DNA from: Rhizophagus irregularis
Lineage: Eukaryota
Assembly (NCBI RefSeq): GCF_026210795.1
Contig: NC_089434.1
Coordinates: 1,426,001-1,490,000, forward strand
Direction: 5' to 3'
Length of the DNA stretch: 64,000 nucleotides
Shown: piece by piece, positions 1 to 64,000 of the stretch
How the letters are laid out: every line of letters starts with the position of its first letter
Numbering within the stretch: the stretch's first letter is position 1
The notes under the pieces: generated by a model
What the model saw: the letters and a program-made list of their open reading frames with translations, nothing else
The model's database searches: none
Told to the model about the DNA's origin: nothing
Translations under genes and position numbers: made by a program

Positions 1-724
1 CCAGAAAACGTTATTGAAGCTTCCAGAATCGGGGCGGCGCCTCTTAATATATTAATCGATAGATTGAGTGATCTTGAGCGACGAAAGGGTGAAATGTTCT
101 ATGGATTACAAAGGCGCCAGGGTATTGAAAAGGCTAAAAAAGAGGAATTGGCTGGCTATACTCATCCCGTGACTCCACACGAAGGTGCTGTAATACAAAG
201 GTTGACAGACGTTATTACTCAAGAACGATTACAAGAATTGCTTAAGGCGCAGGCCGAGGAACTTACCAAGAATTTCCAGGCACAATTTAAACAATTACAA
301 GTATCTAAGCCAGTTCGTAAACTACCGGTCTATAGACAACAGATTAAACCTGTTCGACCAAAACCACAGAGACGCGTTGTTCAGGATCATCAGGATTCCT
401 GATTGGGATGATGGTTATGTAGATCATGATGTTGGTGATGACCCTGATGCTCCTGAATGGACTAGTGAAGATGATCAACATGTTATTGATCTTATTATGG
501 GATATGAGACATCTAAAAGATTTCCAAAGCGACTTCAGAAGGCTAAAGATAGACGCGATGATCTGGAATTAGCCCGAGCAATGAGAAACCTCGATCTTAA
601 TGATGATGCTATGGATATTGATACTAATACCGCGAGTTTTGATGACTTGAAAATTGTTCCCGATGAGGAAGGTGGTTTTCGGATTTGTGCGGTTCGAAGT
701 ACAAAAAAAAGTAAACTCGCATAA
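1..724 (+). pseudogene. 3' part of the gag-like gene of the outer element (frameshifted)
   Basis: ORFs 64-402 and 377-724 together match the C-terminus of 12046-13476 (LQELLKAQAEELTKNFQ...DWDDGYVDHDVGDDPDAPEW...LARAMRNLDLNDDAMDID). There is an extra T near 397 and one A fewer in the A-run at 703-710. Confidence 0.85.
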
Positions 725-1433
725 GGGTGTAAGTATCTCGAAACTTCTTAAATCTGTTCCAAAAAAATCAGTTAAAATGACTCCTATTAAGATTCCTGCG
801 AAGGTTACTAGTAGTAAGCCCACACTTATAAAAGCCGTCACCAAAAATGATTCATTAAGTTTATTAAGGTCTGCAGATTTTAGAAAATTACTCCGCGAGA
901 TTCTTCGGGAAGAATTAAAGTCTGCTCGTAAAAGTACGGAGATTCCGGAAGACCTAGTTGAGGAAAAACAAGAAGAGGATATCAGGGAAGATGACCCGAT
1001 GGATATTGACATAGCTCGTTTGGAGAATACTAAAGATCTTTTAGCGCTGGATGGGGAGGTCAATGGGATAGCAATTCAGTGTTTAGCAGACACTTGTGCT
1101 AACGCGTCTTTTATTCAGAGGGAAGCCGCTGAAGAATTAGGGTTGGATATCGACAAGAGTATTACACATAACATATCCGGCGCTCCGGGTTCTGGTAGGA
1201 CATTTGGCATGGTAAAAGGTGTGTCAATCAAACTAACCCCTGATTGTGTAATCACTGAGAATCTCGCGGTTTTAAGCGATTACAAGCATAGGGAGATTGG
1301 ATTGAGCCGGACGTGTCTGAAACGTTACAATTATGATGTCCATGAATCACGTGAACATATTGCCCTTACTTGTAATGAGAAGAATGTTTTTATTCCGATA
1401 GTTTCTGACGTGAATCGAGGAGACAAAAAATAG
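702..1433 (+). CDS. Retropepsin-like aspartic protease of the outer element
   Basis: GEVNGIAIQCLADTCANASFI...AEELGL...IGLSRTCL; closely similar to 13539-14213. The start is probably reached by frameshift from gag. Confidence 0.8.
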   Translation, partial: QKKVNSHKGVSISKLLKSVPKKSVKMTPIKIPAKVTSSKPTLIKAVTKNDSLSLLRSADFRKLLREILREELKSARKSTEIPEDLVEEKQEEDIREDDPMDIDIARLENTKDLLALDGEVNGIAIQCLADTCANASFIQREAAEELGLDIDKSITHNISGAPGSGRTFGMVKGVSIKLTPDCVITENLAVLSDYKHREIGLSRTCLKRYNYDVHESREHIALTCNEKNVFIPIVSDVNRGDKK

Positions 1434-1447
1434 GGAATATTTATTTT

Positions 1448-1758
1448 TTATTCCCAAAACTTGCGGATTAAGGCAGGGACATCCTCCTCCAACCGGTCAG
1501 CGGGTTCCCAAGTGGCTTCGGTATCTGGGTATCGTTCCCACTTGACTAGATACTGGTCTTGACCCTTCCTGATGCGATGCCGGAGTATCCGCTCAGGTAC
1601 AAATCTTTCGGGTTGCCCTCTTATCACGGAGTCAGGTGGGGGATGTTCATTTTCTGGAACAATCTGCAACTCTTTTCGGGTGTACGCACATCTGGATACA
1701 CCTAGACGCCCGTGTGGTCCATCAAGAAGATACGTAGGAGGCTGTTCGGGTGAGAGGA
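1448..1758 (-). pseudogene. Outer integrase, C-terminal/chromodomain half, split off by the inner element
   Basis: FVPERILRHRIRKGQDQYLVKWERYPDTEATWEP chromodomain. The sequence rejoins 16312 across the GAGGA duplication (compare the intact site GGTGAGAGTATCATTTTTTTG at ~14540). Confidence 0.9.
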
Positions 1759-2328
1759 GTCGTCGGTCTGGATGTGGGTCTCGCTACCGCTCACCCCACC
1801 TCGGACTCACGTCCTCGCAGTACCTACTTGGGCCATAATGGCCCTGGAATCTCCCATATATACTACTACCATGGCCACAGTGGCCATGGCTGGTCACACT
1901 ACTTTCCAACTCCTTTTTTTTATCCATTTTTTCTTATATATTAAAACTACTATGACCACTATGACCACTATGACCAGACTACTAAAAAGTGGATAAAAAC
2001 GCGAATAAAGCCAAAATCAGACAGAATATCCGGTCATAGTACTGGCCACAGTTCAAAAAACTTATGATAATACTATGGCCACCTTAGTTAGCCCCTCAGG
2101 CTCCAAAACCCGATTTAAGCTATGACCACCCTTTATCTACTTACCTGAGACACCGAACTATGCCACCGAACTATGACCGCCGAACTATGACCACCGAACT
2201 ATGACCACCGAACTATGACCACCCTTTATCTACATACCTGGGACACCAAACTATGACCGCCGAACTATGACCACCGAACTATGGCCACTTTCCCCGTCAG
2301 AAAAAATAAGTAATTGAACAATGGGTAT
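1759..2328 (+). repeat. Left TIR (570 bp) of the inner element, with internal CTATGACCACCGAA-type iterons
   Basis: Reverse complement of 15736-16306, from GTCGTCGGTCTGGATG to ...AATTGAACAATGGGTAT. Confidence 0.95.
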
Positions 2329-2345
2329 ACCATAAGTAATATACA

Positions 2346-2784
2346 ATGATGAACTTACACGCAGCCACTTATCTTGCCGAAGACCTCGGACTTGATCTTG
2401 TAGACATCTATGGAATCCGTAAATGGATCCAAATGCGGGCATCGCCCCTCAACGACCCGGATATAGTAGCAGAAATAGTCAGAAACCTTCCGGCCAAAGA
2501 ATTTGGAAAGCACCTCCAAGATAAACAGACTCTGGTACAACTGTTGTAAAGCCGAGTTGTGGAAGCGATATGAGAAAGCCGAGGAGGCATACGACAGGGC
2601 AGTAGAAAAGAAGGAAAAAGCGGGGGATGCTCTTGGTCAATCATTTGAGGAAGAGGGTATTGGAAATCGTGAACTTCATGAGCTTAATTGGAAGGAGTAT
2701 CAAAAGGCTTGTAAAGAGTTAACGGACGCTAGAAAAGAGCAAATAATGGTAAGGTGGGCTCTTGAGCGGTGTGGATTTCACTAG
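2346..2784 (+). pseudogene. F-box-like protein, frameshifted near 2517
   Basis: LNDPDIVAEIVRNLPAKEFGKHL / KINRLWYNCCKAELWKR is split over ORFs 2346-2549 and 2503-2784. It is continuous in the paralogues at 17446-17961 and 25360-25695. Confidence 0.7.
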
Positions 2785-3017
2785 ATATACGTGGATTGAA
2801 AAGGGGGAAGGGAAGATTTAGAGCAGTCGTAAAGGTTCGTGGTTTATAGTTTTTTTTACCCCTAAAAGATAACCAGATATAACCGGAGGACCGCAGAACC
2901 GCAGGACCACAGGACTACAGGAGGGTAACCTGGTAGGAGTGCAGATCTTTGGAAAAAATATTTGGCAATTGAAGATTAGGTAACTATAAATTAGTACTCG
3001 ATTTGATAGAACAAAAA

Positions 3018-5507
3018 ATGGCCGCTCAAGTTCCAGCAATCTTTAACCCCAACAACCGTTTCTTCTACGATGACCTTCTTAAAAAGTGTATAGGTACACA
3101 CACAAAAGAAAGCATCAATTCAGCAATCTCAGCTTCTGTGGCTTTCATCACCACGAAGTCCGGCATGTGGATCAGAAAAAAGAAGGCTTATAATGGAAGC
3201 ATATACTTCGAGTTTGCTGCAGATCTCAAGGGAATTTCTACTAAGCACAAGGTAAGTATTCGGTCAGATGCAGGAGAAGATGATGGTATGACCACATCCA
3301 TCAAGTTAAAGGACCTTCTTATCCAAGCCTCAGTCACAAAGATCTGTTATACAGATGTAAACTTCATGCCTTATCCCCCAAACGCGCCAAAGTATAATCC
3401 TGAATTCTTCAATCTCTTTCTAGGTTTCAGGGCTCAACCCGCTGAGCACATCAAACCGAACCTAGTTAATCCAATCATTCGACATGTTCATGAGGTATGG
3501 TGTGCAGAGGACAAGCAGTTAACCACGTACATCCTCAACTGGCTTGCATTTCTGGTTCAAAATCCTGACAAAAAACCCGGTACAGCAATTATTATGCGCA
3601 GTCCCCCCAGATGTGGTAAGAATATCTTAACCGATTTTATCGGAGAACGTATTCTCGGCCGTGAAAACTTCCTCTCCACTACGCGTCTTGAAGATGTAAT
3701 GGGAAGGTTCAATGCGGCTGTTCGTGCCAAAAAACTTATCATCCTCAATGAATGTGATATGTCAGGCAAGGAATGGCACGGGGCAAACAACCGACTCAAG
3801 AGTTTAATCACCGAGCCTTACATCTCTATCGAGGAAAAGGGGATAGATGTGAAGGTTATTGATGACTTTGCTGGCTACATGATCCTCAGTAATCATGCTA
3901 TGCCAATCCGTATAGAAATGGGAGATGAAAGATTTGTAGCTCTCAACGTCTCAGCCAAATATAAGGGCAATAGAGAATACTTCGGTTCTCTCGTAAAAGT
4001 ATTAGAAAATCCGGATACAGCCAGTTCCTTCATGTCCTATTTACTTAGCCGAGACTTAACTAGCTTCAATCCCCAATCTATTCCTGATACTCAAATGAAA
4101 CAGGAGCTAATCGAAGCAAGTATTCCAAATCCCCAGCGTTTCATACAATATTACCTTGAAATGATGTGGCCCGACAATTGTGATACACTTGAAATTCCTT
4201 GTACAAATTTCTATAGCACTTACCAGAATTGGTGCAGTGAGAAGGGCGAAAACAAAACACTTAGTGATAATAAGTTTGGTATGGAGATTAAGCAATTTAT
4301 TCCTAAAACTCGCCCAAGACGTTCAGGTGCTAGAATAAACTATTACATACTAGATAAAGCAAAAATTGCGAAGAATTTTAGTAGAGTAATCCAGGAGACA
4401 CAAGACATACAGGAAGCACAGGTAGATCAAGAGGAAGTAGAGCCAGTTGTTGAGAAACCTGCTGAGGAAAAACCCGCTTCTGTCAAGAAGAAGCCTACTG
4501 AAGAAACCAAAAAGACTCCACCACCAGTACCACTTAAGCCCGATTGCTTGAAGGTAAAACCCGCACCTGTCATCAATGAGGATCCTATTCCTGAGGAATC
4601 TCCAGCTCCTATAGAGTCAGATACTGATGAACCTATAGATAGCTTCTCAGACTGTTATCTATCTGATGAGGAACCTGATCAAGAAGATGAGCCGCCTGCT
4701 GAAGAACCTGCACTTAAAGCTGTTGATGACTATGACGTCTTAGATGACTTGCTATCTGACTCAGATTTTACAACTGTGAACCCAGCTCCTGAACAACAAC
4801 CCGAGTCTCCCGCAGAATTTTCTGCATCTGTCACTAAGCCTGACCCAGAACCGGCTCCTGAAGAACAACCCGAGTCTCCCGCAGAATTTTCTGCATCTGT
4901 CACTAAGCCTGACCCAGAACCGGCTCCTAAAGAGCAACCTATCCCAGAACCTGACACAGAACTAGAAGTTGACTGGGACCCTGAACCAAAGGAAGGTACT
5001 CGAGCACACTGGGCTTGGCATGAAAGGCACCGATGGGATCGTAAGCCATGGGTCAAGAATTCAAAGGACCAGGTCTTCAATGATCTCCACAATACAGGTA
5101 AGGATTTATGGGCTAAGTACCAAGACGTGTCAGACAACTATGACTGGGAAATACTCGCGTTTGAAGTAGAGGAATGTCCCACAACACGTATTGAGGACGA
5201 GTACCAGTACTACCTTAGGGAGGTAGTAGACCGCTTCAAGGACTGGATAGAATATAATGGGTACTTACCTAAAACACCTAGCCGTAAAGAACTCGCAGAT
5301 CTAATAAGAGCATATAAGGAGGATCATGATGCCGAGATTATCCCTACCACCTCCGGTTATGAAACTATGAAGATGAATAAGGGTAAGGCACGAGAAATCC
5401 CAGAGGAACGTCCAAAAACTGATATGGAACGTGAATGGGAAGCCGCTAATGGATTTGTAGACGAGCTGGATATTGATGAGGCCTGTGATATGATTGACTC
5501 CTTTTAA
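3018..5507 (+). CDS. SF3/D5-like (primase-associated) helicase with acidic Pro/Glu-rich C-terminal region
   Basis: LNWLAFLVQNPDKKPGTAIIMRSPPRCGKN (Walker A variant), LIILNE (Walker B), ILSNH, ERFVAL, then a winged-helix-like segment. 69-bp (23-aa) tandem duplication at ~4790-4930. First ATG at 3018. Confidence 0.85.
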   Translation: MAAQVPAIFNPNNRFFYDDLLKKCIGTHTKESINSAISASVAFITTKSGMWIRKKKAYNGSIYFEFAADLKGISTKHKVSIRSDAGEDDGMTTSIKLKDLLIQASVTKICYTDVNFMPYPPNAPKYNPEFFNLFLGFRAQPAEHIKPNLVNPIIRHVHEVWCAEDKQLTTYILNWLAFLVQNPDKKPGTAIIMRSPPRCGKNILTDFIGERILGRENFLSTTRLEDVMGRFNAAVRAKKLIILNECDMSGKEWHGANNRLKSLITEPYISIEEKGIDVKVIDDFAGYMILSNHAMPIRIEMGDERFVALNVSAKYKGNREYFGSLVKVLENPDTASSFMSYLLSRDLTSFNPQSIPDTQMKQELIEASIPNPQRFIQYYLEMMWPDNCDTLEIPCTNFYSTYQNWCSEKGENKTLSDNKFGMEIKQFIPKTRPRRSGARINYYILDKAKIAKNFSRVIQETQDIQEAQVDQEEVEPVVEKPAEEKPASVKKKPTEETKKTPPPVPLKPDCLKVKPAPVINEDPIPEESPAPIESDTDEPIDSFSDCYLSDEEPDQEDEPPAEEPALKAVDDYDVLDDLLSDSDFTTVNPAPEQQPESPAEFSASVTKPDPEPAPEEQPESPAEFSASVTKPDPEPAPKEQPIPEPDTELEVDWDPEPKEGTRAHWAWHERHRWDRKPWVKNSKDQVFNDLHNTGKDLWAKYQDVSDNYDWEILAFEVEECPTTRIEDEYQYYLREVVDRFKDWIEYNGYLPKTPSRKELADLIRAYKEDHDAEIIPTTSGYETMKMNKGKAREIPEERPKTDMEREWEAANGFVDELDIDEACDMIDSF

Positions 5508-5590
5508 TAAGATAAGCGCCTCTTAGTTATCTTATATTTTTTATATAAAAAACCTATATTACAATTGAATACAATTCATAGTTATATCAA

Positions 5591-7471
5591 ATGGCCTATT
5601 CAAAAATTGCACGTGCTTTGCCTACAAGACCAGATATCAAAGAACTACAGTATTCAGGCGCAAGATTTTCTAGAGGAGCTATTGCCAGACTTGGACAGCA
5701 ACTCCAATCCCGGTATCCGACACACAAATTTCAGATTCTGCTTCCCTATGAAAACTGGAAACCCGGTGGATGGACATCAGGAAACCAACCAGCCAGCCTC
5801 TTCTCACTCTTGGACCACTACGACGAAGCACAACTACCGGATGATGCAGACCCTGATTATTTTGAACGATTCATAATTTATGTGAGAGATGCCCCACCGG
5901 TTGCAGGGGGTTGCAACGGGGAGCTAAATGATTGCCTGTATGAATGCCTGAAATATATCTACGGCACATTCTCTAAAATGCCAAAGTCAATCAAAAAGCC
6001 CGAGTATATCAAAAAGGCATTAGGTCTCAATCGTGATGCTCCAGTTCCAGTCTCATATATGGATAAGGTTGAACAACTTGCAGGAAGCCTTGCACTTAAT
6101 ATTGTAGGGGATTCCACTCGAATTTCCAAGAGCAAATCTGACAGACGTGCAACACTTATCCTGTCTGAAGGCCACTACTCTCTTGCACTGAATCCCGGAA
6201 GACTCCACCCTAGCAAATTAGATAGAAAACAAAAGTCTCCCTTTGTTTATCGTGAAGATGGGGTTAATAATGTAGTAACAATATACAATGGTAAGACAGT
6301 TAAGTCTCTTACAGTTGGACAGTTTCAGAAAGGTAAGAACTCTGATAGTTACTCCTTCATCCCTATCGAGAAGAATTGTAAAACTGGAATATATGAAACA
6401 CTTGAGGAAACATACCAGAGGATCCATGAAGAGCGGGATTCCTTCCTACAGGCTACAAAGAAGTTCGGTCTAGGAATCGACTTATCTTACCACAACTGGT
6501 CGTACAAGAGAACTGCACTCTGGCTTTTTGAACGGTTTAGTGTAGGGGTTCCAGCCAATGATCCTCTTGACCCAGTCGAAGCAGAGTGGATAAGTGATGC
6601 AATGATGGGAGGTCTTATCTGGGCAGACAATGAATGGAAGGGCTATGGAAGGCAATACGACGTGACAAGTTTGTATCCAAGTATTCAGCAATCAAATGCA
6701 AACTTTCCAATCCGACAAGGTAAGTTTCAAATACTCAAAGACTTTGTAGACCATAGAGGTTATGCCTTGTATGGATTATTTCGTGCTAGCTCCCAGGGAG
6801 CGCCCAAGGGCAAGGTAAGTGGTAATGACATTCTCTTCCGACAGAATAAGAGGGGAGTCTATACATTCATTGACTTACAACGAGCAAAGAAACTTGGACT
6901 CGATATACAGTTAATCCAGGATGGAAAGCCAAATGCCTTGATATATGACAGAGAAGCAAGAATTCCTGGGACTGTAATATTTGGTGAGTATGTCCACTTT
7001 CTCTTCAATATAAAGAACCAGGGTGGCGTGGCCGGTCGTGTTGCAAAGAGAGTTCTCAATACACTATGGGGAGCACTCTGCCAGAGGAAACGCAATTACA
7101 AGACACTCACCACAGATCAAACAGATCCATTCAAGTTTCCAGAAGGCCACACACTTGACTCCATCGTACCAGTAGGATCTGACCAGTGGCGATTCCAGTT
7201 CACAAACCCAGGTAGTCCCTTCAAGGGTGAGTATCCTAGGATCGCTCCATTCTTATTAGCACATGGACGGAAGACGACTTCAGAGTTATTAGAACCATAT
7301 AAGGATAAAGTACGACGCATCCATACAGATGGATTTATTCTAGAGGAACAGCCGAGTAGTCCTACACTTATCACTTGTCCAGAAAATGCATCCAAAGCAT
7401 TGAAAGCTCTCAAGTTTGAAACCGCAGGATACTGCCATGTGAAAAATGCAAACAAGGTTATCTGGACATGA
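5591..7471 (+). CDS. Family B DNA polymerase (protein-primed type, compact), possible N-terminal OTU-like domain
   Basis: MMGG...YDVTSLYPS..FP (motif A), KRVLNTLWGAL (motif B), RIHTDGF (motif C variant). The N-terminus has NDCLYECL...GHYSL. Confidence 0.85.
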   Translation: MAYSKIARALPTRPDIKELQYSGARFSRGAIARLGQQLQSRYPTHKFQILLPYENWKPGGWTSGNQPASLFSLLDHYDEAQLPDDADPDYFERFIIYVRDAPPVAGGCNGELNDCLYECLKYIYGTFSKMPKSIKKPEYIKKALGLNRDAPVPVSYMDKVEQLAGSLALNIVGDSTRISKSKSDRRATLILSEGHYSLALNPGRLHPSKLDRKQKSPFVYREDGVNNVVTIYNGKTVKSLTVGQFQKGKNSDSYSFIPIEKNCKTGIYETLEETYQRIHEERDSFLQATKKFGLGIDLSYHNWSYKRTALWLFERFSVGVPANDPLDPVEAEWISDAMMGGLIWADNEWKGYGRQYDVTSLYPSIQQSNANFPIRQGKFQILKDFVDHRGYALYGLFRASSQGAPKGKVSGNDILFRQNKRGVYTFIDLQRAKKLGLDIQLIQDGKPNALIYDREARIPGTVIFGEYVHFLFNIKNQGGVAGRVAKRVLNTLWGALCQRKRNYKTLTTDQTDPFKFPEGHTLDSIVPVGSDQWRFQFTNPGSPFKGEYPRIAPFLLAHGRKTTSELLEPYKDKVRRIHTDGFILEEQPSSPTLITCPENASKALKALKFETAGYCHVKNANKVIWT

Positions 7472-7584
7472 TTGCCAAGAATGCGGTTGGATTTACAGTA
7501 GGTATATATATTTTTTCTTGCTTGAATGTAAAGTCAATTTGAAGATTCCTATTTATTACAAAGTACAAAAAAGTATAAGGAATC

Positions 7585-8055
7585 ATGTCAACATATACCG
7601 AATTAGCAAGCATTATTAACAGCACTGACAGCATTAGTGATAAAGTTATTTATGATGCATCACACAATCAGTTCACCATTGTCTCTGATGAAACTGTCCT
7701 CAAGATTATCCGTGCATTGAAAGACACTATAGTAGTCGCATTAGTATCTGGGTTTAGCAAAACCAGCTACCTTGTCCAGGATCATGTGAAGTATATCAAG
7801 AGAATCCAGACAGCAAAGTCTCCTGTATCATATGTGAAGTTCGTGGCCAGAAAACTCTTCCCAGATAATGCAGCATATACTGCTAAGATAGCAAAGATTC
7901 GTGAATCATACAAGAATAAACAAGCTCTTTTAGACAAACTTGAGGCCCTCTTCGAGTTGTATTATAATGTAACTAAGGACTCATTAACAGGTCCCCCAAA
8001 GCGAGCTGTCACTATGAATGAGGCTGAGAAAACCTTAGCAGAACTTCTTGCATAA
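7585..8055 (+). CDS. Hypothetical protein (element-encoded, 156 aa)
   Basis: Intact ORF collinear with its neighbours, preceded by an ATTTGAAG motif; no recognisable domain. Confidence 0.6.
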   Translation: MSTYTELASIINSTDSISDKVIYDASHNQFTIVSDETVLKIIRALKDTIVVALVSGFSKTSYLVQDHVKYIKRIQTAKSPVSYVKFVARKLFPDNAAYTAKIAKIRESYKNKQALLDKLEALFELYYNVTKDSLTGPPKRAVTMNEAEKTLAELLA

Positions 8056-8148
8056 GCGGCTCCTGTACGAATTTAGTTTATATTTTTTATCCATTTGTAA
8101 TGGGCATACAGTAATTGAAGATGGCTATAGTATAAGTAACATAACATC

Positions 8149-8553
8149 ATGTTAGACCGGTTACCAGTAGAAATAGTCGAACGCATTGTCACAAAAATCC
8201 CGGATACTGACCTTATTGCAGCGAGTAAGGTAGATAGAGTGTGGTGGCAGGAAGTTCGTCGAGAGGCATATAAGAGGTGGAAAAATTATGCCACTACGAT
8301 CAGGGATGTGTACTGTGAAATCCGAGCTCTCGGAAAGCATTATATAAAGAGGGAAATTGACTGGATAACGTTTGAAGATGTAAACGACCTCTATAAAAGA
8401 TGGATAAACTGCCTTACCGAGGATCAGCTTTATATTATGGAAAAAATGCTTAGGAATGGGATGGTCGTGGACCCCCAAGAGAGGGAAACCATAGAGTATG
8501 CATTAAGTGAACAAAGATGGGGAGGCGATCCTTGGGGACTGGGAGTGGTATGA
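8149..8553 (+). CDS. F-box domain protein
   Basis: MLDRLPVEIVERIVTKIPDTDLIAASKVDRVW matches the F-box consensus (LP.EI...I...L...DL.....V.R.W). Confidence 0.8.
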   Translation: MLDRLPVEIVERIVTKIPDTDLIAASKVDRVWWQEVRREAYKRWKNYATTIRDVYCEIRALGKHYIKREIDWITFEDVNDLYKRWINCLTEDQLYIMEKMLRNGMVVDPQERETIEYALSEQRWGGDPWGLGVV

Positions 8554-8576
8554 ATGGACTAACAGGAGTAGCTTAT

Positions 8577-8785
8577 TTATCGGGTATCCTCATATTTCTT
8601 GACAAGGACTGATGACCATGTAACCTTATCATCAGGTATCCTTGCATTTTTTCGACAAGGATTGATGACCATGTAACCTTATCATCAGGTATCCTTGCAT
8701 TTTTTAATAAGGATTGATGACCATGTAACCTTGTCATCAGGTATTCTCGTATTTTTTGATAAGGACTGATGACCGTGTCACTTGG
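8577..8785 (+). repeat. ~52-53-bp tandem repeat, about 4 copies
   Basis: A(C/T)AAGGA(C/T)TGATGACCATGTAACCTT(A/G)TCATCAGGTAT recurs at 8602, 8655, 8707 and 8759 (the last copy is more diverged). Confidence 0.9.
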
Positions 8786-8839
8786 TTATTGTAAATTGAA
8801 GAAAACTATTAGGTATGTAGACACGTACAGAAAAAAGAC

Positions 8840-9421
8840 ATGTCTTACCCTTATATAGCTAACCCTATAACTGGACGTCCAATTATTATCGGTGGAGATA
8901 CCTTTAATCGAATAGTTATGGAATCCCATGATTATATTGATGGAAGGCTTGTCCGTAGACAAACTGCACCTCCACCTGAAGAGCAACCTGTATATTTAAA
9001 TACAGATACAGGACGTTATGTTCGACGTGGTACTAGAACATATTATAGACTGATTGAGAGTGACTATGAGGTAGTTGAGGATTACTACCTTGTCCATTAT
9101 GAAGAAGAGGCGCTTATAGAGGAAATCATCAATGAAACACGCTATAATGAGGAAAATCTTGATGGGCAGCGGTTAACTTTCAATGATATACAACAAATCA
9201 GGACTGCTATTCAGGCTGACCAAGATGAATATGATGATTTTATCTTACAGCAAGATACGACTAACGGAACACTTTCCTCCGGTCCTTCCGGTCGTCCACG
9301 AACTTTGGAAGACCATACCCCGAGACTTGCAGAGCTTAATATTGAGTTGTGTAGGGAATGTCTCATGCCTGTAAGCCCAAGTGACTTAACGGACAAGTTG
9401 TGCAAGGACTGCTCCGAATAG
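8840..9421 (+). CDS. NPxTGR-repeat protein (2-cysteine-adaptor-like motifs) with C-terminal CxxC...CxxC
   Basis: YIANPITGRPIIIGGDTFNRI and YLNTDTGRYVRRGTRTYYRL; C-terminal CRECLMP...LCKDC. Confidence 0.6.
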   Translation: MSYPYIANPITGRPIIIGGDTFNRIVMESHDYIDGRLVRRQTAPPPEEQPVYLNTDTGRYVRRGTRTYYRLIESDYEVVEDYYLVHYEEEALIEEIINETRYNEENLDGQRLTFNDIQQIRTAIQADQDEYDDFILQQDTTNGTLSSGPSGRPRTLEDHTPRLAELNIELCRECLMPVSPSDLTDKLCKDCSE

Positions 9422-9466
9422 TTACTTAATTTTGAATAATTCTTTTTTACATAAAGAAAGATAGCC

Positions 9467-10027
9467 ATGTCAACATCAATCGTAATAAACCAATGCCAAA
9501 ACTGTGGAGTAATCACTCCAAAAACAGCATATAGAGGATTATCCAGCGTGTTGTATAGACAGATTATAAAGAAGATTGGTGACGAGAGTGAACCTTTACA
9601 AGCCTTGGGACTTGCTAGGGATAAGTTAGTTCAGATCATTCGTCGGGGAAGTAATGTGGACTTTACACAATTGTTTACACAAAAACTGGATATGAATATT
9701 ATGGATGGAGAGCCATATGAAGATATTAGGAAGTGGCTTCTCGAACAGCTTATAGCCATAGGTTATGACAGTGGAGAAATTGCTTTATATCAATTTCTAA
9801 GGGATACATATCCAGATGGTATTGACGAGCCTTTCACTACATTCTATGAGAACTATGTAAATCATATAAGTAATCCAATGACTAAGAACTTTGCTTCTCG
9901 TGCTTTAGGAGCAATAGGGTTGAAGGCTAAGATGTTAAGGATTGACTTTGAAGGCCGTAAAAAAAGTGCTATGATTCTTAAAGCTTCTGCAGACGAATTA
10001 CTTGATATTCTCACAAGATACTATTAA
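9467..10027 (+). CDS. Hypothetical protein (N-terminal CxxC, possible winged-helix C-terminus)
   Basis: Intact 186-aa ORF; FYENYVNHISNPMTKNFASRALGAIG loosely resembles D5-associated wHTH segments. Confidence 0.55.
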   Translation: MSTSIVINQCQNCGVITPKTAYRGLSSVLYRQIIKKIGDESEPLQALGLARDKLVQIIRRGSNVDFTQLFTQKLDMNIMDGEPYEDIRKWLLEQLIAIGYDSGEIALYQFLRDTYPDGIDEPFTTFYENYVNHISNPMTKNFASRALGAIGLKAKMLRIDFEGRKKSAMILKASADELLDILTRYY

Positions 10028-11235
10028 TTCCTACTTGTAATGCTCGACGGTCCATGTGGCTCTTAGAAAAGATCTGTAGAAGGACTTCAATACCTTCTAT
10101 TATTTGTTTATTATCCAGAGGGCGACTAGACTTCAGGGCTTCATATCGGGAGAATAACTCCTTCACATTCTCAGTTTTCAGAGTTTCAGTCTTTGCAGTC
10201 TTACCCTGTACTTTTGCTAAGAAATCCTGAAAGTCAGCTCCTAGGGTCTTACCAGAGAGTCCATAAGCTTCCCGAAAGACATATTTAATCCAGGTATCTG
10301 CATTCTTGGCTAAGACACCAGGTACAAGTAAATGTTGACGTTCTTTAGGGGATGGAAATACCCGAGCAAATTCAATCAAGTGTCCACCTTTTTTTGCTTC
10401 AAATACAGCTTTCTGACCATAGGGACTAAACTTGGATCGAACTGTGATTGAACTGGGTTCAGACTGAGATCGAACTGGGTTCAAACTTGGATCAAACTGA
10501 GATTGAACTGAGATCGAACTAGGATTGAACTGAGATTGCTCTGTGATCGAACTGAGACTAGTATCCCATCTTACTCGAATGGACAGTGGATCACTTTTGG
10601 ACCGTCTAAGATCAAACACTACAAATTCACGTTGCAGAGTAAGATCATCAATTACTGGTGCTAATGACTCTGATTCTTCTGTATATAGGCGGATGATTCT
10701 CTTGGTATCTGTAAGGCTCCCATGACCTCCATGCAGTGAGATGTAGTTAACATTTTCTCGAATAGCCTTAGGAATGGCAAAGAATCTTTGGGCTACATAA
10801 ATACATGAAATATTTTTGTGTCGTCCATGTGTAAAGTAACCAGTGATGAGATCCTGGATTTTTTTAGGTGCATCCATCAGATCCTCGAAGATTACCACAG
10901 TAGCTTGAGTAGGGTCGAAGGAATCAATCTCTGGAATCTCACTATGGGTTACTGCAGTGAATGGGATCTTCTCCTCTTCGAAAAAAATCATGTACAACTG
11001 CCCACTTTGGCTCGTCAAGATATCTGCCAACTAAAAGTACTGCATCACATAGTACATACCGATTACCATCCTCCTTTGCTTTCTTGTCACCCATTAACAA
11101 ATTAATGATCATAGTTGTCTTACCTGAGTCTGAGCTACCTGCTACGGCTAATCGAAAGGGCCATGATGGAGCAAACTCATTGCCTTGTCTTGAGTCGGTC
11201 GTGTACTCGTCCAAATTGTATACATAAAGATCCAT
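10011..11235 (-). CDS. FtsK/HerA-family, poxvirus A32-like genome-packaging ATPase (one frameshift at ~10981-10987)
   Basis: Walker A LAVAGSSDSGKT in ORF 11235-10942; Walker B VVIFEDL and the A32-type FTHGRHKNISCIYVAQ in ORF 11030-10011. Removing one base from a 7-T run joins them (HDFFEEEKI). Confidence 0.85.
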
Positions 11236-11266
11236 TTGAATTTTATTCTAACTTAGTTTAAATACT

Positions 11267-12064
11267 ATGTCGACATCAACACCAATTCCAGTTTATACTC
11301 CTTCAGAACCTACTGGACCGCCTCCTGCACACTTGGTCAATGAAAAAGACGATGATGAATTAGTTAGAATACTTAAGGCTCATGCAAATTTATTGACTAC
11401 CAGGGGTCGTTTAACTGTTGATTCAGAGATACAGGAGGCAAATAATCAAATCAAACATATTATTAATATATTAATGTATCGCTGTAAAGCAAAACATGAA
11501 GAACTTGGTATTACAAAAGATTTGTTAGTTTTTGCACAAGGTAAGATAAATGCATTTGATGAAACGTTTACTAATTTAGAACGTCAATTAGTTATTATAC
11601 GTGCTGCCAATGATAATTTCATAGAAGAAAACCATAACCTGCAAAGAGATTATGATACTATGGTAGAGCTTCGTCGACGGGCTATAGGTGAACGTAATCA
11701 GGCACGACATGAACGTAATGTATTACAAGCAGATTATACTCAAGCAGTAAGGGATCGTAATGAGGCTCAAAATGCTGTGAATCGTGGTAATATCCTTTTA
11801 AATCATTGGCGGCTGAGGGCTACTCGGACTGGAGGACAACTTGTATTGGTTAATGCGCAACTTGGACAGGTTAATGCACAGCTAGCACATGCTAATAATA
11901 GGGTGCGTTTTGGGATTCAGACATTAGGAAGACTTAGGAATAGACTTTTCCAACAGATAGCTGCTCTTAGAATTCAGGTACAATGGTTTCGAATTAGACA
12001 ATTGAACCCTCCTCCACCTATATTAAACAATCCACTAGAGACGATATGGCTACCACTGCGATAG
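11267..12064 (+). CDS. Coiled-coil protein immediately upstream of, and overlapping, gag
   Basis: Heptad-rich (ERNQARHERNVLQADY...VNAQLGQVNAQL) ending in PPPPILNNP; overlaps the gag start by 19 nt. Confidence 0.7.
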   Translation: MSTSTPIPVYTPSEPTGPPPAHLVNEKDDDELVRILKAHANLLTTRGRLTVDSEIQEANNQIKHIINILMYRCKAKHEELGITKDLLVFAQGKINAFDETFTNLERQLVIIRAANDNFIEENHNLQRDYDTMVELRRRAIGERNQARHERNVLQADYTQAVRDRNEAQNAVNRGNILLNHWRLRATRTGGQLVLVNAQLGQVNAQLAHANNRVRFGIQTLGRLRNRLFQQIAALRIQVQWFRIRQLNPPPPILNNPLETIWLPLR

Positions 12065-13476
12065 GATTGCCGATTTTTGAGGGTAAAGCTACTGATGATA
12101 TTGATACATTTGTTAGGCTTTATATGGGTTATCTTGATACTATTAATCTTAACCCATACGCTGCTGGAGGGCCACCAGAGTCTTGGAAAAGAGCTATGGG
12201 TATACTTAGAAGCTGCATGGCTGGTGAAGCGGCTGAATGGTTTGATCGAGAAATTACAGGAAAAAATTGGGAACTTTCTGGTATCACTTCAAGAGGTGGA
12301 GCTAATTTAGCTGCTTTTGTAGCATTAGTAATACCAGAAGGTGCAGGAGGACCAAATGCAGGTACCTATGTAAATGGGTCTGAAGCACATGTTCATGCTA
12401 CAGATGCAGCTAATGCATTAGTAACTATTAGAGCAGCATTTATTCCTACCCATGATTTAATAGGTGGAGATAAAGCTTGGGGAAGAGCTGGTGCTCGTCC
12501 GACAGATAGAGCTGCTCCAGCTACTGCAGATGCTGGTGTTGCTGCTAATAATAATCGTTCTATAGTTTTTCCAGGTATTAAACCTAACCAGGCGCTTTAT
12601 TGGCTTAGAACACAATTTCCAACTATTTTAGATGAAAAGAAACGTATCCGTTTTAACAGTCTTTATCAGGAAAATGAGCCAGTCGATGCATTTTATAGAA
12701 CTGTAAAGAGAGCTGGAAAATTACTAAAACTAACTGATGATCTTATTATCGACCAGTTCTTTAGAGGTCTTTCGGCTGATAATATTTTTGAAGCAGAAAG
12801 GTTTAGTAATCTTAATCCTGATGACTTGGTTAAACATCTGAGAAATTTAGAACGGAGAAGGGCTGAAATGCGCTTGGGGTTACAAGATAGAAATCGACGA
12901 CTTCAAGCAGATTACAGTGATGTAACTCAACCTCCGTTAGGAAAACAGGAACCTGTAGTACTGACATCAAAGTCATCTGGGGTTACTCAAGAACAATTAC
13001 AAGAGTTACTTAAGGCTCAAGCTGAGGAACTTACCAAGAATTTTCAGGTGCAATTTAAACAATTACAGGCTCGGCCAGTTCGTAATCCACCAGTCTATAG
13101 ACAGCAGATTAAACCTGTTCGACCAAAACCACAGAGACGTGTTGTTCAGGATCCTCAGGATCCTGATTGGGATGATGGTTATGTAGATCATGATGTTGGT
13201 GATGACCCTGATGCTCCTGAGTGGACTTTGGATGATCATCAAAATGCTATTGATCTTATTATGGGATATAAACGTGGGACGTCTAAAATACTTACAAAAC
13301 AACTTCAGAAGGCTAAAGATAGACGTGATGATCTGGATTTGGCCCGAGCAATGAGAAACCTTGATCTTAATGATGATGCTATGGACATTGATACTGCGAG
13401 TTTTGGTGAAAAGGTAGAATTGAGAGAAAAAGATGGTGATGTCTATATGGTTCGTGTTGGGTCAAAAAAAAAGTAG
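12046..13476 (+). CDS. Retrotransposon-type Gag (capsid-like) protein
   Basis: LPIFEGKATDDIDTFV...LRSCMAGEAAEWF (CA N-terminal pattern) and FNSLYQENEPVDAFY...IIDQFFRGL (major-homology-region-like). Confidence 0.8.
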   Translation: MATTAIGLPIFEGKATDDIDTFVRLYMGYLDTINLNPYAAGGPPESWKRAMGILRSCMAGEAAEWFDREITGKNWELSGITSRGGANLAAFVALVIPEGAGGPNAGTYVNGSEAHVHATDAANALVTIRAAFIPTHDLIGGDKAWGRAGARPTDRAAPATADAGVAANNNRSIVFPGIKPNQALYWLRTQFPTILDEKKRIRFNSLYQENEPVDAFYRTVKRAGKLLKLTDDLIIDQFFRGLSADNIFEAERFSNLNPDDLVKHLRNLERRRAEMRLGLQDRNRRLQADYSDVTQPPLGKQEPVVLTSKSSGVTQEQLQELLKAQAEELTKNFQVQFKQLQARPVRNPPVYRQQIKPVRPKPQRRVVQDPQDPDWDDGYVDHDVGDDPDAPEWTLDDHQNAIDLIMGYKRGTSKILTKQLQKAKDRRDDLDLARAMRNLDLNDDAMDIDTASFGEKVELREKDGDVYMVRVGSKKK

Positions 13477-14213
13477 GTTCGAGTATCTCAAAACTTCTTA
13501 AGTCGTCCCCAAATAAGACAGCAGTTAGCTCTTCTAGTGTGCCATTGAAAGGCAAAGCAACCCCTATTAAGATTCCTATGAAAGTTACTGGTAGTAAGTC
13601 TACACCTGCAAAAGCTGTTACTAAGAATGATTTATTAAGCCTGTTAAGGTCTGCAGACTTTAGGAAATTACTCCGTGAGATTCTTCAGGAGGAGTTATTG
13701 TCTGCTAGAAAAGTCACAGAGATTCCGGAGGACCTAGTTGAGGAGGAACAAGAAGAGGATATCAGGGTAGATGATTCTATGGATATTGACATAGCTCGTT
13801 TAGAGAATACTAAAGATCTTTTAGCACTGGATGGGGAGGTTAATGGAATAGCAATTCAGTGTTTAGCAGACACTTGTGCTAATGCGTCTTTTATTCAGAG
13901 AGAAGCTGCTGAGGAATTAGGGTTGGATATCGACAAGAGTATTACATATAACATATCTGGTGCTTCAGGAACAGGTAGGACATTCGGCATGGTAAAGGGA
14001 GTGACAATCAAACTTACCCCTGATTATGCTATCACTGAGGACCTTGCAGTCTTAAGTGGTTACAAGCATAGGGAAATTGGGTTAAGCCGAACGTGTCTGA
14101 AACGTTACAATTATGATGTCCATGAATCACGCGAACATATCGCCCTTACCTGTAATGGGAAGAATGTTTTTATCCCGATAGTTCCTGATGCTAATCGAGG
14201 GGATAAAAAATAA
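13464..14213 (+). CDS. Retropepsin-like aspartic protease, -1 frame relative to gag
   Basis: VNGIAIQCLADTCANASFIQREAAEELGL...IGLSRTCLKRY. The frame is open from the A9 run at 13464-13472 to the stop at 14213. Confidence 0.8.
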   Translation, partial: KKKVGSSISKLLKSSPNKTAVSSSSVPLKGKATPIKIPMKVTGSKSTPAKAVTKNDLLSLLRSADFRKLLREILQEELLSARKVTEIPEDLVEEEQEEDIRVDDSMDIDIARLENTKDLLALDGEVNGIAIQCLADTCANASFIQREAAEELGLDIDKSITYNISGASGTGRTFGMVKGVTIKLTPDYAITEDLAVLSGYKHREIGLSRTCLKRYNYDVHESREHIALTCNGKNVFIPIVPDANRGDKK

Positions 14214-14238
14214 GACCCTTTAATTCTTCTATTTTTTT

Positions 14239-15330
14239 TTATTCCCAAAATTTGCGAATTAAGTCAGGGACATCCTCCTTCAACCGGTCAGCAGGTTCCC
14301 AAGTAGCCTCAGTGTCTGGATAGCGCTCCCACTTAACCAAATACTGGTCTTGACCTTTTCTAATGCGATGCTGAAGTATCTGCTCAGGAACAAATCTTTC
14401 AGGTTGTCCTCTTATCACAGAGTCAGGTGGAGGCTTTTCATTAATAGGAACTACTTGCAATTCCTTTCGGGTATATGCACATCTGGATACACCTAATCGA
14501 CCATGTGGTCCATTAAGGAGATATGTAGGAGGCTGTTCGGGTGAGAGTATCATTTTTTTGATTACACGAATGTTTGGGTTCCATCTTATGTCTCCTGTAC
14601 GGAATTTTCCGTGAAGTTTATTACCGAGTACTGAGATAGGTTCATTTAACTTGACTCTGACACGTGCTCCTTCAGAGAGGAGATCCGTCTTTTTTGACAC
14701 TTTGGGTGATCCTGTCGGAATGTCTGGGGGATTTCTCTGCCAGAGTTCATTTACTTTACTCACTATATTATGGAAATCTTCTGACCATTCCACGGATGTC
14801 ACCCCGGTTTTCAACTCCTGTGCTACCATTCGTTTAAGAAGGGGTTCTTGGATGGCTTGGATAGCTCTTTCAGCATAAGATTGCTGTTTATGCCTTCCTG
14901 GCTCTCCGAACCTCATCATTACCCCTAGGCTGTTCAGGAAAAAATCACGTACCTGGTCGTTAGTGAATTCTGATCCGGAGTCTGTCTCCAGTCTGTGTGT
15001 TGGTGGCTTAATACGATTTCTTCTGTAGATTTTGACAAACCCGTTTAGAACTCTATTTGCAGTCTTATCCTTTAGGGGTTCTGCATCAACTCTCTTTCCT
15101 GCAACTTCCACCACTACGAGAAAATAGTGGAATCCTTTGGGGTCAACTGGCATCTCTGCAAGATCTGCCTGATGTGTTGCATTTGGTTTCCATACAATTA
15201 CCTTTGGGCGTTCTGTTGACTTTTCCTTTAGGGGCTTTTTGTATAGGTTGTAGTGCTCTTCACCTTTTAGAATTCGTGCTGGTACTCCGGAGAGATTGTA
15301 GTACTTATAGTAATTCTCTAAGTGTGACAT
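14239..15330 (-). CDS. rve-family (retroviral-like) DDE integrase with C-terminal chromodomain
   Basis: HQADLAEM, LETDSGSEF and SYAERAIQ catalytic triad; chromodomain PEQILQHRIRKGQDQYLVKWERYPDTEATWEP. First ATG at 15330. Confidence 0.95.
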   Translation of the reverse strand: MSHLENYYKYYNLSGVPARILKGEEHYNLYKKPLKEKSTERPKVIVWKPNATHQADLAEMPVDPKGFHYFLVVVEVAGKRVDAEPLKDKTANRVLNGFVKIYRRNRIKPPTHRLETDSGSEFTNDQVRDFFLNSLGVMMRFGEPGRHKQQSYAERAIQAIQEPLLKRMVAQELKTGVTSVEWSEDFHNIVSKVNELWQRNPPDIPTGSPKVSKKTDLLSEGARVRVKLNEPISVLGNKLHGKFRTGDIRWNPNIRVIKKMILSPEQPPTYLLNGPHGRLGVSRCAYTRKELQVVPINEKPPPDSVIRGQPERFVPEQILQHRIRKGQDQYLVKWERYPDTEATWEPADRLKEDVPDLIRKFWE

Positions 15331-15374
15331 ATTACAACAAATTAAAGGAATGGTTTTAGACTTCAAATCTTAAA

Positions 15375-15696
15375 ATGACACGTTTTTACTGCCTAAAGTG
15401 CAAGAAGGAAACTGAGACGGCTAGTGAAATACAAGATATGACTACAAATGGGCGTTACCGGCTGCATGGTGACTGTGTGGTTTGTAGTATGCATAAAAAT
15501 ACTTTTACTGGAATAGACTGGGTGATCAAGAAGAAGACTAAGGAGAAAAAGAAAGAAACCGCTGCTAAGAGACAGCAGACGGCTTACAATCGGCAGTGCA
15601 AAAAACTTGGACAGAAAATCTTAGATTCTGATGACGCGTGTAAACAGTGTATTGATAAATGCCTTAAGGAGGCAAAAAAAGAGGAAGACGGATTAG
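15375..15696 (+). CDS. Small Zn-ribbon protein (DUF5679-like); an extra A near the 3' end shifts the stop
   Basis: FYCLKCKKET...TTNGRYRLHGDCVVC. The paralogue 17116-17436 ends KKRKTD*; this copy has 7 rather than 6 A at ~15674. Confidence 0.7.
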
Positions 15697-15735
15697 TACT
15701 GTCTTCTAAACTTATCTGGATATGCTCTATTCTCA

Positions 15736-16306
15736 ATACCCATTGTTCAATTACTTATTTTTTCTGACGGGGAAAGTGGCCGTAGTTCGGTGGTCGTAGT
15801 TCGGCGGTCATAGTTTGGTGTCCCAGGTATGTAGATAAAGGGTGGTCATAGTTCGGTGGTCGTAGTTCGGTGGTCGTAGTTCGGCGGTCATAGTTCGGTG
15901 GCATAGTTCGGTGTCTCAGGTAAGTAGATAAAGGGTGGTCATAGCTTAAATCGGGTTTTGGAGCCTGAGGGGCTAACTAAGGTGGCCATAGTATTATCAT
16001 AAGTTTTTTTGAACTGTGGCCAGTACTATGACCGGATATTCTGTCTGATTTTGGCTTTATTCGCGTTTTTATCCACTTTTTAGTAGTCTGGTCATAGTGG
16101 TCATAGTGGTCATAGTAGTTTTAATATATAAGAAAAAATGGATAAAAAAAAGGAGTTGGAAAGTAGTGTGACCAGCCATGGCCACTGTGGCCATGGTAGT
16201 AGTATATATGGGGGATTCCAGGGCCATTATGGCCCAAGTAGGTACTGCGAGGACGTGAGTCCGAGGTGGGGTGAGCGGTAGCGAGACCCACATCCAGACC
16301 GATGAC
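15736..16306 (-). repeat. Right TIR (571 bp) of the inner element
   Basis: Reverse complement of 1759-2328 with several CpG transitions and a 1-nt indel. Confidence 0.95.
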
Positions 16307-16311
16307 GAGGA

Positions 16312-17071
16312 TCATTTTTTTGATGACACAGATATTGGGATTCCATCTTATGTCACCTGTACGAAATTTTCCATGGAGTTTATTCCCGAGTACTGAAATA
16401 GGTTCGTCTAATTCAGAGAGAAGTTCCGTCTTTTTTGACACTTTGGGTGACCCTGTCGGAATGTCTGGGGGATTTCTCTGCCAGATTTCATCTATTTTAT
16501 TAACTACATCACGGAAATCTTCTGACCATTCCACGGATGTCACCCCGGTCTTCAACTCCTGTGCCACCATTCGTTTTAGGAGAGGTTCCTGGATTGCTTG
16601 GATGGCTCGTTCAGCGTATGATTGCTGTTTGTGTCTTCCTGGTTCGCCGAACCTCATCATCACCCCTAGGCTGTTCAGGAAAAAATCACGTACCTGATCA
16701 TTGGTGAATTCTGATCCGGAGTCTGTCTCTATTCGATGTGTTGGTGGCTTAATGCGATTTCTTCTGTAGATTTTAACAAATCCATTGAGAACCTTATTTG
16801 CGGTTTTATCCTTTAGGGGTTCTGCATCGACTTGTTTACCCGCGACTTCCACCACTACGAGGAAATAGTGGAATCCTTTGGGGTCGACTGGCATCTCTGC
16901 AAGATCTGCCTGATGTGTTGCATTTGGTTTCCATACAACTACTCGTGGACGCTCTGATGACTTCTCCTTTAGGGGCTTTTTATATAGGTTGTAGTGCTCC
17001 TCACCTTTTAGAATTCGTGCCGGTACTCTGGAGAGATTGTAGTATTTGTAGTAATTCTCTAAATGCGACAT
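16312..17071 (-). pseudogene. Outer integrase, N-terminal/catalytic half (interrupted; also a 21-nt in-frame deletion)
   Basis: Near-identical to 14239-15330 through IKKMIL, then runs into the inner TIR; lacks GARVRVK. Confidence 0.9.
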
Positions 17072-17115
17072 ATTACGACAAATTAAAGGAAAGATTTCGG
17101 ACTTCAAATCTTAAG

Positions 17116-17436
17116 ATGACACGATTTTACTGCCTAAAGTGTAAGAAGGAAACTGAGACTGCTAGTGAAATACAAGATATGACCACAAATGGCCGCTATC
17201 GTTTACATGGTGACTGTGTAGTTTGTGGGATGCATAAGAATACTTTTACTGGGATAGACTGGGTTATCAAAAAGAAAACCAAGGAGAAGAAAAAAGAAAC
17301 TGCGGATAAAAGACATCAGACGGCGTACAATCGGCAATGCAAAAAACTCGGGCAGAAAATCTTAGATTCTGATGACACGTGTAAGCAGTGTATTGATAAA
17401 TGCCTTAAGGAGGCAAAAAAGAGGAAGACGGATTAG
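17116..17436 (+). CDS. Small Zn-ribbon protein (DUF5679-like), outer element
   Basis: MTRFYCLKCKKETET...GDCVVCGMHKNTF; divergently transcribed from the integrase. Confidence 0.75.
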   Translation: MTRFYCLKCKKETETASEIQDMTTNGRYRLHGDCVVCGMHKNTFTGIDWVIKKKTKEKKKETADKRHQTAYNRQCKKLGQKILDSDDTCKQCIDKCLKEAKKRKTD

Positions 17437-17445
17437 TACCGCCTT

Positions 17446-17961
17446 CTAAAAGTATTCCTCATCATCTGAGTCATCGAGAGATACCTCTCCATCATCTGAT
17501 TCATCATCCGAGTCATCAGGAGTGCGACCTTCCTTAAGCAATTGGATGTTGTACGTTATTTGAGTCCATTTCTCCCAGTCAGACTCTTGCGTTATAAAGC
17601 CGCATCTGAGGAGTGCTCTTTCTATTACTACCATCCCTGCAAACCTGGTGTATTTTTTCTGATCGGCTTCATTGAAATTGTCAATGGCTTCTTTGTAGTA
17701 GTCTACTGCCTGTTTGTATACCTCTTCGGCTTCTTTATGCCGCTTCCACAACTCGGCTTTACAACAGTTATACCAGAGTCTGTTAATCTTGAGATGTTTT
17801 CCGAATTCTTTAACCGGAAGGTTTCTGACCATCTCTGCTACTATGTCCGGGTCATTGAGGGGTGATGCCTGAATTTGGATCCATTTACGGATTCCATAGA
17901 TGTCTACAAGATCAAGCCCGAGGTCTTCGGTAAGAGAAGTGGCGGCGTGTAAGTTTATCAT
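17446..17961 (-). CDS. F-box-like protein with acidic tail, outer element
   Basis: LNDPDIVAEMVRNLPVKEFGKHLKINRLW; C-terminal DDSDDESDD. Confidence 0.7.
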   Translation of the reverse strand: MINLHAATSLTEDLGLDLVDIYGIRKWIQIQASPLNDPDIVAEMVRNLPVKEFGKHLKINRLWYNCCKAELWKRHKEAEEVYKQAVDYYKEAIDNFNEADQKKYTRFAGMVVIERALLRCGFITQESDWEKWTQITYNIQLLKEGRTPDDSDDESDDGEVSLDDSDDEEYF

Positions 17962-17999
17962 TGTATGTTACTTATAGTTACCTAATCTTCAATTGCCGA

Positions 18000-18460
18000 A
18001 TATATTTTTTCTGACGGGGGTAAGTGGTCATAGTTCGGCTGCCATAGTTCGAGTGCCATAGTTCAGGACATAGGGAATCATACTTGGAGGGTCTAGGTGA
18101 GTATATAAAGGGTAATCATAGCGTGAATCGGGTTTTGGGGTCTGAGGGGCTGACTAAGGCTGCCATAGTATTATTATAAGATTTTTCGTACTATGGCAGA
18201 TACTATGGCAGGAGATTCTGTTTGATTTCGGCTTTATTCGCGTTTTTATTCCATTTTTAAGTAGTTTGCCATAGTTGCCATAGTTGTCATAGTAAGTTAT
18301 ATATAAGAAAAAATGTAGAAAAAAAAAAAGTGGAAAAATACCGTGGCAGACCATGGTACTGTGGCAGGTAAACCTGCCCCACGGAGGGGGGATGTAGGTA
18401 CTGCGAGGCCGTGGCCGAGGTGGGATGAGCGCTAGCGAGGCACACTACCAGCCCGACGAC
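18000..18460 (-). repeat. Right terminal region/TIR of the outer element (inner boundary undetermined)
   Basis: Collinear but diverged relative to 15736-16306; TGCCATAG iterons; ends GCCCGACGAC. Confidence 0.75.
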
Positions 18461-18679
18461 ACAAAAAATCATATTGTCTTTATTCTTATAAATTGTTTAA
18501 ATGCTGAAACTCTAATTAAATCATATAGAAAGTATTGCCGAAACCCTCTAGTTTCGGCAAGCAACCTTATTTATTAAGTAATATTAAATAAAAATTTAAA
18601 TTTTAAAAATACATTAAAGAATGTAAATTTATTTGCAATTCAGTATAGTATGATCATAAAAAATATAAATTACTCCACT

Positions 18680-19840
18680 GCATTTTCATGAAAATTGGAT
18701 TTTGACTGCTAAACAACTTTTAATTAATAAAAGAAGTCGATTTCCTTTGACCAAAATGTTCAAAATACGTTCTGAAGTGACAAAACAGAAAAAATAAAAT
18801 TCATGAATGAGTACCGTTGTGAAAAACGTGAATAACCCTTCAAGTATTAACTGTACCTTCATGAAAATTAATATCCAAGCAGATTATGACCCACTGAAAA
18901 ACTTTCAATTAATATAAGAAGTCAATTTACTTTGACTAAAATGCTCAAAATACGCTCTGAAGTGACAAAACGGAAAAAATAAAATTCGTGAATGAGTATC
19001 GTTGTGAAAAACGTGAATAACCCTTCAAGTATTAACTGTACCTTCATGAAAATTAATATCCAAGCAGATTATGACCCACTGAAAAACTTTCAATTAATAT
19101 AAGAAGTCAATTTACTTTGACTAAAATGCTCAAAATACGCTCTGAAGTGACAAAACGGAAAAAATAAAATTCGTGTTGTGAAAAACGTGAATAATTCTTC
19201 AAGTATTAACTGTACCTTCGTGAAAATTAATATCCAAGTAGATTATCACCTGCTGAACAACATTCAATTAATATAAGAAGTCAATTTACTTTGTCTAAAG
19301 TGCTCAAAATACGCTCTGAAGTGACAAAACGGAAAAAATAAAATTCGTGAATGAGTACCGTTGTGAAAAACGTGAATAACTCTTCAAGTATTAACTGTAC
19401 CTTCATGAAAATTAATATTCGAACAGATTATTACTCGCTGAACAACTTTCAATTAATATAAGAAGTCGATTTACTTTGACTAAAGTGCCGAAAATACGCT
19501 CTAAAGTGATAAAATAGAAAAAATAAAATTCCATTGTGAAAAACGTGAATAACTCTTCAAGTATTAACTGTACCTTCATGAAAATTAATATCCAAGCAGA
19601 TTTTGACCCGCCAAAAAACTTTCAATTAATATAAGAAGTTGATATACTTTGACTAAACTGCCCAAAATACGCTCTGAAGGTAAAAAAAATTTTGTAACTT
19701 AGTACTATTATGTAAAAATGTAAATAACTCCAAAAATATTAACTGTGCTTTCATGTAGATTAATATCTTAACAGCTTCAAACTTGCTGAACTACTTTCAA
19801 TTAAAGAGCAAGATTTACTTTGGCCAAAATGCTCAAACCA
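18680..19840 (+). repeat. Tandem array of 173-185-bp units (~6-7 copies)
   Basis: CAAGTATTAACTGTACC recurs at 18841, 19026, 19200, 19385 and 19558, with degenerate flanking copies. Confidence 0.9.
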
Positions 19841-20602
19841 TAATTTGAAATATGTGTAAACAAACTATAATATTTGTTTATATTTAAATTCTGAGTTATT
19901 TAATTTAAATGTGTTTGTTTATATTTAAGGAAAAAAAATAAAATTTTACTTCTATTTTATTAGGTTTTTGTAAACGAAAAGACAAAAAAATAATCAGCTG
20001 AAAAAATAAAAAAATTCTTTGTTAATAACCGTAATACGTGATCACATGTTGCAATATTAAAATCGGAAATCCTATATTTAAATTGGTAATACGTATTACA
20101 TATATGACCGATAGGCCAAATTATATCTCCTGCTATTACAATTGTAAAATTGTAAAATAATATTAAAATTATGAATAAATTAAAAGTAAATTGGCAAAAA
20201 TTCTAACCTGTATTAAGCAGTATTAAGAAAATTTTTTGATAAATTTAGATTAGATTTATGTGTAGCATAAATAATTATGTTAACGTGTACATTAATTAGT
20301 TACGAAATCACTCGTTATAAAAAGATTTATTTTTTTTAATAAAATTAAACCATTATATCATAATTTCAGATCATAAATTTTATGTTTTTATTATATATAA
20401 GAAAATATATGTATATTCTTTTTTTAAAAGAAGTGAAACAAATTATTATAGAAAAAAAATATTTTTTTAACAAAAAAATGTGGATCCTTGTGAATAATAC
20501 TAAATTTTCTGTTACTAATTTCTTTAAGATTTAATTTCTATAATTTATGGAAATGATTTTTGACATATTTTCTTATTATTTGTATAATACGCAAAATAAT
20601 TT

Positions 20603-21792
20603 TTATTTCTTTCCGCGTCCTCCACGACCTCCTTTTTTATTATAACTTCTTTTCGGTTTAATAGGTTGATCAATTTCACCATCACACAAATCAGATAATT
20701 GGCGTTTTTTAGTTTTATTAGCATTAATAGACGTATTATCATCTATCATAACCAGGTCTATAGGAGATTGATTTGTTCCTACTGTATCTTCTTTGTCTGA
20801 ATCATTATCACTTTCTTTTTCATATGCATTTTCTATTTCTGTGGTATTTGAATCCGATTTTGGGGTAATATGTGTTTTTACTGGTGAATTAGGAGTTGAT
20901 TTATTCCTCCTTTGAGCAAATGCGTTGGTGGTTGATCTTTGTGGTGAGGGTTGGTAATTGTTACTTGAAGTTGAAGTACGAAATCGAACATCATAATCGA
21001 TCAACTTTGCATCTATCTGTACGTATGTTGTTGATCCGTCTGTATAAATTGCCTCAAGAAATCCAGCGACGAAAAAATTGGCAAATTCACTCCATTTATC
21101 AGAAAGATATTCAAGCCATTTTGATTCACTTGAATATCCAATCTCAAAATTAATGTAACGTGCAGCAGAATGAAATGGTGAATAAATCAACGATTTGGTT
21201 TTAACAAAATTCATATTATTTGATGTTGACAATGGTTCACAAGCAGAAGTAGTGATATGAACGAACGGCTTTGTTGATGGAATTTTTTCAGGTTCCCATT
21301 TCAAACGTTCTCCATTACGTCCTAATTGAGGTTCTAGCACACATGCCGCTTCAACTAAGAGCTGTTTATATGAAAAAGACAAATGAAAATATTATATTTG
21401 TAATTAATATTAAAAAAATTATTTAAATTATTATCATTTTTATAAATTTTTATAATTATTATTATTAGATTATTATCATTTTTATAATTATTATTATTAA
21501 GTAAATTATAAAATTATTATTAAAATTATTATATGTCATTATTCCTTAGATACATACAAAAATTACTTACCATTAATTTATTGTCATCAATAGTGAACTT
21601 TCCACCAAAATGGACTAAGTCCCCTTCTTTAAACGCCTCATTATAATCGTGCAGCGCGTTTGAAAACTGTTTGAATCCAAAAACAGGATTTTCATTGGAA
21701 ACTTTCTCACGATAGATAGCGTCCCCAAATGCTGTGTGAGAGGATTCTCTTAAACATACTACAAGTGCGATAACTGACAGAGTAGCGGTCAT
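20603..21792 (-). CDS. Two-exon gene (21792-21571, 21361-20603), putative OB-fold ssDNA-binding protein; copy of 32821-34010
   Basis: A GTAAGT...CAG intron joins KLM to LLVEAA in frame; four amino-acid differences from the other copy. Confidence 0.7.
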
Positions 21793-22884
21793 TTTTTTTA
21801 ATTTTTTTGATAAAAAAAAATTGAAAGATTTTATATTATTTTGAGTGTAGAGAAAAAAACACCTGCAAACTATCTATAAATGTGAATAAAGCATTACAGA
21901 TTTTTATATAATTGGTAAAGTACAAGATGAAAAAACTTGATTATCATAATTAATTGTATCACTTCAAGAAAGGGGGCCAGCGTAAAATCTACTCAATTTT
22001 GCCAGATTTTCTAAAAGGTTTTTGAAAAATCTGGTAAATTTTTTAAATCTTGAATAATTTTGGACATTTTACTGCAGATTGTAGTATTTTTCAGAAGATT
22101 TTCGGAATTTTTCTAAAACTTTTTGTACACTGAAGGGAACTCATCCATTAAAATTCCAATGGTGCATTATCCTCATAATCAAATTCTATAATCCCAAAAG
22201 TGTTAAATATCAAAATTTTATAATCCATAAGACAAATTATTGTCAAAATTTAATTAACACAAGGATCTTATTAGCAGGATTAACTGGTTAAAACTGTTTT
22301 GACCATAAATATATCAGTAATTCTGATCAGATTTACTTAATGCTGCCCAGAGACTTAGTAATTCAGTTATATGTTTCCAAACTCAAAATTTAATACCGAA
22401 TTTTTTCCTATTTATTAATAATGGTAGTGATTCAAATAGTCTTTTTTCAACTAAATGTATTAGCGTTAGTAAAATCGAAAATTGGTACAATTTTAAGTAA
22501 AAAAAAATTTTAAATATTTTTCATATTAACTGGTTAAGGTTTTTTTGGATGGTTCTAACCTCTACTTATTATTTATTTTATTTATTTTATTTTTTTTATA
22601 GAGAGAAATTGTCATAATACATGTATTATTTTGAAATTAACATTTTAAAAATTAAATTGAAAAACTATAATTTATTAATTAACGATAAAACGTTTTTTGT
22701 TAAAATTATTTAAAAATTTTTTAAATTATAGCGAAAATGCTACAACAGTAAATAATATTATAATAGCGAAATTGATCAGCAAACAAATGAAAACATGCAA
22801 ATATTAAATGATGTCTCAATTTAACAGGTATTTTCAGTGGCACAGGAAGAGTTTTTGCGAAAAGTTGGCATTAGAAGTTTTTTT

Positions 22885-22966
22885 CATTGTCATTGTCATT
22901 GACATTGACATTGACATTGACATTGACATTGTCATTGTCATTGTCATTGTCATTGTCATTGTCATT
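22885..22966 (+). repeat. (CATTGT/CATTGA)n hexamer microsatellite; inverted copy at ~31647-31728
   Basis: Directly visible. Confidence 0.9.
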
Positions 22967-25359
22967 TACATATAAAGTTATATAAGATTAATTTGAGAGT
23001 TTTTTACCAAAAAGGAAATTTTTTTATAAAAAGAGAAATGATTTTCAATTTCGAGGCAATTCAGCAGGTGTTTTAATAACAAATTGAGAAATGATTTCCA
23101 TAGAAAATCTCGTGACAAAATTTATAATAAATTTAAAAATAAATGATCAACAAATGATCAACAAAATCGTTACTAGTTTTATAAAAAACGCCCAATAATA
23201 TCTTTTTATTGTTTTAATTTATAATCGTTATAAAATCTACTGTAAAATTTAGTGGTGTTTTAACGCGTTAAAATTATTTTATCATCGTTAACTTTTTGTT
23301 TCATTTATTAATCTGGAAAAACTCTCAAGTTATTTATATAGATATTCACATGGAAACGTTTATTCTTTGATAATAGTAAGTATTATAAGCCATGTCATTC
23401 CAACGGATAGCATATTTTAATAATTCGCTACAATACCGTAACGCATTTCTATTTATTGTTGGGTTATAAATTTATATTAGAATTTCCCATTAAATTAATA
23501 TTTTCAAAAATCACAAACTAAGAATCTTGTAAAATATTCTGCTAATCTATTTAATAATATTTTTAAAAGTAACTTATGACAATTTAAAATCTAAAAATAG
23601 ACAAATAAGATACATACAAAATTAGTGACAATAAATTACTTTTTATTAAAGAGTGTTTTGAATCAATCAATCATTGAAATTTATTATTATATAAAACTTT
23701 TTTTTAACTACCATAATACCATTGATATTAATATCTTACCTTTTAATTTGTTCCAACTATATTTCTTTTTTTATTTCTTAATAAATTCATATTTAATAAA
23801 ATACTTGTTTATTAAACATTATACAAATTATTTTAGTACTTACGTATTTTCAACTTTTCAAGTAATTTTTACTGTCAATTCAAATCAACATATAATTTAA
23901 TATGAATTCTAGCTATTTGAATGAAAATATCTAATTATATATTATTATATATTTTAGAAAACAAGAATATCTCAAAAGTTAATTCGAATTGAATATGTTA
24001 AAGCTACTGCAATAATTAAAATGGGTAATTTAAAATAAAACATTTATATTCAAAATATGGTAAATTTATTTTTTTTTTGTATGGATATCAACGTAGAAAA
24101 ATTAAGAGTGTACATTAATATAATAACTGAACAACAAATACATTAAAAATGAATTTCTAAATGGTTTTTTTTTTACTAAATAAACATATTTATGAACAAC
24201 TTTTTTTTTCGAATTAAATGTGAAATCTCATTCATAGGCATCAAAATAAGAAATATAATGGAGATACAGCAGTCAGACTTCCAAAAATTACACCCTTTAT
24301 TATACATTATATAAAAACCTTTTCGTAAGCACATTTTTTGGAAAATTTACCGAGGTCAAAAGTGGTGATTATAGACAAGTTTGTCTGTAATAGTAAAAGA
24401 TAATAATTACTAAAATAAATCCTTTTTATTATTAATCATATAATAAATTTTAAATGAATTAATTTAAAAACACATCGTAAATCAAAAAATAAATATTTCA
24501 CCATTTCGTTTACTCTTTGTTTCTTCCAAATATACCAACACTTTGCTTCCACTCAAATTAATTCATTTTAGTTTTTTAGTTCTATGTTAATGAAAAGAAC
24601 ACCCATAATAAAAAATAATGTACGTTTGATAAAAAAAAATAATAAGCTGCATGTACCAAATAATGAAATATACAAACTTAATTTATTTCACAATTTATCG
24701 ATAATCTTTAATAAAATATTTTACAAATAAGAAACGTTTTTAACATAATGCAAATTATATAAAGTCAATACAAACATTACACAAACATGGTTAATTTCAT
24801 TTTTCTAGATATTTCTTTCAATTGTATATATTTTATTTTTTTGCAATATAATTATCAAGTAAATAATGTAAGTCGTCGGGCTGGTAGTGTAGTCACTACG
24901 TTCCTCCACCTCGGCCACGGCCTCGCAGTACCTACATCCCCCCTCCGTGGGGTAGGGAATCCCCTATATCTGTCACCATCTGTCATTAACATCTGTCATA
25001 TAATAATATACTAAAAAAGAATGAAATAAGGGAAAAGAGAGGAAAATACGATAGAATCAGAGGGGTATGACAGATATGACGGATATGACAGATGTTTCAG
25101 AAAAATCGGGAGAGGATACTCCCAGAAAAAAGTTTTGATTTTACCCCCCAGATCTGTCATTCTGTCATAGATCTGTCATATGATCAGGATTCAGTCTATT
25201 CATCTGTCGGAAGCAGTGAGATAGCAAACCGAGTAAACAGGTAGGTTAATAGCCCCTAGAAGGTCTGTAAAGCCACAGAGAGATAACCGGGTAGGAGCAC
25301 GGATTCTTGGAAAAAATATATTCGGCAATTGAAGATTAGGTAACTATAAGTAACATACA

Positions 25360-25695
25360 ATGATAAACTTACATGCCGCCACTTCTCTTGCCGAAGACCT
25401 CGGGCTTGATCTTGTAGACATCTATGGAATCCGTAAATGGATCCAAATTCAGGCATCACCCCTCAATGACCCGGACATAGTAGCAGAGATGGTCAGAAAC
25501 CTTCCGGTTAAAGAATTCAGAAAACATCTCAAGATTAACAGACTCTGGTACAACGGTTGTAAAGCCGAGTTGTGGAAGCGGCATAAAGAAGCTGAGGAGG
25601 CATACGACAGGGCGGTAAACCACTACAGGGAAGCTAATGATCCTGCAGAGTCATATTTTTTGTCCAGATTTTTACAAGGATTGATGACTATGTAA
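25360..25695 (+). CDS. Truncated F-box-like protein in the left TIR
   Basis: The first ~85 aa are nearly identical to 17446-17961; the ORF then runs into the 52-bp repeat. Confidence 0.6.
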   Translation: MINLHAATSLAEDLGLDLVDIYGIRKWIQIQASPLNDPDIVAEMVRNLPVKEFRKHLKINRLWYNGCKAELWKRHKEAEEAYDRAVNHYREANDPAESYFLSRFLQGLMTM

Positions 25696-25868
25696 CCATA
25701 TCATCAGGTATCCTTACATTTTTCAACAAGGATTGATGACCATGTAACTTCATCATCAGGCATTCATGAATTCTTAACATAAACTAATAAATTTTTGAAT
25801 GTTCTATCTAGTACTCTTTCAAAATTTTGTCTAATCACTAGTTTGAACTGATGAGATAGCAAATCAAG

Positions 25869-26681
25869 TTAATCCTCTTTACCAGGTTTCCCTAAAGAAA
25901 TTCTTGTTGGCTTTGGACTATGTAATAATGCAGAAAGCCAGCAAAATGATTTATCATCTCTTATTCTATTATTAGCAAAAAGCCATTGTAACATATTATT
26001 TCCTTCTTTAAATTCCTCAATATCAAGTGGACATGATCTCAATAGTAATAAAAGTTGATTCATATATAATCTAGCCGTTTCTTTATCCTCTTCAGTCTGT
26101 TCTAAATCTGCTATTGTAGGATCATATGTAAATTGTGAAGTTTTAGAACTAGCAGTTGAAAGTGGAATACTATGAATACTTGATTTACTAGACAAAGCAG
26201 TATGTTGAGACATTGTCTCCTCAAGATCTCGAACAGATTTTTTGGTTGAAGCAGTATGTTGAGATAATGTTTCTTGAAGGTTTTGAACAGATTTTTTAGT
26301 TGAAGCAGTGTGTTGAGACATTGTTTCCTCAAGATCCTGTATTTTACTTTGTGCTGCTTCCTGCTGATTTGATAAATCTGTTATATCACCTGACACTCCC
26401 TTAATATCCATTGATGTATTTTTTAATTGCCAAGAAATTGCTCGCATTTGTGAAGCAAGCTCATCTATAGTTGCTTTAAGCTCTTCTACAGATGATGTAC
26501 CACCATACTTTAGATTGTTTGGAAGGTTATTTCCAACTTCTGAAGGTTCTGGAATAGTTTCCGGATAGCTAATTACTTCAATAATTTTAGGTATACATGG
26601 AATTCTGCGATTCAGATGAGTGTTTCTATCTCGAGTACTTTTAAAATTATCTTTTCCACATTTAGGACATGGAGGCAACAT
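25869..26681 (-). CDS. Zn-finger (CxxC...HxxRxxPC) plus coiled-coil protein
   Basis: MLPPCPKCGKDNFKSTRDRNTHLNRRIPC; three 18-aa repeats (..DLEETMSQHTASTKKS); the only unique ORF of the small element. Confidence 0.7.
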   Translation of the reverse strand: MLPPCPKCGKDNFKSTRDRNTHLNRRIPCIPKIIEVISYPETIPEPSEVGNNLPNNLKYGGTSSVEELKATIDELASQMRAISWQLKNTSMDIKGVSGDITDLSNQQEAAQSKIQDLEETMSQHTASTKKSVQNLQETLSQHTASTKKSVRDLEETMSQHTALSSKSSIHSIPLSTASSKTSQFTYDPTIADLEQTEEDKETARLYMNQLLLLLRSCPLDIEEFKEGNNMLQWLFANNRIRDDKSFCWLSALLHSPKPTRISLGKPGKED

Positions 26682-27085
26682 AATGAATAATATTACAACC
26701 ACTCAGTAAAGGTAAAGTGTTCATTTCTGATGTGTATGTTCAAATGGACGAATGGATGGATGGATAGAATCCTGAACATTATTGTACAAATGGCCAGATG
26801 AACAAATGGATGCCATTCCATCTAATGCTATATTTTTAACGTATAAATGGATGGATGGATGGAATCCTGAACATTGTTGTACAAATCAAATGGATGGAAT
26901 CCTGAACATTATTGTACAAATGGCCAGATGAACAAATGGATGCCATTCCATCTAATACACATTAGAAATTATTAGAGAACATTCAAAAATTTATTAGTTT
27001 ATGTTAAGAATTCATGAATGCCTGATGATGAAGTTACATGGTCATCAATCCTTGTTGAAAAATGTAAGGATACCTGATGATATGG

Positions 27086-27421
27086 TTACATAGTCATCAA
27101 TCCTTGTAAAAATCTGGACAAAAAATATGACTCTGCAGGATCATTAGCTTCCCTGTAGTGGTTTACCGCCCTGTCGTATGCCTCCTCAGCTTCTTTATGC
27201 CGCTTCCACAACTCGGCTTTACAACCGTTGTACCAGAGTCTGTTAATCTTGAGATGTTTTCTGAATTCTTTAACCGGAAGGTTTCTGACCATCTCTGCTA
27301 CTATGTCCGGGTCATTGAGGGGTGATGCCTGAATTTGGATCCATTTACGGATTCCATAGATGTCTACAAGATCAAGCCCGAGGTCTTCGGCAAGAGAAGT
27401 GGCGGCATGTAAGTTTATCAT
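27086..27421 (-). CDS. Truncated F-box-like protein in the right TIR (identical protein to 25360-25695)
   Basis: Mirror copy within the TIR. Confidence 0.6.
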   Translation of the reverse strand: MINLHAATSLAEDLGLDLVDIYGIRKWIQIQASPLNDPDIVAEMVRNLPVKEFRKHLKINRLWYNGCKAELWKRHKEAEEAYDRAVNHYREANDPAESYFLSRFLQGLMTM

Positions 27422-28326
27422 TGTATGTTACTTATAGTTACCTAATCTTCAATTGCCGAATATATTTTTTCCAAGAATCCGTGCTCCTACCCGGTTATCT
27501 CTCTGTGGCTTTACAGACCTTCTAGGGGCTATTAACCTACCTGTTTACTCGGTTTGCTATCTCACTGCTTCCGACAGATGAATAGACTGAATCCTGATCA
27601 TATGACAGATCTATGACAGAATGACAGATCTGGGGGGTAAAATCAAAACTTTTTTCTGGGAGTATCCTCTCCCGATTTTTCTGAAACATCTGTCATATCC
27701 GTCATATCTGTCATACCCCTCTGATTCTATCGTATTTTCCTCTCTTTTCCCTTATTTCATTCTTTTTTAGTATATTATTATATGACAGATGTTAATGACA
27801 GATGGTGACAGATATAGGGGATTCCCTACCCCACGGAGGGGGGATGTAGGTACTGCGAGGCCGTGGCCGAGGTGGAGGAACGTAGTGACTACACTACCAG
27901 CCCGACGACTGTAACGAATAACGATATTGGAAATTTAAAAGATCACTCACCTTAATATTTTTATTAAAGTCATATCCAAGTTTGGAAAAGAACTTCATGC
28001 GTGCCATCAACGCTCATGTGATATTAAAAATTACATATTACGTACGTTGTGACACAGTGTTGTAAATTCAAGGTCATTTAACTTTTTTGAATGACCTAGG
28101 CCATTTCGTTATGATCACGTGATAAATTTACTACTGATTACGTAATTAGGCATTTTCAAGTCATTTCGAGGTCATTTGCAAACGGGAAAAGCACGTGCTA
28201 GTTGGTGATCGATCAAAAGATATAAAATGATGACATTCAGCTTTAATATTTTTTTTTTTTTCCCTAACAAAACTTTATTAATAACATAGCTTTAATATTT
28301 TACCAAGTTGAAATCAAAAAATCAAA

Positions 28327-28865
28327 ATGTCTCAACCTAATTTTAAAGTTATATCTGATCCACTTAATGCGTTAGCTACGGAAGTCCCCAATTTACCAAA
28401 CATACCCATATTTTCTGTCATGGAAGGTTTGGAAAGAATAGCTAAAAGGGTTGATCAAACTTCTCAAAGAAACGACGAAATCTCTTTAAGATTTAACCGC
28501 GTCCTCACTGCTTGTATGTATATTATTTTTGGTCTCTAGTATAAAAAAAAATGTTAATGTTCTGTTTAACTGCTCATTTTTAAAATTTTTAATTAATGTT
28601 ACTTTTATTTTTAGACGAACAGCGCATGATAGCGCGTGCTGTCAATTCAACAATCCGCAACTCTCAAGCAACGATTGAACCTCTCTTAACAAATGATGGT
28701 AACCTTCCTGAAGATTTTCCTCGTAACTTTTTGGAAATAGAGGGTGCATCTGAAGACACGATCAAAAAGCTTCTTTTTGTGTATGGTCAACCAACTGACG
28801 GTGACGTAACTATCTGCAAACGACGTTTGGTAGGGTATTTGGGAATTATAGCCCTTTATGTTTGA
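28327..28865 (+). CDS. Two-exon host gene (28327-28513, 28615-28865), Mug135-like C-terminal domain protein
   Basis: A GTATGT...TAG intron joins the ORFs in frame; FPRNFLEIEGASEDTIKKLLFVYGQPTDG...KRRLVGYLGI pattern; TATAAAA upstream at ~28221. Confidence 0.65.
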
Positions 28866-31800
28866 AGTAAAAAGAGCTTCAAATTTAACAAAGTTTCTGG
28901 ACAAGTATAAGTATTATAAAACACGAATAAAATAAAAAAAGGGAAATCATTTGCAGAGATCAATTATGGAAAAAAAGAAGGATATCTTTTAGAAGATCAA
29001 CTTCTTGTTGATTATCATAATAATGTTTATATAAAATGTACAATATCTGTAGTAATAGGCTAATTAGTATTGCTTAATAAAAATTATTAAATTCTATATT
29101 GCAAATATATTTGTATTTTTTATTTATGGCTCTAACAGTTTCACATATATAAATTATTTCGCTTAGAAAATTGTTGGATAATAAATAAAATCATAAACTT
29201 GACCTTTTGCCTTTTTCTCGTCAACTTTACTATTCATCATGAAGTCTTTAACCATAATTAAAAATTCTTTAGTGTATAATACCAGCTTAAATCTCGAGAT
29301 CTTCCGCACCACAGGATTTTTGATATAAGCAAATGATATTGAGGTAAAGGAATTTTCTGAGTCACAGTCCTGAATAGATGAAGATGTGTCGTTACAGGCT
29401 TATAGCTGACGCCGGTATATATTTCTTGAATCAAACGTTGCCCTTAGCAACAACCTCTTCGTTTTTTCATCCATGGCACAATATTTTGGGAAATCAGGAT
29501 GCCTCTGGATCTATAGAAGTAGGGTTACATTGTTCTGCAATAAGCCTGTCTCCCACTTCCTCTGCCTTATATCTCTTTATTTTGTTGCGATTTTAACACT
29601 CTCTTTCACTAGATGCTTTTAATATTGTCTCATAATAATTATCATCACTGCTGAAGCAAAAGTACTTAGTTGAAATTTTAAATGTAAGTTATTTGACTCC
29701 TTCTTGTAATTTATGAAGTAGCTGACAAATACTTTAACATCATAACTTCATCTTTAAATTCTATTCCCTAGTGAATTAGTTGGTGAAATTGCTTTCAAAT
29801 TCATATTTCCCATAAATTTTTGAAGCTATATCATAAGTGATATTGTTTTTTATGATATTTGCATATATAAATTTATTCCCTCATTTCTTTGGTAACACCT
29901 TATTAACCAACCCAATATATAAATATATATAAATAAGCAAGATCAAATTGACTTATTCTGGCTAAATAGTAAACAAAGCAGAAAAAAAGAGAATCAGTTA
30001 ATGAATAGAAAAAAAATGAGAAAATGTTTTCAGATTTGAAAAATATTTATCAGTGAGGGTTGGATTATGATGATGATACTAATGAGTTGATTATCTTGAG
30101 ACACTTAACTAATTGGAAAATTGTCATTGTCTCTAAACTTTGATATTGGTCCCATTTCCTCCCACAAGTTTGTTTAGAAACATCTTTAGATGGTTGAGCT
30201 CAAGAAAGTTTTATATTATTCAAAATCATAAACTGCAACTTTTAACTTTTTTATGAAAGAAAAGCTTCTTAGGGTTTGAGACAATAAAATCTTTAATGTC
30301 AATTTTAGGACTATTAATAAATTTATGTCAAATGATAACCATGTAAATATCATTACGTCTTCATTGCGTCTAAAAGCAAACAATTTAATAATATAGTACT
30401 TTCATTTTGATGAAGAGATGATAGTTTTTAAAAGTACTATAAGAGTTTTTTGAAGGTATGTATAAACTTTTACAAACCTTTTTGAATATATTATGATTAG
30501 TAATAAGATAGACTCTTGATAGAAGCTTATAATGGTGAAATACAGTAAATGATATAAACAAAATTAATAGACGTATTAAAAAAATAATTTATCAGTAAAT
30601 TTTTTTTTTCTTGTTACGGAAAGAATTCACGAGAAAAAAATTGTTCCCATAATAAGTTTAATTTATTAATGCTTATTTAATTTATTTGTGATGATTTAAA
30701 AATATAAAATAGAAACAATATTATTTATTTTTATTACAAATATTCGAGTATAAATTTAACAGTGTTAAACATAACGAGAAGTTATTTCGCTAATAATCTT
30801 ATAATTATTGATCAAAAATCAAAATACAACAATTCATCACTATTTGATACTAAAAGAAAACTTGAATAATTTATTTTTAGTTCAACAGCATGTATTTTAC
30901 AATTATTATACAATATTAAAATCTCAGAAACATATATCTGGTTATAACATATGTTTTCAATGTATAGAATATTTATAATCATTACAGCCGGTAAACTGAA
31001 TGGGACTATAATTTAAATCCAATCGCTATACCGTTATAAAAAATTAAAGTAACTTACATTTTGCTTTAATCCTTCACTATGACATTAATTTCAACTTGCA
31101 CAAAGTGTAATTTTTATTTTACTATATTTATATTTAATATGACAAAAGAGAAAGCGGATTGTAAATTGTGTTCTCTAAAAGAAGTAATCCATTAATTTAT
31201 TCGTTTACATGTTTATGAAATTTCATGGGTTGCCATTTCGATATCAAATATGTTACATATATTGCGCATAATATACATACAAAACATGGATTCCTTTGTT
31301 TACCTAATATATATCCAGTTTTGAATTTTTATTTGTGGTTTAAGATTATCTATCGTTTATAAATTTACATACGGTAATATATTGAATTACATAATTTAAA
31401 ACAATAAAAAGATATTATTGGGCGTTTTTTATAAAACTAGTAACGATTTTGTTGATCATTTGTTGATCATTTATTTTTAAATTTATTATAAATTTTGTCA
31501 CGAGATTTTCTATGGAAATCATTTCTCAATTTGTTATTAAAACACCTGCTGAATTGCCTCGAAATTGAAAATCATTTCTCTTTTTATAAAAAAATTTCCT
31601 TTTTGGTAAAAAACTCTCAAATTAATCTTATATAACTTTATATGTAAATGACAATGACAATGACAATGACAATGACAATGACAATGTCAATGTCAATGTC
31701 AATGTCAATGTCAATGACAATGACAATGAAAAAAACTTCTAATGCCAACTTTTCGCAAAAACTCTTCCTGTGCCACTGAAAATACCTGTTAAATTGAGAC

Positions 31801-32820
31801 ATCATTTAATATTTGCATGTTTTCATTTGTTTGCTGATCAATTTCGCTATTATAATATTATTTACTGTTGTAGCATTTTCGCTATAATTTAAAAAATTTT
31901 TAAATAATTTTAACAAAAAACGTTTTATCGTTAATTAATAAATTATAGTTTTTCAATTTAATTTTTAAAATGTTAATTTCAAAATAATACATGTATTATG
32001 ACAATTTCTCTCTATAAAAAAAATAAAATAAATAAAATAAATAATAAGTAGAGGTTAGAACCATCCAAAAAAACCTTAACCAGTTAATATGAAAAATATT
32101 TAAAATTTTTTTTTACTTAAAATTGTACCAATTTTCGATTTTACTAACGCTAATACATTTAGTTGAAAAAAGACTATTTGAATCACTACCATTATTAATA
32201 AATAGGAAAAAATTCGGTATTAAATTTTGAGTTTGGAAACATATAACTGAATTACTAAGTCTCTGGGCAGCATTAAGTAAATCTGATCAGAATTACTGAT
32301 ATATTTATGGTCAAAACAGTTTTAACCAGTTAATCCTGCTAATAAGATCCTTGTGTTAATTAAATTTTGACAATAATTTGTCTTATGGATTATAAAATTT
32401 TGATATTTAACACTTTTGGGATTATAGAATTTGATTATGAGGATAATGCACCATTGGAATTTTAATGGATGAGTTCCCTTCAGTGTACAAAAAGTTTTAG
32501 AAAAATTCCGAAAATCTTCTGAAAAATACTACAATCTGCAGTAAAATGTCCAAAATTATTCAAGATTTAAAAAATTTACCAGATTTTTCAAAAACCTTTT
32601 AGAAAATCTGGCAAAATTGAGTAGATTTTACGCTGGCCCCCTTTCTTGAAGTGATACAATTAATTATGATAATCAAGTTTTTTCATCTTGTACTTTACCA
32701 ATTATATAAAAATCTGTAATGCTTTATTCACATTTATAGATAGTTTGCAGGTGTTTTTTTCTCTACACTCAAAATAATATAAAATCTTTCAATTTTTTTT
32801 TATCAAAAAAATTAAAAAAA

Positions 32821-34010
32821 ATGACCGCTACTCTGTCAGTTATCGCACTTGTAGTATGTTTAAGAGAATCCTCTCACACAGCATTTGGGGACGCTATCTA
32901 TCATGAGAAAGTTTCCAATGAAAATCCTGTTTTTGGATTCAAACAGTTTTCAAACGCGCTGCACGATTATAATGAGGCGTTTAAAGAAGGGGACTTAGTC
33001 CATTTTGGTGGAAAGTTCACTATTGATGACAATAAATTAATGGTAAGTAATTTTTGTATGTATCTAAGGAATAATGACATATAATAATTTTAATAATAAT
33101 TTTATAATTTACTTAATAATAATAATTATAAAAATGATAATAATCTAATAATAATAATTATAAAAATTTATAAAAATGATAATAATTTAAATAATTTTTT
33201 TAATATTAATTACAAATATAATATTTTCATTTGTCTTTTTCATATAAACAGCTCTTAGTTGAAGCGGCATGTGTGCTAGAACCTCAATTAGGACGTAATG
33301 GAGAACGTTTGAAATGGGAACCTGAAAAAATTCCATCAACAAAGCCGTTCGTTCATATCACTACTTCTGCTTGTGAACCATTGTCAACATCAAATAATAT
33401 GAATTTTGTTAAAACCAAATCGTTGATTTATTCACCATTTCATTCTGCTGCACGTTACATTAATTTTGAGATTGGATATTCAAGTGAATCAAAATGGCTT
33501 GAATATCTTTCTGATAAATGGAGTAAATTTGCCAATTTTTTCGTCGCTGGATTTCTTGAGGCAATTTATACAGACGGATCAACAACATACGTACAGATAG
33601 ATGCAAAGTTGATCGATTATGATGTTCGATTTCGTACTTCAACTTCAAGTAACAATTACCAACCCTCACCACAAAGATCAACCACCAACGCATTTGCTCA
33701 AAGGAGGAATAAATCAACTCCTAATTCACCAGTAAAAACACATATTACCCCAAAATCGGATTCAAATACCACAGAAATAGAAAATGCATATGAAGAAGAA
33801 AGTGATAATGATTCAGACAAAGAAGATACAGTAGGAACAAATCAATCTCCTATAGACCTGGTTATGATAGATGATAATACGCCTATTAATGCTAATAAAA
33901 CTAAAAAACGCCAATTATCTGATTTGTGTGATGGTGAAATTGATCAACCTATTAAACCGAAAAGAAGTTATAATAAAAAAGGAGGTCGTGGAGGACGCGG
34001 AAAGAAATAA
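32821..34010 (+). CDS. Two-exon gene (32821-33042, 33252-34010), putative OB-fold ssDNA-binding (RPA-like) protein with disordered acidic/basic tail
   Basis: Intron 33043 GTAAGT...AACAG 33251. Beta-rich patterns FKEGDLVHFGGKFTI and FFVAGFLEAI...VQIDAKLIDY; tail ends KKGGRGGRGKK. Confidence 0.7.
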
Positions 34011-34769
34011 AAATTATTTTGCGTATTATACAAATAATAAGAAAATATGTCAAAAATCATTTCCATAAATTATAGAAATTAAATCTTAAAGAAATTAGTA
34101 ACAGAAAATTTAGTATTATTCACAAGGATCCACATTTTTTTGTTAAAAAAATATTTTTTTTCTATAATAATTTGTTTCACTTCTTTTAAAAAAAGAATAT
34201 ACATATATTTTCTTATATATAATAAAAACATAAAATTTATGATCTGAAATTATGATATAATGGTTTAATTTTATTAAAAAAAATAAATCTTTTTATAACG
34301 AGTGATTTCGTAACTAATTAATGTACACGTTAACATAATTATTTATGCTACACATAAATCTAATCTAAATTTATCAAAAAATTTTCTTAATACTGCTTAA
34401 TACAGGTTAGAATTTTTGCCAATTTACTTTTAATTTATTCATAATTTTAATATTATTTTACAATTTTACAATTGTAATAGCAGGAGATATAATTTGGCCT
34501 ATCGGTCATATATGTAATACGTATTACCAATTTAAATATAGGATTTCCGATTTTAATATTGCAACATGTGATCACGTATTACGGTTATTAACAAAGAATT
34601 TTTTTATTTTTTCAGCTGATTATTTTTTTGTCTTTTCGTTTACAAAAACCTAATAAAATAGAAGTAAAATTTTATTTTTTTTCCTTAAATATAAACAAAC
34701 ACATTTAAATTAAATAACTCAGAATTTAAATATAAACAAATATTATAGTTTGTTTACACATATTTCAAA

Positions 34770-35930
34770 TTATGGTTTGAGCATTTTGGCCAAAGTAAAT
34801 CTTGCTCTTTAATTGAAAGTAGTTCAGCAAGTTTGAAGCTGTTAAGATATTAATCTACATGAAAGCACAGTTAATATTTTTGGAGTTATTTACATTTTTA
34901 CATAATAGTACTAAGTTACAAAATTTTTTTTACCTTCAGAGCGTATTTTGGGCAGTTTAGTCAAAGTATATCAACTTCTTATATTAATTGAAAGTTTTTT
35001 GGCGGGTCAAAATCTGCTTGGATATTAATTTTCATGAAGGTACAGTTAATACTTGAAGAGTTATTCACGTTTTTCACAATGGAATTTTATTTTTTCTATT
35101 TTATCACTTTAGAGCGTATTTTCGGCACTTTAGTCAAAGTAAATCGACTTCTTATATTAATTGAAAGTTGTTCAGCGAGTAATAATCTGTTCGAATATTG
35201 GTTTTCATGAAGGTACAGTTAATACTTGAAGAGTTATTCACGTTTTTCACAACGGTACTCATTCACGAATTTTATTTTTTCCGTTTTGTCACTTCAGAGC
35301 GTATTTTGAGCACTTTAGACAAAGTAAATTGACTTCTTATATTAATTGAATGTTGTTCAGCAGGTGATAATCTACTTGGATATTAATTTTCACGAAGGTA
35401 CAGTTAATACTTGAAGAATTATTCACGTTTTTCACAACACGAATTTTATTTTTTCCGTTTTGTCACTTCAGAGCGTATTTTGAGCATTTTAGTCAAAGTA
35501 AATTGACTTCTTATATTAATTGAAAGTTTTTCAGTGGGTCATAATCTGCTTGGATATTAATTTTCATGAAGGTACAGTTAATACTTGAAGGGTTATTCAC
35601 GTTTTTCACAACGATACTCATTCACGAATTTTATTTTTTCCGTTTTGTCACTTCAGAGCGTATTTTGAGCATTTTAGTCAAAGTAAATTGACTTCTTATA
35701 TTAATTGAAAGTTTTTCAGTGGGTCATAATCTGCTTGGATATTAATTTTCATGAAGGTACAGTTAATACTTGAAGGGTTATTCACGTTTTTCACAACGGT
35801 ACTCATTCATGAATTTTATTTTTTCTGTTTTGTCACTTCAGAACGTATTTTGAACATTTTGGTCAAAGGAAATCGACTTCTTTTATTAATTAAAAGTTGT
35901 TTAGCAGTCAAAATCCAATTTTCATGAAAA
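34770..35930 (-). repeat. 173-185-bp tandem array (inverted copy of 18680-19840)
   Basis: GGTACAGTTAATACTTG recurrences. Confidence 0.9.
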
Positions 35931-36227
35931 TGCAGTGGAGTAATTTATATTTTTTATGATCATACTATACTGAATTGCAAATAAATTTACATTCTTTAAT
36001 GTATTTTTAAAATTTAAATTTTTATTTAATATTACTTAATAAATAAGGTTGCTTGCCGAAACTAGAGGGTTTCGGCAATACTTTCTATATGATTTAATTA
36101 GAGTTTCAGCATTTAAACAATTTATAAGAATAAAGACAATATGATTTTTTGTATGTAAATATTTATTTTATAATATTTAATATTAAACTAATAAAATATA
36201 CGATTAAAAATATAATAAAAATTAAAA

Positions 36228-36914
36228 TTATCTTCTATGTGGGGACCTGCTTCTACCTCTTCTTCTATCTCTACTTCTGTCCCGTCTTCTATCTCTACTT
36301 CTGTCCCATCTTCTATCTCTACCTCTATCTCGTCTTCTATCTCTACTTCTTGATCTACTTCTTGATCGAGACCTTGATCGAGACCTAGATCGCGACCTTC
36401 TTCTTTCCCTTCGCAATCTATATTCATATTGACGTCGATCATGCGCAGCATGCCGCCGTCGATACTCTCGTCTAAACAGATCTAAAATCCAATAAAAATA
36501 TTAATGAATTGAATGAATTGCCTAAATAAAATTAATTTAAAATAATAATTAATAATAATTACCGGTTTGTAACCAGAATTCATCATTCATATCGGCAAAA
36601 CACGCTCTATCGAAACTATTTGGGCTTGTAATAGGAATGCCGTCATCATTATTATTTATTATTCTACTGAGGTTTTCATAACCTCGTTTGAGGGCATTCC
36701 ATTTTGTATAGCACTGCCTGGGTGTCGCTGCAAATCCCGTTGCAGCGAACACCCTATTTGCTATTATTGTCCATGCATTAACATGGTAGCGGTTTGCAAT
36801 TCTTTCGAATTGCTGATGTAAGTTTCTTCGCTCCGCAATTAACTGCCTAGCAGCATTAATCGTCCATTGGAATACTGGTGGTGGCGGTGGAACAAAAGGT
36901 ACTAATGCTGCCAT
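36228..36914 (-). CDS. Two-exon gene (36914-36563, 36481-36228): Myb/SANT-like (trihelix) domain plus RS/RD-rich tail
   Basis: WTINAARQLI...AWTIIANRV...TPRQCYTKWNALKRGY; a GTAATT...TTTTAG intron joins in frame to DLFRREYRRR...RSRSRSRSRSRDRRRD. Confidence 0.8.
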
Positions 36915-38371
36915 TTTTTATTTTTTATGATTTTTTTGTAACTTGAAAATTAAATACAATTTGAAAATTAAAATACAATTTGGTTTTGAATTGCGAAAAA
37001 AAAATTCAAATTTCATAATATTTATAATAATTTTAAAATTCGTTATAATGTTTAAAACATGAACTGATGAACATAATAACATTCTACATAATTAAAGTAT
37101 TTGTAACAAAATAAACACAGTTTTGATTCTAATGTAATAAATTTAATTAACGCAGTTCTAAATTTTTTTTTGTAATGCAGTTCTTAAAATTTATTGATCT
37201 AATGTAATAAATTTAATTAACGAAGTCCTTAAAACTTATTGATTCTAATATAATATGCTTATCCTTATTCCTTAATTAAATTGCACTATTTTTAAAATAT
37301 AATATGCTTATCCTTATTCCTTAATTAAATTGCAATGTTTTAAAATATAATATAAAATTACAATTGCCTGCATTGCCTGCATAATTATATGTTAACTGGA
37401 CTTTGATCGCGAATATTTTGCCCTGCATAATTACATCATTTATTTCCTAAATAGTATCATTATTTAAATCACATGATATTAGAATTAATTCTCATTGGAT
37501 TAACTATTGTAATTATTTCTCATTATTATTATTCCTCACTATCATCATAATTATCGTCATTAACACTTTTATTAATAGAAAATTTAAAAACAAATTTTTA
37601 TAGTGATAAAAAAATTATTAAAAATACTAAATAAATAAAAGAATTACAATGATGGAAAAAAAAATGACTGACTGAAAAAGGAATAATATTCATTTAAAAA
37701 AAATTTGTAATTACAAAAACTGAAAATAACTGGATAGCTGCATCAGGACCCCGAACAATACATATAAAGGTCACATTAAAATCAAAATTTTTTACTATGA
37801 TCAATAAGCAAATGATTTTGGATTCTATCTCGCCAATTATAAGTGATCTACCTACTACTAATTTGTGATACTACAGACATCCCTCGCGCTCAAATTTTGT
37901 GTTCTTACAAATCTCTCCTTATAAATTCATTTGATAGATTTCTATTATTGGGACTTTAAAAGTTCCTTTCATTATTTTACATAATTTACAATTATAGGTT
38001 AAATTATTGAAATCAGTATCTTAATTTTTAAAATTAAATAATCCTAATTATTTCTAAAAATAAATTAATGGTCGCGACTTATTAATTTTATTATTTTAAC
38101 TCCTTAAATTAACTTATCGAGTATTACTATTTTTAGACTATTTTCCTTTGTTCTGAAAATAATTTTTCTGATATGATTTTCCTTTTCCAGAATTTTCCCT
38201 CATGTAACATTTATCCTTTTATTTGTTTTGCTAATTTTTACATGTTTACGCGTCACATCTCTTCATTATATAAGTATCTTCATTTTTCCTTCCTTTCTTG
38301 TTTTTACTTAATATTTTTCAAAATTTTCCTTCACTACACCTTTACTACACATCTATTTGTTCCTTCTCAAA

Positions 38372-39286
38372 ATGGTTGCCACTAGGAAATTTACCACCAC
38401 TTCTGCTTTAATTGCTGCTCATCCTTCTACTACTGCTGCTCGTCCTTCTACTACTGCTGCTCGTCCTTCTACTGCTGCTCGTCCTTCTACTGCTGCTCGT
38501 CCTTCTACTACTGCTGCTGCATCAAATAAGAAACGCTGTCGACGTTCTGCCACCTCTAACCGAAAATCTAAAAATCGCTTGAAGGCTTTGAAAGCTGCCA
38601 GAAAACCAAAGGTTCAACTTCTTGAAGGTGGGTATTGTACGCAAGGTTTACTAAATGATCTTAAAAGAGGTTGCCTGCAGACAGTATATTCGTATTCTCA
38701 GGGCATGGTTCTTGACGGTTCATTACCTGTAGACGGAGTATTCATATTCCCAGTGTCCAGTTCTTAAAAGGATTTTACCTTCTGCAGATCTTTTCTAAAC
38801 TATCGACTTTATCCACTTAGTTCTCGAACTAACTATCCAATTATTATCATATACACATATATACATATATTTTTTTTTAATTTAATTCAGAGGAACTTGA
38901 AAGTTGTTGTCGTCATCTTAATCATATTCAGAAACAACTTAATGAGGCACAAGACTCCCTTCATGACAGTATTCAACTAAGGTCTCAGCTGGAAGATGAT
39001 CTGACTATTGCACGATCAAAAATATTAGACCTTGAAGATGAATTAACGAAGCAGCGAAAAGAACAGAGAATGTTGGGTAAAAAGTATATGGAACTAAAAG
39101 GTATATTTCAATATTATATCTTTCAACTGTTATTATATATTATTTCTTTAATTAAAAATTTTATTAGAAGAGAATTATACCATTAAAACTCGTCAACTTC
39201 GTTCTCATTCTACTACTCCCGCTACTCCTATACCATCACAACTGACTAAAAGTAAATCTAAAAAGAAAGTAAAATTTGCCACTTGA
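38372..39286 (+). CDS. Three-exon gene (38372-38627, 38891-39100, 39168-39286): AARPST repeats, basic patch, coiled coil, C-terminal KKKVKF
   Basis: Both introns are GT-AG and phase 1, giving an open frame LLE|EELESCC...YMELK|EENYTIK...KKKVKFAT*. Confidence 0.65.
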
Positions 39287-41465
39287 TTTCTGTATTTTGG
39301 AAAGGCTTTTATTTCTTCTTTTTTTAGGTTTATGGATGATTCTTGGACAATTATTCATGGTAGGTTTATTTGTGTGGGTGTTAATGGTGACGTTATTAAA
39401 CTACATTAACATCCCTTTTTTTATTTTTAGATTCCCAGATAATTTTAAACAACATTCTTCATGGTAGATCCTTTGCATGGTGTTTAATGGTGTATTGTTT
39501 AATAATATTAATGCCTTTTTTTATTTTTTTTAGATTTTTGGATGGTGTCAATAAATTTTTTGGATAATTATGTGATGGTTTTAATGGTAGTACTAACCCC
39601 ATTATTTACTTTGTTTTCTAGGATTTTATTATGGTACGTAGGTTTTTTATTAAATTGGGTGATAATGGTGCTATTAAACAAAACTAATAATGCCTTCTTA
39701 TTTTTGTAGCATTTTTTGGATAGGAAACGCAAATGACATTAGACGCGATGAGATATCAAAGACATCTGAGACGTATTAGAAGTTTTTTGTTGGAATCGAA
39801 CCAACTGGAAAAATGTTCCAAACCATTAACAACATTTATAGTTTAGAAAGATAAAATATTAATGTAATACATATAATAAATATCTAGTTTTAAGCAAATA
39901 AAATAAATAAATGATGTTTATTAATAAATAATAATATACAATACACATAAAAATCAGTAAAATATCGGGATATATCAGGATATATTATCAATGAAATATT
40001 GTATTTTGATAATATACGGCAATAATTGAAAGTGCGAAAATTATTAGTACTCCATAAGTATTGCTCCGATTACTATGAAAATTTACGTGCAGGTAGATTC
40101 GACATCGCCGAACAACATTACTTAAACTTGAAAAGGCGATTACATTTGACTAAAATGCATTCCGAGCGTACCGACGTTAGTAAAAAAATAAAAAAATAAA
40201 GTAATATTATTGTGAAAAATACAATTTTTTTTATGAGTATGATGTCTAATTTTATGAGAATTAGATGTAATAAGTTCAATAATGTATTTGAAAACAAATT
40301 ATCAGTTTAAAAATTTATTTTATAAAAATTTTTGAACGTGTGAAATTTAATTTTATTTTTTATATATAAAAAATTACTCCTGTTACGCAAATCTATATAT
40401 GACTATTCATTTCTAATTTATTTGCTACGCAAATACAAATATGACGTTATGGAAATTTTACCCCTAAATACGCAAAATTCTATATGACTTAATAAAAAAT
40501 TTTATATGATGAATAAGCAAATTTTTTTGTCACCGTTCATTCCAAAAGGATGGGAATAGAAAAATTATTATTAATACAACTGAGTTTTTTTGTAAAAAAA
40601 GTGATTAAAATTTCATTAACTGGAAAAATTATATTAGCAATAAAGAATTGTGTACATATGAACATATGACCTGACCGCTAATCAAATAACATGGACAGAT
40701 CATGTTACATAATTCAAATTATTTATACAGACAGTATGACAGAATATTTCTCGGTTTACACAATTTTTTAAAAAGCTATCAATCGGCCGGTAAGTTGTAC
40801 AACCGATACCAAAACTGCATATATATATAGTAAATAAATAATATTAAATTAATATTAATAATAAATAAATATTGCACATAATTATAATTTATTTATTAAA
40901 TATATTAAATAATTCACTCAGTTTATACAATTATCGATCAGCCAGTAAGTTATATGGCCAATACCAAAACTGTGGTTTTTAATATATATATATAGTTAAT
41001 AAATAATATTAATTATTTATCAATATATTAAATAATTTTAGATATAACAGCTAAGTCATATATATAGCGAATAATAATTGCATTAATTACATGATAAATA
41101 AAATGAATAATCACGTATTTTACATTATTTTTAGGAAAAAACTGGTAATTAATTACCAGAATTACAAATAAGAAAAATAAGATAATAAAATCCATGTATT
41201 ACATAACACATATGATCTTCGGGAATCGGATATTTTGGCAGGTTTCGGCCTATCTTAAGATTCGGCCTAATTTTGAAGTTTCAGTCAAAATTACAAATTT
41301 CAGCCAAAATTTTGGATTTCTGGAATTTTATTGGTTAAATCCTTTCACAATTTAAAAATAGGGTTTTAGTAAAAGACCCTTTATTTTGGTATATTAACAC
41401 TGAAATGTAATTAAAATTCTTACATTAATAAATACATTTTTAATTTTTTCATATAATATAAAACT

Positions 41466-44400
41466 ATGAGTTTTACTGTTAATCATTGGAGAGTTGAAGT
41501 ATCAGATAATGATTCTGAATCTTATTTGAACTCAGAACATGAAAATTTTGATAGTTCATTATTTTCAAGTTATGCAGTTCGTCAACAAGCTAATGCAGAT
41601 CATTCTCGAATTCCAATTCAACCATCTTTGTCTTCTGCAAACATCACCTTTAGAGCTTATTTTCCATCCTGGCAACCTTCTATAAAATTGTGTAACTTAC
41701 AAGATCGGTTTAATACAACTATTCTTACTCAATATCCATGTGTTCCATGTAGTTATTGTTCTCGTTTACAGTATCCAACAAAGGCAAAGTGGGAACTATA
41801 TGATAGAACATTTAAATATCCTTTAGAAGAAGCTTATTCAAATAATCCACAAATCACATTAGTTTTTCATACTGATGATTCTCAACCTGCACGTATAGCA
41901 ACATGTTCTTCTTGTTATAATTCTAATAATCATCTTAAAATACCAATTCCTGATCCTATACCTGATGAAATTCAAAGTGTGCCTTTATATCATCGAATTT
42001 ATCTCTCACCTATTCATCTTAGTTGTTCATTAGGCCGAGTTCCAAATAGCAATGCTTACACAAACTATCGTCACTTAACTGGAACCTTTAACTACTCAAA
42101 AAATATTAATGCACTTGCATTATATTCTGGTACCATTGGTGCTATACTAAATAATAATCAATCAAATTCATGGTATCATTCTTCACTTGATAATGCAGCA
42201 AGATGGTTACGAGATCATAATCCTTATTTTAAACCATATCAAACTTTAATTAATCGTGGAACATGGGATGGGGCACCAATTATCTTTCCAAATGCCTCAC
42301 TTAGTAATACTTCTCAAAATCAAGACCAACCATTATTTAACATTAATTCACGTCCTTCTGCTGTAATACTACCTCCCTATGAACTTGATGCAGAAATTCA
42401 TAATGAAGATTACCATTATAATCGATTAATGGCAGGATTTTTAACTGATCCATATAATAAAAAATTACCAATATCTTTTTATGATAAAAATATTGAACCA
42501 CTTTTATTTCCTGACCTTTTTCCATATGGAAAAGGATTTTATATAAATGATGAAAATACAAATCGGCGATTTACAGATAGTTTAGGTAATTATGCAAAAT
42601 CTTTACTACTTTGTCCTGATCCCAGATGGAGATTATCTTGGTATTGGCCTCATTATATTTATTTAACAATTGAAAAATTAAGAAATCACCAAAATAGAAA
42701 TCGAATTTTAAATCAATATAATACTTCACTATCACATCAATTAACAACAGCAGATTTAATTACCAATAGTATTTATACTGGACGTCCAATAATTAATGAA
42801 AAAAATACAACAACTATACCTTCTTATATTAGAACAGGAGATTCTTATTTTCGCCAAAAAGAACATCATATTAATACTATGGTTCAAGGATTTGGTTTAC
42901 CACAAATTTTTTATACTATGACTATGGCTGAAAATCATTGGTCACATTTAAAAAATATTTTATTAAAAACTGATAACAAAGATCCCCTTCCTTCTAATCG
43001 TCCATTTCATACCTACTTGCATTATCATCATCGTTTAGCATCAATGCATCAATATCTTTGGAAAAATCCAAATTTAACTGATTGGGGTAACTGGTTACAT
43101 CATTTTGAACGTGATGAATTTCAAAATCGTGGAGCAATTCATACACATGGTATAGCTTATTTATCTAAATCAATTTCTGAATTAATTGATTCTAATGTAA
43201 TTAGAGCAGATATGCCAGATCCCAATTCTGAACCAGAATTATATGAATTGGTTAAAAAACATCAAATTCATACTTGTGATTCACGTTGTGGAGGTCCAGC
43301 TCCATCTGGTTCACGTTGCAAAAAAGGTTTTCCTCAACCATATTCAGATACTACACATGAAGATCCTAATTCCTTAAGATATATTTATCGTCGTACTAAA
43401 GAAGAAGATTTATATGTTATTCCATATCATGCACCAACATTATTTTTATGGAATGGTCATATTAATTTTCAATATGTAACAACACATCAATTTGCAAAAT
43501 ATATGACTAAGTATGTTACAAAATCTGAACCATCAGAATATTTTGATATTTCTGAACCTGATGCATTTCGAAAACATATTTTAGCAAGACGTCTTGGATC
43601 AATGGAATTAATGATTCTTTTACTTGGATATTCAATATGTCGATCATCAATTGCTGTTGAATTTCTTCCTTCTATTCCTCCTGAAATAAGAACTAAATCT
43701 ATAAAACCACTTTATTTATTACAACAAGAAGAACAATTATCTCCCTATTGGGATGATGCCATTGATAAATATTTTGATCGTCCATCTGATAATGAATTTG
43801 ATAGTATGACATATCCTTTTTATCATCGCAATTATACTATACAAAAAAGTCAGCCAAAAAATGGAATATATTATATAGATAAAAAAAACTGCTTTGTAAG
43901 AAAAAGACAAAAAGAAATTCTTGTACGTTTTCAACATTTAACAATTCAGCAATCAGAATCATTTTATTATCAACAATTACTACTTAGATTACCTGTTAGA
44001 AGTGAAACTGATTTAAAAAGCTTATATCAAACTTATAAAGCTCATTTTGAAGCTAAATATCCTACTGAATATTCATTAACTTTAAATTTTGTACAAAATT
44101 CAATGCAATCTAATATTCAAAGATATACAAATAATTATCAAAATTTAGTTAATAATTTGATATCTTCATTGCATGTAAACTTACAAGAAATTATTGGAAA
44201 TCAGTTAAATAATTTGTTACGTCAACCTATTCGCTCTTTAAATCTCTCATCTATGCTACTTTCTGAAGATCAATACAAAATAATGAATATACTTACAAAT
44301 AGTTGGGGAGAAAGATTACATTCTAAACATCCTTATTTTTTTCTAACTGGTTCAGCAGGTACTGGTAAATCTTTTATGATACATCTAATTAAAAATTTTT

Positions 44401-45569
44401 TAGCTGATAAAAAAACTGAATATTTATTGATGGCTCCTACTGGTGTTGCTGCACAAAATGTAAATGGAAAAACTATACATTCAGCACTATATATTAGAAA
44501 TACTCAAACCTATTTTGAAACATTATCTCATTATAATAATCAACAATTTGAAAAACTTAGCCAGATTAAAGCTATTATAATTGAAGAAGTATCAATGGTA
44601 TCATCAATTCTTTTATCTTTTATTAGTTCATTATTTGCAAAAATTAACAAATCACCAGTACCTTTTGGTGGAATTCCAACTTTACTAATTGGAGATATTG
44701 CTCAACTTCCACCTGTAAGTGGTAAACAAGTTTTTTATGCTCCAGAATGGCAAGAATTTTTCCCACTTTTTCTTACAACTTCTCATCGCCAACAAGATAG
44801 ATCATTTTATAATATATTAGAAGAAATGCGAATAGGAAATATAAGTTCAGAAACAAGAAGATTAATTGATGAAAAAGTGCAATCATATCAAAGTAACAAT
44901 GAAATGTCAACTGATACTACCTATATTTTTGGATTTCGTCATAGTGCAGATTCAATTAATAATTTAATCTGTGGTTATCTTCCTATTTTTAAAGATATCT
45001 CCTCTGGATTTTTAATTTCTACAGCTATTGATTATGTTAATGAAAAAGAATGTATACCAAAAGAATATGATAAACAATTTAGACATTATACTAATTTACC
45101 ATCTGAATTAATAATAAGAGAAGGAGCAAGAGTAATGTTTCTAACTAACAAATTATTTAATGAACAACTTTGTAATGGATCAATTGGTGTGGTAACTAAA
45201 TTAATAAATGAAAATCAAGTAGAAGTGGCATTTCCAATAAATAATGGGATAAATCAAGTTATAGTAGAAAAAATTACAACTTATTTTAACTTACATGGAG
45301 CTTCAGCACAACGAACACAATTTCCACTTCAAAATGCATTTGCTCTAACTGTACACAAGACACAAGGCCTTACATTACCCCATGTAACTGTATCATTGGA
45401 TGAACAAATGTTTGCTCATGGGCAATCTTATGTAGCAATAAGTCGTGCCACATCTTGGGAAAATCTAGAAATCCAATCTTTTGATCCAAATGCAATAAAA
45501 GTAGATGATGCAATGTTGTCAGAATTAAATAGATTACAGGAGAAGTTCAATACAATGTATTTATCATAA
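41466..45569 (+). CDS. Helitron RepHel transposase (HUH/Y2 Rep plus PIF1-family helicase), intronless, 1367 aa
   Basis: Rep motifs FYTMTMAE..W, EFQNRGAIHTHG and KYMTKYVTKSE; helicase motifs GSAGTGKS, APTGVAA, EEVSM, FGG..GDIAQLPPV, QFPLQNAFALTVHKTQGLTL and GQSYVAISR. Confidence 0.95.
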   Translation: MSFTVNHWRVEVSDNDSESYLNSEHENFDSSLFSSYAVRQQANADHSRIPIQPSLSSANITFRAYFPSWQPSIKLCNLQDRFNTTILTQYPCVPCSYCSRLQYPTKAKWELYDRTFKYPLEEAYSNNPQITLVFHTDDSQPARIATCSSCYNSNNHLKIPIPDPIPDEIQSVPLYHRIYLSPIHLSCSLGRVPNSNAYTNYRHLTGTFNYSKNINALALYSGTIGAILNNNQSNSWYHSSLDNAARWLRDHNPYFKPYQTLINRGTWDGAPIIFPNASLSNTSQNQDQPLFNINSRPSAVILPPYELDAEIHNEDYHYNRLMAGFLTDPYNKKLPISFYDKNIEPLLFPDLFPYGKGFYINDENTNRRFTDSLGNYAKSLLLCPDPRWRLSWYWPHYIYLTIEKLRNHQNRNRILNQYNTSLSHQLTTADLITNSIYTGRPIINEKNTTTIPSYIRTGDSYFRQKEHHINTMVQGFGLPQIFYTMTMAENHWSHLKNILLKTDNKDPLPSNRPFHTYLHYHHRLASMHQYLWKNPNLTDWGNWLHHFERDEFQNRGAIHTHGIAYLSKSISELIDSNVIRADMPDPNSEPELYELVKKHQIHTCDSRCGGPAPSGSRCKKGFPQPYSDTTHEDPNSLRYIYRRTKEEDLYVIPYHAPTLFLWNGHINFQYVTTHQFAKYMTKYVTKSEPSEYFDISEPDAFRKHILARRLGSMELMILLLGYSICRSSIAVEFLPSIPPEIRTKSIKPLYLLQQEEQLSPYWDDAIDKYFDRPSDNEFDSMTYPFYHRNYTIQKSQPKNGIYYIDKKNCFVRKRQKEILVRFQHLTIQQSESFYYQQLLLRLPVRSETDLKSLYQTYKAHFEAKYPTEYSLTLNFVQNSMQSNIQRYTNNYQNLVNNLISSLHVNLQEIIGNQLNNLLRQPIRSLNLSSMLLSEDQYKIMNILTNSWGERLHSKHPYFFLTGSAGTGKSFMIHLIKNFLADKKTEYLLMAPTGVAAQNVNGKTIHSALYIRNTQTYFETLSHYNNQQFEKLSQIKAIIIEEVSMVSSILLSFISSLFAKINKSPVPFGGIPTLLIGDIAQLPPVSGKQVFYAPEWQEFFPLFLTTSHRQQDRSFYNILEEMRIGNISSETRRLIDEKVQSYQSNNEMSTDTTYIFGFRHSADSINNLICGYLPIFKDISSGFLISTAIDYVNEKECIPKEYDKQFRHYTNLPSELIIREGARVMFLTNKLFNEQLCNGSIGVVTKLINENQVEVAFPINNGINQVIVEKITTYFNLHGASAQRTQFPLQNAFALTVHKTQGLTLPHVTVSLDEQMFAHGQSYVAISRATSWENLEIQSFDPNAIKVDDAMLSELNRLQEKFNTMYLS

Positions 45570-48038
45570 TAGCATCCAATCTAATTTTTTTAAATCACTA
45601 TACTTAACATTATCATCATATCTAATATTTTACTAAAATTAATACAAACTATTATATTTATATTTATCTTTATATTATTATCACTTAACATGTTACAGGA
45701 TCAATTCATTTTGATCATTAAATATAATATTTCTTTAATAAAACTAATAAACTCAAAATAAACCATAAAATTTATTATTTGATAAAAATACAAAATACAA
45801 ATCAACTTTTTAATATAAACCCTATTATATTACTTAAAATATATATAAATAATTACTGAATAATGCAATAATTATATTATAACTCACTAACAATACCAAA
45901 TTACCCTAGTTAATTAATAAAATTTTACTTGCATTATATAATTTTTTTTTTTTTTGGAATAATAAAATTTTTCAACCTTCATTTATAATTCATTTAATAG
46001 TTTGCTAAACTCGTGTACAGTATATAATTGCAACAATCGGCCGAAACTAAAATTCGCCGTTTATCATTTAATTCCAGTCAAGTCGACAATCACTAGACTC
46101 TAGTGTATGAGATTGAAATAGTTACAAACAAATAATAAGACATTTATTTAATATTTAAACTTATTCAACGATTGTTAATTAATAAAATTTAAAAGTAATT
46201 TCCTACGCTTAAAATAGTTTTGATAGCAACTGAGAAGATTAATAATATTAGTTTCCATATTAAAAATAGACACAGCAGAAACAAAATTTTACCATTTAAT
46301 TATTGTGAAATTGGAAAAGTATTCAAATTGCTTTCCGCTTTATTTGTCTATTGCAAATTAATTTTCCTTCTCAAATATTTTATATAATCTTTCAATTCGC
46401 GCTTTAACTAAATCCGAAATAAAATTACAAGAATATCTAAGTACGTTAGATCTCCTATCAAATAGGAGCCGAATGAGATTATCATCAATATATCTAATGT
46501 TCTAGTTGAAAGCCAGAAGAATAATTCTGATTAGCTTTTCCCTCACTTTTATCTAAAAAATAATAAAATGATAACAATGACAATACAAGGAGAGAAAATA
46601 ACAGAAAAGATATAAATTTTGTCTATTAAATATTATCATTTTAATGATTCACTTATCTAATCCATTTTTTTTGATACTCTTTACCAAGGAAAATAGATGT
46701 CTGATGATAAAATAAGATTTAACAGCTTTGACGATTGTGATATCTAGGGTTATTATTGAGTAATAGTATATATATTTTATACTCATTAAAAGCTTAATCA
46801 TGCGATACTTAATCAAACACATTTTAAAGAATAATAAAAAATTTTGAATTTAATTTTCTTACAAAAATTCTTTGTGCAGAAAATGATTCAATTTAATCAA
46901 AAATCATACTATAAATGAAATGGGAGTAAAAATATTAACACAAAAGTTCTCTTAGGAATTGACATCGAACAATCTTAGTGAATCTATTAAGGATAACTAA
47001 AAATTCAATATGATAATTATGCTTAAATCAAACTTGCTATTCTGCTATACTAATCTCATTATCATGCAATAGATACGCTATATCACCTGAATCACCTGAT
47101 GTAACCTTTTATTTAATTCTACTTAAAACTCTTATTATTTCAAATTAAATTTGTAGTATTTATTATTAGCCGAATAATTAAAGTTTGTATTTAACAAATT
47201 TTATTTTAGCAATTCAGTTGCTAAAAGCTCATCGGTGAGATTACATATTTAACCTTAGTGATGTTAGTACATCGACTTATTATTTAAAGAAAAATCACAT
47301 ACAGTCAGTATAATATTGTTAATTATAAACACATAGATCACAATCACTAATTCCCTATTCTCGATTTCTCGTCCTGAATAGAAATTAATTGGCCGCAGTT
47401 TCAGATCATGTGATACTATGAACCAAGTTCATGACCCTCACGTTTTATATTTTGGAAAAAAGTGGAATTACATGAATTTGTCGCTATGTTTACTACGTCA
47501 TTGACGAAATGCTGAAATGTCACTTAATTGTTAATTCTATTTGTTCATAATCAATGTTTCTAATAATATGAAGATAATTTTTAACGTTCTATTAACAAAA
47601 AATGTAATATAAATCAAACTACTGTATTTGATACATAAATATAATCGTACAATTTAATTTCCGTATCTACCAAAGTAATTATAAGCGGAGTGATAAAATT
47701 AAATAAATAATTGACAAATAATCGACAAAATTGTGATAAAGTAAAAATGAATGATAATCATTTCATTGGTGCTTAGTAATTACCTAAGATGAAATGATTA
47801 ATCAGTTACTGCGATTTTGTAATAATTGATCTACATTCCAGTTTGTTTGTCATATATGCAATGATGCAATGCTTGTACTTGTAATCAACGCTTTTGCACA
47901 TAATGTATTTTGCATAAATATTATTACATTTATTCATACTAATAAAGGCGCTCAATAATAAAAAAAAAGAAATAAATAAATAAAAATATTTACTTTATCT
48001 TTTCCAGTTGGGGAGAATTTGAGAATTTTGATATAGTA

Positions 48039-51000
48039 ATGGACCAATGTATTGAAGGTAGCTGAAATATTTTTTTATTTATAAACAATTCATGTTTAAT
48101 ATCTTATATAATTCAACTAATTACATTCTTTATTTAAATAACTAGATTGTAAGTAACTATATATAATTTACAGTAAATGCTTTTATATTATCTTTATATT
48201 TAACTAATTAATAATTAATAATACTACAGGGTGTAAGTTATATGATATCTATATTTGTATTATTTATATAATTTAAACTTAATTTCTTTATTTAAAAAAT
48301 TATTTCGTAGATGGTAAGTTATTTATTTAATTCTATTATTACTTAATGTTATAATATTTACATATAATTTAAACTATCTAATTTCTTTATTTAAAAAATT
48401 ATTAAATAATATAGCGAGTAAGTTATTTATTTAATTCTATTATTACTTATTGTTATAATATTTACATATAATTTAAACTATCTAATTTCTTTATTTAAAA
48501 AATTATTAAATAATATAGCGAGTAAGTTATTTATTTAATTCTATTATTACTTATTGTTATAATATTTACATATAATTTAAACTATCTAATTTCTTTATTT
48601 AAAAAATTATTAAATAATATAGCGAGTAAGTTATTTATTTAATTCTATTATTACTTATTGTTATAATATTTACATATAATTTAAACTATCTAATTTCTTT
48701 ATTTAATAGATTGTAAGATATTTATTTAATTCTATTATTACTTATTGTTATAATATTTACATATAATTTAAACTATCTAATTTCTTTATTTAAAAAATTA
48801 TTAAATAATATAGGGGGTAAGTTATTTATTTAATTCTATTATTACTTATTGTTATAATATTTACATATAATTTAAACTATCTAATTTCTTTATTTAATAG
48901 ATTGTAAGTTATTTATTTAATTCTATTATTACTTATTGTTATAATATTTACATATAATTTAAACTATCTAATTTCTTTATTTAAAAAATTATTTCGTAGA
49001 TGGTAAGTTATTTATTTAATTCTATTATTACTTATTGTTATAATATTTACATATAATTTAAACTATCTAATTTCTTTATTTAATAGATTGTAAGTTATTT
49101 ATTTAATTCTATTATTACTTATTGTTATAATATTTACATATAATTTAAACTATCTAATTTCTTTATTTAATAGATTGTAAGTTATTTATTTAATTCTATT
49201 ATTACTTATTGTTATAATATTTACATATAATTTAAACTATCTAATTTCTTTATTTAAAAAATTATTAAATAATATAGCGAGTAAGTTATTTATTTAATTC
49301 TATTATTACTTATTGTTATAATATTTACATATAATTTAAACTATCTAATTTCTTTATTTAATAGATTGTAAGTTATTTATTTAATTCTATTATTACTTAT
49401 TGTTATAATATTTACATATAATTTAAACTATCTAATTTCTTTATTTAATAGATTGTAAGTTATTTATTTAATTCTATTATTACTTATTGTTATAATATTT
49501 ACATATAATTTAAACTATCTAATTTCTTTATTTAATAGATTGTAAGTTATTTATTTAATTCTATTATTACTTATTGTATTATTAAATAATATAGGGGGTA
49601 AGTTATTTATTTAATTCTATTATTACTTATTGTTATAATATTTACATATAATTTAAACTATCTAATTTCTTTATTTAAAAAATTATTAAATAATATAGGG
49701 GGTAAGTTATTTATTTAATATTATTACTTATTGTTATAATATTTACTATAATTTAAACTATCTAATTTCTTTATTTAAAAAATTATTAAATAATATATAT
49801 AAGATTGTAGTAAGTTATTTATTTAATTCTTATTACTTATTGTTATAATATTTACATATAATTTAAACTATCTAATTTCTTTATTTAAAAAATTATTTCG
49901 TAGATGGTAAGTTATTTATTTAATTCTATTATTACTTATTGTTATAATATTTACATATAATTTAAACTATCTAATTTCTTTATTTAAAAATTATTAAATA
50001 ATATAGGGGGTAAGTTATTTATTTAATTCTATTATTACTTATTGTTATAATATTTACATATAATTTAAACTATCTAATTTCTTTATTTAATAGATTGTAA
50101 GTTATTTATTTAATTCTATTATTACTTATTGTTATAATATTTATATAATTTAAATATCTAATTTCTTTATTTAAAAAATTATTAAATAATATGTAAGTTA
50201 TTTATTTAATTCTATTATTACTTATTGTTATAATATTTACATATAATTTAAACTATCTAATTTCTTTATTTAAAAAATTATTTGTAGATGGTAAGTTATT
50301 TATTTAATTATATTATTACTTATTGTTATAATATTTACATATAATTTAAATATCTAATTTCTTTATTTAATAGATTGTGTTATTTATTTAATTCTATTAT
50401 TACTTATTGTTATAATATTTACATATAATTTAAACTATCTAATTTCTTTATTTAATAGATTGTAAGTTATTTATTTAATTCTATTATTACTTATTGTTAT
50501 AATATTTACATATAATTTAAACTATCTAATTTCTTTATTTAATAGATTGTAAGTTATTTATTTAATTCTATTATTACTTATTGTTATAATATTTACATAT
50601 AATTTAAACTATCTAATTTCTTTATTTAAAAAATTATTTTGCAATTTATTTTAGTTGGTAAGTCATAAGTTATTTATTTAATTCTATTATTACTTATTGT
50701 TATAATATTTACATATAATTTAAACTATCTAATTTCTTTATTTAAAAAATTATTAAATAATATAGCGAGTAAGTTATTTATTTAATTCTATTATTACTTA
50801 TTGTTATAATATTTACATATAATTTAAACTATCTAATTTCTTTATTTAAAAAATTATTTCGTAGATGGTAAGTTATTTATTTAATTCTATTATTACTTAT
50901 TGTTATAATATTTACATATAATTTAAACTATCTAATTTCTTTATTTAAAAAATTATTAAATAATATAGGGGGTAAGTTATTTATTTAATTCTATTATTAC

Positions 51001-53344
51001 TTATTGTTATAATATTTACATATAATTTAAACTATCTAATTTCTTTATTTAAAAAATTATTAAATAATATAGCGAGTAAGTTATTTATTTAATTCTATTA
51101 TTACTTATTGTTATAATATTTACATATAATTTAAACTATCTAATTTCTTTATTTAATAGATTGTAAGTTATTTATTTAATTCTATTATTACTTATTGTTA
51201 TAATATTTACATATAATTTAAACTATCTAATTTCTTTATTTAAAAAATTATTAAATAATATAGGGGGTAAGTTATTTATTTAATTCTATTATTACTTATT
51301 GTTATAATATTTACATATAATTTAAACTATCTAATTTCTTTATTTAATAGATTGTAAGTTATTTATTTAATTCTATTATTACTTATTGTTATAATATTTA
51401 CATATAATTTAAACTATCTAATTTCTTTATTTAATAGATTGTAAGTTATTTATTTAATTCTATTATTACTTATTGTTATAATATTTACATATAATTTAAA
51501 CTATCTAATTTCTTTATTTAAAAAATTATTAAATAATATAGCGAGTAAGTTATTTATTTAATTCTATTATTACTTATTGTTATAATATTTACATATAATT
51601 TAAACTATCTAATTTCTTTATTTAAAAAATTATTAAATAATATAGCGAGTAAGTTATTTATTTAATTCTATTATTACTTATTGTTATAATATTTACATAT
51701 AATTTAAACTATCTAATTTCTTTATTTAAAAAATTATTAAATAATATAGCGAGTAAGTTATTTATTTAATTCTATTATTACTTATTGTTATAATATTTAC
51801 ATATAATTTAAACTATCTAATTTCTTTATTTAAAAAATTATTATGATCTAGCTTGTAAGTACCTCTATTGTTATATATTTATATAATATTTATTTGTTAA
51901 TTGAATTCTTTTATTCAAAAAATTATCTGTTACTTTAGTTGGTAAGTTATAAATTATAAGTTATTATGTATTTATCCAAAGACTAAGACTTATATTACAT
52001 TAAATTTCTATTTAAATTTTAGAGTAAGTAATAATTTATTTTAGTGTAAATTATAATATAATCTATAATATAATTTTAATTATTAAAATTTATAGATTTG
52101 GGAAAAGTGGAAATACAATTATAGATGATTTTATTTTAAAAAAAAAATTAAGATGGATTCCTTATAACCGATTTAAAAATGTTGAATATCTTAATGAAGG
52201 AGGATTTGGTACTATATACAAAGCTATTTGGTTAAAGAATAATAAAGATGAAAAAGAAGTAATTTTTAAATGTCACAAGAATTTAAATGAAAATTTAAAT
52301 GATTTTTGAAAGAAGTATGATAGATTGATAGTATATTATTTTTTTATTTTTATAATTTATATTAATAAATTATTATTAATTTTTGTAGTGGGACTATCAT
52401 AAGAATTGTTTAAATTCATCACATGAAATTGTAAATTTTTATGGATTTACAAAAGATCCAGAGATTTCAAAATATATAGTAGTAATGGCTTATGCAAATA
52501 ATGGTAATTTAAGAGAAAATTTAACAAGAATAGTCAAAAATAATTGGAATCAAAAATTATGTATGTTGTACAGAATTATTTCTGGACTTAGTAAGATACA
52601 TGAAAAAAATCTTATTCATTGTGATTTTCATGATGGTAATATTTTAAATCATAATGAGAGTATATTATATATTAGTGATTTAGGATTATGTCAACCTGTA
52701 AAATCGGGTTTGAAAAAGTATGATATTTATGGTGTTATACCATTTATGGCTCCTGAAGTTTTAAGAGGCAAATCTTATATTCCAGCTAGTGATATATATA
52801 GTTTTTCTATGATTATGTGGGAGTTTACATCTGGAATACCACCATTTAATAATAGAGAACATGATCTTCATCTTAGTTTAAGTATTTGTAAAGGTGAACG
52901 TCCTGAAATTATTGAAAATACTCCACAATGCTATGTAGATTTAATGAAAAAATGTTGGAATGAAGATCCATTAAAAAGACCATCTACATCAGAAGTGAAG
53001 GATGTTATTAAAAAATGGATTCTCCGTCCTGATGAAGATGATGAAGTCAATGATGAATTAAAAAGCAACATTATGGAATTTATAAATGCACCAATTGGGC
53101 AGTATAACAATCTTGTTACTCAACCTCATCCTAAAGCATGTTATACAAGTCGCTTACTTAATTTTACTAGTAAAAAATTGAATGAAATTATTGAAAGTGA
53201 AGATTTGAATGATTTTATAATTAAGGATTTGGGGTCATTAGGTATGTATCATGATATATAAAAAATTAATCTTGCAAATTATTTATGTGAAATTAATTTT
53301 ATTTAATATTTAACTTAGATATTAAAACAGATGAAAAAAACTAG
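48039..53344 (+). CDS. Tyrosine-kinase-like protein kinase with microexon-encoded N-terminus (possible 1-bp frameshift at ~52305)
   Basis: Exon 48039-48057 (MDQCIE), microexons, exon 52096-52314 (KSGNTIIDDFI...WIPYNRF..EGGFGTIYKAIW), exon 52389-53241 (HCDFHDGN, SDLG, FMAPE, SDIYS) and final exon 53319-53344. GATTTTTGA is one T short of the expected DFLKE. Confidence 0.75.
48058..52095 (+). repeat. Tandem array of ~40 mini-introns (mostly 87-, 99- and 104-bp units) separated by 3-nt microexons
   Basis: Each unit is GTAAGT donor - AT-rich body - CTAAT branch site - (T/C)AG acceptor - 3 nt (ATT, ATG, CGA, GGG, GGT, TTG or CTT). Confidence 0.85.
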
Positions 53345-55040
53345 TCATTGTTTGTTTTTAAAAAAAATTTATAGTTTTTTTTAAGTGATATTTGATATTA
53401 TACATTTAAAAGAAATTGTTCTTTATTTTATTCTTTTTAGATTTATTTAAACACTAAGAGTCTAAGACTAGAGTAGGAAAATATTTTATGAGTTTCTTAG
53501 TTTGTAATTTAAATAATTCCCTTTTTTTTTTTATTATACTTATAATTATTTAAACACTAAGACTAGAGTAGTAAAATATTTTACAGGTTCTTAGTTTGTA
53601 ATTTAAATAAATCTTTTTTTTATAACTTTTTCAATTATGAGATATAAATTATCAAAATAATAATATAAAACCATTTCCAATGGTAATGTATAGACCAACA
53701 GCCTAACACTAGCCATTTGATCTGTTTGATCACATTTTCGTACATAGCTCTGCATAACTCTGGCCAAACCTAACCGGAAAATATCCTTCTATCAATTTTG
53801 TTTTACAGACAGTTCTATGAAAATGACAGTGAGTTCTTCTTCACAAGCCTCTTCCTTAATCCTCCAAAAAAGCAATTATACTTTACAGAAACTTTTAAAA
53901 TTGAAACCAAATATTGACCATATCGAAAATATATCATGAAACTTTTAATCAATATTTGGTCGTGAAATTGTAAAAAAAAAATATCTTATCGAATTTGAAA
54001 TAATTAAATAAATAGTAAAATATTATTAAATATCTAGAATAAATAAAAATATATATATATATATATAATATCTATTATTCATTTATTCTACTAATAACAA
54101 CTAGCAACATGTCAAAAACCAAAAATCATTATTAAAAAAAAAACAATTATAAGCAATGCCAAATATCACAAAATTTAAACCAACTTACATGAAATAGAAA
54201 AATATAAGCCAAGAAGTATTCTTATATTCTTTCCTTTCATTTTGAAATTGTGAAGTTTTAGGAAATAAATAGAAAAAATACATATTTGACACATTAATTA
54301 TATCTAAACTATTAAAAGACTTTTTTGCCAGTCTTTCATTTGTAATCTAATTGTATTTCAAAAACATGCATCAATTATGTCTTTTATGTTAAATTTTGTT
54401 TATCGTACTAATTCTTATGATAAATCCGAACCAATCAAATAAAACTAATATTTTTTAAAACAGAATATTAAAGAAAAATTGGTTATTTAAAAGAATTTTT
54501 TGATTTTTTATTTTTTCTATTAAAAAAAATGTGTTTTAGCCGATAATTTGACTACCACTAATTATCGAGCCAAATGTTAAATATTAAATAAAAATATATT
54601 TTTCTTAGTTTATTTTCTTATTTATTGATTGATTAATTAGATTATTTATTAATTACTATTTAATTTTTTATCTTTAGATCACTCCCTTTGGTTTAAAATA
54701 AAAAGAATTTTTTTTTAAATGAAAACTTTTTTTTTCAAAAAATTATTTTTAAAGATAAAAAAAAAATATAAGAAATGCCAAGAGAATATTTATTAAACAA
54801 ATTTTAAATTATTAAATAATTCAAAATAGAAATTTTAATAAACCAAATTCCCTTTCAAATATTAATTCTACTGTATATTAAAACATATTAACTAAAGTTA
54901 TAATTGAAATTTATTATGCTACTATATATTATATAGGAATACCTAAATCCAAAATTATGTAATTCAAGCAATTTTATTTAAAATGTAAATATAAATTAAA
55001 ATATAGAAATATAGAAATATAGTGTTAAGTACTTCAATAT

Positions 55041-55085
55041 CAATCACTAGTGGCAACGAAGTTGCTGCACATCAGATTCCTCTAG
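55041..55085 (+). mobile_element. Possible orphan Helitron 3' terminus
   Basis: GCAAC-GAA-GTTGC hairpin followed 16 nt later by CTAG|T; preceded by CAATCACTAG, which is also seen at 46087-46096. Confidence 0.4.
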
Positions 55086-56639
55086 TTTCAAGTTGTTAAT
55101 TCAAGATTCAAGTTTTTAATACAAAAAAAGTGGCAAAAGTAAAGTGGCTCTGCTTTTCAATCATAAATTTTAACATGGCGCAATAAAAATGTGACAAAAA
55201 TACTCTTGTGCTCTTAGTAATAATATGAAAAATGTAGTAATTTAAAAATACGTATTACTATAGAAATTTTTTTTTATATAAACACTTTAAAAGGAGAGAA
55301 AATTATTTTAAAAATAAGTTAACAAACAATGAATTAAAATCATATATCACACACAAAAAATTAATCATGAAATTAAATTATTTATTATTGATTTTTGTCT
55401 TTACTATTGTTTCAATGGGTACTTATAAACAATTTCTTTATATGTCAATTATTATAAAAGTGGTTTTAAAATAAATACTTAATGCAATACAGTATTTATA
55501 TTTTTTAAATCAGATATTGGTTAATTTTATTAATTTCAGAATAAATTTGGGATATACTTCTACCACAATAAAATAAGTGGTCCTTTTTTTAGAATTTGAC
55601 ACAATAAATTATAAAATATGTCTAAATTATTTTATTGGGCAAAATTCTTATACACCTCATTTACTTCGCAATCTATAGACTGCAGTTTAAGATAATCAAA
55701 ATCTCGCATTTTCAAATTATCTAATTTAAAATGGCTTTGCTCTTCAATTGTGAATTTTAACAATGACGTAATACTTACTATAGAAAAACATGGCAAAAAT
55801 ATTTTTGTACGTCTCATTTGCTTCACTTCATTAATAATAATGTAATCATGTAATCATTTGAGATACATGCTACTATAGAAATTTTTCTTATATAAATACT
55901 TTGAGAAAGAGGAGAGAATTTTCTAAACAATTTAACAAACAACGAATTAAAAATTATATATAAAATACACAAAATCGATCATGCAATTAAAATACTTGTT
56001 GATTTTCATCTTCACTATTGTTTTAGCAAGTAGTAAATATTGGTGCAAAACTTTTCCTTTTTAGTAAATTAATTTCTTATAGTAATAATTTTAATTAATT
56101 GTTTACACAGATGCAGAACCATAAGGTGTATTTAAACGTGGTAAATATTATTATTGCAAAACTTTTCATTTTTTTATCGTAGAGTAAAAAACAGACAATA
56201 GTCTTTTCCTATTCGGTAATCTGTCGTACTCTCTGAAATATAGTGTTACAATTTTTTTTATATTTTTTAAAATAAAGTGCCCCATAGACTCCCGGTTAAA
56301 CGATCATCAAAACACTTGCAAAGTATATGGCAAGCCGAGTTGAACAAAATTGTGTGATAAAATATCAAGCATGGCTTCACCCCGTGTCTGACATTTTACC
56401 TGTTTATGCTTGATTTTAATCTGTCACGTGCTTGATATTTTTATCTGATGTTTATCTAGATGCTTGATGATTTTATCTGTTCGTGCTTGGTATTTTTATC
56501 TGTCCGTGCTTGAGGTTTTATCTATCTGTAGTTGATGTTTTTGTCCAACTGTATTTGATTAATTTTATCTTGTCAAAAATTAGTTTCTTTGTCAGCACAG
56601 GGGTGATATTTTGTTAATCACGTTTTTTAAGTTTAGCAT

Positions 56640-57480
56640 AGTTTTTACATGAAGTATTTTTTTTTTATTTTATTGGCTTTTTTTTTAATAAAACAATTTT
56701 TATAGAGAATTTTTATTATAGGCAAAGGCTTTTTTTGATAAAATTCTTTTGGAATTTTTTTTAATAAAAAGACTTTTTTTGATAAAAAATATTGTCAGAG
56801 CATTTTTTTATTGATAGGGACATTTCTGAGTTTTTTTTTCGATGGATAATTTTATTAAATTTAAATTTCATTGGAGAATTTTTTTTTTAATAAGATTTTT
56901 TTTTGGACATACCTGATTTGTTGGAACAATTTTTTAACAGGATTTTTTTTTTCGATAGAGAATTCATTGGGTATTTTGTAAAAAATTCTTTGGAGAATTT
57001 TTTTTAATAGGTGAAAGTATTTTTTGACAGAGAATTTATTAGAGAATTTTTTTTTTGATAGAAATTTCATCATAGAATTTTTTTTAATAGGTAAGATTTT
57101 TTTTTTTTGATAGAAAATTCCGGTAGAGAATTTTTTTTTTAATAGGAGGAAAGTTTTTTTTTGATAGAAATTCTTTTGAGAATTTTTTTTAATAGGTAAA
57201 TTTTTTTTTTAATAGGGAAAATGTGTTTTTTGATGGAAGATTTTCGTTAGGAATTTTTCTTAATCAGGGATATTTTTTTTGATTGAGAATTTCATTAGAG
57301 AATTGTTGGTTGAAAAGTTTTTTTATTTTTTTTGATGGAGAATTTTGTTAGAAGTCTCAATAGAAAATTTTATTGAAAATAGTTTTTTTTTAATAAGGGT
57401 ATCAAGAATTTTGGCTTGAAATTTTGTTTTTTTAATAAAGAATTATTTATATTATTTTTTTTTTATTTATTCAATTAAAT
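56640..57480. repeat. T-rich low-complexity degenerate repeat (TTTTTTGATAGAGAA-like units)
   Basis: Repeated T-runs separated by GATAG/AATAG/GAGAA. Confidence 0.6.
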
Positions 57481-57870
57481 GTATTGATTTAATCAATTAA
57501 ATTTTGATTGAAAATTTACGTCATATTTTTTTTTTATTATAATAAATTTACAAATAAAAAATAAAATAAAATAAAATTTTCCCATTATATAATTCATTCA
57601 TCACAAATAAATTCATCATACTAAATAAAAAAATTTATTAAAAACGTAATCTAATCGTCCGAAGTTTCCTGCTGGGTTTCATTAATCATAGTAGGCATCG
57701 GATTGGAATCCAAAGCTGACGCGAGTGTTAACGATCTCAATCTCATTTGAGTCTAATAAGCAGAATAGTAACAAATCGTCAAAAATAATTAATATTTTTA
57801 AAGGTAATATATTTAAGTTATTATTAAATTTGGGATTGAATCATTTATTAAACCCATATTTTAACTTTTA

Positions 57871-58290
57871 GATAGTAATAAAAGGTTATCTAAATTATTT
57901 AAAAGTTGCATATAAAAATAGTAATAAATAAACCGATTATTATATCAATTTCATTTATTAAATACGGCTTTTATTTAAAATTTAGATGATGAAAAAGAAA
58001 TAATTCAACAAAAAATGAAAAGACAAAGTATTGATGATATTGATGGTAAGCGAAAAGTTTGCAGAAAATTTCAATTCTATATTGTTATTAATTTTACTAT
58101 TTATTTATTTTTTACAGATGATGACGAAGTATATAATAATCCAAATCTTCATTCGAAAGAACAAATTGAGCTGGAAATTCCTGATGGCATATTTTATTAA
58201 AATAAATATATTATTATTATTATTATTATTTTACTGATCTGTATTTATCTATTTATCTATTAATTATTTATTCATTAGACGGGTTTTAAA
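57871..58290 (+). pseudogene. 3' exon remnants of a Glomeromycota-type kinase gene
   Basis: Short AG...GT(GC)-bounded exons encoding DDEKEIIQQKMKRQSIDDID and DDEVYNNPNLHSKEQIELEIPD; no kinase domain upstream. A similar piece lies at ~63411-63455. Confidence 0.5.
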
Positions 58291-59809
58291 TTTTCCAGTT
58301 AATGATATTATTATTATATTTGAAGAATTTATCATTTATTTATTTATTCTTTTATTTTGAATTATTTAAGCACTAATATAGGGTAGTAAAATGTTTTACT
58401 GTTCATAGTTTGTAATTTAATATAAATATTTTCTTTTTCAAATTATAAGTATATAAATTATATTATTATATAAATAATTATTGAAAGGGTGGCATTTTAT
58501 AAGGTTAAAAGATTAAATTATTTCGATTGGGAAATCTATATATATGTTCGTGATCACGAAATTGATGATGGAATCTATAAAATCGAATGATATTATGCGG
58601 GTGAATTAACATTACGCCGCAGCAGGGATGTTTTTAGTTTAGACTTGATTGTGTAATTATAATTTAACCTAATAAACCAATCTAAAATTGGTTTATATGT
58701 AAATTAGTAAGACATTCTGTTAAATATACTATGTATGATCGACTAACCAAATGTTTAAATTTCATCAGAAACTTTTTGTCCAGTCTCTCATTATCAAATA
58801 TCTTCTTCTGAGGAGTATATCTCAGAAAAATAACATTTATTAAAATATCTATCCATTTTTAAGTTGTTCATCATGTCTTTGTAGGCAAAGTGTTGCTTCA
58901 TGTGCTATAATTAGTAAGTTTTTACTTATTTTTGACTTATGTGTAAAGTTTTCGCATATGAAATTTTTTTTATATTTTAACTTAACAAACTAAAAAAAAG
59001 TGTTGAAAGCGAAAAAAGATCAAAAAAGAAAGCGAAGATATTTCATGGGAAATATTTACATGAATCACACATAGTTTATCATTATTAGGAGAATTGTTTT
59101 AGTACTAAATACGTAAAATATAACAATTTTAGACCACCTTGCAAGTTCCCAGCCAATAAATCATTTAAAGATAAACTGGCATCGTGTTTAAAAAATTTAA
59201 ATAATTGGTTTAATCGAAAGCGAGATTAAAATCTGAGATTTCGAAAATAAAACTTAGATTTAAAATGTCAATTATTCCCTATAAAAATGGTATGTCCCAT
59301 TATTTTTTCACATCCATGGACTCTTTGCTGATAATGCATACTGATTTTTACAGTGTTTTCTGGTTTTAATCCTTATGGGATTATATATTTTATCATTATT
59401 TTTTAAATTCACGGGTCAAAAGTGTTTCAATCTTCGTATAACATAATAAAATAGTTTGTAAAAGAACATCACTAAAAAAGAAAGCGTGTTTTGTATTCAA
59501 TTGGTGATTATTTCTTTTACGAATAAATTAGATTACAATTCTCTGAATCATCACTATCTTTCATTTCTAATAATATATTTCATTAATATTTTCCATTCTC
59601 TAATTCTTTGAAATCGTTTAAATAAGGAAAAAATTACCACGATTTTTAAAGTATAGAACTTTCTTTCATATTGCACTTTATACTTTAAACATAAAAATAT
59701 TTAATTGTAAATGAGATGATTTGATAAATTTAAAAAGCACATTTACCGATAAATTTATTTTTTATAAGAAAATTTACATAATATATCTAACTATTCGATA
59801 TAATATGCA

Positions 59810-60051
59810 ACAATAAAGAGCTCCTTTACTAATTGATTGCTTACAAAACAATATATAATAATTCTTGATGATAACAATCAGATTATTCACTAAAAATTAT
59901 AATTAGAATAAAATTATAAATAATTTAGATACAAAAAGAGTTTGTGAAAATTGTAACAAGGATGTTTTATACTATATTGTGAATTTTGTGTTCGGCAGAA
60001 ATTATTTAAGATCAGATTTTTCAAATATGACCTCTTTTGTTGATAATTTAA
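59810..60051 (+). pseudogene. Degenerate N-terminal Cys-rich exon of a kinase gene, interrupted by a MITE
   Basis: TKRVCENCNK..LYCEFCVR..NYLRSDFSN..TS..VDNLI read through frameshifts. Confidence 0.5.
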
Positions 60052-60722
60052 TTGGTGATCCGCGAGTCAAGTAGCGAAAACGATAATAAAATTTGACGGA
60101 AATTTATTAATTAAAAGCCGCATTTCCGAATGTGGGGTTGTTCATGAATTTCTCTAGCCAAATGTTTAAATAACGCCATTTTGCTTTAATGAAATAGTTT
60201 TCCACAGTTTTCCAACCAATCTCATGCAAAAAAAACCATAATGTAACATTGGAAAAAAGTCCAATTTCTAAGAGATCTGAGATTTGAAAGACAAAAACTA
60301 GTTTTATCATACCATATCACTTGTATAATGAGTGTGAAAAAGTCTTGAATTTGTCGGTTTAGAAGTTATTACAGCATAGTTTACTAATAAAATATATCAA
60401 AAATAAAGCAATATGCATGAAAGTTTAGTGAAATATAAAAATATTTCCATAATTTGTACTTTTAAAACCTTAGTTTACCTAATAACATAGTAAATGCCGC
60501 GTGCTTCCAAGGTAAACTTCGTCAAAAAAAAGTTTTACACTTTGTAGCTTTGAAAAATAAAAGTGTGACATTTACTTTATTGTTTGTATTATTTTTAGTA
60601 AACTATGCTTTATAGTTTTTGTTACATCAGAAATCATTAAAGTCGGCGTATTACGACAAATTAGTATATGATTTGCGTCAAATTTTATATGTAATTTCTC
60701 TAGTTAACTCGCGGATCGTCAA
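60052..60722. mobile_element. MITE-like non-autonomous DNA transposon (~670 bp) with TTAA flanks
   Basis: Imperfect ~28-bp TIRs TTGGTGATCCGCGAGTCAAGTAGCGAAA / TTTCTCTAGTTAACTCGCGGATCGTCAA; TTAA at 60048-60051 and 60723-60726; internal inverted repeat GCATAGTTTACTAA / TTAGTAAACTATGC. Confidence 0.65.
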
Positions 60723-63700
60723 TTAATCTATAAATGTCTAAATACAGAAAATCGCTGTTTTGACTTTTGATTAAGTCCAAGTTTTATTAGTTAGTATTAT
60801 GTAATTGTTTTTTAACTCATTCAATAACAATTCAATTTTTAAATTTTTAGATCTCATCCATCCTCGTGACACGCATCCATTAGTTGGGTGCTTTTTTTTT
60901 TAATTCGTTCGATTATCCGTTTGTATATTTATAGGTTGATTTGTATCCTTAAGTATTATGTATATTTTAAATCTAGAAGTATATTGAAATAAAATTTCCA
61001 ATGTAGTTAGTATCTTATTTTTACAATGTGTTGGTCTAAAAATATGGTTTAACATTAATCAATAGAATTTAGGCGAGTTTCTTTTGGAAGATGATATTAT
61101 TATTTATAAAAATATTTTTTTGTTACTGGTGAATTTTTTTTTATTTTTTCAGATCAGATAGTATCGAAAGGACGAATATAATCATATAACTCAGCTTGAA
61201 AAATTGGAATTATTAAAACATTTTTTTTCTCTTTTTATCTGCACTTTTTGCTTTAATAAATTAGAATTGTGCAAATTTGATACATTTTTTTAAAATTCGT
61301 TGGTAAACGATCGCCGGATATGGTAGAAATATCATACTATCACATGATTTTACAAACTAGTTGATGAACAATCGTGTTCCTCGACAAATATGAACGAGAA
61401 ACAATATCTTGAATTAATAGCTGGAAAATTACTTTTGAAATTGAATTACAATTAAACAATTAATGAAATTGAATAAGCAGTGTAAGATAATTTTAGATAA
61501 ATATGATATAAATTCATTATTTAGACAACTGAAGTTAACATCTAAATTTCCACGTTCCAACCTTTGTTTTATCATTGCAAATCTTTCATATCTTCTCTAG
61601 ATTGTATTTTTTCATTTTCATTCCATAATTTTTATAGTCAGACTTCAATATACCGATATTCGATATTCGATACATATTAAAAACTCGATATAACAGATAA
61701 CGATAAATTTGATAAATTTTTATCTTTCCCACTATATGAGAGAACATATAGATATCAGTAACTTCCTCAGTCTTAATAACTTCAAATTCACTTTTGATAA
61801 CTCTTTCTTCTATTTTTAATGGAGCGTACGTAGCCAACATGCTGGTCTATAATGAATATGTAAAACAGTTTCCGGAACCGTTTTCCGTCATTTTGATATC
61901 TTGATTTTTTTGAAACATGTAGAAACTTTTATTCCCATTCCAATTCCAATTGATTCAGGAACTTGTACTTTTTTCTACTTTATTTATGACGTAATTCAAA
62001 TTCAGGTAGACGAAGATAGCACCAATTTCTCTAAGTACCTGCACTACATGCATACCTTTATTATTATTTGAATCTTATTCGCTATCATTTATTCAATTGG
62101 TAGCATCAAATTTAAATAAATGTTTTTGTCATTGTTCTTTAATAATAAAAGAATCGTATGTTATATAATGTCATATGTTTATCGCTCAATTTTGAATATT
62201 TTTATTTAATACAATGATAATAGATGACTACAGGACCTTCATATGTATTCGATAAAAAAACTGGACGAAAGACTAAAAGATATATACAGTATTTTTTGTG
62301 ATTTAAAGGTTACAAAATAAAATATTTCATATTCTTTTGATATCTTTAATAATAATTACCTCGAACTTTTGGTATAGCGATAAAATATATTACGCAGCTG
62401 TTGAAGAAATTGGAAAGAATTACGTTTTACAGTTTGACGCTTCATCTAGATAGTAATCATCAATACTTAAAGTTATTTATTGATGGAAGTGAGATCACAC
62501 TTATAAACAAATTTAAAAAACTACACCAAAATCAAGAAAAGTATGTTCGCTACATTCTTTTAATGGCTTGTTATTTTGGCTTGTTATTTACTAATATCTT
62601 TAAAGAAAATCCCGAATATATCATTTTTATGTAGTAATTAATATTGATGATAAAAATAAATTTTCAGTGTTAAAAAATAAATAATGGAATTAAATGAAAA
62701 ATAAGAGTGAAATTTCGAGAATTTTTATTTTTTTAAAAATAAGCTCAACTTTTAGAACAAATACGAGATTGATTGTAGTACAGTTAAATAATCTGGTTTT
62801 AAAGTAGTTACAGTAACAGTATTTATACATAAATACATACTTCCCTTCGCAGATTACACCAGCCACTCATGCATTAACGGATATGATGATGAATGAGTTC
62901 TAAAAGACAACAATTAAATGAGTTGAAAGATTTGGAAGACAAACCCTAGTAATAAAAATAATAATAAAAGAGTAGAAATTATTGCTTATACGCTTTATTT
63001 TATTCATAAGAGAAAACAATCCATAGAGATTTACTTGTTAAAAATAAAAACTCAACGCATTTAAAGATTTTAAGAGTTGCCAAAAAATCTACAAAAGTAA
63101 CAATCGTAAAGAAAAAGCACAAGTCGATGTCTGATTGCTGGATCAAGAAATGAATAATGCAATTGTGAACGTCGAATTGCAATTGTTAAGCGAGTGCTTA
63201 CATTTTGTAGACTTGCAGATACAACAATCATAATTCATTTCTGCTGTATCAAATATGCTGCGTGACCATCCCACGATGGACACAATTAATGGTACGAGAC
63301 CAAAAATTGTAACGGAAGGCCGATTTTATTACGATTAACATACAGTACAAGTAAAATCTTATAGTATATTAATTATTTTATTTGTCTGTTATAATAATTT
63401 TTTTTATTTAGGTCGAGATTCATAATAATCCAAATCTTCACCAAGAACAAAATGGTTAGATAATTCTTTAAAATTATATAAAAAGGAAATAATACACTTT
63501 TTATCTTAGTTTGTAAATTTAAATAATTTTATGTATACAATATAAAATCATTTGTTTTACGTATCTCGAATTTTCTTGTATGTTCGACTCTTAAGGAGGA
63601 ATTTTATTTAAAAGTGGCGCAACTTGGTGCATGATTTGTTAATTCCGCCTGATACTCCTTTAAACTATCGCAGAAATTAAGAAAGATTATAGGGATTTTA

Positions 63701-64000
63701 CTATTTTACTAATGTGATGACCTAAGGGGTGCATCATAAAAAGGGGGGGAACTTACACAAATTATATTTTTATAAAATTCATATGCAAAATATTAATTGT
63801 GCTCATAACCTCGAATTTATTTTTGTGACATTATTTACATTATTTATATTATTTATATTATTTATATTAAATGCGGGAGAAATTGGCTATTATAAGTTTA
63901 TAATAGAATATTATTTCGATCGTCAATTCGCATTATATATAATCATCATTAACGAAGGTATCACAACATTCATTGGACGAGATCCACGTTTTTGTGGCAT

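Follow-up and report, generated by a model that had tools for sequence, protein, structure and literature searches.

A Polinton-like DNA element of Rhizophagus irregularis with a retrotransposon-type Gag-protease module as candidate replacement for the jelly-roll capsid

Background

Capsidless Polintons of Glomus have been in print since 2006-07, as recorded in Table S1 of Krupovic 2014 (PMC4028283) and in Bellas 2021 (PMC7805220). In that table Polinton-1_GI and Mav_Gi1.1-1.2 have no MCP, penton or protease, and an ATPase is entered only for P_Gi1.2; nine Polintons without MCP are reported in the same paper to be without protease and ATPase too. The MCP of the G. intraradices Polinton was still missing in the account of Bellas and Sommaruga 2021 (PMC7805220), and the element described here is a candidate answer to this published question of where the capsid of the Glomus Polinton is. 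Furthermore, the legend of Fig. 5 in Starrett 2021 (PMC8502044) lists Matrix, Capsid, NC and Pro similar to retroviral Gag and retropepsin, together with S3H, and a Rhizophagus PolB is present in its Fig. 3; section 3.4 and the accessible text of that paper do not discuss a Gag-bearing element. Its Fig. 5 or Table S1 may name the present element, and the family has probably been recorded in one figure without any analysis. The original prediction that this is not a described class was consequently overstated, given the published capsidless Polintons and this legend entry.

No paper describing a Gag-capsid Polinton was found in the literature outside subscription journals, Repbase and bioRxiv supplements, and no account of a retro CA combined with a jelly-roll-virus packaging motor, without RT, was found beyond the one figure legend. 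Term searches of the accessible text of PMC11296320, PMC5751038, PMC3671162 and PMC4409740 yielded nothing on Gag. Mavericks are reported to rank with the elements of R. irregularis that expanded most recently, and to have expanded only in Glomerales (Dallaire 2021, Oliveira 2025), with no link to Gag made in the consulted parts of these papers; because of this expansion, the way in which Mavericks spread matters for genome change in a main plant symbiont.

Results

The window, a stretch of 64,000 nucleotides of R. irregularis (NC_089434.1, positions 1,426,001 to 1,490,000), contains a Polinton-like unit of ~14.5 kb at 1759-16306, bounded by terminal inverted repeats (TIRs) and target-site duplications (TSDs). 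Protein matches of 98-100% identity likewise point to R. irregularis as the host. The following features carry no strand:

1754..1758, left TSD, GAGGA
1759..2328, left TIR, start GTCGTCGG, with 14-bp repeats inside
15736..16306, right TIR
16307..16311, right TSD, GAGGA
1..1758, left portion of the outer element, comprising the 3' half of gag, the protease and the 3' terminus of the interrupted integrase
16307..18460, right portion of the outer element, with the 5' part of the integrase, the Zn-ribbon, a small ORF and the terminus CCGACGAC
8554..8810, tandem repeats, unit 52-53 bp, also in the non-autonomous element
24872..27909, non-autonomous relative, 3038 bp, identical 934-bp TIRs, TSD TGTAA

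The TIRs (1759-2328 and 15736-16306, 570 and 571 bp) differ in 7 of 571 columns. The insertion site is the integrase gene of an older outer relative (1-1758 plus 16307-18460), whose DNA is 82-88% identical to that of the inner element (82% for the left part), and one contig of run X16 connects 1758 directly with 16318, which represents the empty site. The outer element is truncated by the window start, and the predicted recurrence there of the order gag-pro-integrase-Zn-ribbon holds for the gag 3' half, protease, integrase and Zn-ribbon visible in the window, the remainder lying beyond its start.

The replication and accessory genes, together with the integrase, are:

2337..2790, plus strand, frameshifted small helical ORF, homologue of the outer-element ORF 17446-17961
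3018..5507, plus strand, D5-like SF3 helicase, 829 aa, winged-helix domain and acidic tail (Pfam DUF5906 2.9e-19, Pox_D5 2e-7)
5591..7471, plus strand, short protein-primed-type PolB, 626 aa (Pfam DNA_pol_B_2 1.7e-7)
7585..8055, plus strand, ORF of 156 aa, no family match
8149..8553, plus strand, F-box-like ORF of 134 aa, weak (Pfam E=0.011)
8840..9421, plus strand, ORF of 193 aa, weak 2C_adapt match (Pfam E=0.0017)
9467..10027, plus strand, ORF of 186 aa, 22% conserved in L005/L006
14239..15330, minus strand, rve integrase with chromodomain, 363 aa (Pfam rve 5e-9, Chromo 3e-17)
15375..15767, plus strand, DUF5679 zinc-ribbon protein (Pfam 1.4e-17)

The indel at 2516 in the small helical ORF varies among other copies, and the C-terminus of the 186-aa ORF is presumably winged-helix-like. 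In PolB a Cys/His pair of motifs occurs together with palm motifs, which we take to be YDVTSLYP at 356, KRVLNTLWG at 486 and HTDG at 578; a motif search of its 626 aa found no ExoI motif, and PF03175 was found in 23 of 37 PolB homologues. Its layout appears to be an N-terminal domain, a vOTU-like C115/H195 motif and then the palm, and a pPolB without exonuclease is predicted.

No N-terminal HHCC was found in the integrase, which is 33-40% identical to the integrases of virophage/PLV contigs and aligns with them over the full length, HHCC being missing in both. The integrase is therefore part of the DNA-virus block, which explains why it lies, as predicted, on the strand opposite gag-pro (integrase minus, gag-pro plus); judged from these comparisons, gag-pro is the only retro-derived part of the unit. 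PolB and integrase profiles matched eight distinct IMG/VR contigs, all with both genes and several with the helicase as well; a Gag search of IMG/VR was without match, and neither Gag nor retropepsin matched any of the eight. One contig (L022) matches the Pfam Sputnik MCP and minor capsid families, L029 has homologues of both L022 proteins, and L020 has A32, a DUF5901 gene and an MCP candidate of 412 aa without family assignment; a Cys-protease-like gene is present in L022, L024 and L029. In short, the closest viral relatives that share this integrase/PolB block have jelly-roll capsid genes and no Gag.

The unit's remaining features form its putative packaging and Gag-protease modules:

10011..11235, minus strand, A32/FtsK-HerA packaging ATPase, frameshift-split in this copy (Pfam Pox_A32)
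11267..12064, plus strand, ORF of 265 aa with a coiled coil and a conserved motif at the C-terminus, overlapping the start of gag
12046..13476, plus strand, Gag, 476 aa
13440..14213, plus strand, retropepsin, read in the -1 frame relative to gag (Pfam Asp_protease_2 6.4e-9)
13467..13473, plus strand, slippery heptamer A AAA AAG immediately 5' of the gag stop

The ATPase frameshift, located in a T run close to 10981, is missing in most copies (depth 99,838/113,978 in run X1; the sole X2 contig; a minority in X16), and relatives have one intact ATPase ORF of 415 aa (Pox_A32 1.8e-11). Packaging ATPases normally travel together with their own capsid. Within the unit, the ORF inventory yields, as the original prediction had it, no double jelly-roll MCP, every ORF >270 aa being otherwise assigned, and no ORF of at least 150 aa in that inventory was left unassigned; by sequence profiles, no Pfam/PHROG family of single jelly-roll penton matched the 130-265-aa ORFs. 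No Ulp1/adenain cysteine maturation protease was found by Pfam, or by tblastn of window ORFs against L020-L022, and the protease of unit 1759-16306 is a retropepsin in its place. The element might instead be packaged in trans, in a jelly-roll capsid supplied by a helper element or a giant virus, with Gag as an accessory, which would fit the replication block that it has in common with virophage-type contigs; the company that packaging ATPases usually keep makes this quite improbable, as does the statement of Bellas and Sommaruga 2021 (PMC7805220) that an MCP had yet to be found for the G. intraradices Polinton.

Gag is laid out as CA-NTD helices at 19-69, an insertion of ~105 aa, a helix at 180-204 and a CA-CTD at 213-293. 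Its match to Pfam Retrotrans_gag is only E=0.03, and a CCHC knuckle was not found in the Gag of the inner unit; the CA fold expected for 12046-13476 is nevertheless predicted with moderate scores, and homologues agree. The retropepsin has the catalytic triad D-T-C here and D-S-G in the L005 type. It had been placed at 13464-14213, of which the domain stands and the start does not, the frame having no start of its own and being open from 13440. The 3' end of gag reads TCA AAA AAA AAG TAG. The heptamer (once A AAA AAA) is found ahead of the stop in 8/8 intact gag ends, the Gag C-terminus is KKK/KKR in 11 of the 12 full-length representatives of a 50%-identity library, and an ending of this type occurs in 1/38 window ORFs; in the L005 subfamily the heptamer is precisely where the -1 frame opens. 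We infer that programmed -1 frameshifting makes a Gag-Pro fusion, rarer than Gag. The outer copy has a gag-pro slippery run short by one A.

The retropepsin ORF closes at a stop codon and RT does not follow; of 134 proteins, 133 have a stop at the end of the protease, and among 120 listed longer matches there was no RT family. Neither an RT motif nor an LTR-like direct repeat was found around gag-pro (best 19 bp); Pfam, the ORF inventory and the repeat search are all negative, in keeping with the predicted absence of RT, RNase H and LTRs.

A single metagenome scan yielded 19 Gag loci at 31-93% identity, which are partly non-independent (L005/L006/L008/L013 are one subfamily and L004/L015 another). 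The ATPase lies upstream and on the opposite strand to gag in 11 of them, the remaining eight having at most 693 bp of upstream sequence, and all three loci of sufficient length have the integrase downstream, on the opposite strand. In the L005/L006/L008/L013 subfamily the order is helicase, PolB, orf186-like, ATPase, coiled-coil, Gag, Pro, integrase and Zn-ribbon, bounded by ~660-bp inverted ends. Gene models P0118 and P0036 contain an antisense ATPase peptide, and P0118 has a Gag of the outer type (42%). A sister Gag group, found in Rhizophagus and Entrophospora, has the same CA insertion and an in-frame fusion of the coiled-coil ORF to Gag, and its members often bear a CCHC knuckle; an unrooted tree separates it from the KKK-ending group. 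The dN/dS ratios were 0.21-0.31 for CA (five pairs), 0.08-0.28 for protease and 0.06-0.24 for integrase, with values of 0.49, 0.82 and 1.92 in three Gag pairs, which points to mostly purifying selection on gag-pro. In L002/L009 the coiled-coil ORF is 93% identical and Gag merely 45-49%, indicating that the CA region is exchanged between otherwise close copies.

With gag-pro in a fixed position across several diverged lineages, this is more than a one-off retrotransposon insertion, as had been proposed. That gag-pro is a decaying LTR-retrotransposon remnant within a Polinton, or moves by an RNA route with RT in trans, is scarcely credible: the ancestry of Gag-Pro is that of a retroelement and the sister Gags carry CCHC knuckles, but LTR and RT traces were not found, gag-pro is fixed in position and mostly under purifying selection, the integrase is of virophage/PLV type without HHCC, and the ends are TIRs and TSDs. 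On this evidence both versions are largely refuted.

On the minus strand, 13226-13295 is skipped in two presumed-RNA runs from different studies and 12961-13034 in one of them, both with GTAAGT..AG ends, and the longest ORF of this spliced antisense RNA over gag is at most 42 aa. The antisense RNA counts against gag expression. Together with the swapping of CA between close copies (L002/L009) and the lack of a Gag match in IMG/VR, it would suit the main alternative, a capsidless self-synthesising transposon in which Gag-Pro has a non-virion job, as a replication/integration shell or scaffold, an RNA carrier (Arc/PEG10-like) or a means of LTR-retrotransposon interference, and the ATPase acts in replication or segregation. 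Anatomy and selection fit such a transposon equally well. We nonetheless hold it to be unlikely, since CA, a frameshifted maturation protease and a packaging ATPase are retained side by side, in the place that MCP, Cys protease and ATPase take in the viral relatives, and since the nine MCP-less Polintons in the consulted part of Krupovic 2014 (PMC4028283) are without protease and ATPase too.

Discussion

A single TIR/TSD-bounded unit does encode, as predicted, PolB, an SF3 helicase, an A32 ATPase and a chromo-integrase together with Gag and a retropepsin, on the evidence of Pfam, fold and repeats. It has the long TIRs, 5-6-bp TSD, rve integrase and A32/FtsK packaging ATPase of Polintons/Mavericks and, going by family and palm motifs, their protein-primed family B polymerase. 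Of the Metaviridae it has the aspartic protease and, by predicted fold with moderate scores, the CA-fold Gag, whereas RT/RNase H, LTRs, an HHCC integrase in pol and a CCHC nucleocapsid were not found in unit 1759-16306. By gene content the element is Polinton-like in replication and integration, and falls outside the polintoviruses by its capsid and outside the Metaviridae by RT and LTRs.

We lean towards a linear DNA element of Glomeromycota, similar to Polintons and virophages, whose particle would be built from a Gag of retrotransposon type that it has captured. Gag, the frameshifted protease and the A32 ATPase would then, somewhat more probably than otherwise, replace MCP, Cys protease and ATPase, the shell carrying protein-primed linear DNA. 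The element would be released and copied by the protein-primed PolB and SF3 helicase, Gag would assemble into a shell matured by Gag-Pro, the A32 ATPase would load linear dsDNA into the shell or organise it, and the integrase would insert new copies, in a cycle with no need for an RNA intermediate. Of the capsid replacement originally proposed, the fixed retro CA and retropepsin, the kept A32 and the absence of a jelly-roll MCP stand, and Gag particles and DNA packaging are what we infer. If Gag packages DNA, a retro CA lattice would be compatible with the packaging motor of jelly-roll viruses in the absence of RT. More tentatively, these may be true fungal dsDNA viruses joining two realms, with Varidnaviria-type protein-primed replication and A32 pump and an Ortervirales-type CA and frameshifted retropepsin; a retro-type shell would then be filled with linear dsDNA, reverse transcription not being involved.

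Polinton-1_GI and Mav_Gi1.1-1.2 come from the same host (Glomus intraradices = R. irregularis) and are of the same element type, and are likely to be the same family; they differ in size (11.0-12.0 kb against 14.5 kb here), and the parts consulted of Krupovic 2014 and Bellas 2021 do not mention Gag. The MELD-related element of Starrett 2021 Fig. 5 has NC in its legend, whereas no NC knuckle was found here. Mavirus, compared by description, has a TP-vOTU-palm pPolB apparently without exonuclease and a separate S3H (bioRxiv 10.1101/2024.03.18.585575, as far as consulted), and mavirus-like virophages and integrase-bearing PLVs appear to resemble our element in their short pPolB and separate S3H. 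The IMG/VR virophage/PLV contigs have PolB and the rve-chromo integrase in common with it, but, where Gag and retropepsin are found here, they have genes for jelly-roll capsids and, in the case of L022/L024/L029, a Cys-protease-like gene. Ty3/gypsy (Metaviridae), PEG10 and Arc are alike in CA fold, retropepsin and the gag-pro -1 frameshift layout; in contrast to them, the element is without RT, RNase H, LTR, CCHC and HHCC, its integrase has a separate origin and is not linked to gag-pro, and PolB and TIRs are present. Caulimoviridae, whose coat proteins were matched in a search, hold dsDNA inside a Gag-like coat, but their DNA is made by RT and a packaging ATPase is absent. A precedent for capsid replacement is provided by the Bidnaviridae, which, according to the portion consulted of bioRxiv 10.1101/2024.03.18.585575, combine a polinton pPolB with an unrelated capsid, and which differ from the present element in that this capsid is that of a parvovirus and the DNA is ssDNA.

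Antisense RNA over gag

A spliced, non-coding antisense RNA covers the 3' half of gag in the inner element, as seen from intron skipping in two sequencing runs whose RNA type was guessed. Two minus-strand introns (12961-13034 and 13226-13295), both with canonical GTAAGT..AG ends, are skipped in run X17, and that at 13226-13295 is also skipped in run X18. Read-through of the integrase gene is possibly the source of this RNA.

The Gag module and its relatives

The capsid (CA) region appears to have been swapped between otherwise close copies, since in metagenome loci L002, L009 and L012 and in window 1-215 Gag is 45-49% identical, whereas neighbouring genes are 87-93% identical. Locus L015 carries, at 371-901 and upstream of its ATPase-coiled-coil-Gag block, the C-terminus of a different PolB type with a YTDTDS motif, which suggests that the Gag module is paired with two polymerase types. 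A sister Gag group (P0341, P0345, P0347, P0350, P0357 and P0359), from Rhizophagus, Entrophospora and metagenomes, has the coiled coil in frame, the same CA insertion as the element's Gag and, frequently, a CCHC knuckle and a retropepsin.

Neighbouring features of the window

A non-autonomous element has outer-family termini, and the end segment of its ORF resembles the ATPase C-terminal domain of L005 and L006 (E 1e-6).

24872-27909, non-autonomous element, 3038 bp, identical TIRs of 934 bp, TSD TGTAA
25869-26681, minus strand, its ORF, 270 aa

An inverted duplication of 4762 bp with 7 mismatches (18461-23222 and 31391-36152) has one copy starting at the exact right end of the outer element, and no element end adjoins the other; it is either a large TIR element entered by the outer element or an assembly effect. 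Elsewhere lie what we take to be a Helitron-like Rep/helicase (1370-aa ORF, 41457-45569), an AT-rich array of 87/104-bp repeat units (48200-52000) and a protein kinase fragment (52389-53261).

Virophage and PLV contigs

The IMG/VR virophage/PLV contigs L020-L029 have a compact block of SF3 helicase, integrase and short PolB, to which differing capsid types are joined.

What the first reader, a model, noticed from the sequence alone, without database searches (positions are those of the whole stretch)
2312..15368. Shared (A/T)(A/T)TTGAA motif upstream of nearly every element gene, plus T-rich tracts after stops: a cytoplasmic-virus-like expression signature
AATTGAA, ATTTGAA or TTTTGAA lies ~28-51 nt before the ATG at 2312 (ATG 2346), 2967 (3018), 5563 (5591), 7537 (7585), 8113 (8149), 8794 (8840), 9430 (9467), 11234 (11267), minus 15368 (15330) and 25327 (25360). 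The genes are intronless in an intron-rich host, and several are followed by TTTTTNT-like tracts (~5537, ~7510, ~8083, ~14232). Known: the mimivirus early promoter is AAAATTGA, the yeast cytoplasmic linear plasmid UCS is ATNTGA, and the poxvirus early terminator is TTTTTNT. The element encodes no RNA polymerase. Inference: it may be transcribed by a helper NCLDV or linear-plasmid machinery, like a virophage.
Basis: partly seen in the sequence, partly recalled or inferred. Interest (0 to 1): 0.75.

Follow-up and report, generated by a model that had tools for sequence, protein, structure and literature searches.

The report
Fungal transposon with giant-virus promoters
A 14.5-kb virus-like transposon in a mycorrhizal fungus has the same short motif before nearly every gene and a T-run after most, resembling the signals of a giant virus found in the same species, so it is likely switched on by that virus's RNA polymerase rather than the fungus's own.

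Summary
The motif belongs to a recently inserted Maverick/Polinton-like element (1759-16306, 5-bp target duplication) whose proteins match Rhizophagus irregularis records. WWTTGAA lies 28-51 nt before 10 of 12 real start codons (background 2.4%); the other two have WWTTAAA. It is kept in relatives at 52-60% polymerase identity, is followed by a fixed TA 25 nt on (initiator-like), and pairs with poly(T) tracts after stops that relatives avoid inside coding strands. The best match is not mimivirus, yeast plasmid or poxvirus but asfarvirus (AAAATTGAAT plus poly(T)). A published asfarvirus-like endogenous virus of this species, which encodes RNA polymerase, has AAAATTGAA 26-35 nt before an ATG in 11 of 22 scorable sites, versus 2 of 24 controls (read by eye). 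Against: the element never has the four-A run, a third of sites lack the G, and no transcript start was seen. The element has no jelly-roll capsid; it carries a Gag-like gene and an aspartic protease. Helper-virus transcription is inferred (about 0.6), not shown.

The parts
1759..16306 (.). Maverick/Polinton-like element, 14,548 bp, ends GTCGTC...GATGAC, inserted in the integrase gene of an older copy of the same family
   Evidence: inverted repeats; 5-bp duplication GAGGA at 1754-1758 and 16307-16311; empty site in DNA runs X15 and X20
1759..2328 (+). left terminal inverted repeat
   Evidence: 99% complementary to 15736-16306
15736..16306 (-). right terminal inverted repeat
2312..2318 (+). 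motif AATTGAA, 34 nt before gene N1 (2346; frameshifted in this copy)
2967..2973 (+). motif AATTGAA, 51 nt before the D5-like helicase (3018-5507)
5537..5569 (+). T6 tract (5537) followed by AATTGAA (5563), 28 nt before the protein-primed DNA polymerase B (5591-7471)
   Evidence: kept at 26-30 nt in relatives
7511..7543 (+). T6 tract (7511) then ATTTGAA (7537), 48 nt before ORF156 (7585-8055)
8083..8119 (+). T6 tract (8083) then AATTGAA (8113), 36 nt before an F-box-like ORF (8149-8553)
8794..8800 (+). AATTGAA, 46 nt before ORF193 (8840-9421); three T6 tracts upstream at 8647, 8700, 8752
9430..9448 (+). TTTTGAA, 37 nt before ORF186 (9467-10027), followed by the T6 tract (9443) of the preceding gene
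10011..11269 (-). A32-like packaging ATPase (start 11235, frameshifted near 10981 in this copy) with ATTTAAA at 11263, 28 nt upstream; T7 tract on its strand at 9959
11234..11240 (+). ATTTGAA, 33 nt before coiled-coil ORF265 (11267-12064); overlaps the ATPase start codon on the other strand, in a 31-bp divergent gap
12000..13476 (+). AATTGAA at 12000 (inside ORF265), 46 nt before a Gag-like ORF (12046-13476); the site is not kept in relative L010
13440..14240 (+). aspartic protease frame overlapping the gag end at an A9 run (13464), likely reached by -1 frameshifting; T9 tract at 14232
14239..15368 (-). rve integrase with chromodomain (start 15330), ATTTGAA at 15368, 38 nt upstream; T6 tract on its strand at 14205
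15340..15767 (+). AATTAAA at 15340, 35 nt before DUF5679 ORF (15375); T6 tract at 15758; 44-bp divergent gap shared with the integrase
16307..18460 (.). right part of the older host copy (its left part is 1-1753): integrase, DUF5679 and N1 genes, each with the motif

Best explanation
The motif, the TA 25 nt downstream of it and the T runs after the stops are likely the promoter, initiator and terminator through which the RNA polymerase of an asfarvirus-like giant virus transcribes this fungal Maverick-like element gene by gene. Shown: the motif's position, conservation and pairing with the TA; T runs after stops and their avoidance inside relatives' coding strands; no RNA polymerase gene in the element; the same core, spacing and, in one gene read through, a T8 after the stop in a published endogenous giant virus of the same species. 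Inferred: a viral initiation factor binds the motif, transcripts start about 21 nt past the G and stop at poly(T); the integrated element is therefore mostly silent and is expressed, copied by its own polymerase and helicase, and re-integrated when such a virus is active in the cell, as with mavirus and CroV.
For: 10 of 12 starts in the window; 9 of 11 promoters of close relatives and, allowing G or A at position 5, 22 of 26 of distant ones versus 5.9 shuffled; TA at +25/+26 in 23 of 42 promoters and 17 of 28 with the ATG 33 nt or more away, 0 of 5000 permutations reaching it; G-to-start distance 21 nt against about 20 derived for vaccinia early promoters; sense-strand T5 runs 19 versus 65 expected in 49 kb of relatives' ORFs, host ORFs 17 versus 15; no depletion of splice-donor or AATAAA words; gaps between genes of 25-113 bp in 7 of 8 measured; ASFV core AAAATTGAAT and poly(T) terminators; pacmanvirus terminator WWTTTATTTTTTAWW; endogenous virus with RNA polymerase and capping genes in this species, AAAATTGAA before an ATG in 11 of 22 versus 2 of 24 controls, P 0.002; 151-234 reads of about 11 million, mostly partial, in four RNA runs.
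Against: The element never has the four-A run (longest 3, in 5 of 43 sites), and its own forms without that run precede an ATG in only 1 of 20 scorable sites of the endogenous virus, so that virus may not be the helper. G, invariant in poxvirus and yeast-plasmid promoters, is A in 14 of 43 sites, giving TATA-like words 25 nt before the TA. T-run avoidance is not significant in the window copy alone (11 versus 14.6) and relatives are not independent. The endogenous-virus test was by eye on 60-nt rows with a distance window fixed after the first rows were seen; the 9-mer is not in overall excess there (58 versus 34 and 87). Mavericks expanded recently in this species although four of five strains lack the large viral region. 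Low RNA is equally explained by transposon silencing. No start site was observed.
Confidence: 0.62

Rival explanations
1. The motif is a compact host RNA polymerase II core promoter (a degenerate TATA-like box with an initiator 25 nt on), and the T runs are host 3'-end signals; the element is an autonomous nuclear transposon.
For: A replaces G in 14 of 43 sites, giving AATTAAA/ATTTAAA; recent expansion in the species without a resident viral polymerase in most strains; chromodomain integrase and many nuclear copies.
Against: G in 29 of 43 sites does not fit the TBP consensus (recalled); 3- to 8-fold loss of sense T runs without loss of splice or AATAAA words; 31- and 44-bp divergent gaps holding two promoters; same core and spacing in a virus with its own polymerase. 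Host promoters could not be surveyed: no genome is held.
Confidence: 0.22
2. The signals are a relic: the element's ancestor was a helper-dependent virophage-like virus, but present copies spread by some other route and the signals merely persist.
For: Mismatch with the one candidate helper in the A run; drift of G to A in distant lineages; capsid genes replaced; nearest outside relatives are virophage-like, one with Sputnik-type capsid proteins.
Against: The motif and the TA stay at fixed distances while the flanks diverge across 52-60% protein identity, and each gene of a changing gene set carries its own cassette, which points to continuing selection.
Confidence: 0.08
3. The helper is a cytoplasmic linear plasmid (yeast pGKL2 type) or the enzyme is host RNA polymerase III, both of which could read short AT-rich promoters and, for polymerase III, stop at T runs.
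For: Such plasmids are reported in early-diverging fungi; their promoter lies 20-40 nt before the ATG; polymerase III stops at oligo(T) (noted).
Against: ATNTGA fits 3 of 12 window sites, 2 of 11 and 5 of 26 in relatives; pGKL termination uses stem-loops; the plasmid paper's main text has 0 mentions of Glomero- or Rhizophagus; polymerase III products are uncapped (recalled).
Confidence: 0.08

Closest known systems
Mavirus and endogenous mavirus-like elements of Cafeteria (PMC8547959, passages)
   Same: Integrated element with polymerase B, helicase, rve integrase and ATPase; one motif before most genes; silent until the giant virus infects.
   Different: Mavirus shares the CroV late motif TCTA and has jelly-roll capsids; here the motif is early-type, the host is a fungus, no such capsid is found, and helper dependence is untested.
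African swine fever virus early promoter and terminator (PMC8906413, PMC7163114, passages)
   Same: Core AATTGAA(T), TA initiator at a narrow distance, T runs of about 6-9 as the only 3' signal.
   Different: No AAAA at the 5' side; A for G in a third of sites; used for nearly all genes, not an early subset.
Pacmanvirus lostcity and its transpoviron (PMC11788076, passages)
   Same: A small element using asfarvirus-type promoter words; 3' motif WWTTTATTTTTTAWW resembles the element's TATATTTTTT tracts.
   Different: The transpoviron is a 7-kb episome described with a helicase and a membrane protein; this element also has a DNA polymerase and integrase and sits in chromosomes.
Mavericks/Polintons of Rhizophagus (Glomus) (PMC11952901, PMC8647823, PMC11296320, bioRxiv 2026.06.19.733378, passages)
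   Same: Very likely the same family or a sister: known, expanded in Glomerales, recently active.
   Different: In the passages seen, no promoter motif, helper link or Gag-protease pair is described.
1.5-Mb asfarvirus-like endogenous region of R. irregularis 4401 (PMC10640383, passages and supplementary sequence)
   Same: Same host species; AAAATTGAA 26-35 nt before ATGs; encodes RNA polymerase subunits and capping enzyme.
   Different: Uses the A-run form; found in one of five strains; no major capsid gene; thought to be silenced.

Membership tests
Maverick/Polinton | long terminal inverted repeats | tested here: met
   about 570 bp, 99%
Maverick/Polinton | protein-primed DNA polymerase B and rve integrase | tested here: met
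   PF03175 E 1.7e-7, PF00665 E 5e-9
Maverick/Polinton | A32-like packaging ATPase | tested here: met
   PF04665; split here, whole in L010
Maverick/Polinton | 6-bp target duplication (recalled) | tested here: not met
   5 bp in two elements
Maverick/Polinton | double jelly-roll capsid, penton and cysteine protease | tested here: not met
   no Pfam hit in any ORF; the only large unassigned ORF models as mostly helical and its best fold matches are retroelement capsid domains, all weak, E>=0.012; protease is aspartic; ORF265 and smaller ORFs were not folded
Virophage (mavirus type) | virophage major and minor capsid proteins | tested here: not met
   Pfam finds them in distant relative L003 but not in the element or L010
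Virophage (mavirus type) | promoter motif shared with a giant virus of the same host | tested here: inconclusive
   core and spacing shared (11 of 22 versus 2 of 24), A run not shared (1 of 20)
Virophage (mavirus type) | expression and replication only with the giant virus | not testable with these tools
   four RNA runs show almost no reads; their viral status is unknown
Asfarvirus-type early promoter | core AAAATTGAAT | tested here: not met
   3' seven letters match; exact AAAATTGA in 0 of 11 and 0 of 26
Asfarvirus-type early promoter | TA initiator at a fixed distance | tested here: met
   TA at +25/+26 in 23 of 42; that it is the start site is inferred
Asfarvirus-type terminator | poly(T) after genes, avoided within them | tested here: met
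   33 of 50 versus A6 5 of 50; 19 versus 65 inside ORFs
Yeast virus-like element promoter | ATNTGA 20-40 nt before ATG | tested here: not met
   3 of 12, 2 of 11, 5 of 26
Poxvirus early terminator | TTTTTNT specifically | tested here: inconclusive
   26 of 50; 11 of the 37 ORFs with a T5+ run lack it

The most novel reading that the evidence does not exclude
Glomerales Mavericks are the first satellite of a giant virus in fungi: a chimera that kept a virophage-like replication and integration module and giant-virus expression signals but swapped the jelly-roll capsid for a retrotransposon Gag and protease, is woken by asfarvirus-like infections, and whose bursts of spread record those infections or defend against them.
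Probability: 0.22. Interest if true: 0.92.

Novelty: new variant of a known kind. Interest (0 to 1): 0.74.

Why it matters
Whether Mavericks are autonomous nuclear transposons or helper-dependent viruses is open, and giant DNA viruses of fungi are known mostly from endogenous traces. A conserved promoter-initiator-terminator code shared with an asfarvirus-like virus of the same species gives a direct test (start-site mapping in strains with and without the virus) and would tie a recent transposon expansion in a major plant symbiont to viral infection. The motif could also help find further fungal giant viruses. The Gag-protease pair in place of a jelly-roll capsid is a second surprise whichever polymerase is used.

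Tried and rejected
No host genome is held, so host promoters and all family copies were not surveyed. No RNA holder was listed for the stretch. Raw RNA reads gave no start-site pile-up. The motif as a polyadenylation signal of the upstream gene was rejected: it stands before the first gene and in both divergent gaps, and at five convergent junctions (two gene pairs) there was one WWTTAAA and no WWTTGAA. AT richness alone was rejected. Distant virophage-like relatives lack the motif (2 of 44, as shuffled) and carry CTTAAAG and TATATAA instead. Whole-region counts in the endogenous virus showed no excess. The integrase scan of viral contigs gave two chromodomain-only loci, not used; prokaryote genomes gave none. 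The 50%-cluster search, cluster names and PDB sequence search did not name the polymerase's nearest kin, and no tree was built. The Atlas gave only leads under 0.9 for ORF186 and no answer for ORF265. Earlier scan findings: none. One review (PMC11426020) was not held. Loci dropped from counts: near-duplicate upstream regions (11 of 37 in the distant set) and L010, L011, L014, L022, L028 from the codon test except seven L010 genes.

Full report
What the stretch is. The motif sites lie in a 14,548-bp element at 1759-16306 with inverted repeats of about 570 bp, 99% alike, and a 5-bp duplication GAGGA. Two DNA runs hold the empty site, joined across 1753-16307 with five shared letters, so the insertion is polymorphic. 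It sits in the integrase gene of an older copy of the same family. Pfam finds a D5-like helicase, a protein-primed DNA polymerase B, an A32-like ATPase, an aspartic protease, an rve integrase with chromodomain and DUF5679, and no RNA polymerase or capsid family in 24 ORFs scanned. The closest named polymerase relatives are Rhizophagus irregularis records, with many metagenomic relatives at 52-83%. The polymerase aligns end to end with 32 relatives without an intron-sized gap. That the host is intron-rich is recalled.

The observation. All ten coordinates are exact. WWTTGAA lies 25-55 nt before 10 of 13 candidate starts, against 2.35% of random element positions, 6 of 519 other ATGs, 4.3% of host positions and 0.47 in shuffles; none lies on the opposite strand. 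The protease ATG is changed in other copies and its frame overlaps the gag end at an A run here, in the older copy and in L010, so 12 starts remain: ten with WWTTGAA, two with WWTTAAA.

Conservation. Forty loci were fetched with the polymerase alignment. In close relatives 9 of 11 promoters have WWTTGAA and AATTGAA is the top 7-mer found de novo; in distant ones (37 starts, 26 after removing near-duplicates) 9 of 26 have it against 1.1 shuffled and 22 of 26 have WWTTRAA against 5.9, though de novo the T runs rank above it there. Before the polymerase it stays 26-30 nt from the ATG. Virophage-like loci at 24-31% polymerase identity, one with Sputnik-type capsid proteins, do not have it: 2 of 44.

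Architecture. Aligned on the motif, a TA appears at +25/+26 in 23 of 42 promoters and in 17 of 28 whose ATG is 33 nt or more away; none of 5000 permutations reached this in any column; a second peak lies at +21. The window copy itself has TA at +25 in 4 and at +21 in 6 of 12. The A at +26 is 21 nt past the G. For vaccinia early promoters the passage read gives G at position 7 of 15 and a median 12 nt to the start, about 20 nt (PMC6211774). ASFV early genes have an upstream motif at a narrow distance from the start site (PMC7163114), an early TA initiator and the core AAAATTGAAT (PMC8906413). The motif is absent as WWTTGAA from five convergent junctions, so it is not a 3' signal.

3' ends. T>=6 follows the stop within 80 nt in 7 of 13 window ORFs and within 60 nt in 33 of 50 relative ORFs, against A>=6 in 5 of 50; TTTTTNT fits 26 of 50. 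Inside 49 kb of relatives' coding strands T5 runs number 19 against 65 in synonymous shuffles (polymerase 5 versus 39, other genes 14 versus 26), while splice-donor words and AATAAA are not depleted. Four host ORFs show no loss (17 versus 15); the window copy alone is not significant (11 versus 14.6). ASFV ends transcripts at poly(T), median 7; pacmanvirus has WWTTTATTTTTTAWW after 221 ORFs and a transpoviron using its promoters (PMC11788076).

A candidate helper. PMC10640383 reports a 1.5-Mb asfarvirus-like region in one of five R. irregularis strains, with both large RNA polymerase subunits and the capping enzyme, and asfarvirus-like polymerase genes in all strains (passages). Its sequence is in the supplement. 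I viewed all 58 hits of AAAATTGAA on both strands; 22 rows showed enough sequence, and 11 had an ATG 26-35 nt on. Of 50 viewed control hits (of 121; same letters rearranged) 24 were scorable and 2 had one; P 0.002. Two such ATGs, read by eye, open uninterrupted ORFs of 98 and about 224 codons, the second followed by T8; two paralogues of the first repeat the motif at 31-32 nt. But the element's own forms without the A run scored 1 of 20 (56 places viewed of 179), though one ATTTGAAT stands 37 nt before an ORF. The scoring was by eye and its window was set after the first rows.

Against. The four-A run is never present, and 14 of 43 sites have A for G; such words resemble a TATA box (recalled), 25 nt before the TA. 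Mavericks are among the most recent expansions in the species (PMC8647823) and are expanded only in Glomerales (PMC11952901), which needs frequent infection if a helper is required. Four RNA runs gave 151-234 reads of about 11 million, most only partly matching and from diverged copies, with no start pile-up; this fits dormancy and ordinary silencing alike.

Capsid. The 476-residue ORF models at pLDDT 64 as mostly helical; its best fold matches are capsid domains of PEG10, MOAP1, Ty1 and retroviruses, none better than E 0.012. With the adjacent aspartic protease, kept together in L010 and many host records, it is likely a retrotransposon-derived gag-pro pair.

Literature. The family is known as fungal Mavericks; shared promoters as the mark of helper dependence are known from mavirus. 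Searches for Polinton with Rhizophagus, with promoter and fungi, with gag, for Maverick with Glomeromycot- and virophage, and for AATTGAA with Polinton showed no paper describing this motif, the helper link or the gag-pro pair; subscription papers and repeat databases were not searchable. Fifteen papers were read as passages only, one also in its supplement; the rest were seen as listings.

Verdict. The signals are real, conserved and arranged as promoter, initiator and terminator. Reading by an asfarvirus-like polymerase is the most likely mechanism (0.62); a host polymerase II reading remains the main rival (0.22).

Noticed in passing
window 12046-14213; L010 7215-9423: Gag-like ORF followed by an aspartic protease in the -1 frame at an A run, in a DNA element with no reverse transcriptase and no jelly-roll capsid.
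   Followed up: partly
window 1-18460: The element is nested in the integrase gene of an older copy of its own family.
   Followed up: yes
window 24872-27909 within 18461-36152: A non-autonomous relative carrying a coiled-coil ORF (26681-25869, minus) lies between two 4,762-bp arms that are 100% complementary; could be another element or an assembly effect.
   Followed up: partly
window 2312-2346, 2967-3018, 8113-8149, 25327-25360: Several promoters are related cassettes, and RNA reads show copies in which the terminal repeat joins the D5 promoter directly, suggesting genes are gained with a ready-made promoter.
   Followed up: partly
window 5537-5552: The D5 terminator is a perfect palindrome of T6, ATAT and A6; relatives keep a looser form.
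   Followed up: no
L003, L037, L038: Virophage-like contigs with their own upstream motif CACTTAAAG plus TATATAA, pointing to a different helper.
   Followed up: no
window 41466-45569: Intronless 1,367-codon Helitron-like Rep/Pif1 helicase ORF, without the motif.
   Followed up: partly
window 48200-52000: Very AT-rich (12% GC) tandem array of 87- and 104-bp units.
   Followed up: no
window 10429-10571: 11-bp tandem repeat inside the ATPase C-terminal extension, which is much longer than in virophage-like ATPases.
   Followed up: no

Follow-up and report, generated by a model that had tools for sequence, protein, structure and literature searches.

Chains of three-base exons in the mRNAs of a Rhizophagus kinase family

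Is the AT-rich tandem repeat in front of a Rhizophagus irregularis kinase gene a non-coding satellite or a part of the coding region, and by what route could its product vary? The repeat lies in a 64,000 nt stretch of contig NC_089434.1 (the window, to whose positions all coordinates refer). The first-pass annotation had read it as a chain of complete introns, each followed by an exon of three nucleotides. This reading proved to be real. The pattern YAG-NNN-GTAAG occurs at 38 sites between 48146 and 51941, with one more site carrying a damaged donor (50374), as compared with two sites on the plus strand and none on the minus strand in the other ~60 kb of the window.

All features of the gene are on the plus strand. 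The segment between 48057 and 52096 contains 43 introns, 41 slots for three-base exons and a single one-base exon, with exon 1 upstream and the kinase downstream. The earlier count of about 40 introns and microexons was confirmed and even exceeded, but the one-base exon, which the frame requires, had been missed. The first coding exon (48039..48057) consists of 19 nt, ATG and 16 further nucleotides, and ends in phase 1; its end was defined by the sequence and by RNA loose ends starting right behind 48057. The left flank of the array (48058..48313) comprises three unique introns and the exons ATT (48146), GGT (48230) and ATG (48311), supported by sequence and RNA. The homogenised array (48314..51854) is built of 37 units of intron plus triplet, belonging to four main types in aperiodic order, the last unit ending with the triplet CTT (51852). 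After another unique intron comes the penultimate microexon, TTG (51939..51941), found in all three RNA loose-end sequences that precede 52096. The one-base exon (A, 52023) changes phase 1 to phase 2, and was assigned from the need of the frame and from RNA ends reading CTT-TTG-A. The kinase is encoded by an exon with the glycine-rich loop and the beta-3 lysine (52096..52314, RNA depth about 340-440), a main exon with the HCD, DLG and APE motifs (52389..53241), supported by Pfam and by a 99% match to R. irregularis protein P0001, and a short last coding exon (53319..53344) matching the C-terminus of P0121/P0122. The introns are 72-111 nt long, except for one of 53 nt. Calculated from the coordinates, the microexons make up about 124 nt of a coding region of roughly 1,240 nt. 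A 5 nt exon at 52023-52027, seemingly used by public models to reach Ser-Lys-Phe-Gly, was rejected because the frame coming from exon 1 would be lost and the RNA has a single A. A 5′-UTR intron ending at 48008 was also considered; the reads continue upstream with no such joint.

Units of the array are nearly identical. Twenty-four of the 37 are exact copies of one of four types (87 nt with ATT, 104 nt with CGA, 104 nt with GGG and 99 nt with ATG), all of which share an 81 nt prefix. A CTAAT branch-point-like motif is present in 36 units, and only two have an internal AG. The order of the units does not contain block duplications; the longest repeated run, four units, was matched in 88% of shuffles. 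Similarity between the flanking unique introns and the repeat core was at or near shuffle level, with the exception of intron 3 (0.73-0.79, shuffle maximum 0.73). Multiplication of an intron-plus-triplet unit as the origin of the array is supported, in agreement with the tandem duplication of introns proposed earlier. The noise that had been noted around 49700-50400 is also real: in 49542..50768, ten of 13 units have small gaps, one is without a branch point and two (49702 and 50097) are without a proper acceptor or triplet. This zone may be an assembly error. Unit number and order are given as assembled, the array being spanned by no record. Over 48077-48200, in the left flank, a DNA contig agreed with the window at every position. 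Other DNA contigs contain further unit types with other triplets. Unit-like DNA is very abundant in the DNA contigs: its summed depth, which is no measure of copy number, reaches 42,000, where single-copy contigs have 26-32.

Splicing was assessed with polyA RNA reads, using the read parts that extend beyond exon edges (loose ends). Behind 48057 the loose ends begin with ATT-GGT in 93 and 82 reads of two runs, with ATG as third triplet in one run. Before 52096 they finish with CTT-TTG-A in 214 and 306 raw reads (X22 and X23) and in an RNA-like contig (X2), which at 52102 has the same letter as the window. The last 30 letters of X2 parse wholly into triplets of the window, and it continues upstream with up to 133 nt of such chain. 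All five reads across the 48057-48230 joint keep ATT between the two positions. Splicing intermediates were also detected: exon 1-ATT with intron 2 retained (five reads, three starts) and exon 1-ATT-GGT with intron 3 retained (five reads, five starts). The phase-1 triplets claimed earlier are thus kept in spliced and partly spliced RNA. The repeat is a tandem repeat, but its variable triplets are present in the spliced RNA of the family, unlike those of a non-coding AT-rich satellite; recursive splicing with zero-length exons does not fit either, because spliced reads retain the triplets. The family's reads do not point to direct splicing from 48057 to 52096 or to a lack of transcription. Most reads come from paralogs: identity reached 99+% in 57 of 1047 and 74 of 1232 reads before 52096, and in 12 of 159 and 4 of 169 behind exon 1. 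Splicing of the three-base exons and of the one-base exon into mRNA is therefore shown for the kinase family and not for the window copy, whose full chain is seen in no single molecule.

If the one-base exon at 52023 is left out, neither the chain nor a direct 48057-52096 splice stays in frame with the kinase. According to the first-pass annotation no combination of triplets creates a stop codon, and any subset can be skipped in frame. The former is true for the seven triplets joined to each other, but a triplet ending in T makes TAA when joined to the one-base exon. Moreover, random sets of seven triplets pair stop-free with a chance of 0.31, and the stop-free alphabet is too weak as evidence. 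The latter is true for the internal, symmetric triplets, but the frame computation gave a stop or a frameshift when TTG or the one-base exon was skipped.

The kinase itself, which we take to be a Ser/Thr/Tyr kinase of the TKL type, was identified by its matches to PF07714 (E 5.9e-34, 118 bits, cut-off 23.1) and PF00069 (E 7.8e-32, 111 bits) and by the names of its homologs. Glycine loop, beta-3 lysine, catalytic Asp, DxG and APE are all present, with HCD for HRD and DLG for DFG. With 1141 matches at E<=1e-40 the domain is typical of the Rhizophagus irregularis expansion, as had been proposed; 2,533 members are reported for the expanded kinase repertoire of this species (PMC10234402). The reading frame is not intact. 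One base is missing in comparison with the paralogs (52302..52309), and the frame closes at the stop 52307-52309, before the catalytic core, so the window copy is probably a pseudogene, or else misassembled at 52302. Four public models clustered with the protein of this locus all omit the lesion stretch in frame. The homogeneous array sits on a probably broken gene.

Similar chains were found in front of diverged kinases from metagenomes. Their upstream DNA (17,685 nt) contained 54 three-base, six four-base and four one-base exon candidates, as compared with one three-base candidate on the reverse strand and one candidate in 89,899 nt of downstream DNA. One candidate (L049) falls within a coding region and counts as a false positive, and L033 duplicates L028. 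For 21 of 25 non-duplicate loci, the first stop-free acceptor had the phase that was predicted. Eight loci have a terminal exon of 1 or 4 nt, and in all eight the acceptor is in phase 2; L020 was assigned to the 1/4 nt group by hand. Exon lengths are 3n, and 3n+1 occurs at the end of a chain only. Although the chain-bearing kinases are only 43-69% alike on the first exon and their introns have diverged to 65-78% identity, the triplet exons and splice sites are intact. Adjacent triplets formed no stop in 23 pairs (5.7% expected), which is not significant. The chain-bearing diverged kinases are mostly without the N-terminal CxxC motif of their relatives: among 34 loci with at least 150 nt of upstream DNA, 21 had microexons without CxxC, nine had CxxC without microexons, one had both and three neither, in a set where loci are not phylogenetically independent and the upstream DNA of several CxxC loci is short. 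Scanned for the motif, viral contigs were uninformative, with isolated matches, one per locus, in the listed 80 of 120 loci (two in one locus).

The public annotations covered here gave no correctly framed chain. Such tracts were absent from the protein collections searched, and none of 98 public models with the first-exon motif had the RNA-supported tract in our screen. Seven of 34 public paralog models with a long N-terminus end in tracts rich in Ile, Gly, Met, Arg, Leu and Val, all different, which is what predictors would produce by reading triplet chains out of frame. The tract length implied by public paralog models is about 20-45 triplets.

How might such chains vary? The reading we prefer, and to which we give about even chances, is that mRNAs of this kinase family join chains of three-base exons and a one-base exon, and that the chains diversify by copying and reshuffling of units in the DNA and not by exon skipping. 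The splicing in the family, the frame rule, the spread through the family and the anatomy of the array are its observed parts. Intron definition is established for short fungal introns. Each 72-111 nt intron has a donor, a branch point and a first downstream AG of its own and could be removed singly, leaving the triplet in place. Every unit would add exactly 3 nt, making gain, loss or swap of units frame-neutral. About 97% of a unit is intron, and the identical 81 nt core could act as homology arm for unequal exchange or conversion, one such event editing two neighbouring residues. It is this anatomy of the units that suggests recombination as the source of array variation; the lack of block duplications, which unequal crossover might leave, counts against crossover in its simple form. 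The predicted product is a tract of variable length rich in Asp, Tyr, Asn, Gly and Trp, standing in place of the relatives' CxxC..CxxC motif, and likely to serve as a variable interaction or specificity tag. Only tentatively do we go further, to diversification at single-codon resolution, in which introns would serve as homology arms round three-base cassettes and nuclei, alleles and dozens of paralogs would recombine, with or without skipping, rewriting a putative N-terminal recognition tract residue by residue. An ancestral CxxC module would have been replaced, and these multinucleate fungi would possess a hypervariable repertoire for signalling or for self/non-self distinction that no current annotation reveals.

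A neutral origin, with the unit spreading by slippage and unequal exchange because it preserves the frame and splices cleanly, and with the tract as a tolerant spacer under no selection, seems rather unlikely to us. It agrees with the low-complexity product, with the chance of the stop-free alphabet, with the abundance of unit-like DNA and with the location of the array's most homogeneous part, which lies on a gene interrupted by a premature stop. It does not easily account for the preservation of triplets and splice sites in the diverged kinases, for the length rule or for the loss of CxxC that the chains accompany, and forty extra introns per transcript should be costly. The combinatorial device of the first-pass annotation, many isoforms per gene made by skipping subsets of triplets as in the schistosome micro-exon genes, is unsupported so far and we consider it unlikely. 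The internal exons are all symmetric, the seven triplets pair freely, the identical splice sites could let a donor join the acceptor of another unit, and the consensus of the loose ends is mixed (agreement only 0.58-0.62); the number of paralogs alone, however, can account for the latter. None of the joints listed, among few informative reads from mixed paralogs, skips an exon or is without ATT; contig X2, at a depth of 12.6 that loses rare variants, is unbranched over its 133 nt, which excludes only heavy skipping in one gene; and the ends ATT-GGT and CTT-TTG-A are constant. Finally, the assembly could have inflated or scrambled the 37-unit array, the true chain being shorter or otherwise ordered. 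Single-base gaps clustered in the noisy zone, the lack of a spanning record and the triplet order of X2, which is not a subsequence of that of the window (one of nine unmatched), would fit, but the exact copies have type-specific ends, DNA contigs match the left flank, and both X2 and the public paralog models point to long chains. We regard this as very improbable.

The literature search found no description of such three-base exon chains. Genes with collagen-type exon repeats or troponin T microexon repeats also grew by tandem, phase-keeping copying of intron plus exon; here the copied exon is a triplet split over two codons, and the near-identical copies of four types follow one another in an order that has no period. 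Minisatellite variant repeats and repeat-shuffling fungal recognition genes, such as het-e/NLR WD40 and TPR arrays, share with the array homogenised repeats, few variable positions and a protein part varied by reshuffling of DNA. In contrast to those genes, the homology of the array is in introns, which splicing takes out, three coding bases form the variable unit and a role in recognition is conjectural. Isolated microexons of 1-3 nt in fungi and plants are likewise real exons that break gene models. In Coprinopsis, 89 gene models have an exon of <=3 nt; three-base exons number 27, spread over 26 genes, and one-base exons 13 (PMC12230235), about one microexon per gene, whereas the window has ~41 in a row, more than the three-base total reported for that genome, in a family-wide arrangement. 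The Schistosoma micro-exon genes also have runs of very small symmetric exons, of 3-81 bp (bioRxiv 10.1101/2023.06.21.545858), and form a multigene family to which the production of variant proteins has been ascribed as a proposal (PMC4350168). The 41 three-base slots, spliced in the family, resemble them in series and symmetry. Schistosome genes differ in having long introns (0.2-5 kb, not short near-identical repeats) and in consisting mostly of micro-exons, where the chain forms a small section at the N-terminus of a kinase. Their products are secreted or membrane-anchored; the translated N-terminus of the window gene has a hydrophilic look. They vary by alternative splicing; few informative reads from mixed paralogs gave no skipping here. 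The chain exons of the window gene each measure exactly 3 nt and do not coincide with codons.

A series of about 40 three-base exons with a one-base exon, joined in order by splicing, is an extreme gene structure even without a function, and offers a natural test of the spliceosome on introns with almost no exon between them. It also implies that a subfamily of the kinase expansion in arbuscular mycorrhizal fungi has a mis-annotated N-terminus, truncated or in the wrong frame. Diversity generation and non-self recognition are long-standing questions in these fungi, and should the tracts differ from strain to strain or nucleus to nucleus and determine specificity, they would be a concrete, testable source of rapid variation.

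The segment at 48058-52095, between the first coding exon (48039-48057) and the first kinase exon (52096-52314), consists of complete short introns strung together with 3-nt exons between them, as the first-pass annotation had claimed. A pattern scan revealed 38 YAG-NNN-GTAAG sites and one more with a damaged donor (50374), against two on the + strand and none on the - strand in the other ~60 kb of the window; by donor count the chain holds 43 introns with 41 three-base slots. The 5′ end, before 48314, is taken up by three unique introns, whose exons are ATT, GGT and ATG. They are followed by 37 near-identical units, each an intron plus its triplet (48314-51854, the last triplet being CTT), and, after another intron, by a TTG exon (51939). 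Tandem Repeats Finder also detected the array. Exact copies of four types (ATT, CGA, GGG and ATG triplets) make up 24 of the 37 units; the types have an 81-nt prefix in common, and all their differences lie in the acceptor segment and the triplet. Unit order is aperiodic, and the longest repeated run, of four units, was attained in 88% of 3000 shuffles. Eleven units are gapped, ten of them among the 13 units of 49542-50768, which bears out the noise suspected at 49700-50400.

After TTG and one further intron stands a one-base exon (A, 52023), which had been missed. In model translation the chain reaches the kinase in frame only when this base is included. Stops interrupt the reading frame if 48057 is spliced directly to 52096, if the 52023 base is left out of the chain, or if a 5-nt exon takes its place. 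Any T-ending triplet joined to the A creates TAA, which limits free skipping. The stop-free triplet combinations were confirmed apart from this junction, and are weak evidence (0.31 chance at random).

Reads from six of the 24 listed public runs were aligned to the 3′ side (51753-52700, 88% likeness) and the 5′ side (47560-48330). The three raw polyA runs (X22, X23, X24) come from one study, X22 and X24 from one sample; X2 comes from a separate study and is only presumed to be RNA. Before 52096, the consensus of the loose read ends closed with CTT-TTG-A in X22 (214 reads, agreement 0.58) and X23 (306 reads, 0.60). Behind 48057 the loose ends started with ATT-GGT in X24 (93 reads, 0.62) and X23 (82 reads, 0.59). 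One X2 contig had 133 loose letters before 52096, the last 30 of which parse fully into ATT, ATG, CGA, CTT, TTG and A. RNA depth was 0-1 on the unique intron 51849-51912 but reached about 340-440 on the kinase exon, whereas both are covered in the DNA-like run X6. Five reads with five starts passed from 48057 to 48230 through ATT alone and ran on into intron 3, and five with three starts carried exon 1, ATT and retained intron 2. These partly spliced reads are stepwise intermediates that keep the triplet.

Reads 99% or more alike to the window numbered 57 of 1047, 74 of 1232, 12 of 159 and 4 of 169. Most reads therefore come from paralogs, and splicing of the chain into mRNA is supported for the family but not for this copy specifically. 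X2 contigs showed no differences at 52106-52228 and 52479-52635, and none lay on exon 1. The triplet order of the X2 chain cannot be read as a subsequence of that in the window (one of nine unmatched), and could come from a different allele, a close paralog or misassembly. At 51804-51842, many polyA reads matched only a ~38-nt piece of the array's intron core and were otherwise unrelated sequence (59 and 48 reads before the piece, 70 and 72 behind it), which places a fragment of the unit within some other mature transcript.

The main exon codes for a protein kinase domain with the usual motifs (PF07714, E 5.9e-34); its product matches a Rhizophagus irregularis protein at 99% identity, and 1141 of 1832 candidates are relatives at E<=1e-40. 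Compared with paralogs, the first kinase exon is one base short near 52302, with a stop at 52307-52309. The paralog letter at 52303 was found in 299 of 306 raw RNA reads, which do not decide the window's own allele. All four public models clustered with this locus's protein begin after this stretch or splice round it, and three of the five nearest-paralog models seen with the region read through it, plus one partial. In our judgement the missing base is probably a real lesion.

The first-exon motif is present in 98 of 259 retrieved proteins, 34 of which have a long N-terminus. In seven of the 34, from R. irregularis and R. diaphanus, the N-terminus closes with a tract that is at least 70% Ile/Gly/Met/Arg/Leu/Val and different in each; we infer that gene prediction built these tracts from the same triplets, taken in phase 0. 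None of the 98 was found by the screen to have the Asp/Tyr/Asn-rich tract of the RNA frame; the two that it flagged are Gly-rich. Odd Ile/Gly/Met/Leu-rich N-termini occur in the models P0006, P0019, P0036, P0194, P0199, P0204, P0213, P0030 and P0088, probably triplet chains in the wrong frame, which mark loci deserving re-annotation.

We scanned metagenome contigs, apparently from Glomeromycota judging by sequence, taking the best 80 of 167 confirmed kinase loci (L001-L080), 52 of which contain the first kinase exon. In 17,685 nt upstream of this exon, acceptor-N(k)-donor candidates numbered 54 for k=3, six for k=4 and four for k=1; no other length up to k=15 gave more than one. The k=3 controls gave one on the reverse strand and one in 89,899 nt downstream. 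In locus L028 seven triplets follow one another, and the introns are 65-78% alike. Of 25 non-duplicate loci, 21 had their first acceptor without an intervening stop in the phase that a phase-1 chain predicts: 8/8 with a 1- or 4-base last exon and 13/17 with a 3-base one (misses: L020, L032, L044, L049). These loci are not independent, because their acceptors are homologous. The start of many contigs lies no more than a few hundred bases ahead of the kinase exon, as would happen if short-read assemblies broke in the arrays.

Upstream sequence of 150 nt or more was available for 34 loci, one of them a duplicate: microexons without the N-terminal CxxC motif of related kinases were present in 21, CxxC without microexons in nine, both in one and neither in three. 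In a midpoint-rooted tree of 43 rows the microexon loci form two groups, one with Rhizophagus proteins, and CxxC kinases lie between and around them; one or two origins fit alike. L044 (101-395), alone in having a CxxC exon as well as a 3-nt exon candidate, nests among CxxC-less microexon kinases and is possibly an intermediate or a recombinant.

Across the kinase subfamily, then, introns are removed, triplets are kept and a phase-1 chain is closed by a frame-adjusting exon: a real, RNA-supported gene architecture, family-wide and old. Each short intron may be defined and spliced alone, which would make triplet inclusion the default. Multiplication and reshuffling of units through their identical cores would account for four exact types in mixed order, extra unit types in DNA contigs and tracts differing among paralogs. 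The predicted Asp/Tyr/Asn/Gly/Trp-rich tract would take the place of the CxxC module, with a putative role as a variable interaction tag. We give even chances to default inclusion, DNA-level reshuffling and a variable tag taken together; a diversification role for the tract is proposed only tentatively. Neutral multiplication of the units is somewhat improbable. Exon skipping as the main source of variation, the splicing-driven combinatorial device first suggested, is unlikely: no joint without ATT was among those listed for reads on 47560-48330; the data exclude heavy skipping only, and in one gene only. Inflation of the array by assembly is very unlikely; the DNA run X1, possibly the source of the window itself and left out of the independent support, had no differences over 47560-47754 and 48077-48200.

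The nearest known architecture is that of schistosome MEGs (PMC4350168; bioRxiv 10.1101/2023.06.21.545858), from which the kinase chain differs in how long the introns are, in how much of the coding region the micro-exons fill, and in taxon. Coprinopsis is reported to have 27 three-base exons in 26 genes (PMC12230235). A long-read annotation of R. irregularis gives 2,533 kinases, and six of its passages on exon, intron, kinase and isoform do not mention microexons (PMC10234402). A literature search, with most subscription papers outside its reach, found no description of such triplet-exon chains, which are apparently undescribed. Further comparisons are the exon repeats of collagen and the microexon repeats of troponin T, both grown by tandem duplication of exon-intron units, and minisatellite variant repeats and het-e, whose homogenised repeats are reshuffled in the DNA. 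On present evidence the architecture is a variant of micro-exon genes; it would be categorically new if the diversification role were true.

Elsewhere in the window, an intact 1370-codon Helitron-type ORF with Helitron_like_N and PIF1 helicase (41457-45569, + strand) ends ~2.5 kb upstream of the kinase gene. Inverted repeats of 4762 nt (18461-23222/31391-36152, 99.85%) enclose a 935-nt pair (24871-25805/26976-27910, 100%), which together make a palindrome-like block of ~17.7 kb with its centre near 26400, either a large terminal-inverted-repeat element or an assembly artefact. The GC-richer block at 1-18000 (about 40%) looks like a large mobile element and contains several long ORFs (among them 844, 629 and 492 aa). 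Within it, 780-1756 is duplicated at 13560-14547 and 14542-15710 at 16303-17450, while 1759-2328 and 15736-16306 form an inverted pair of 571 nt.
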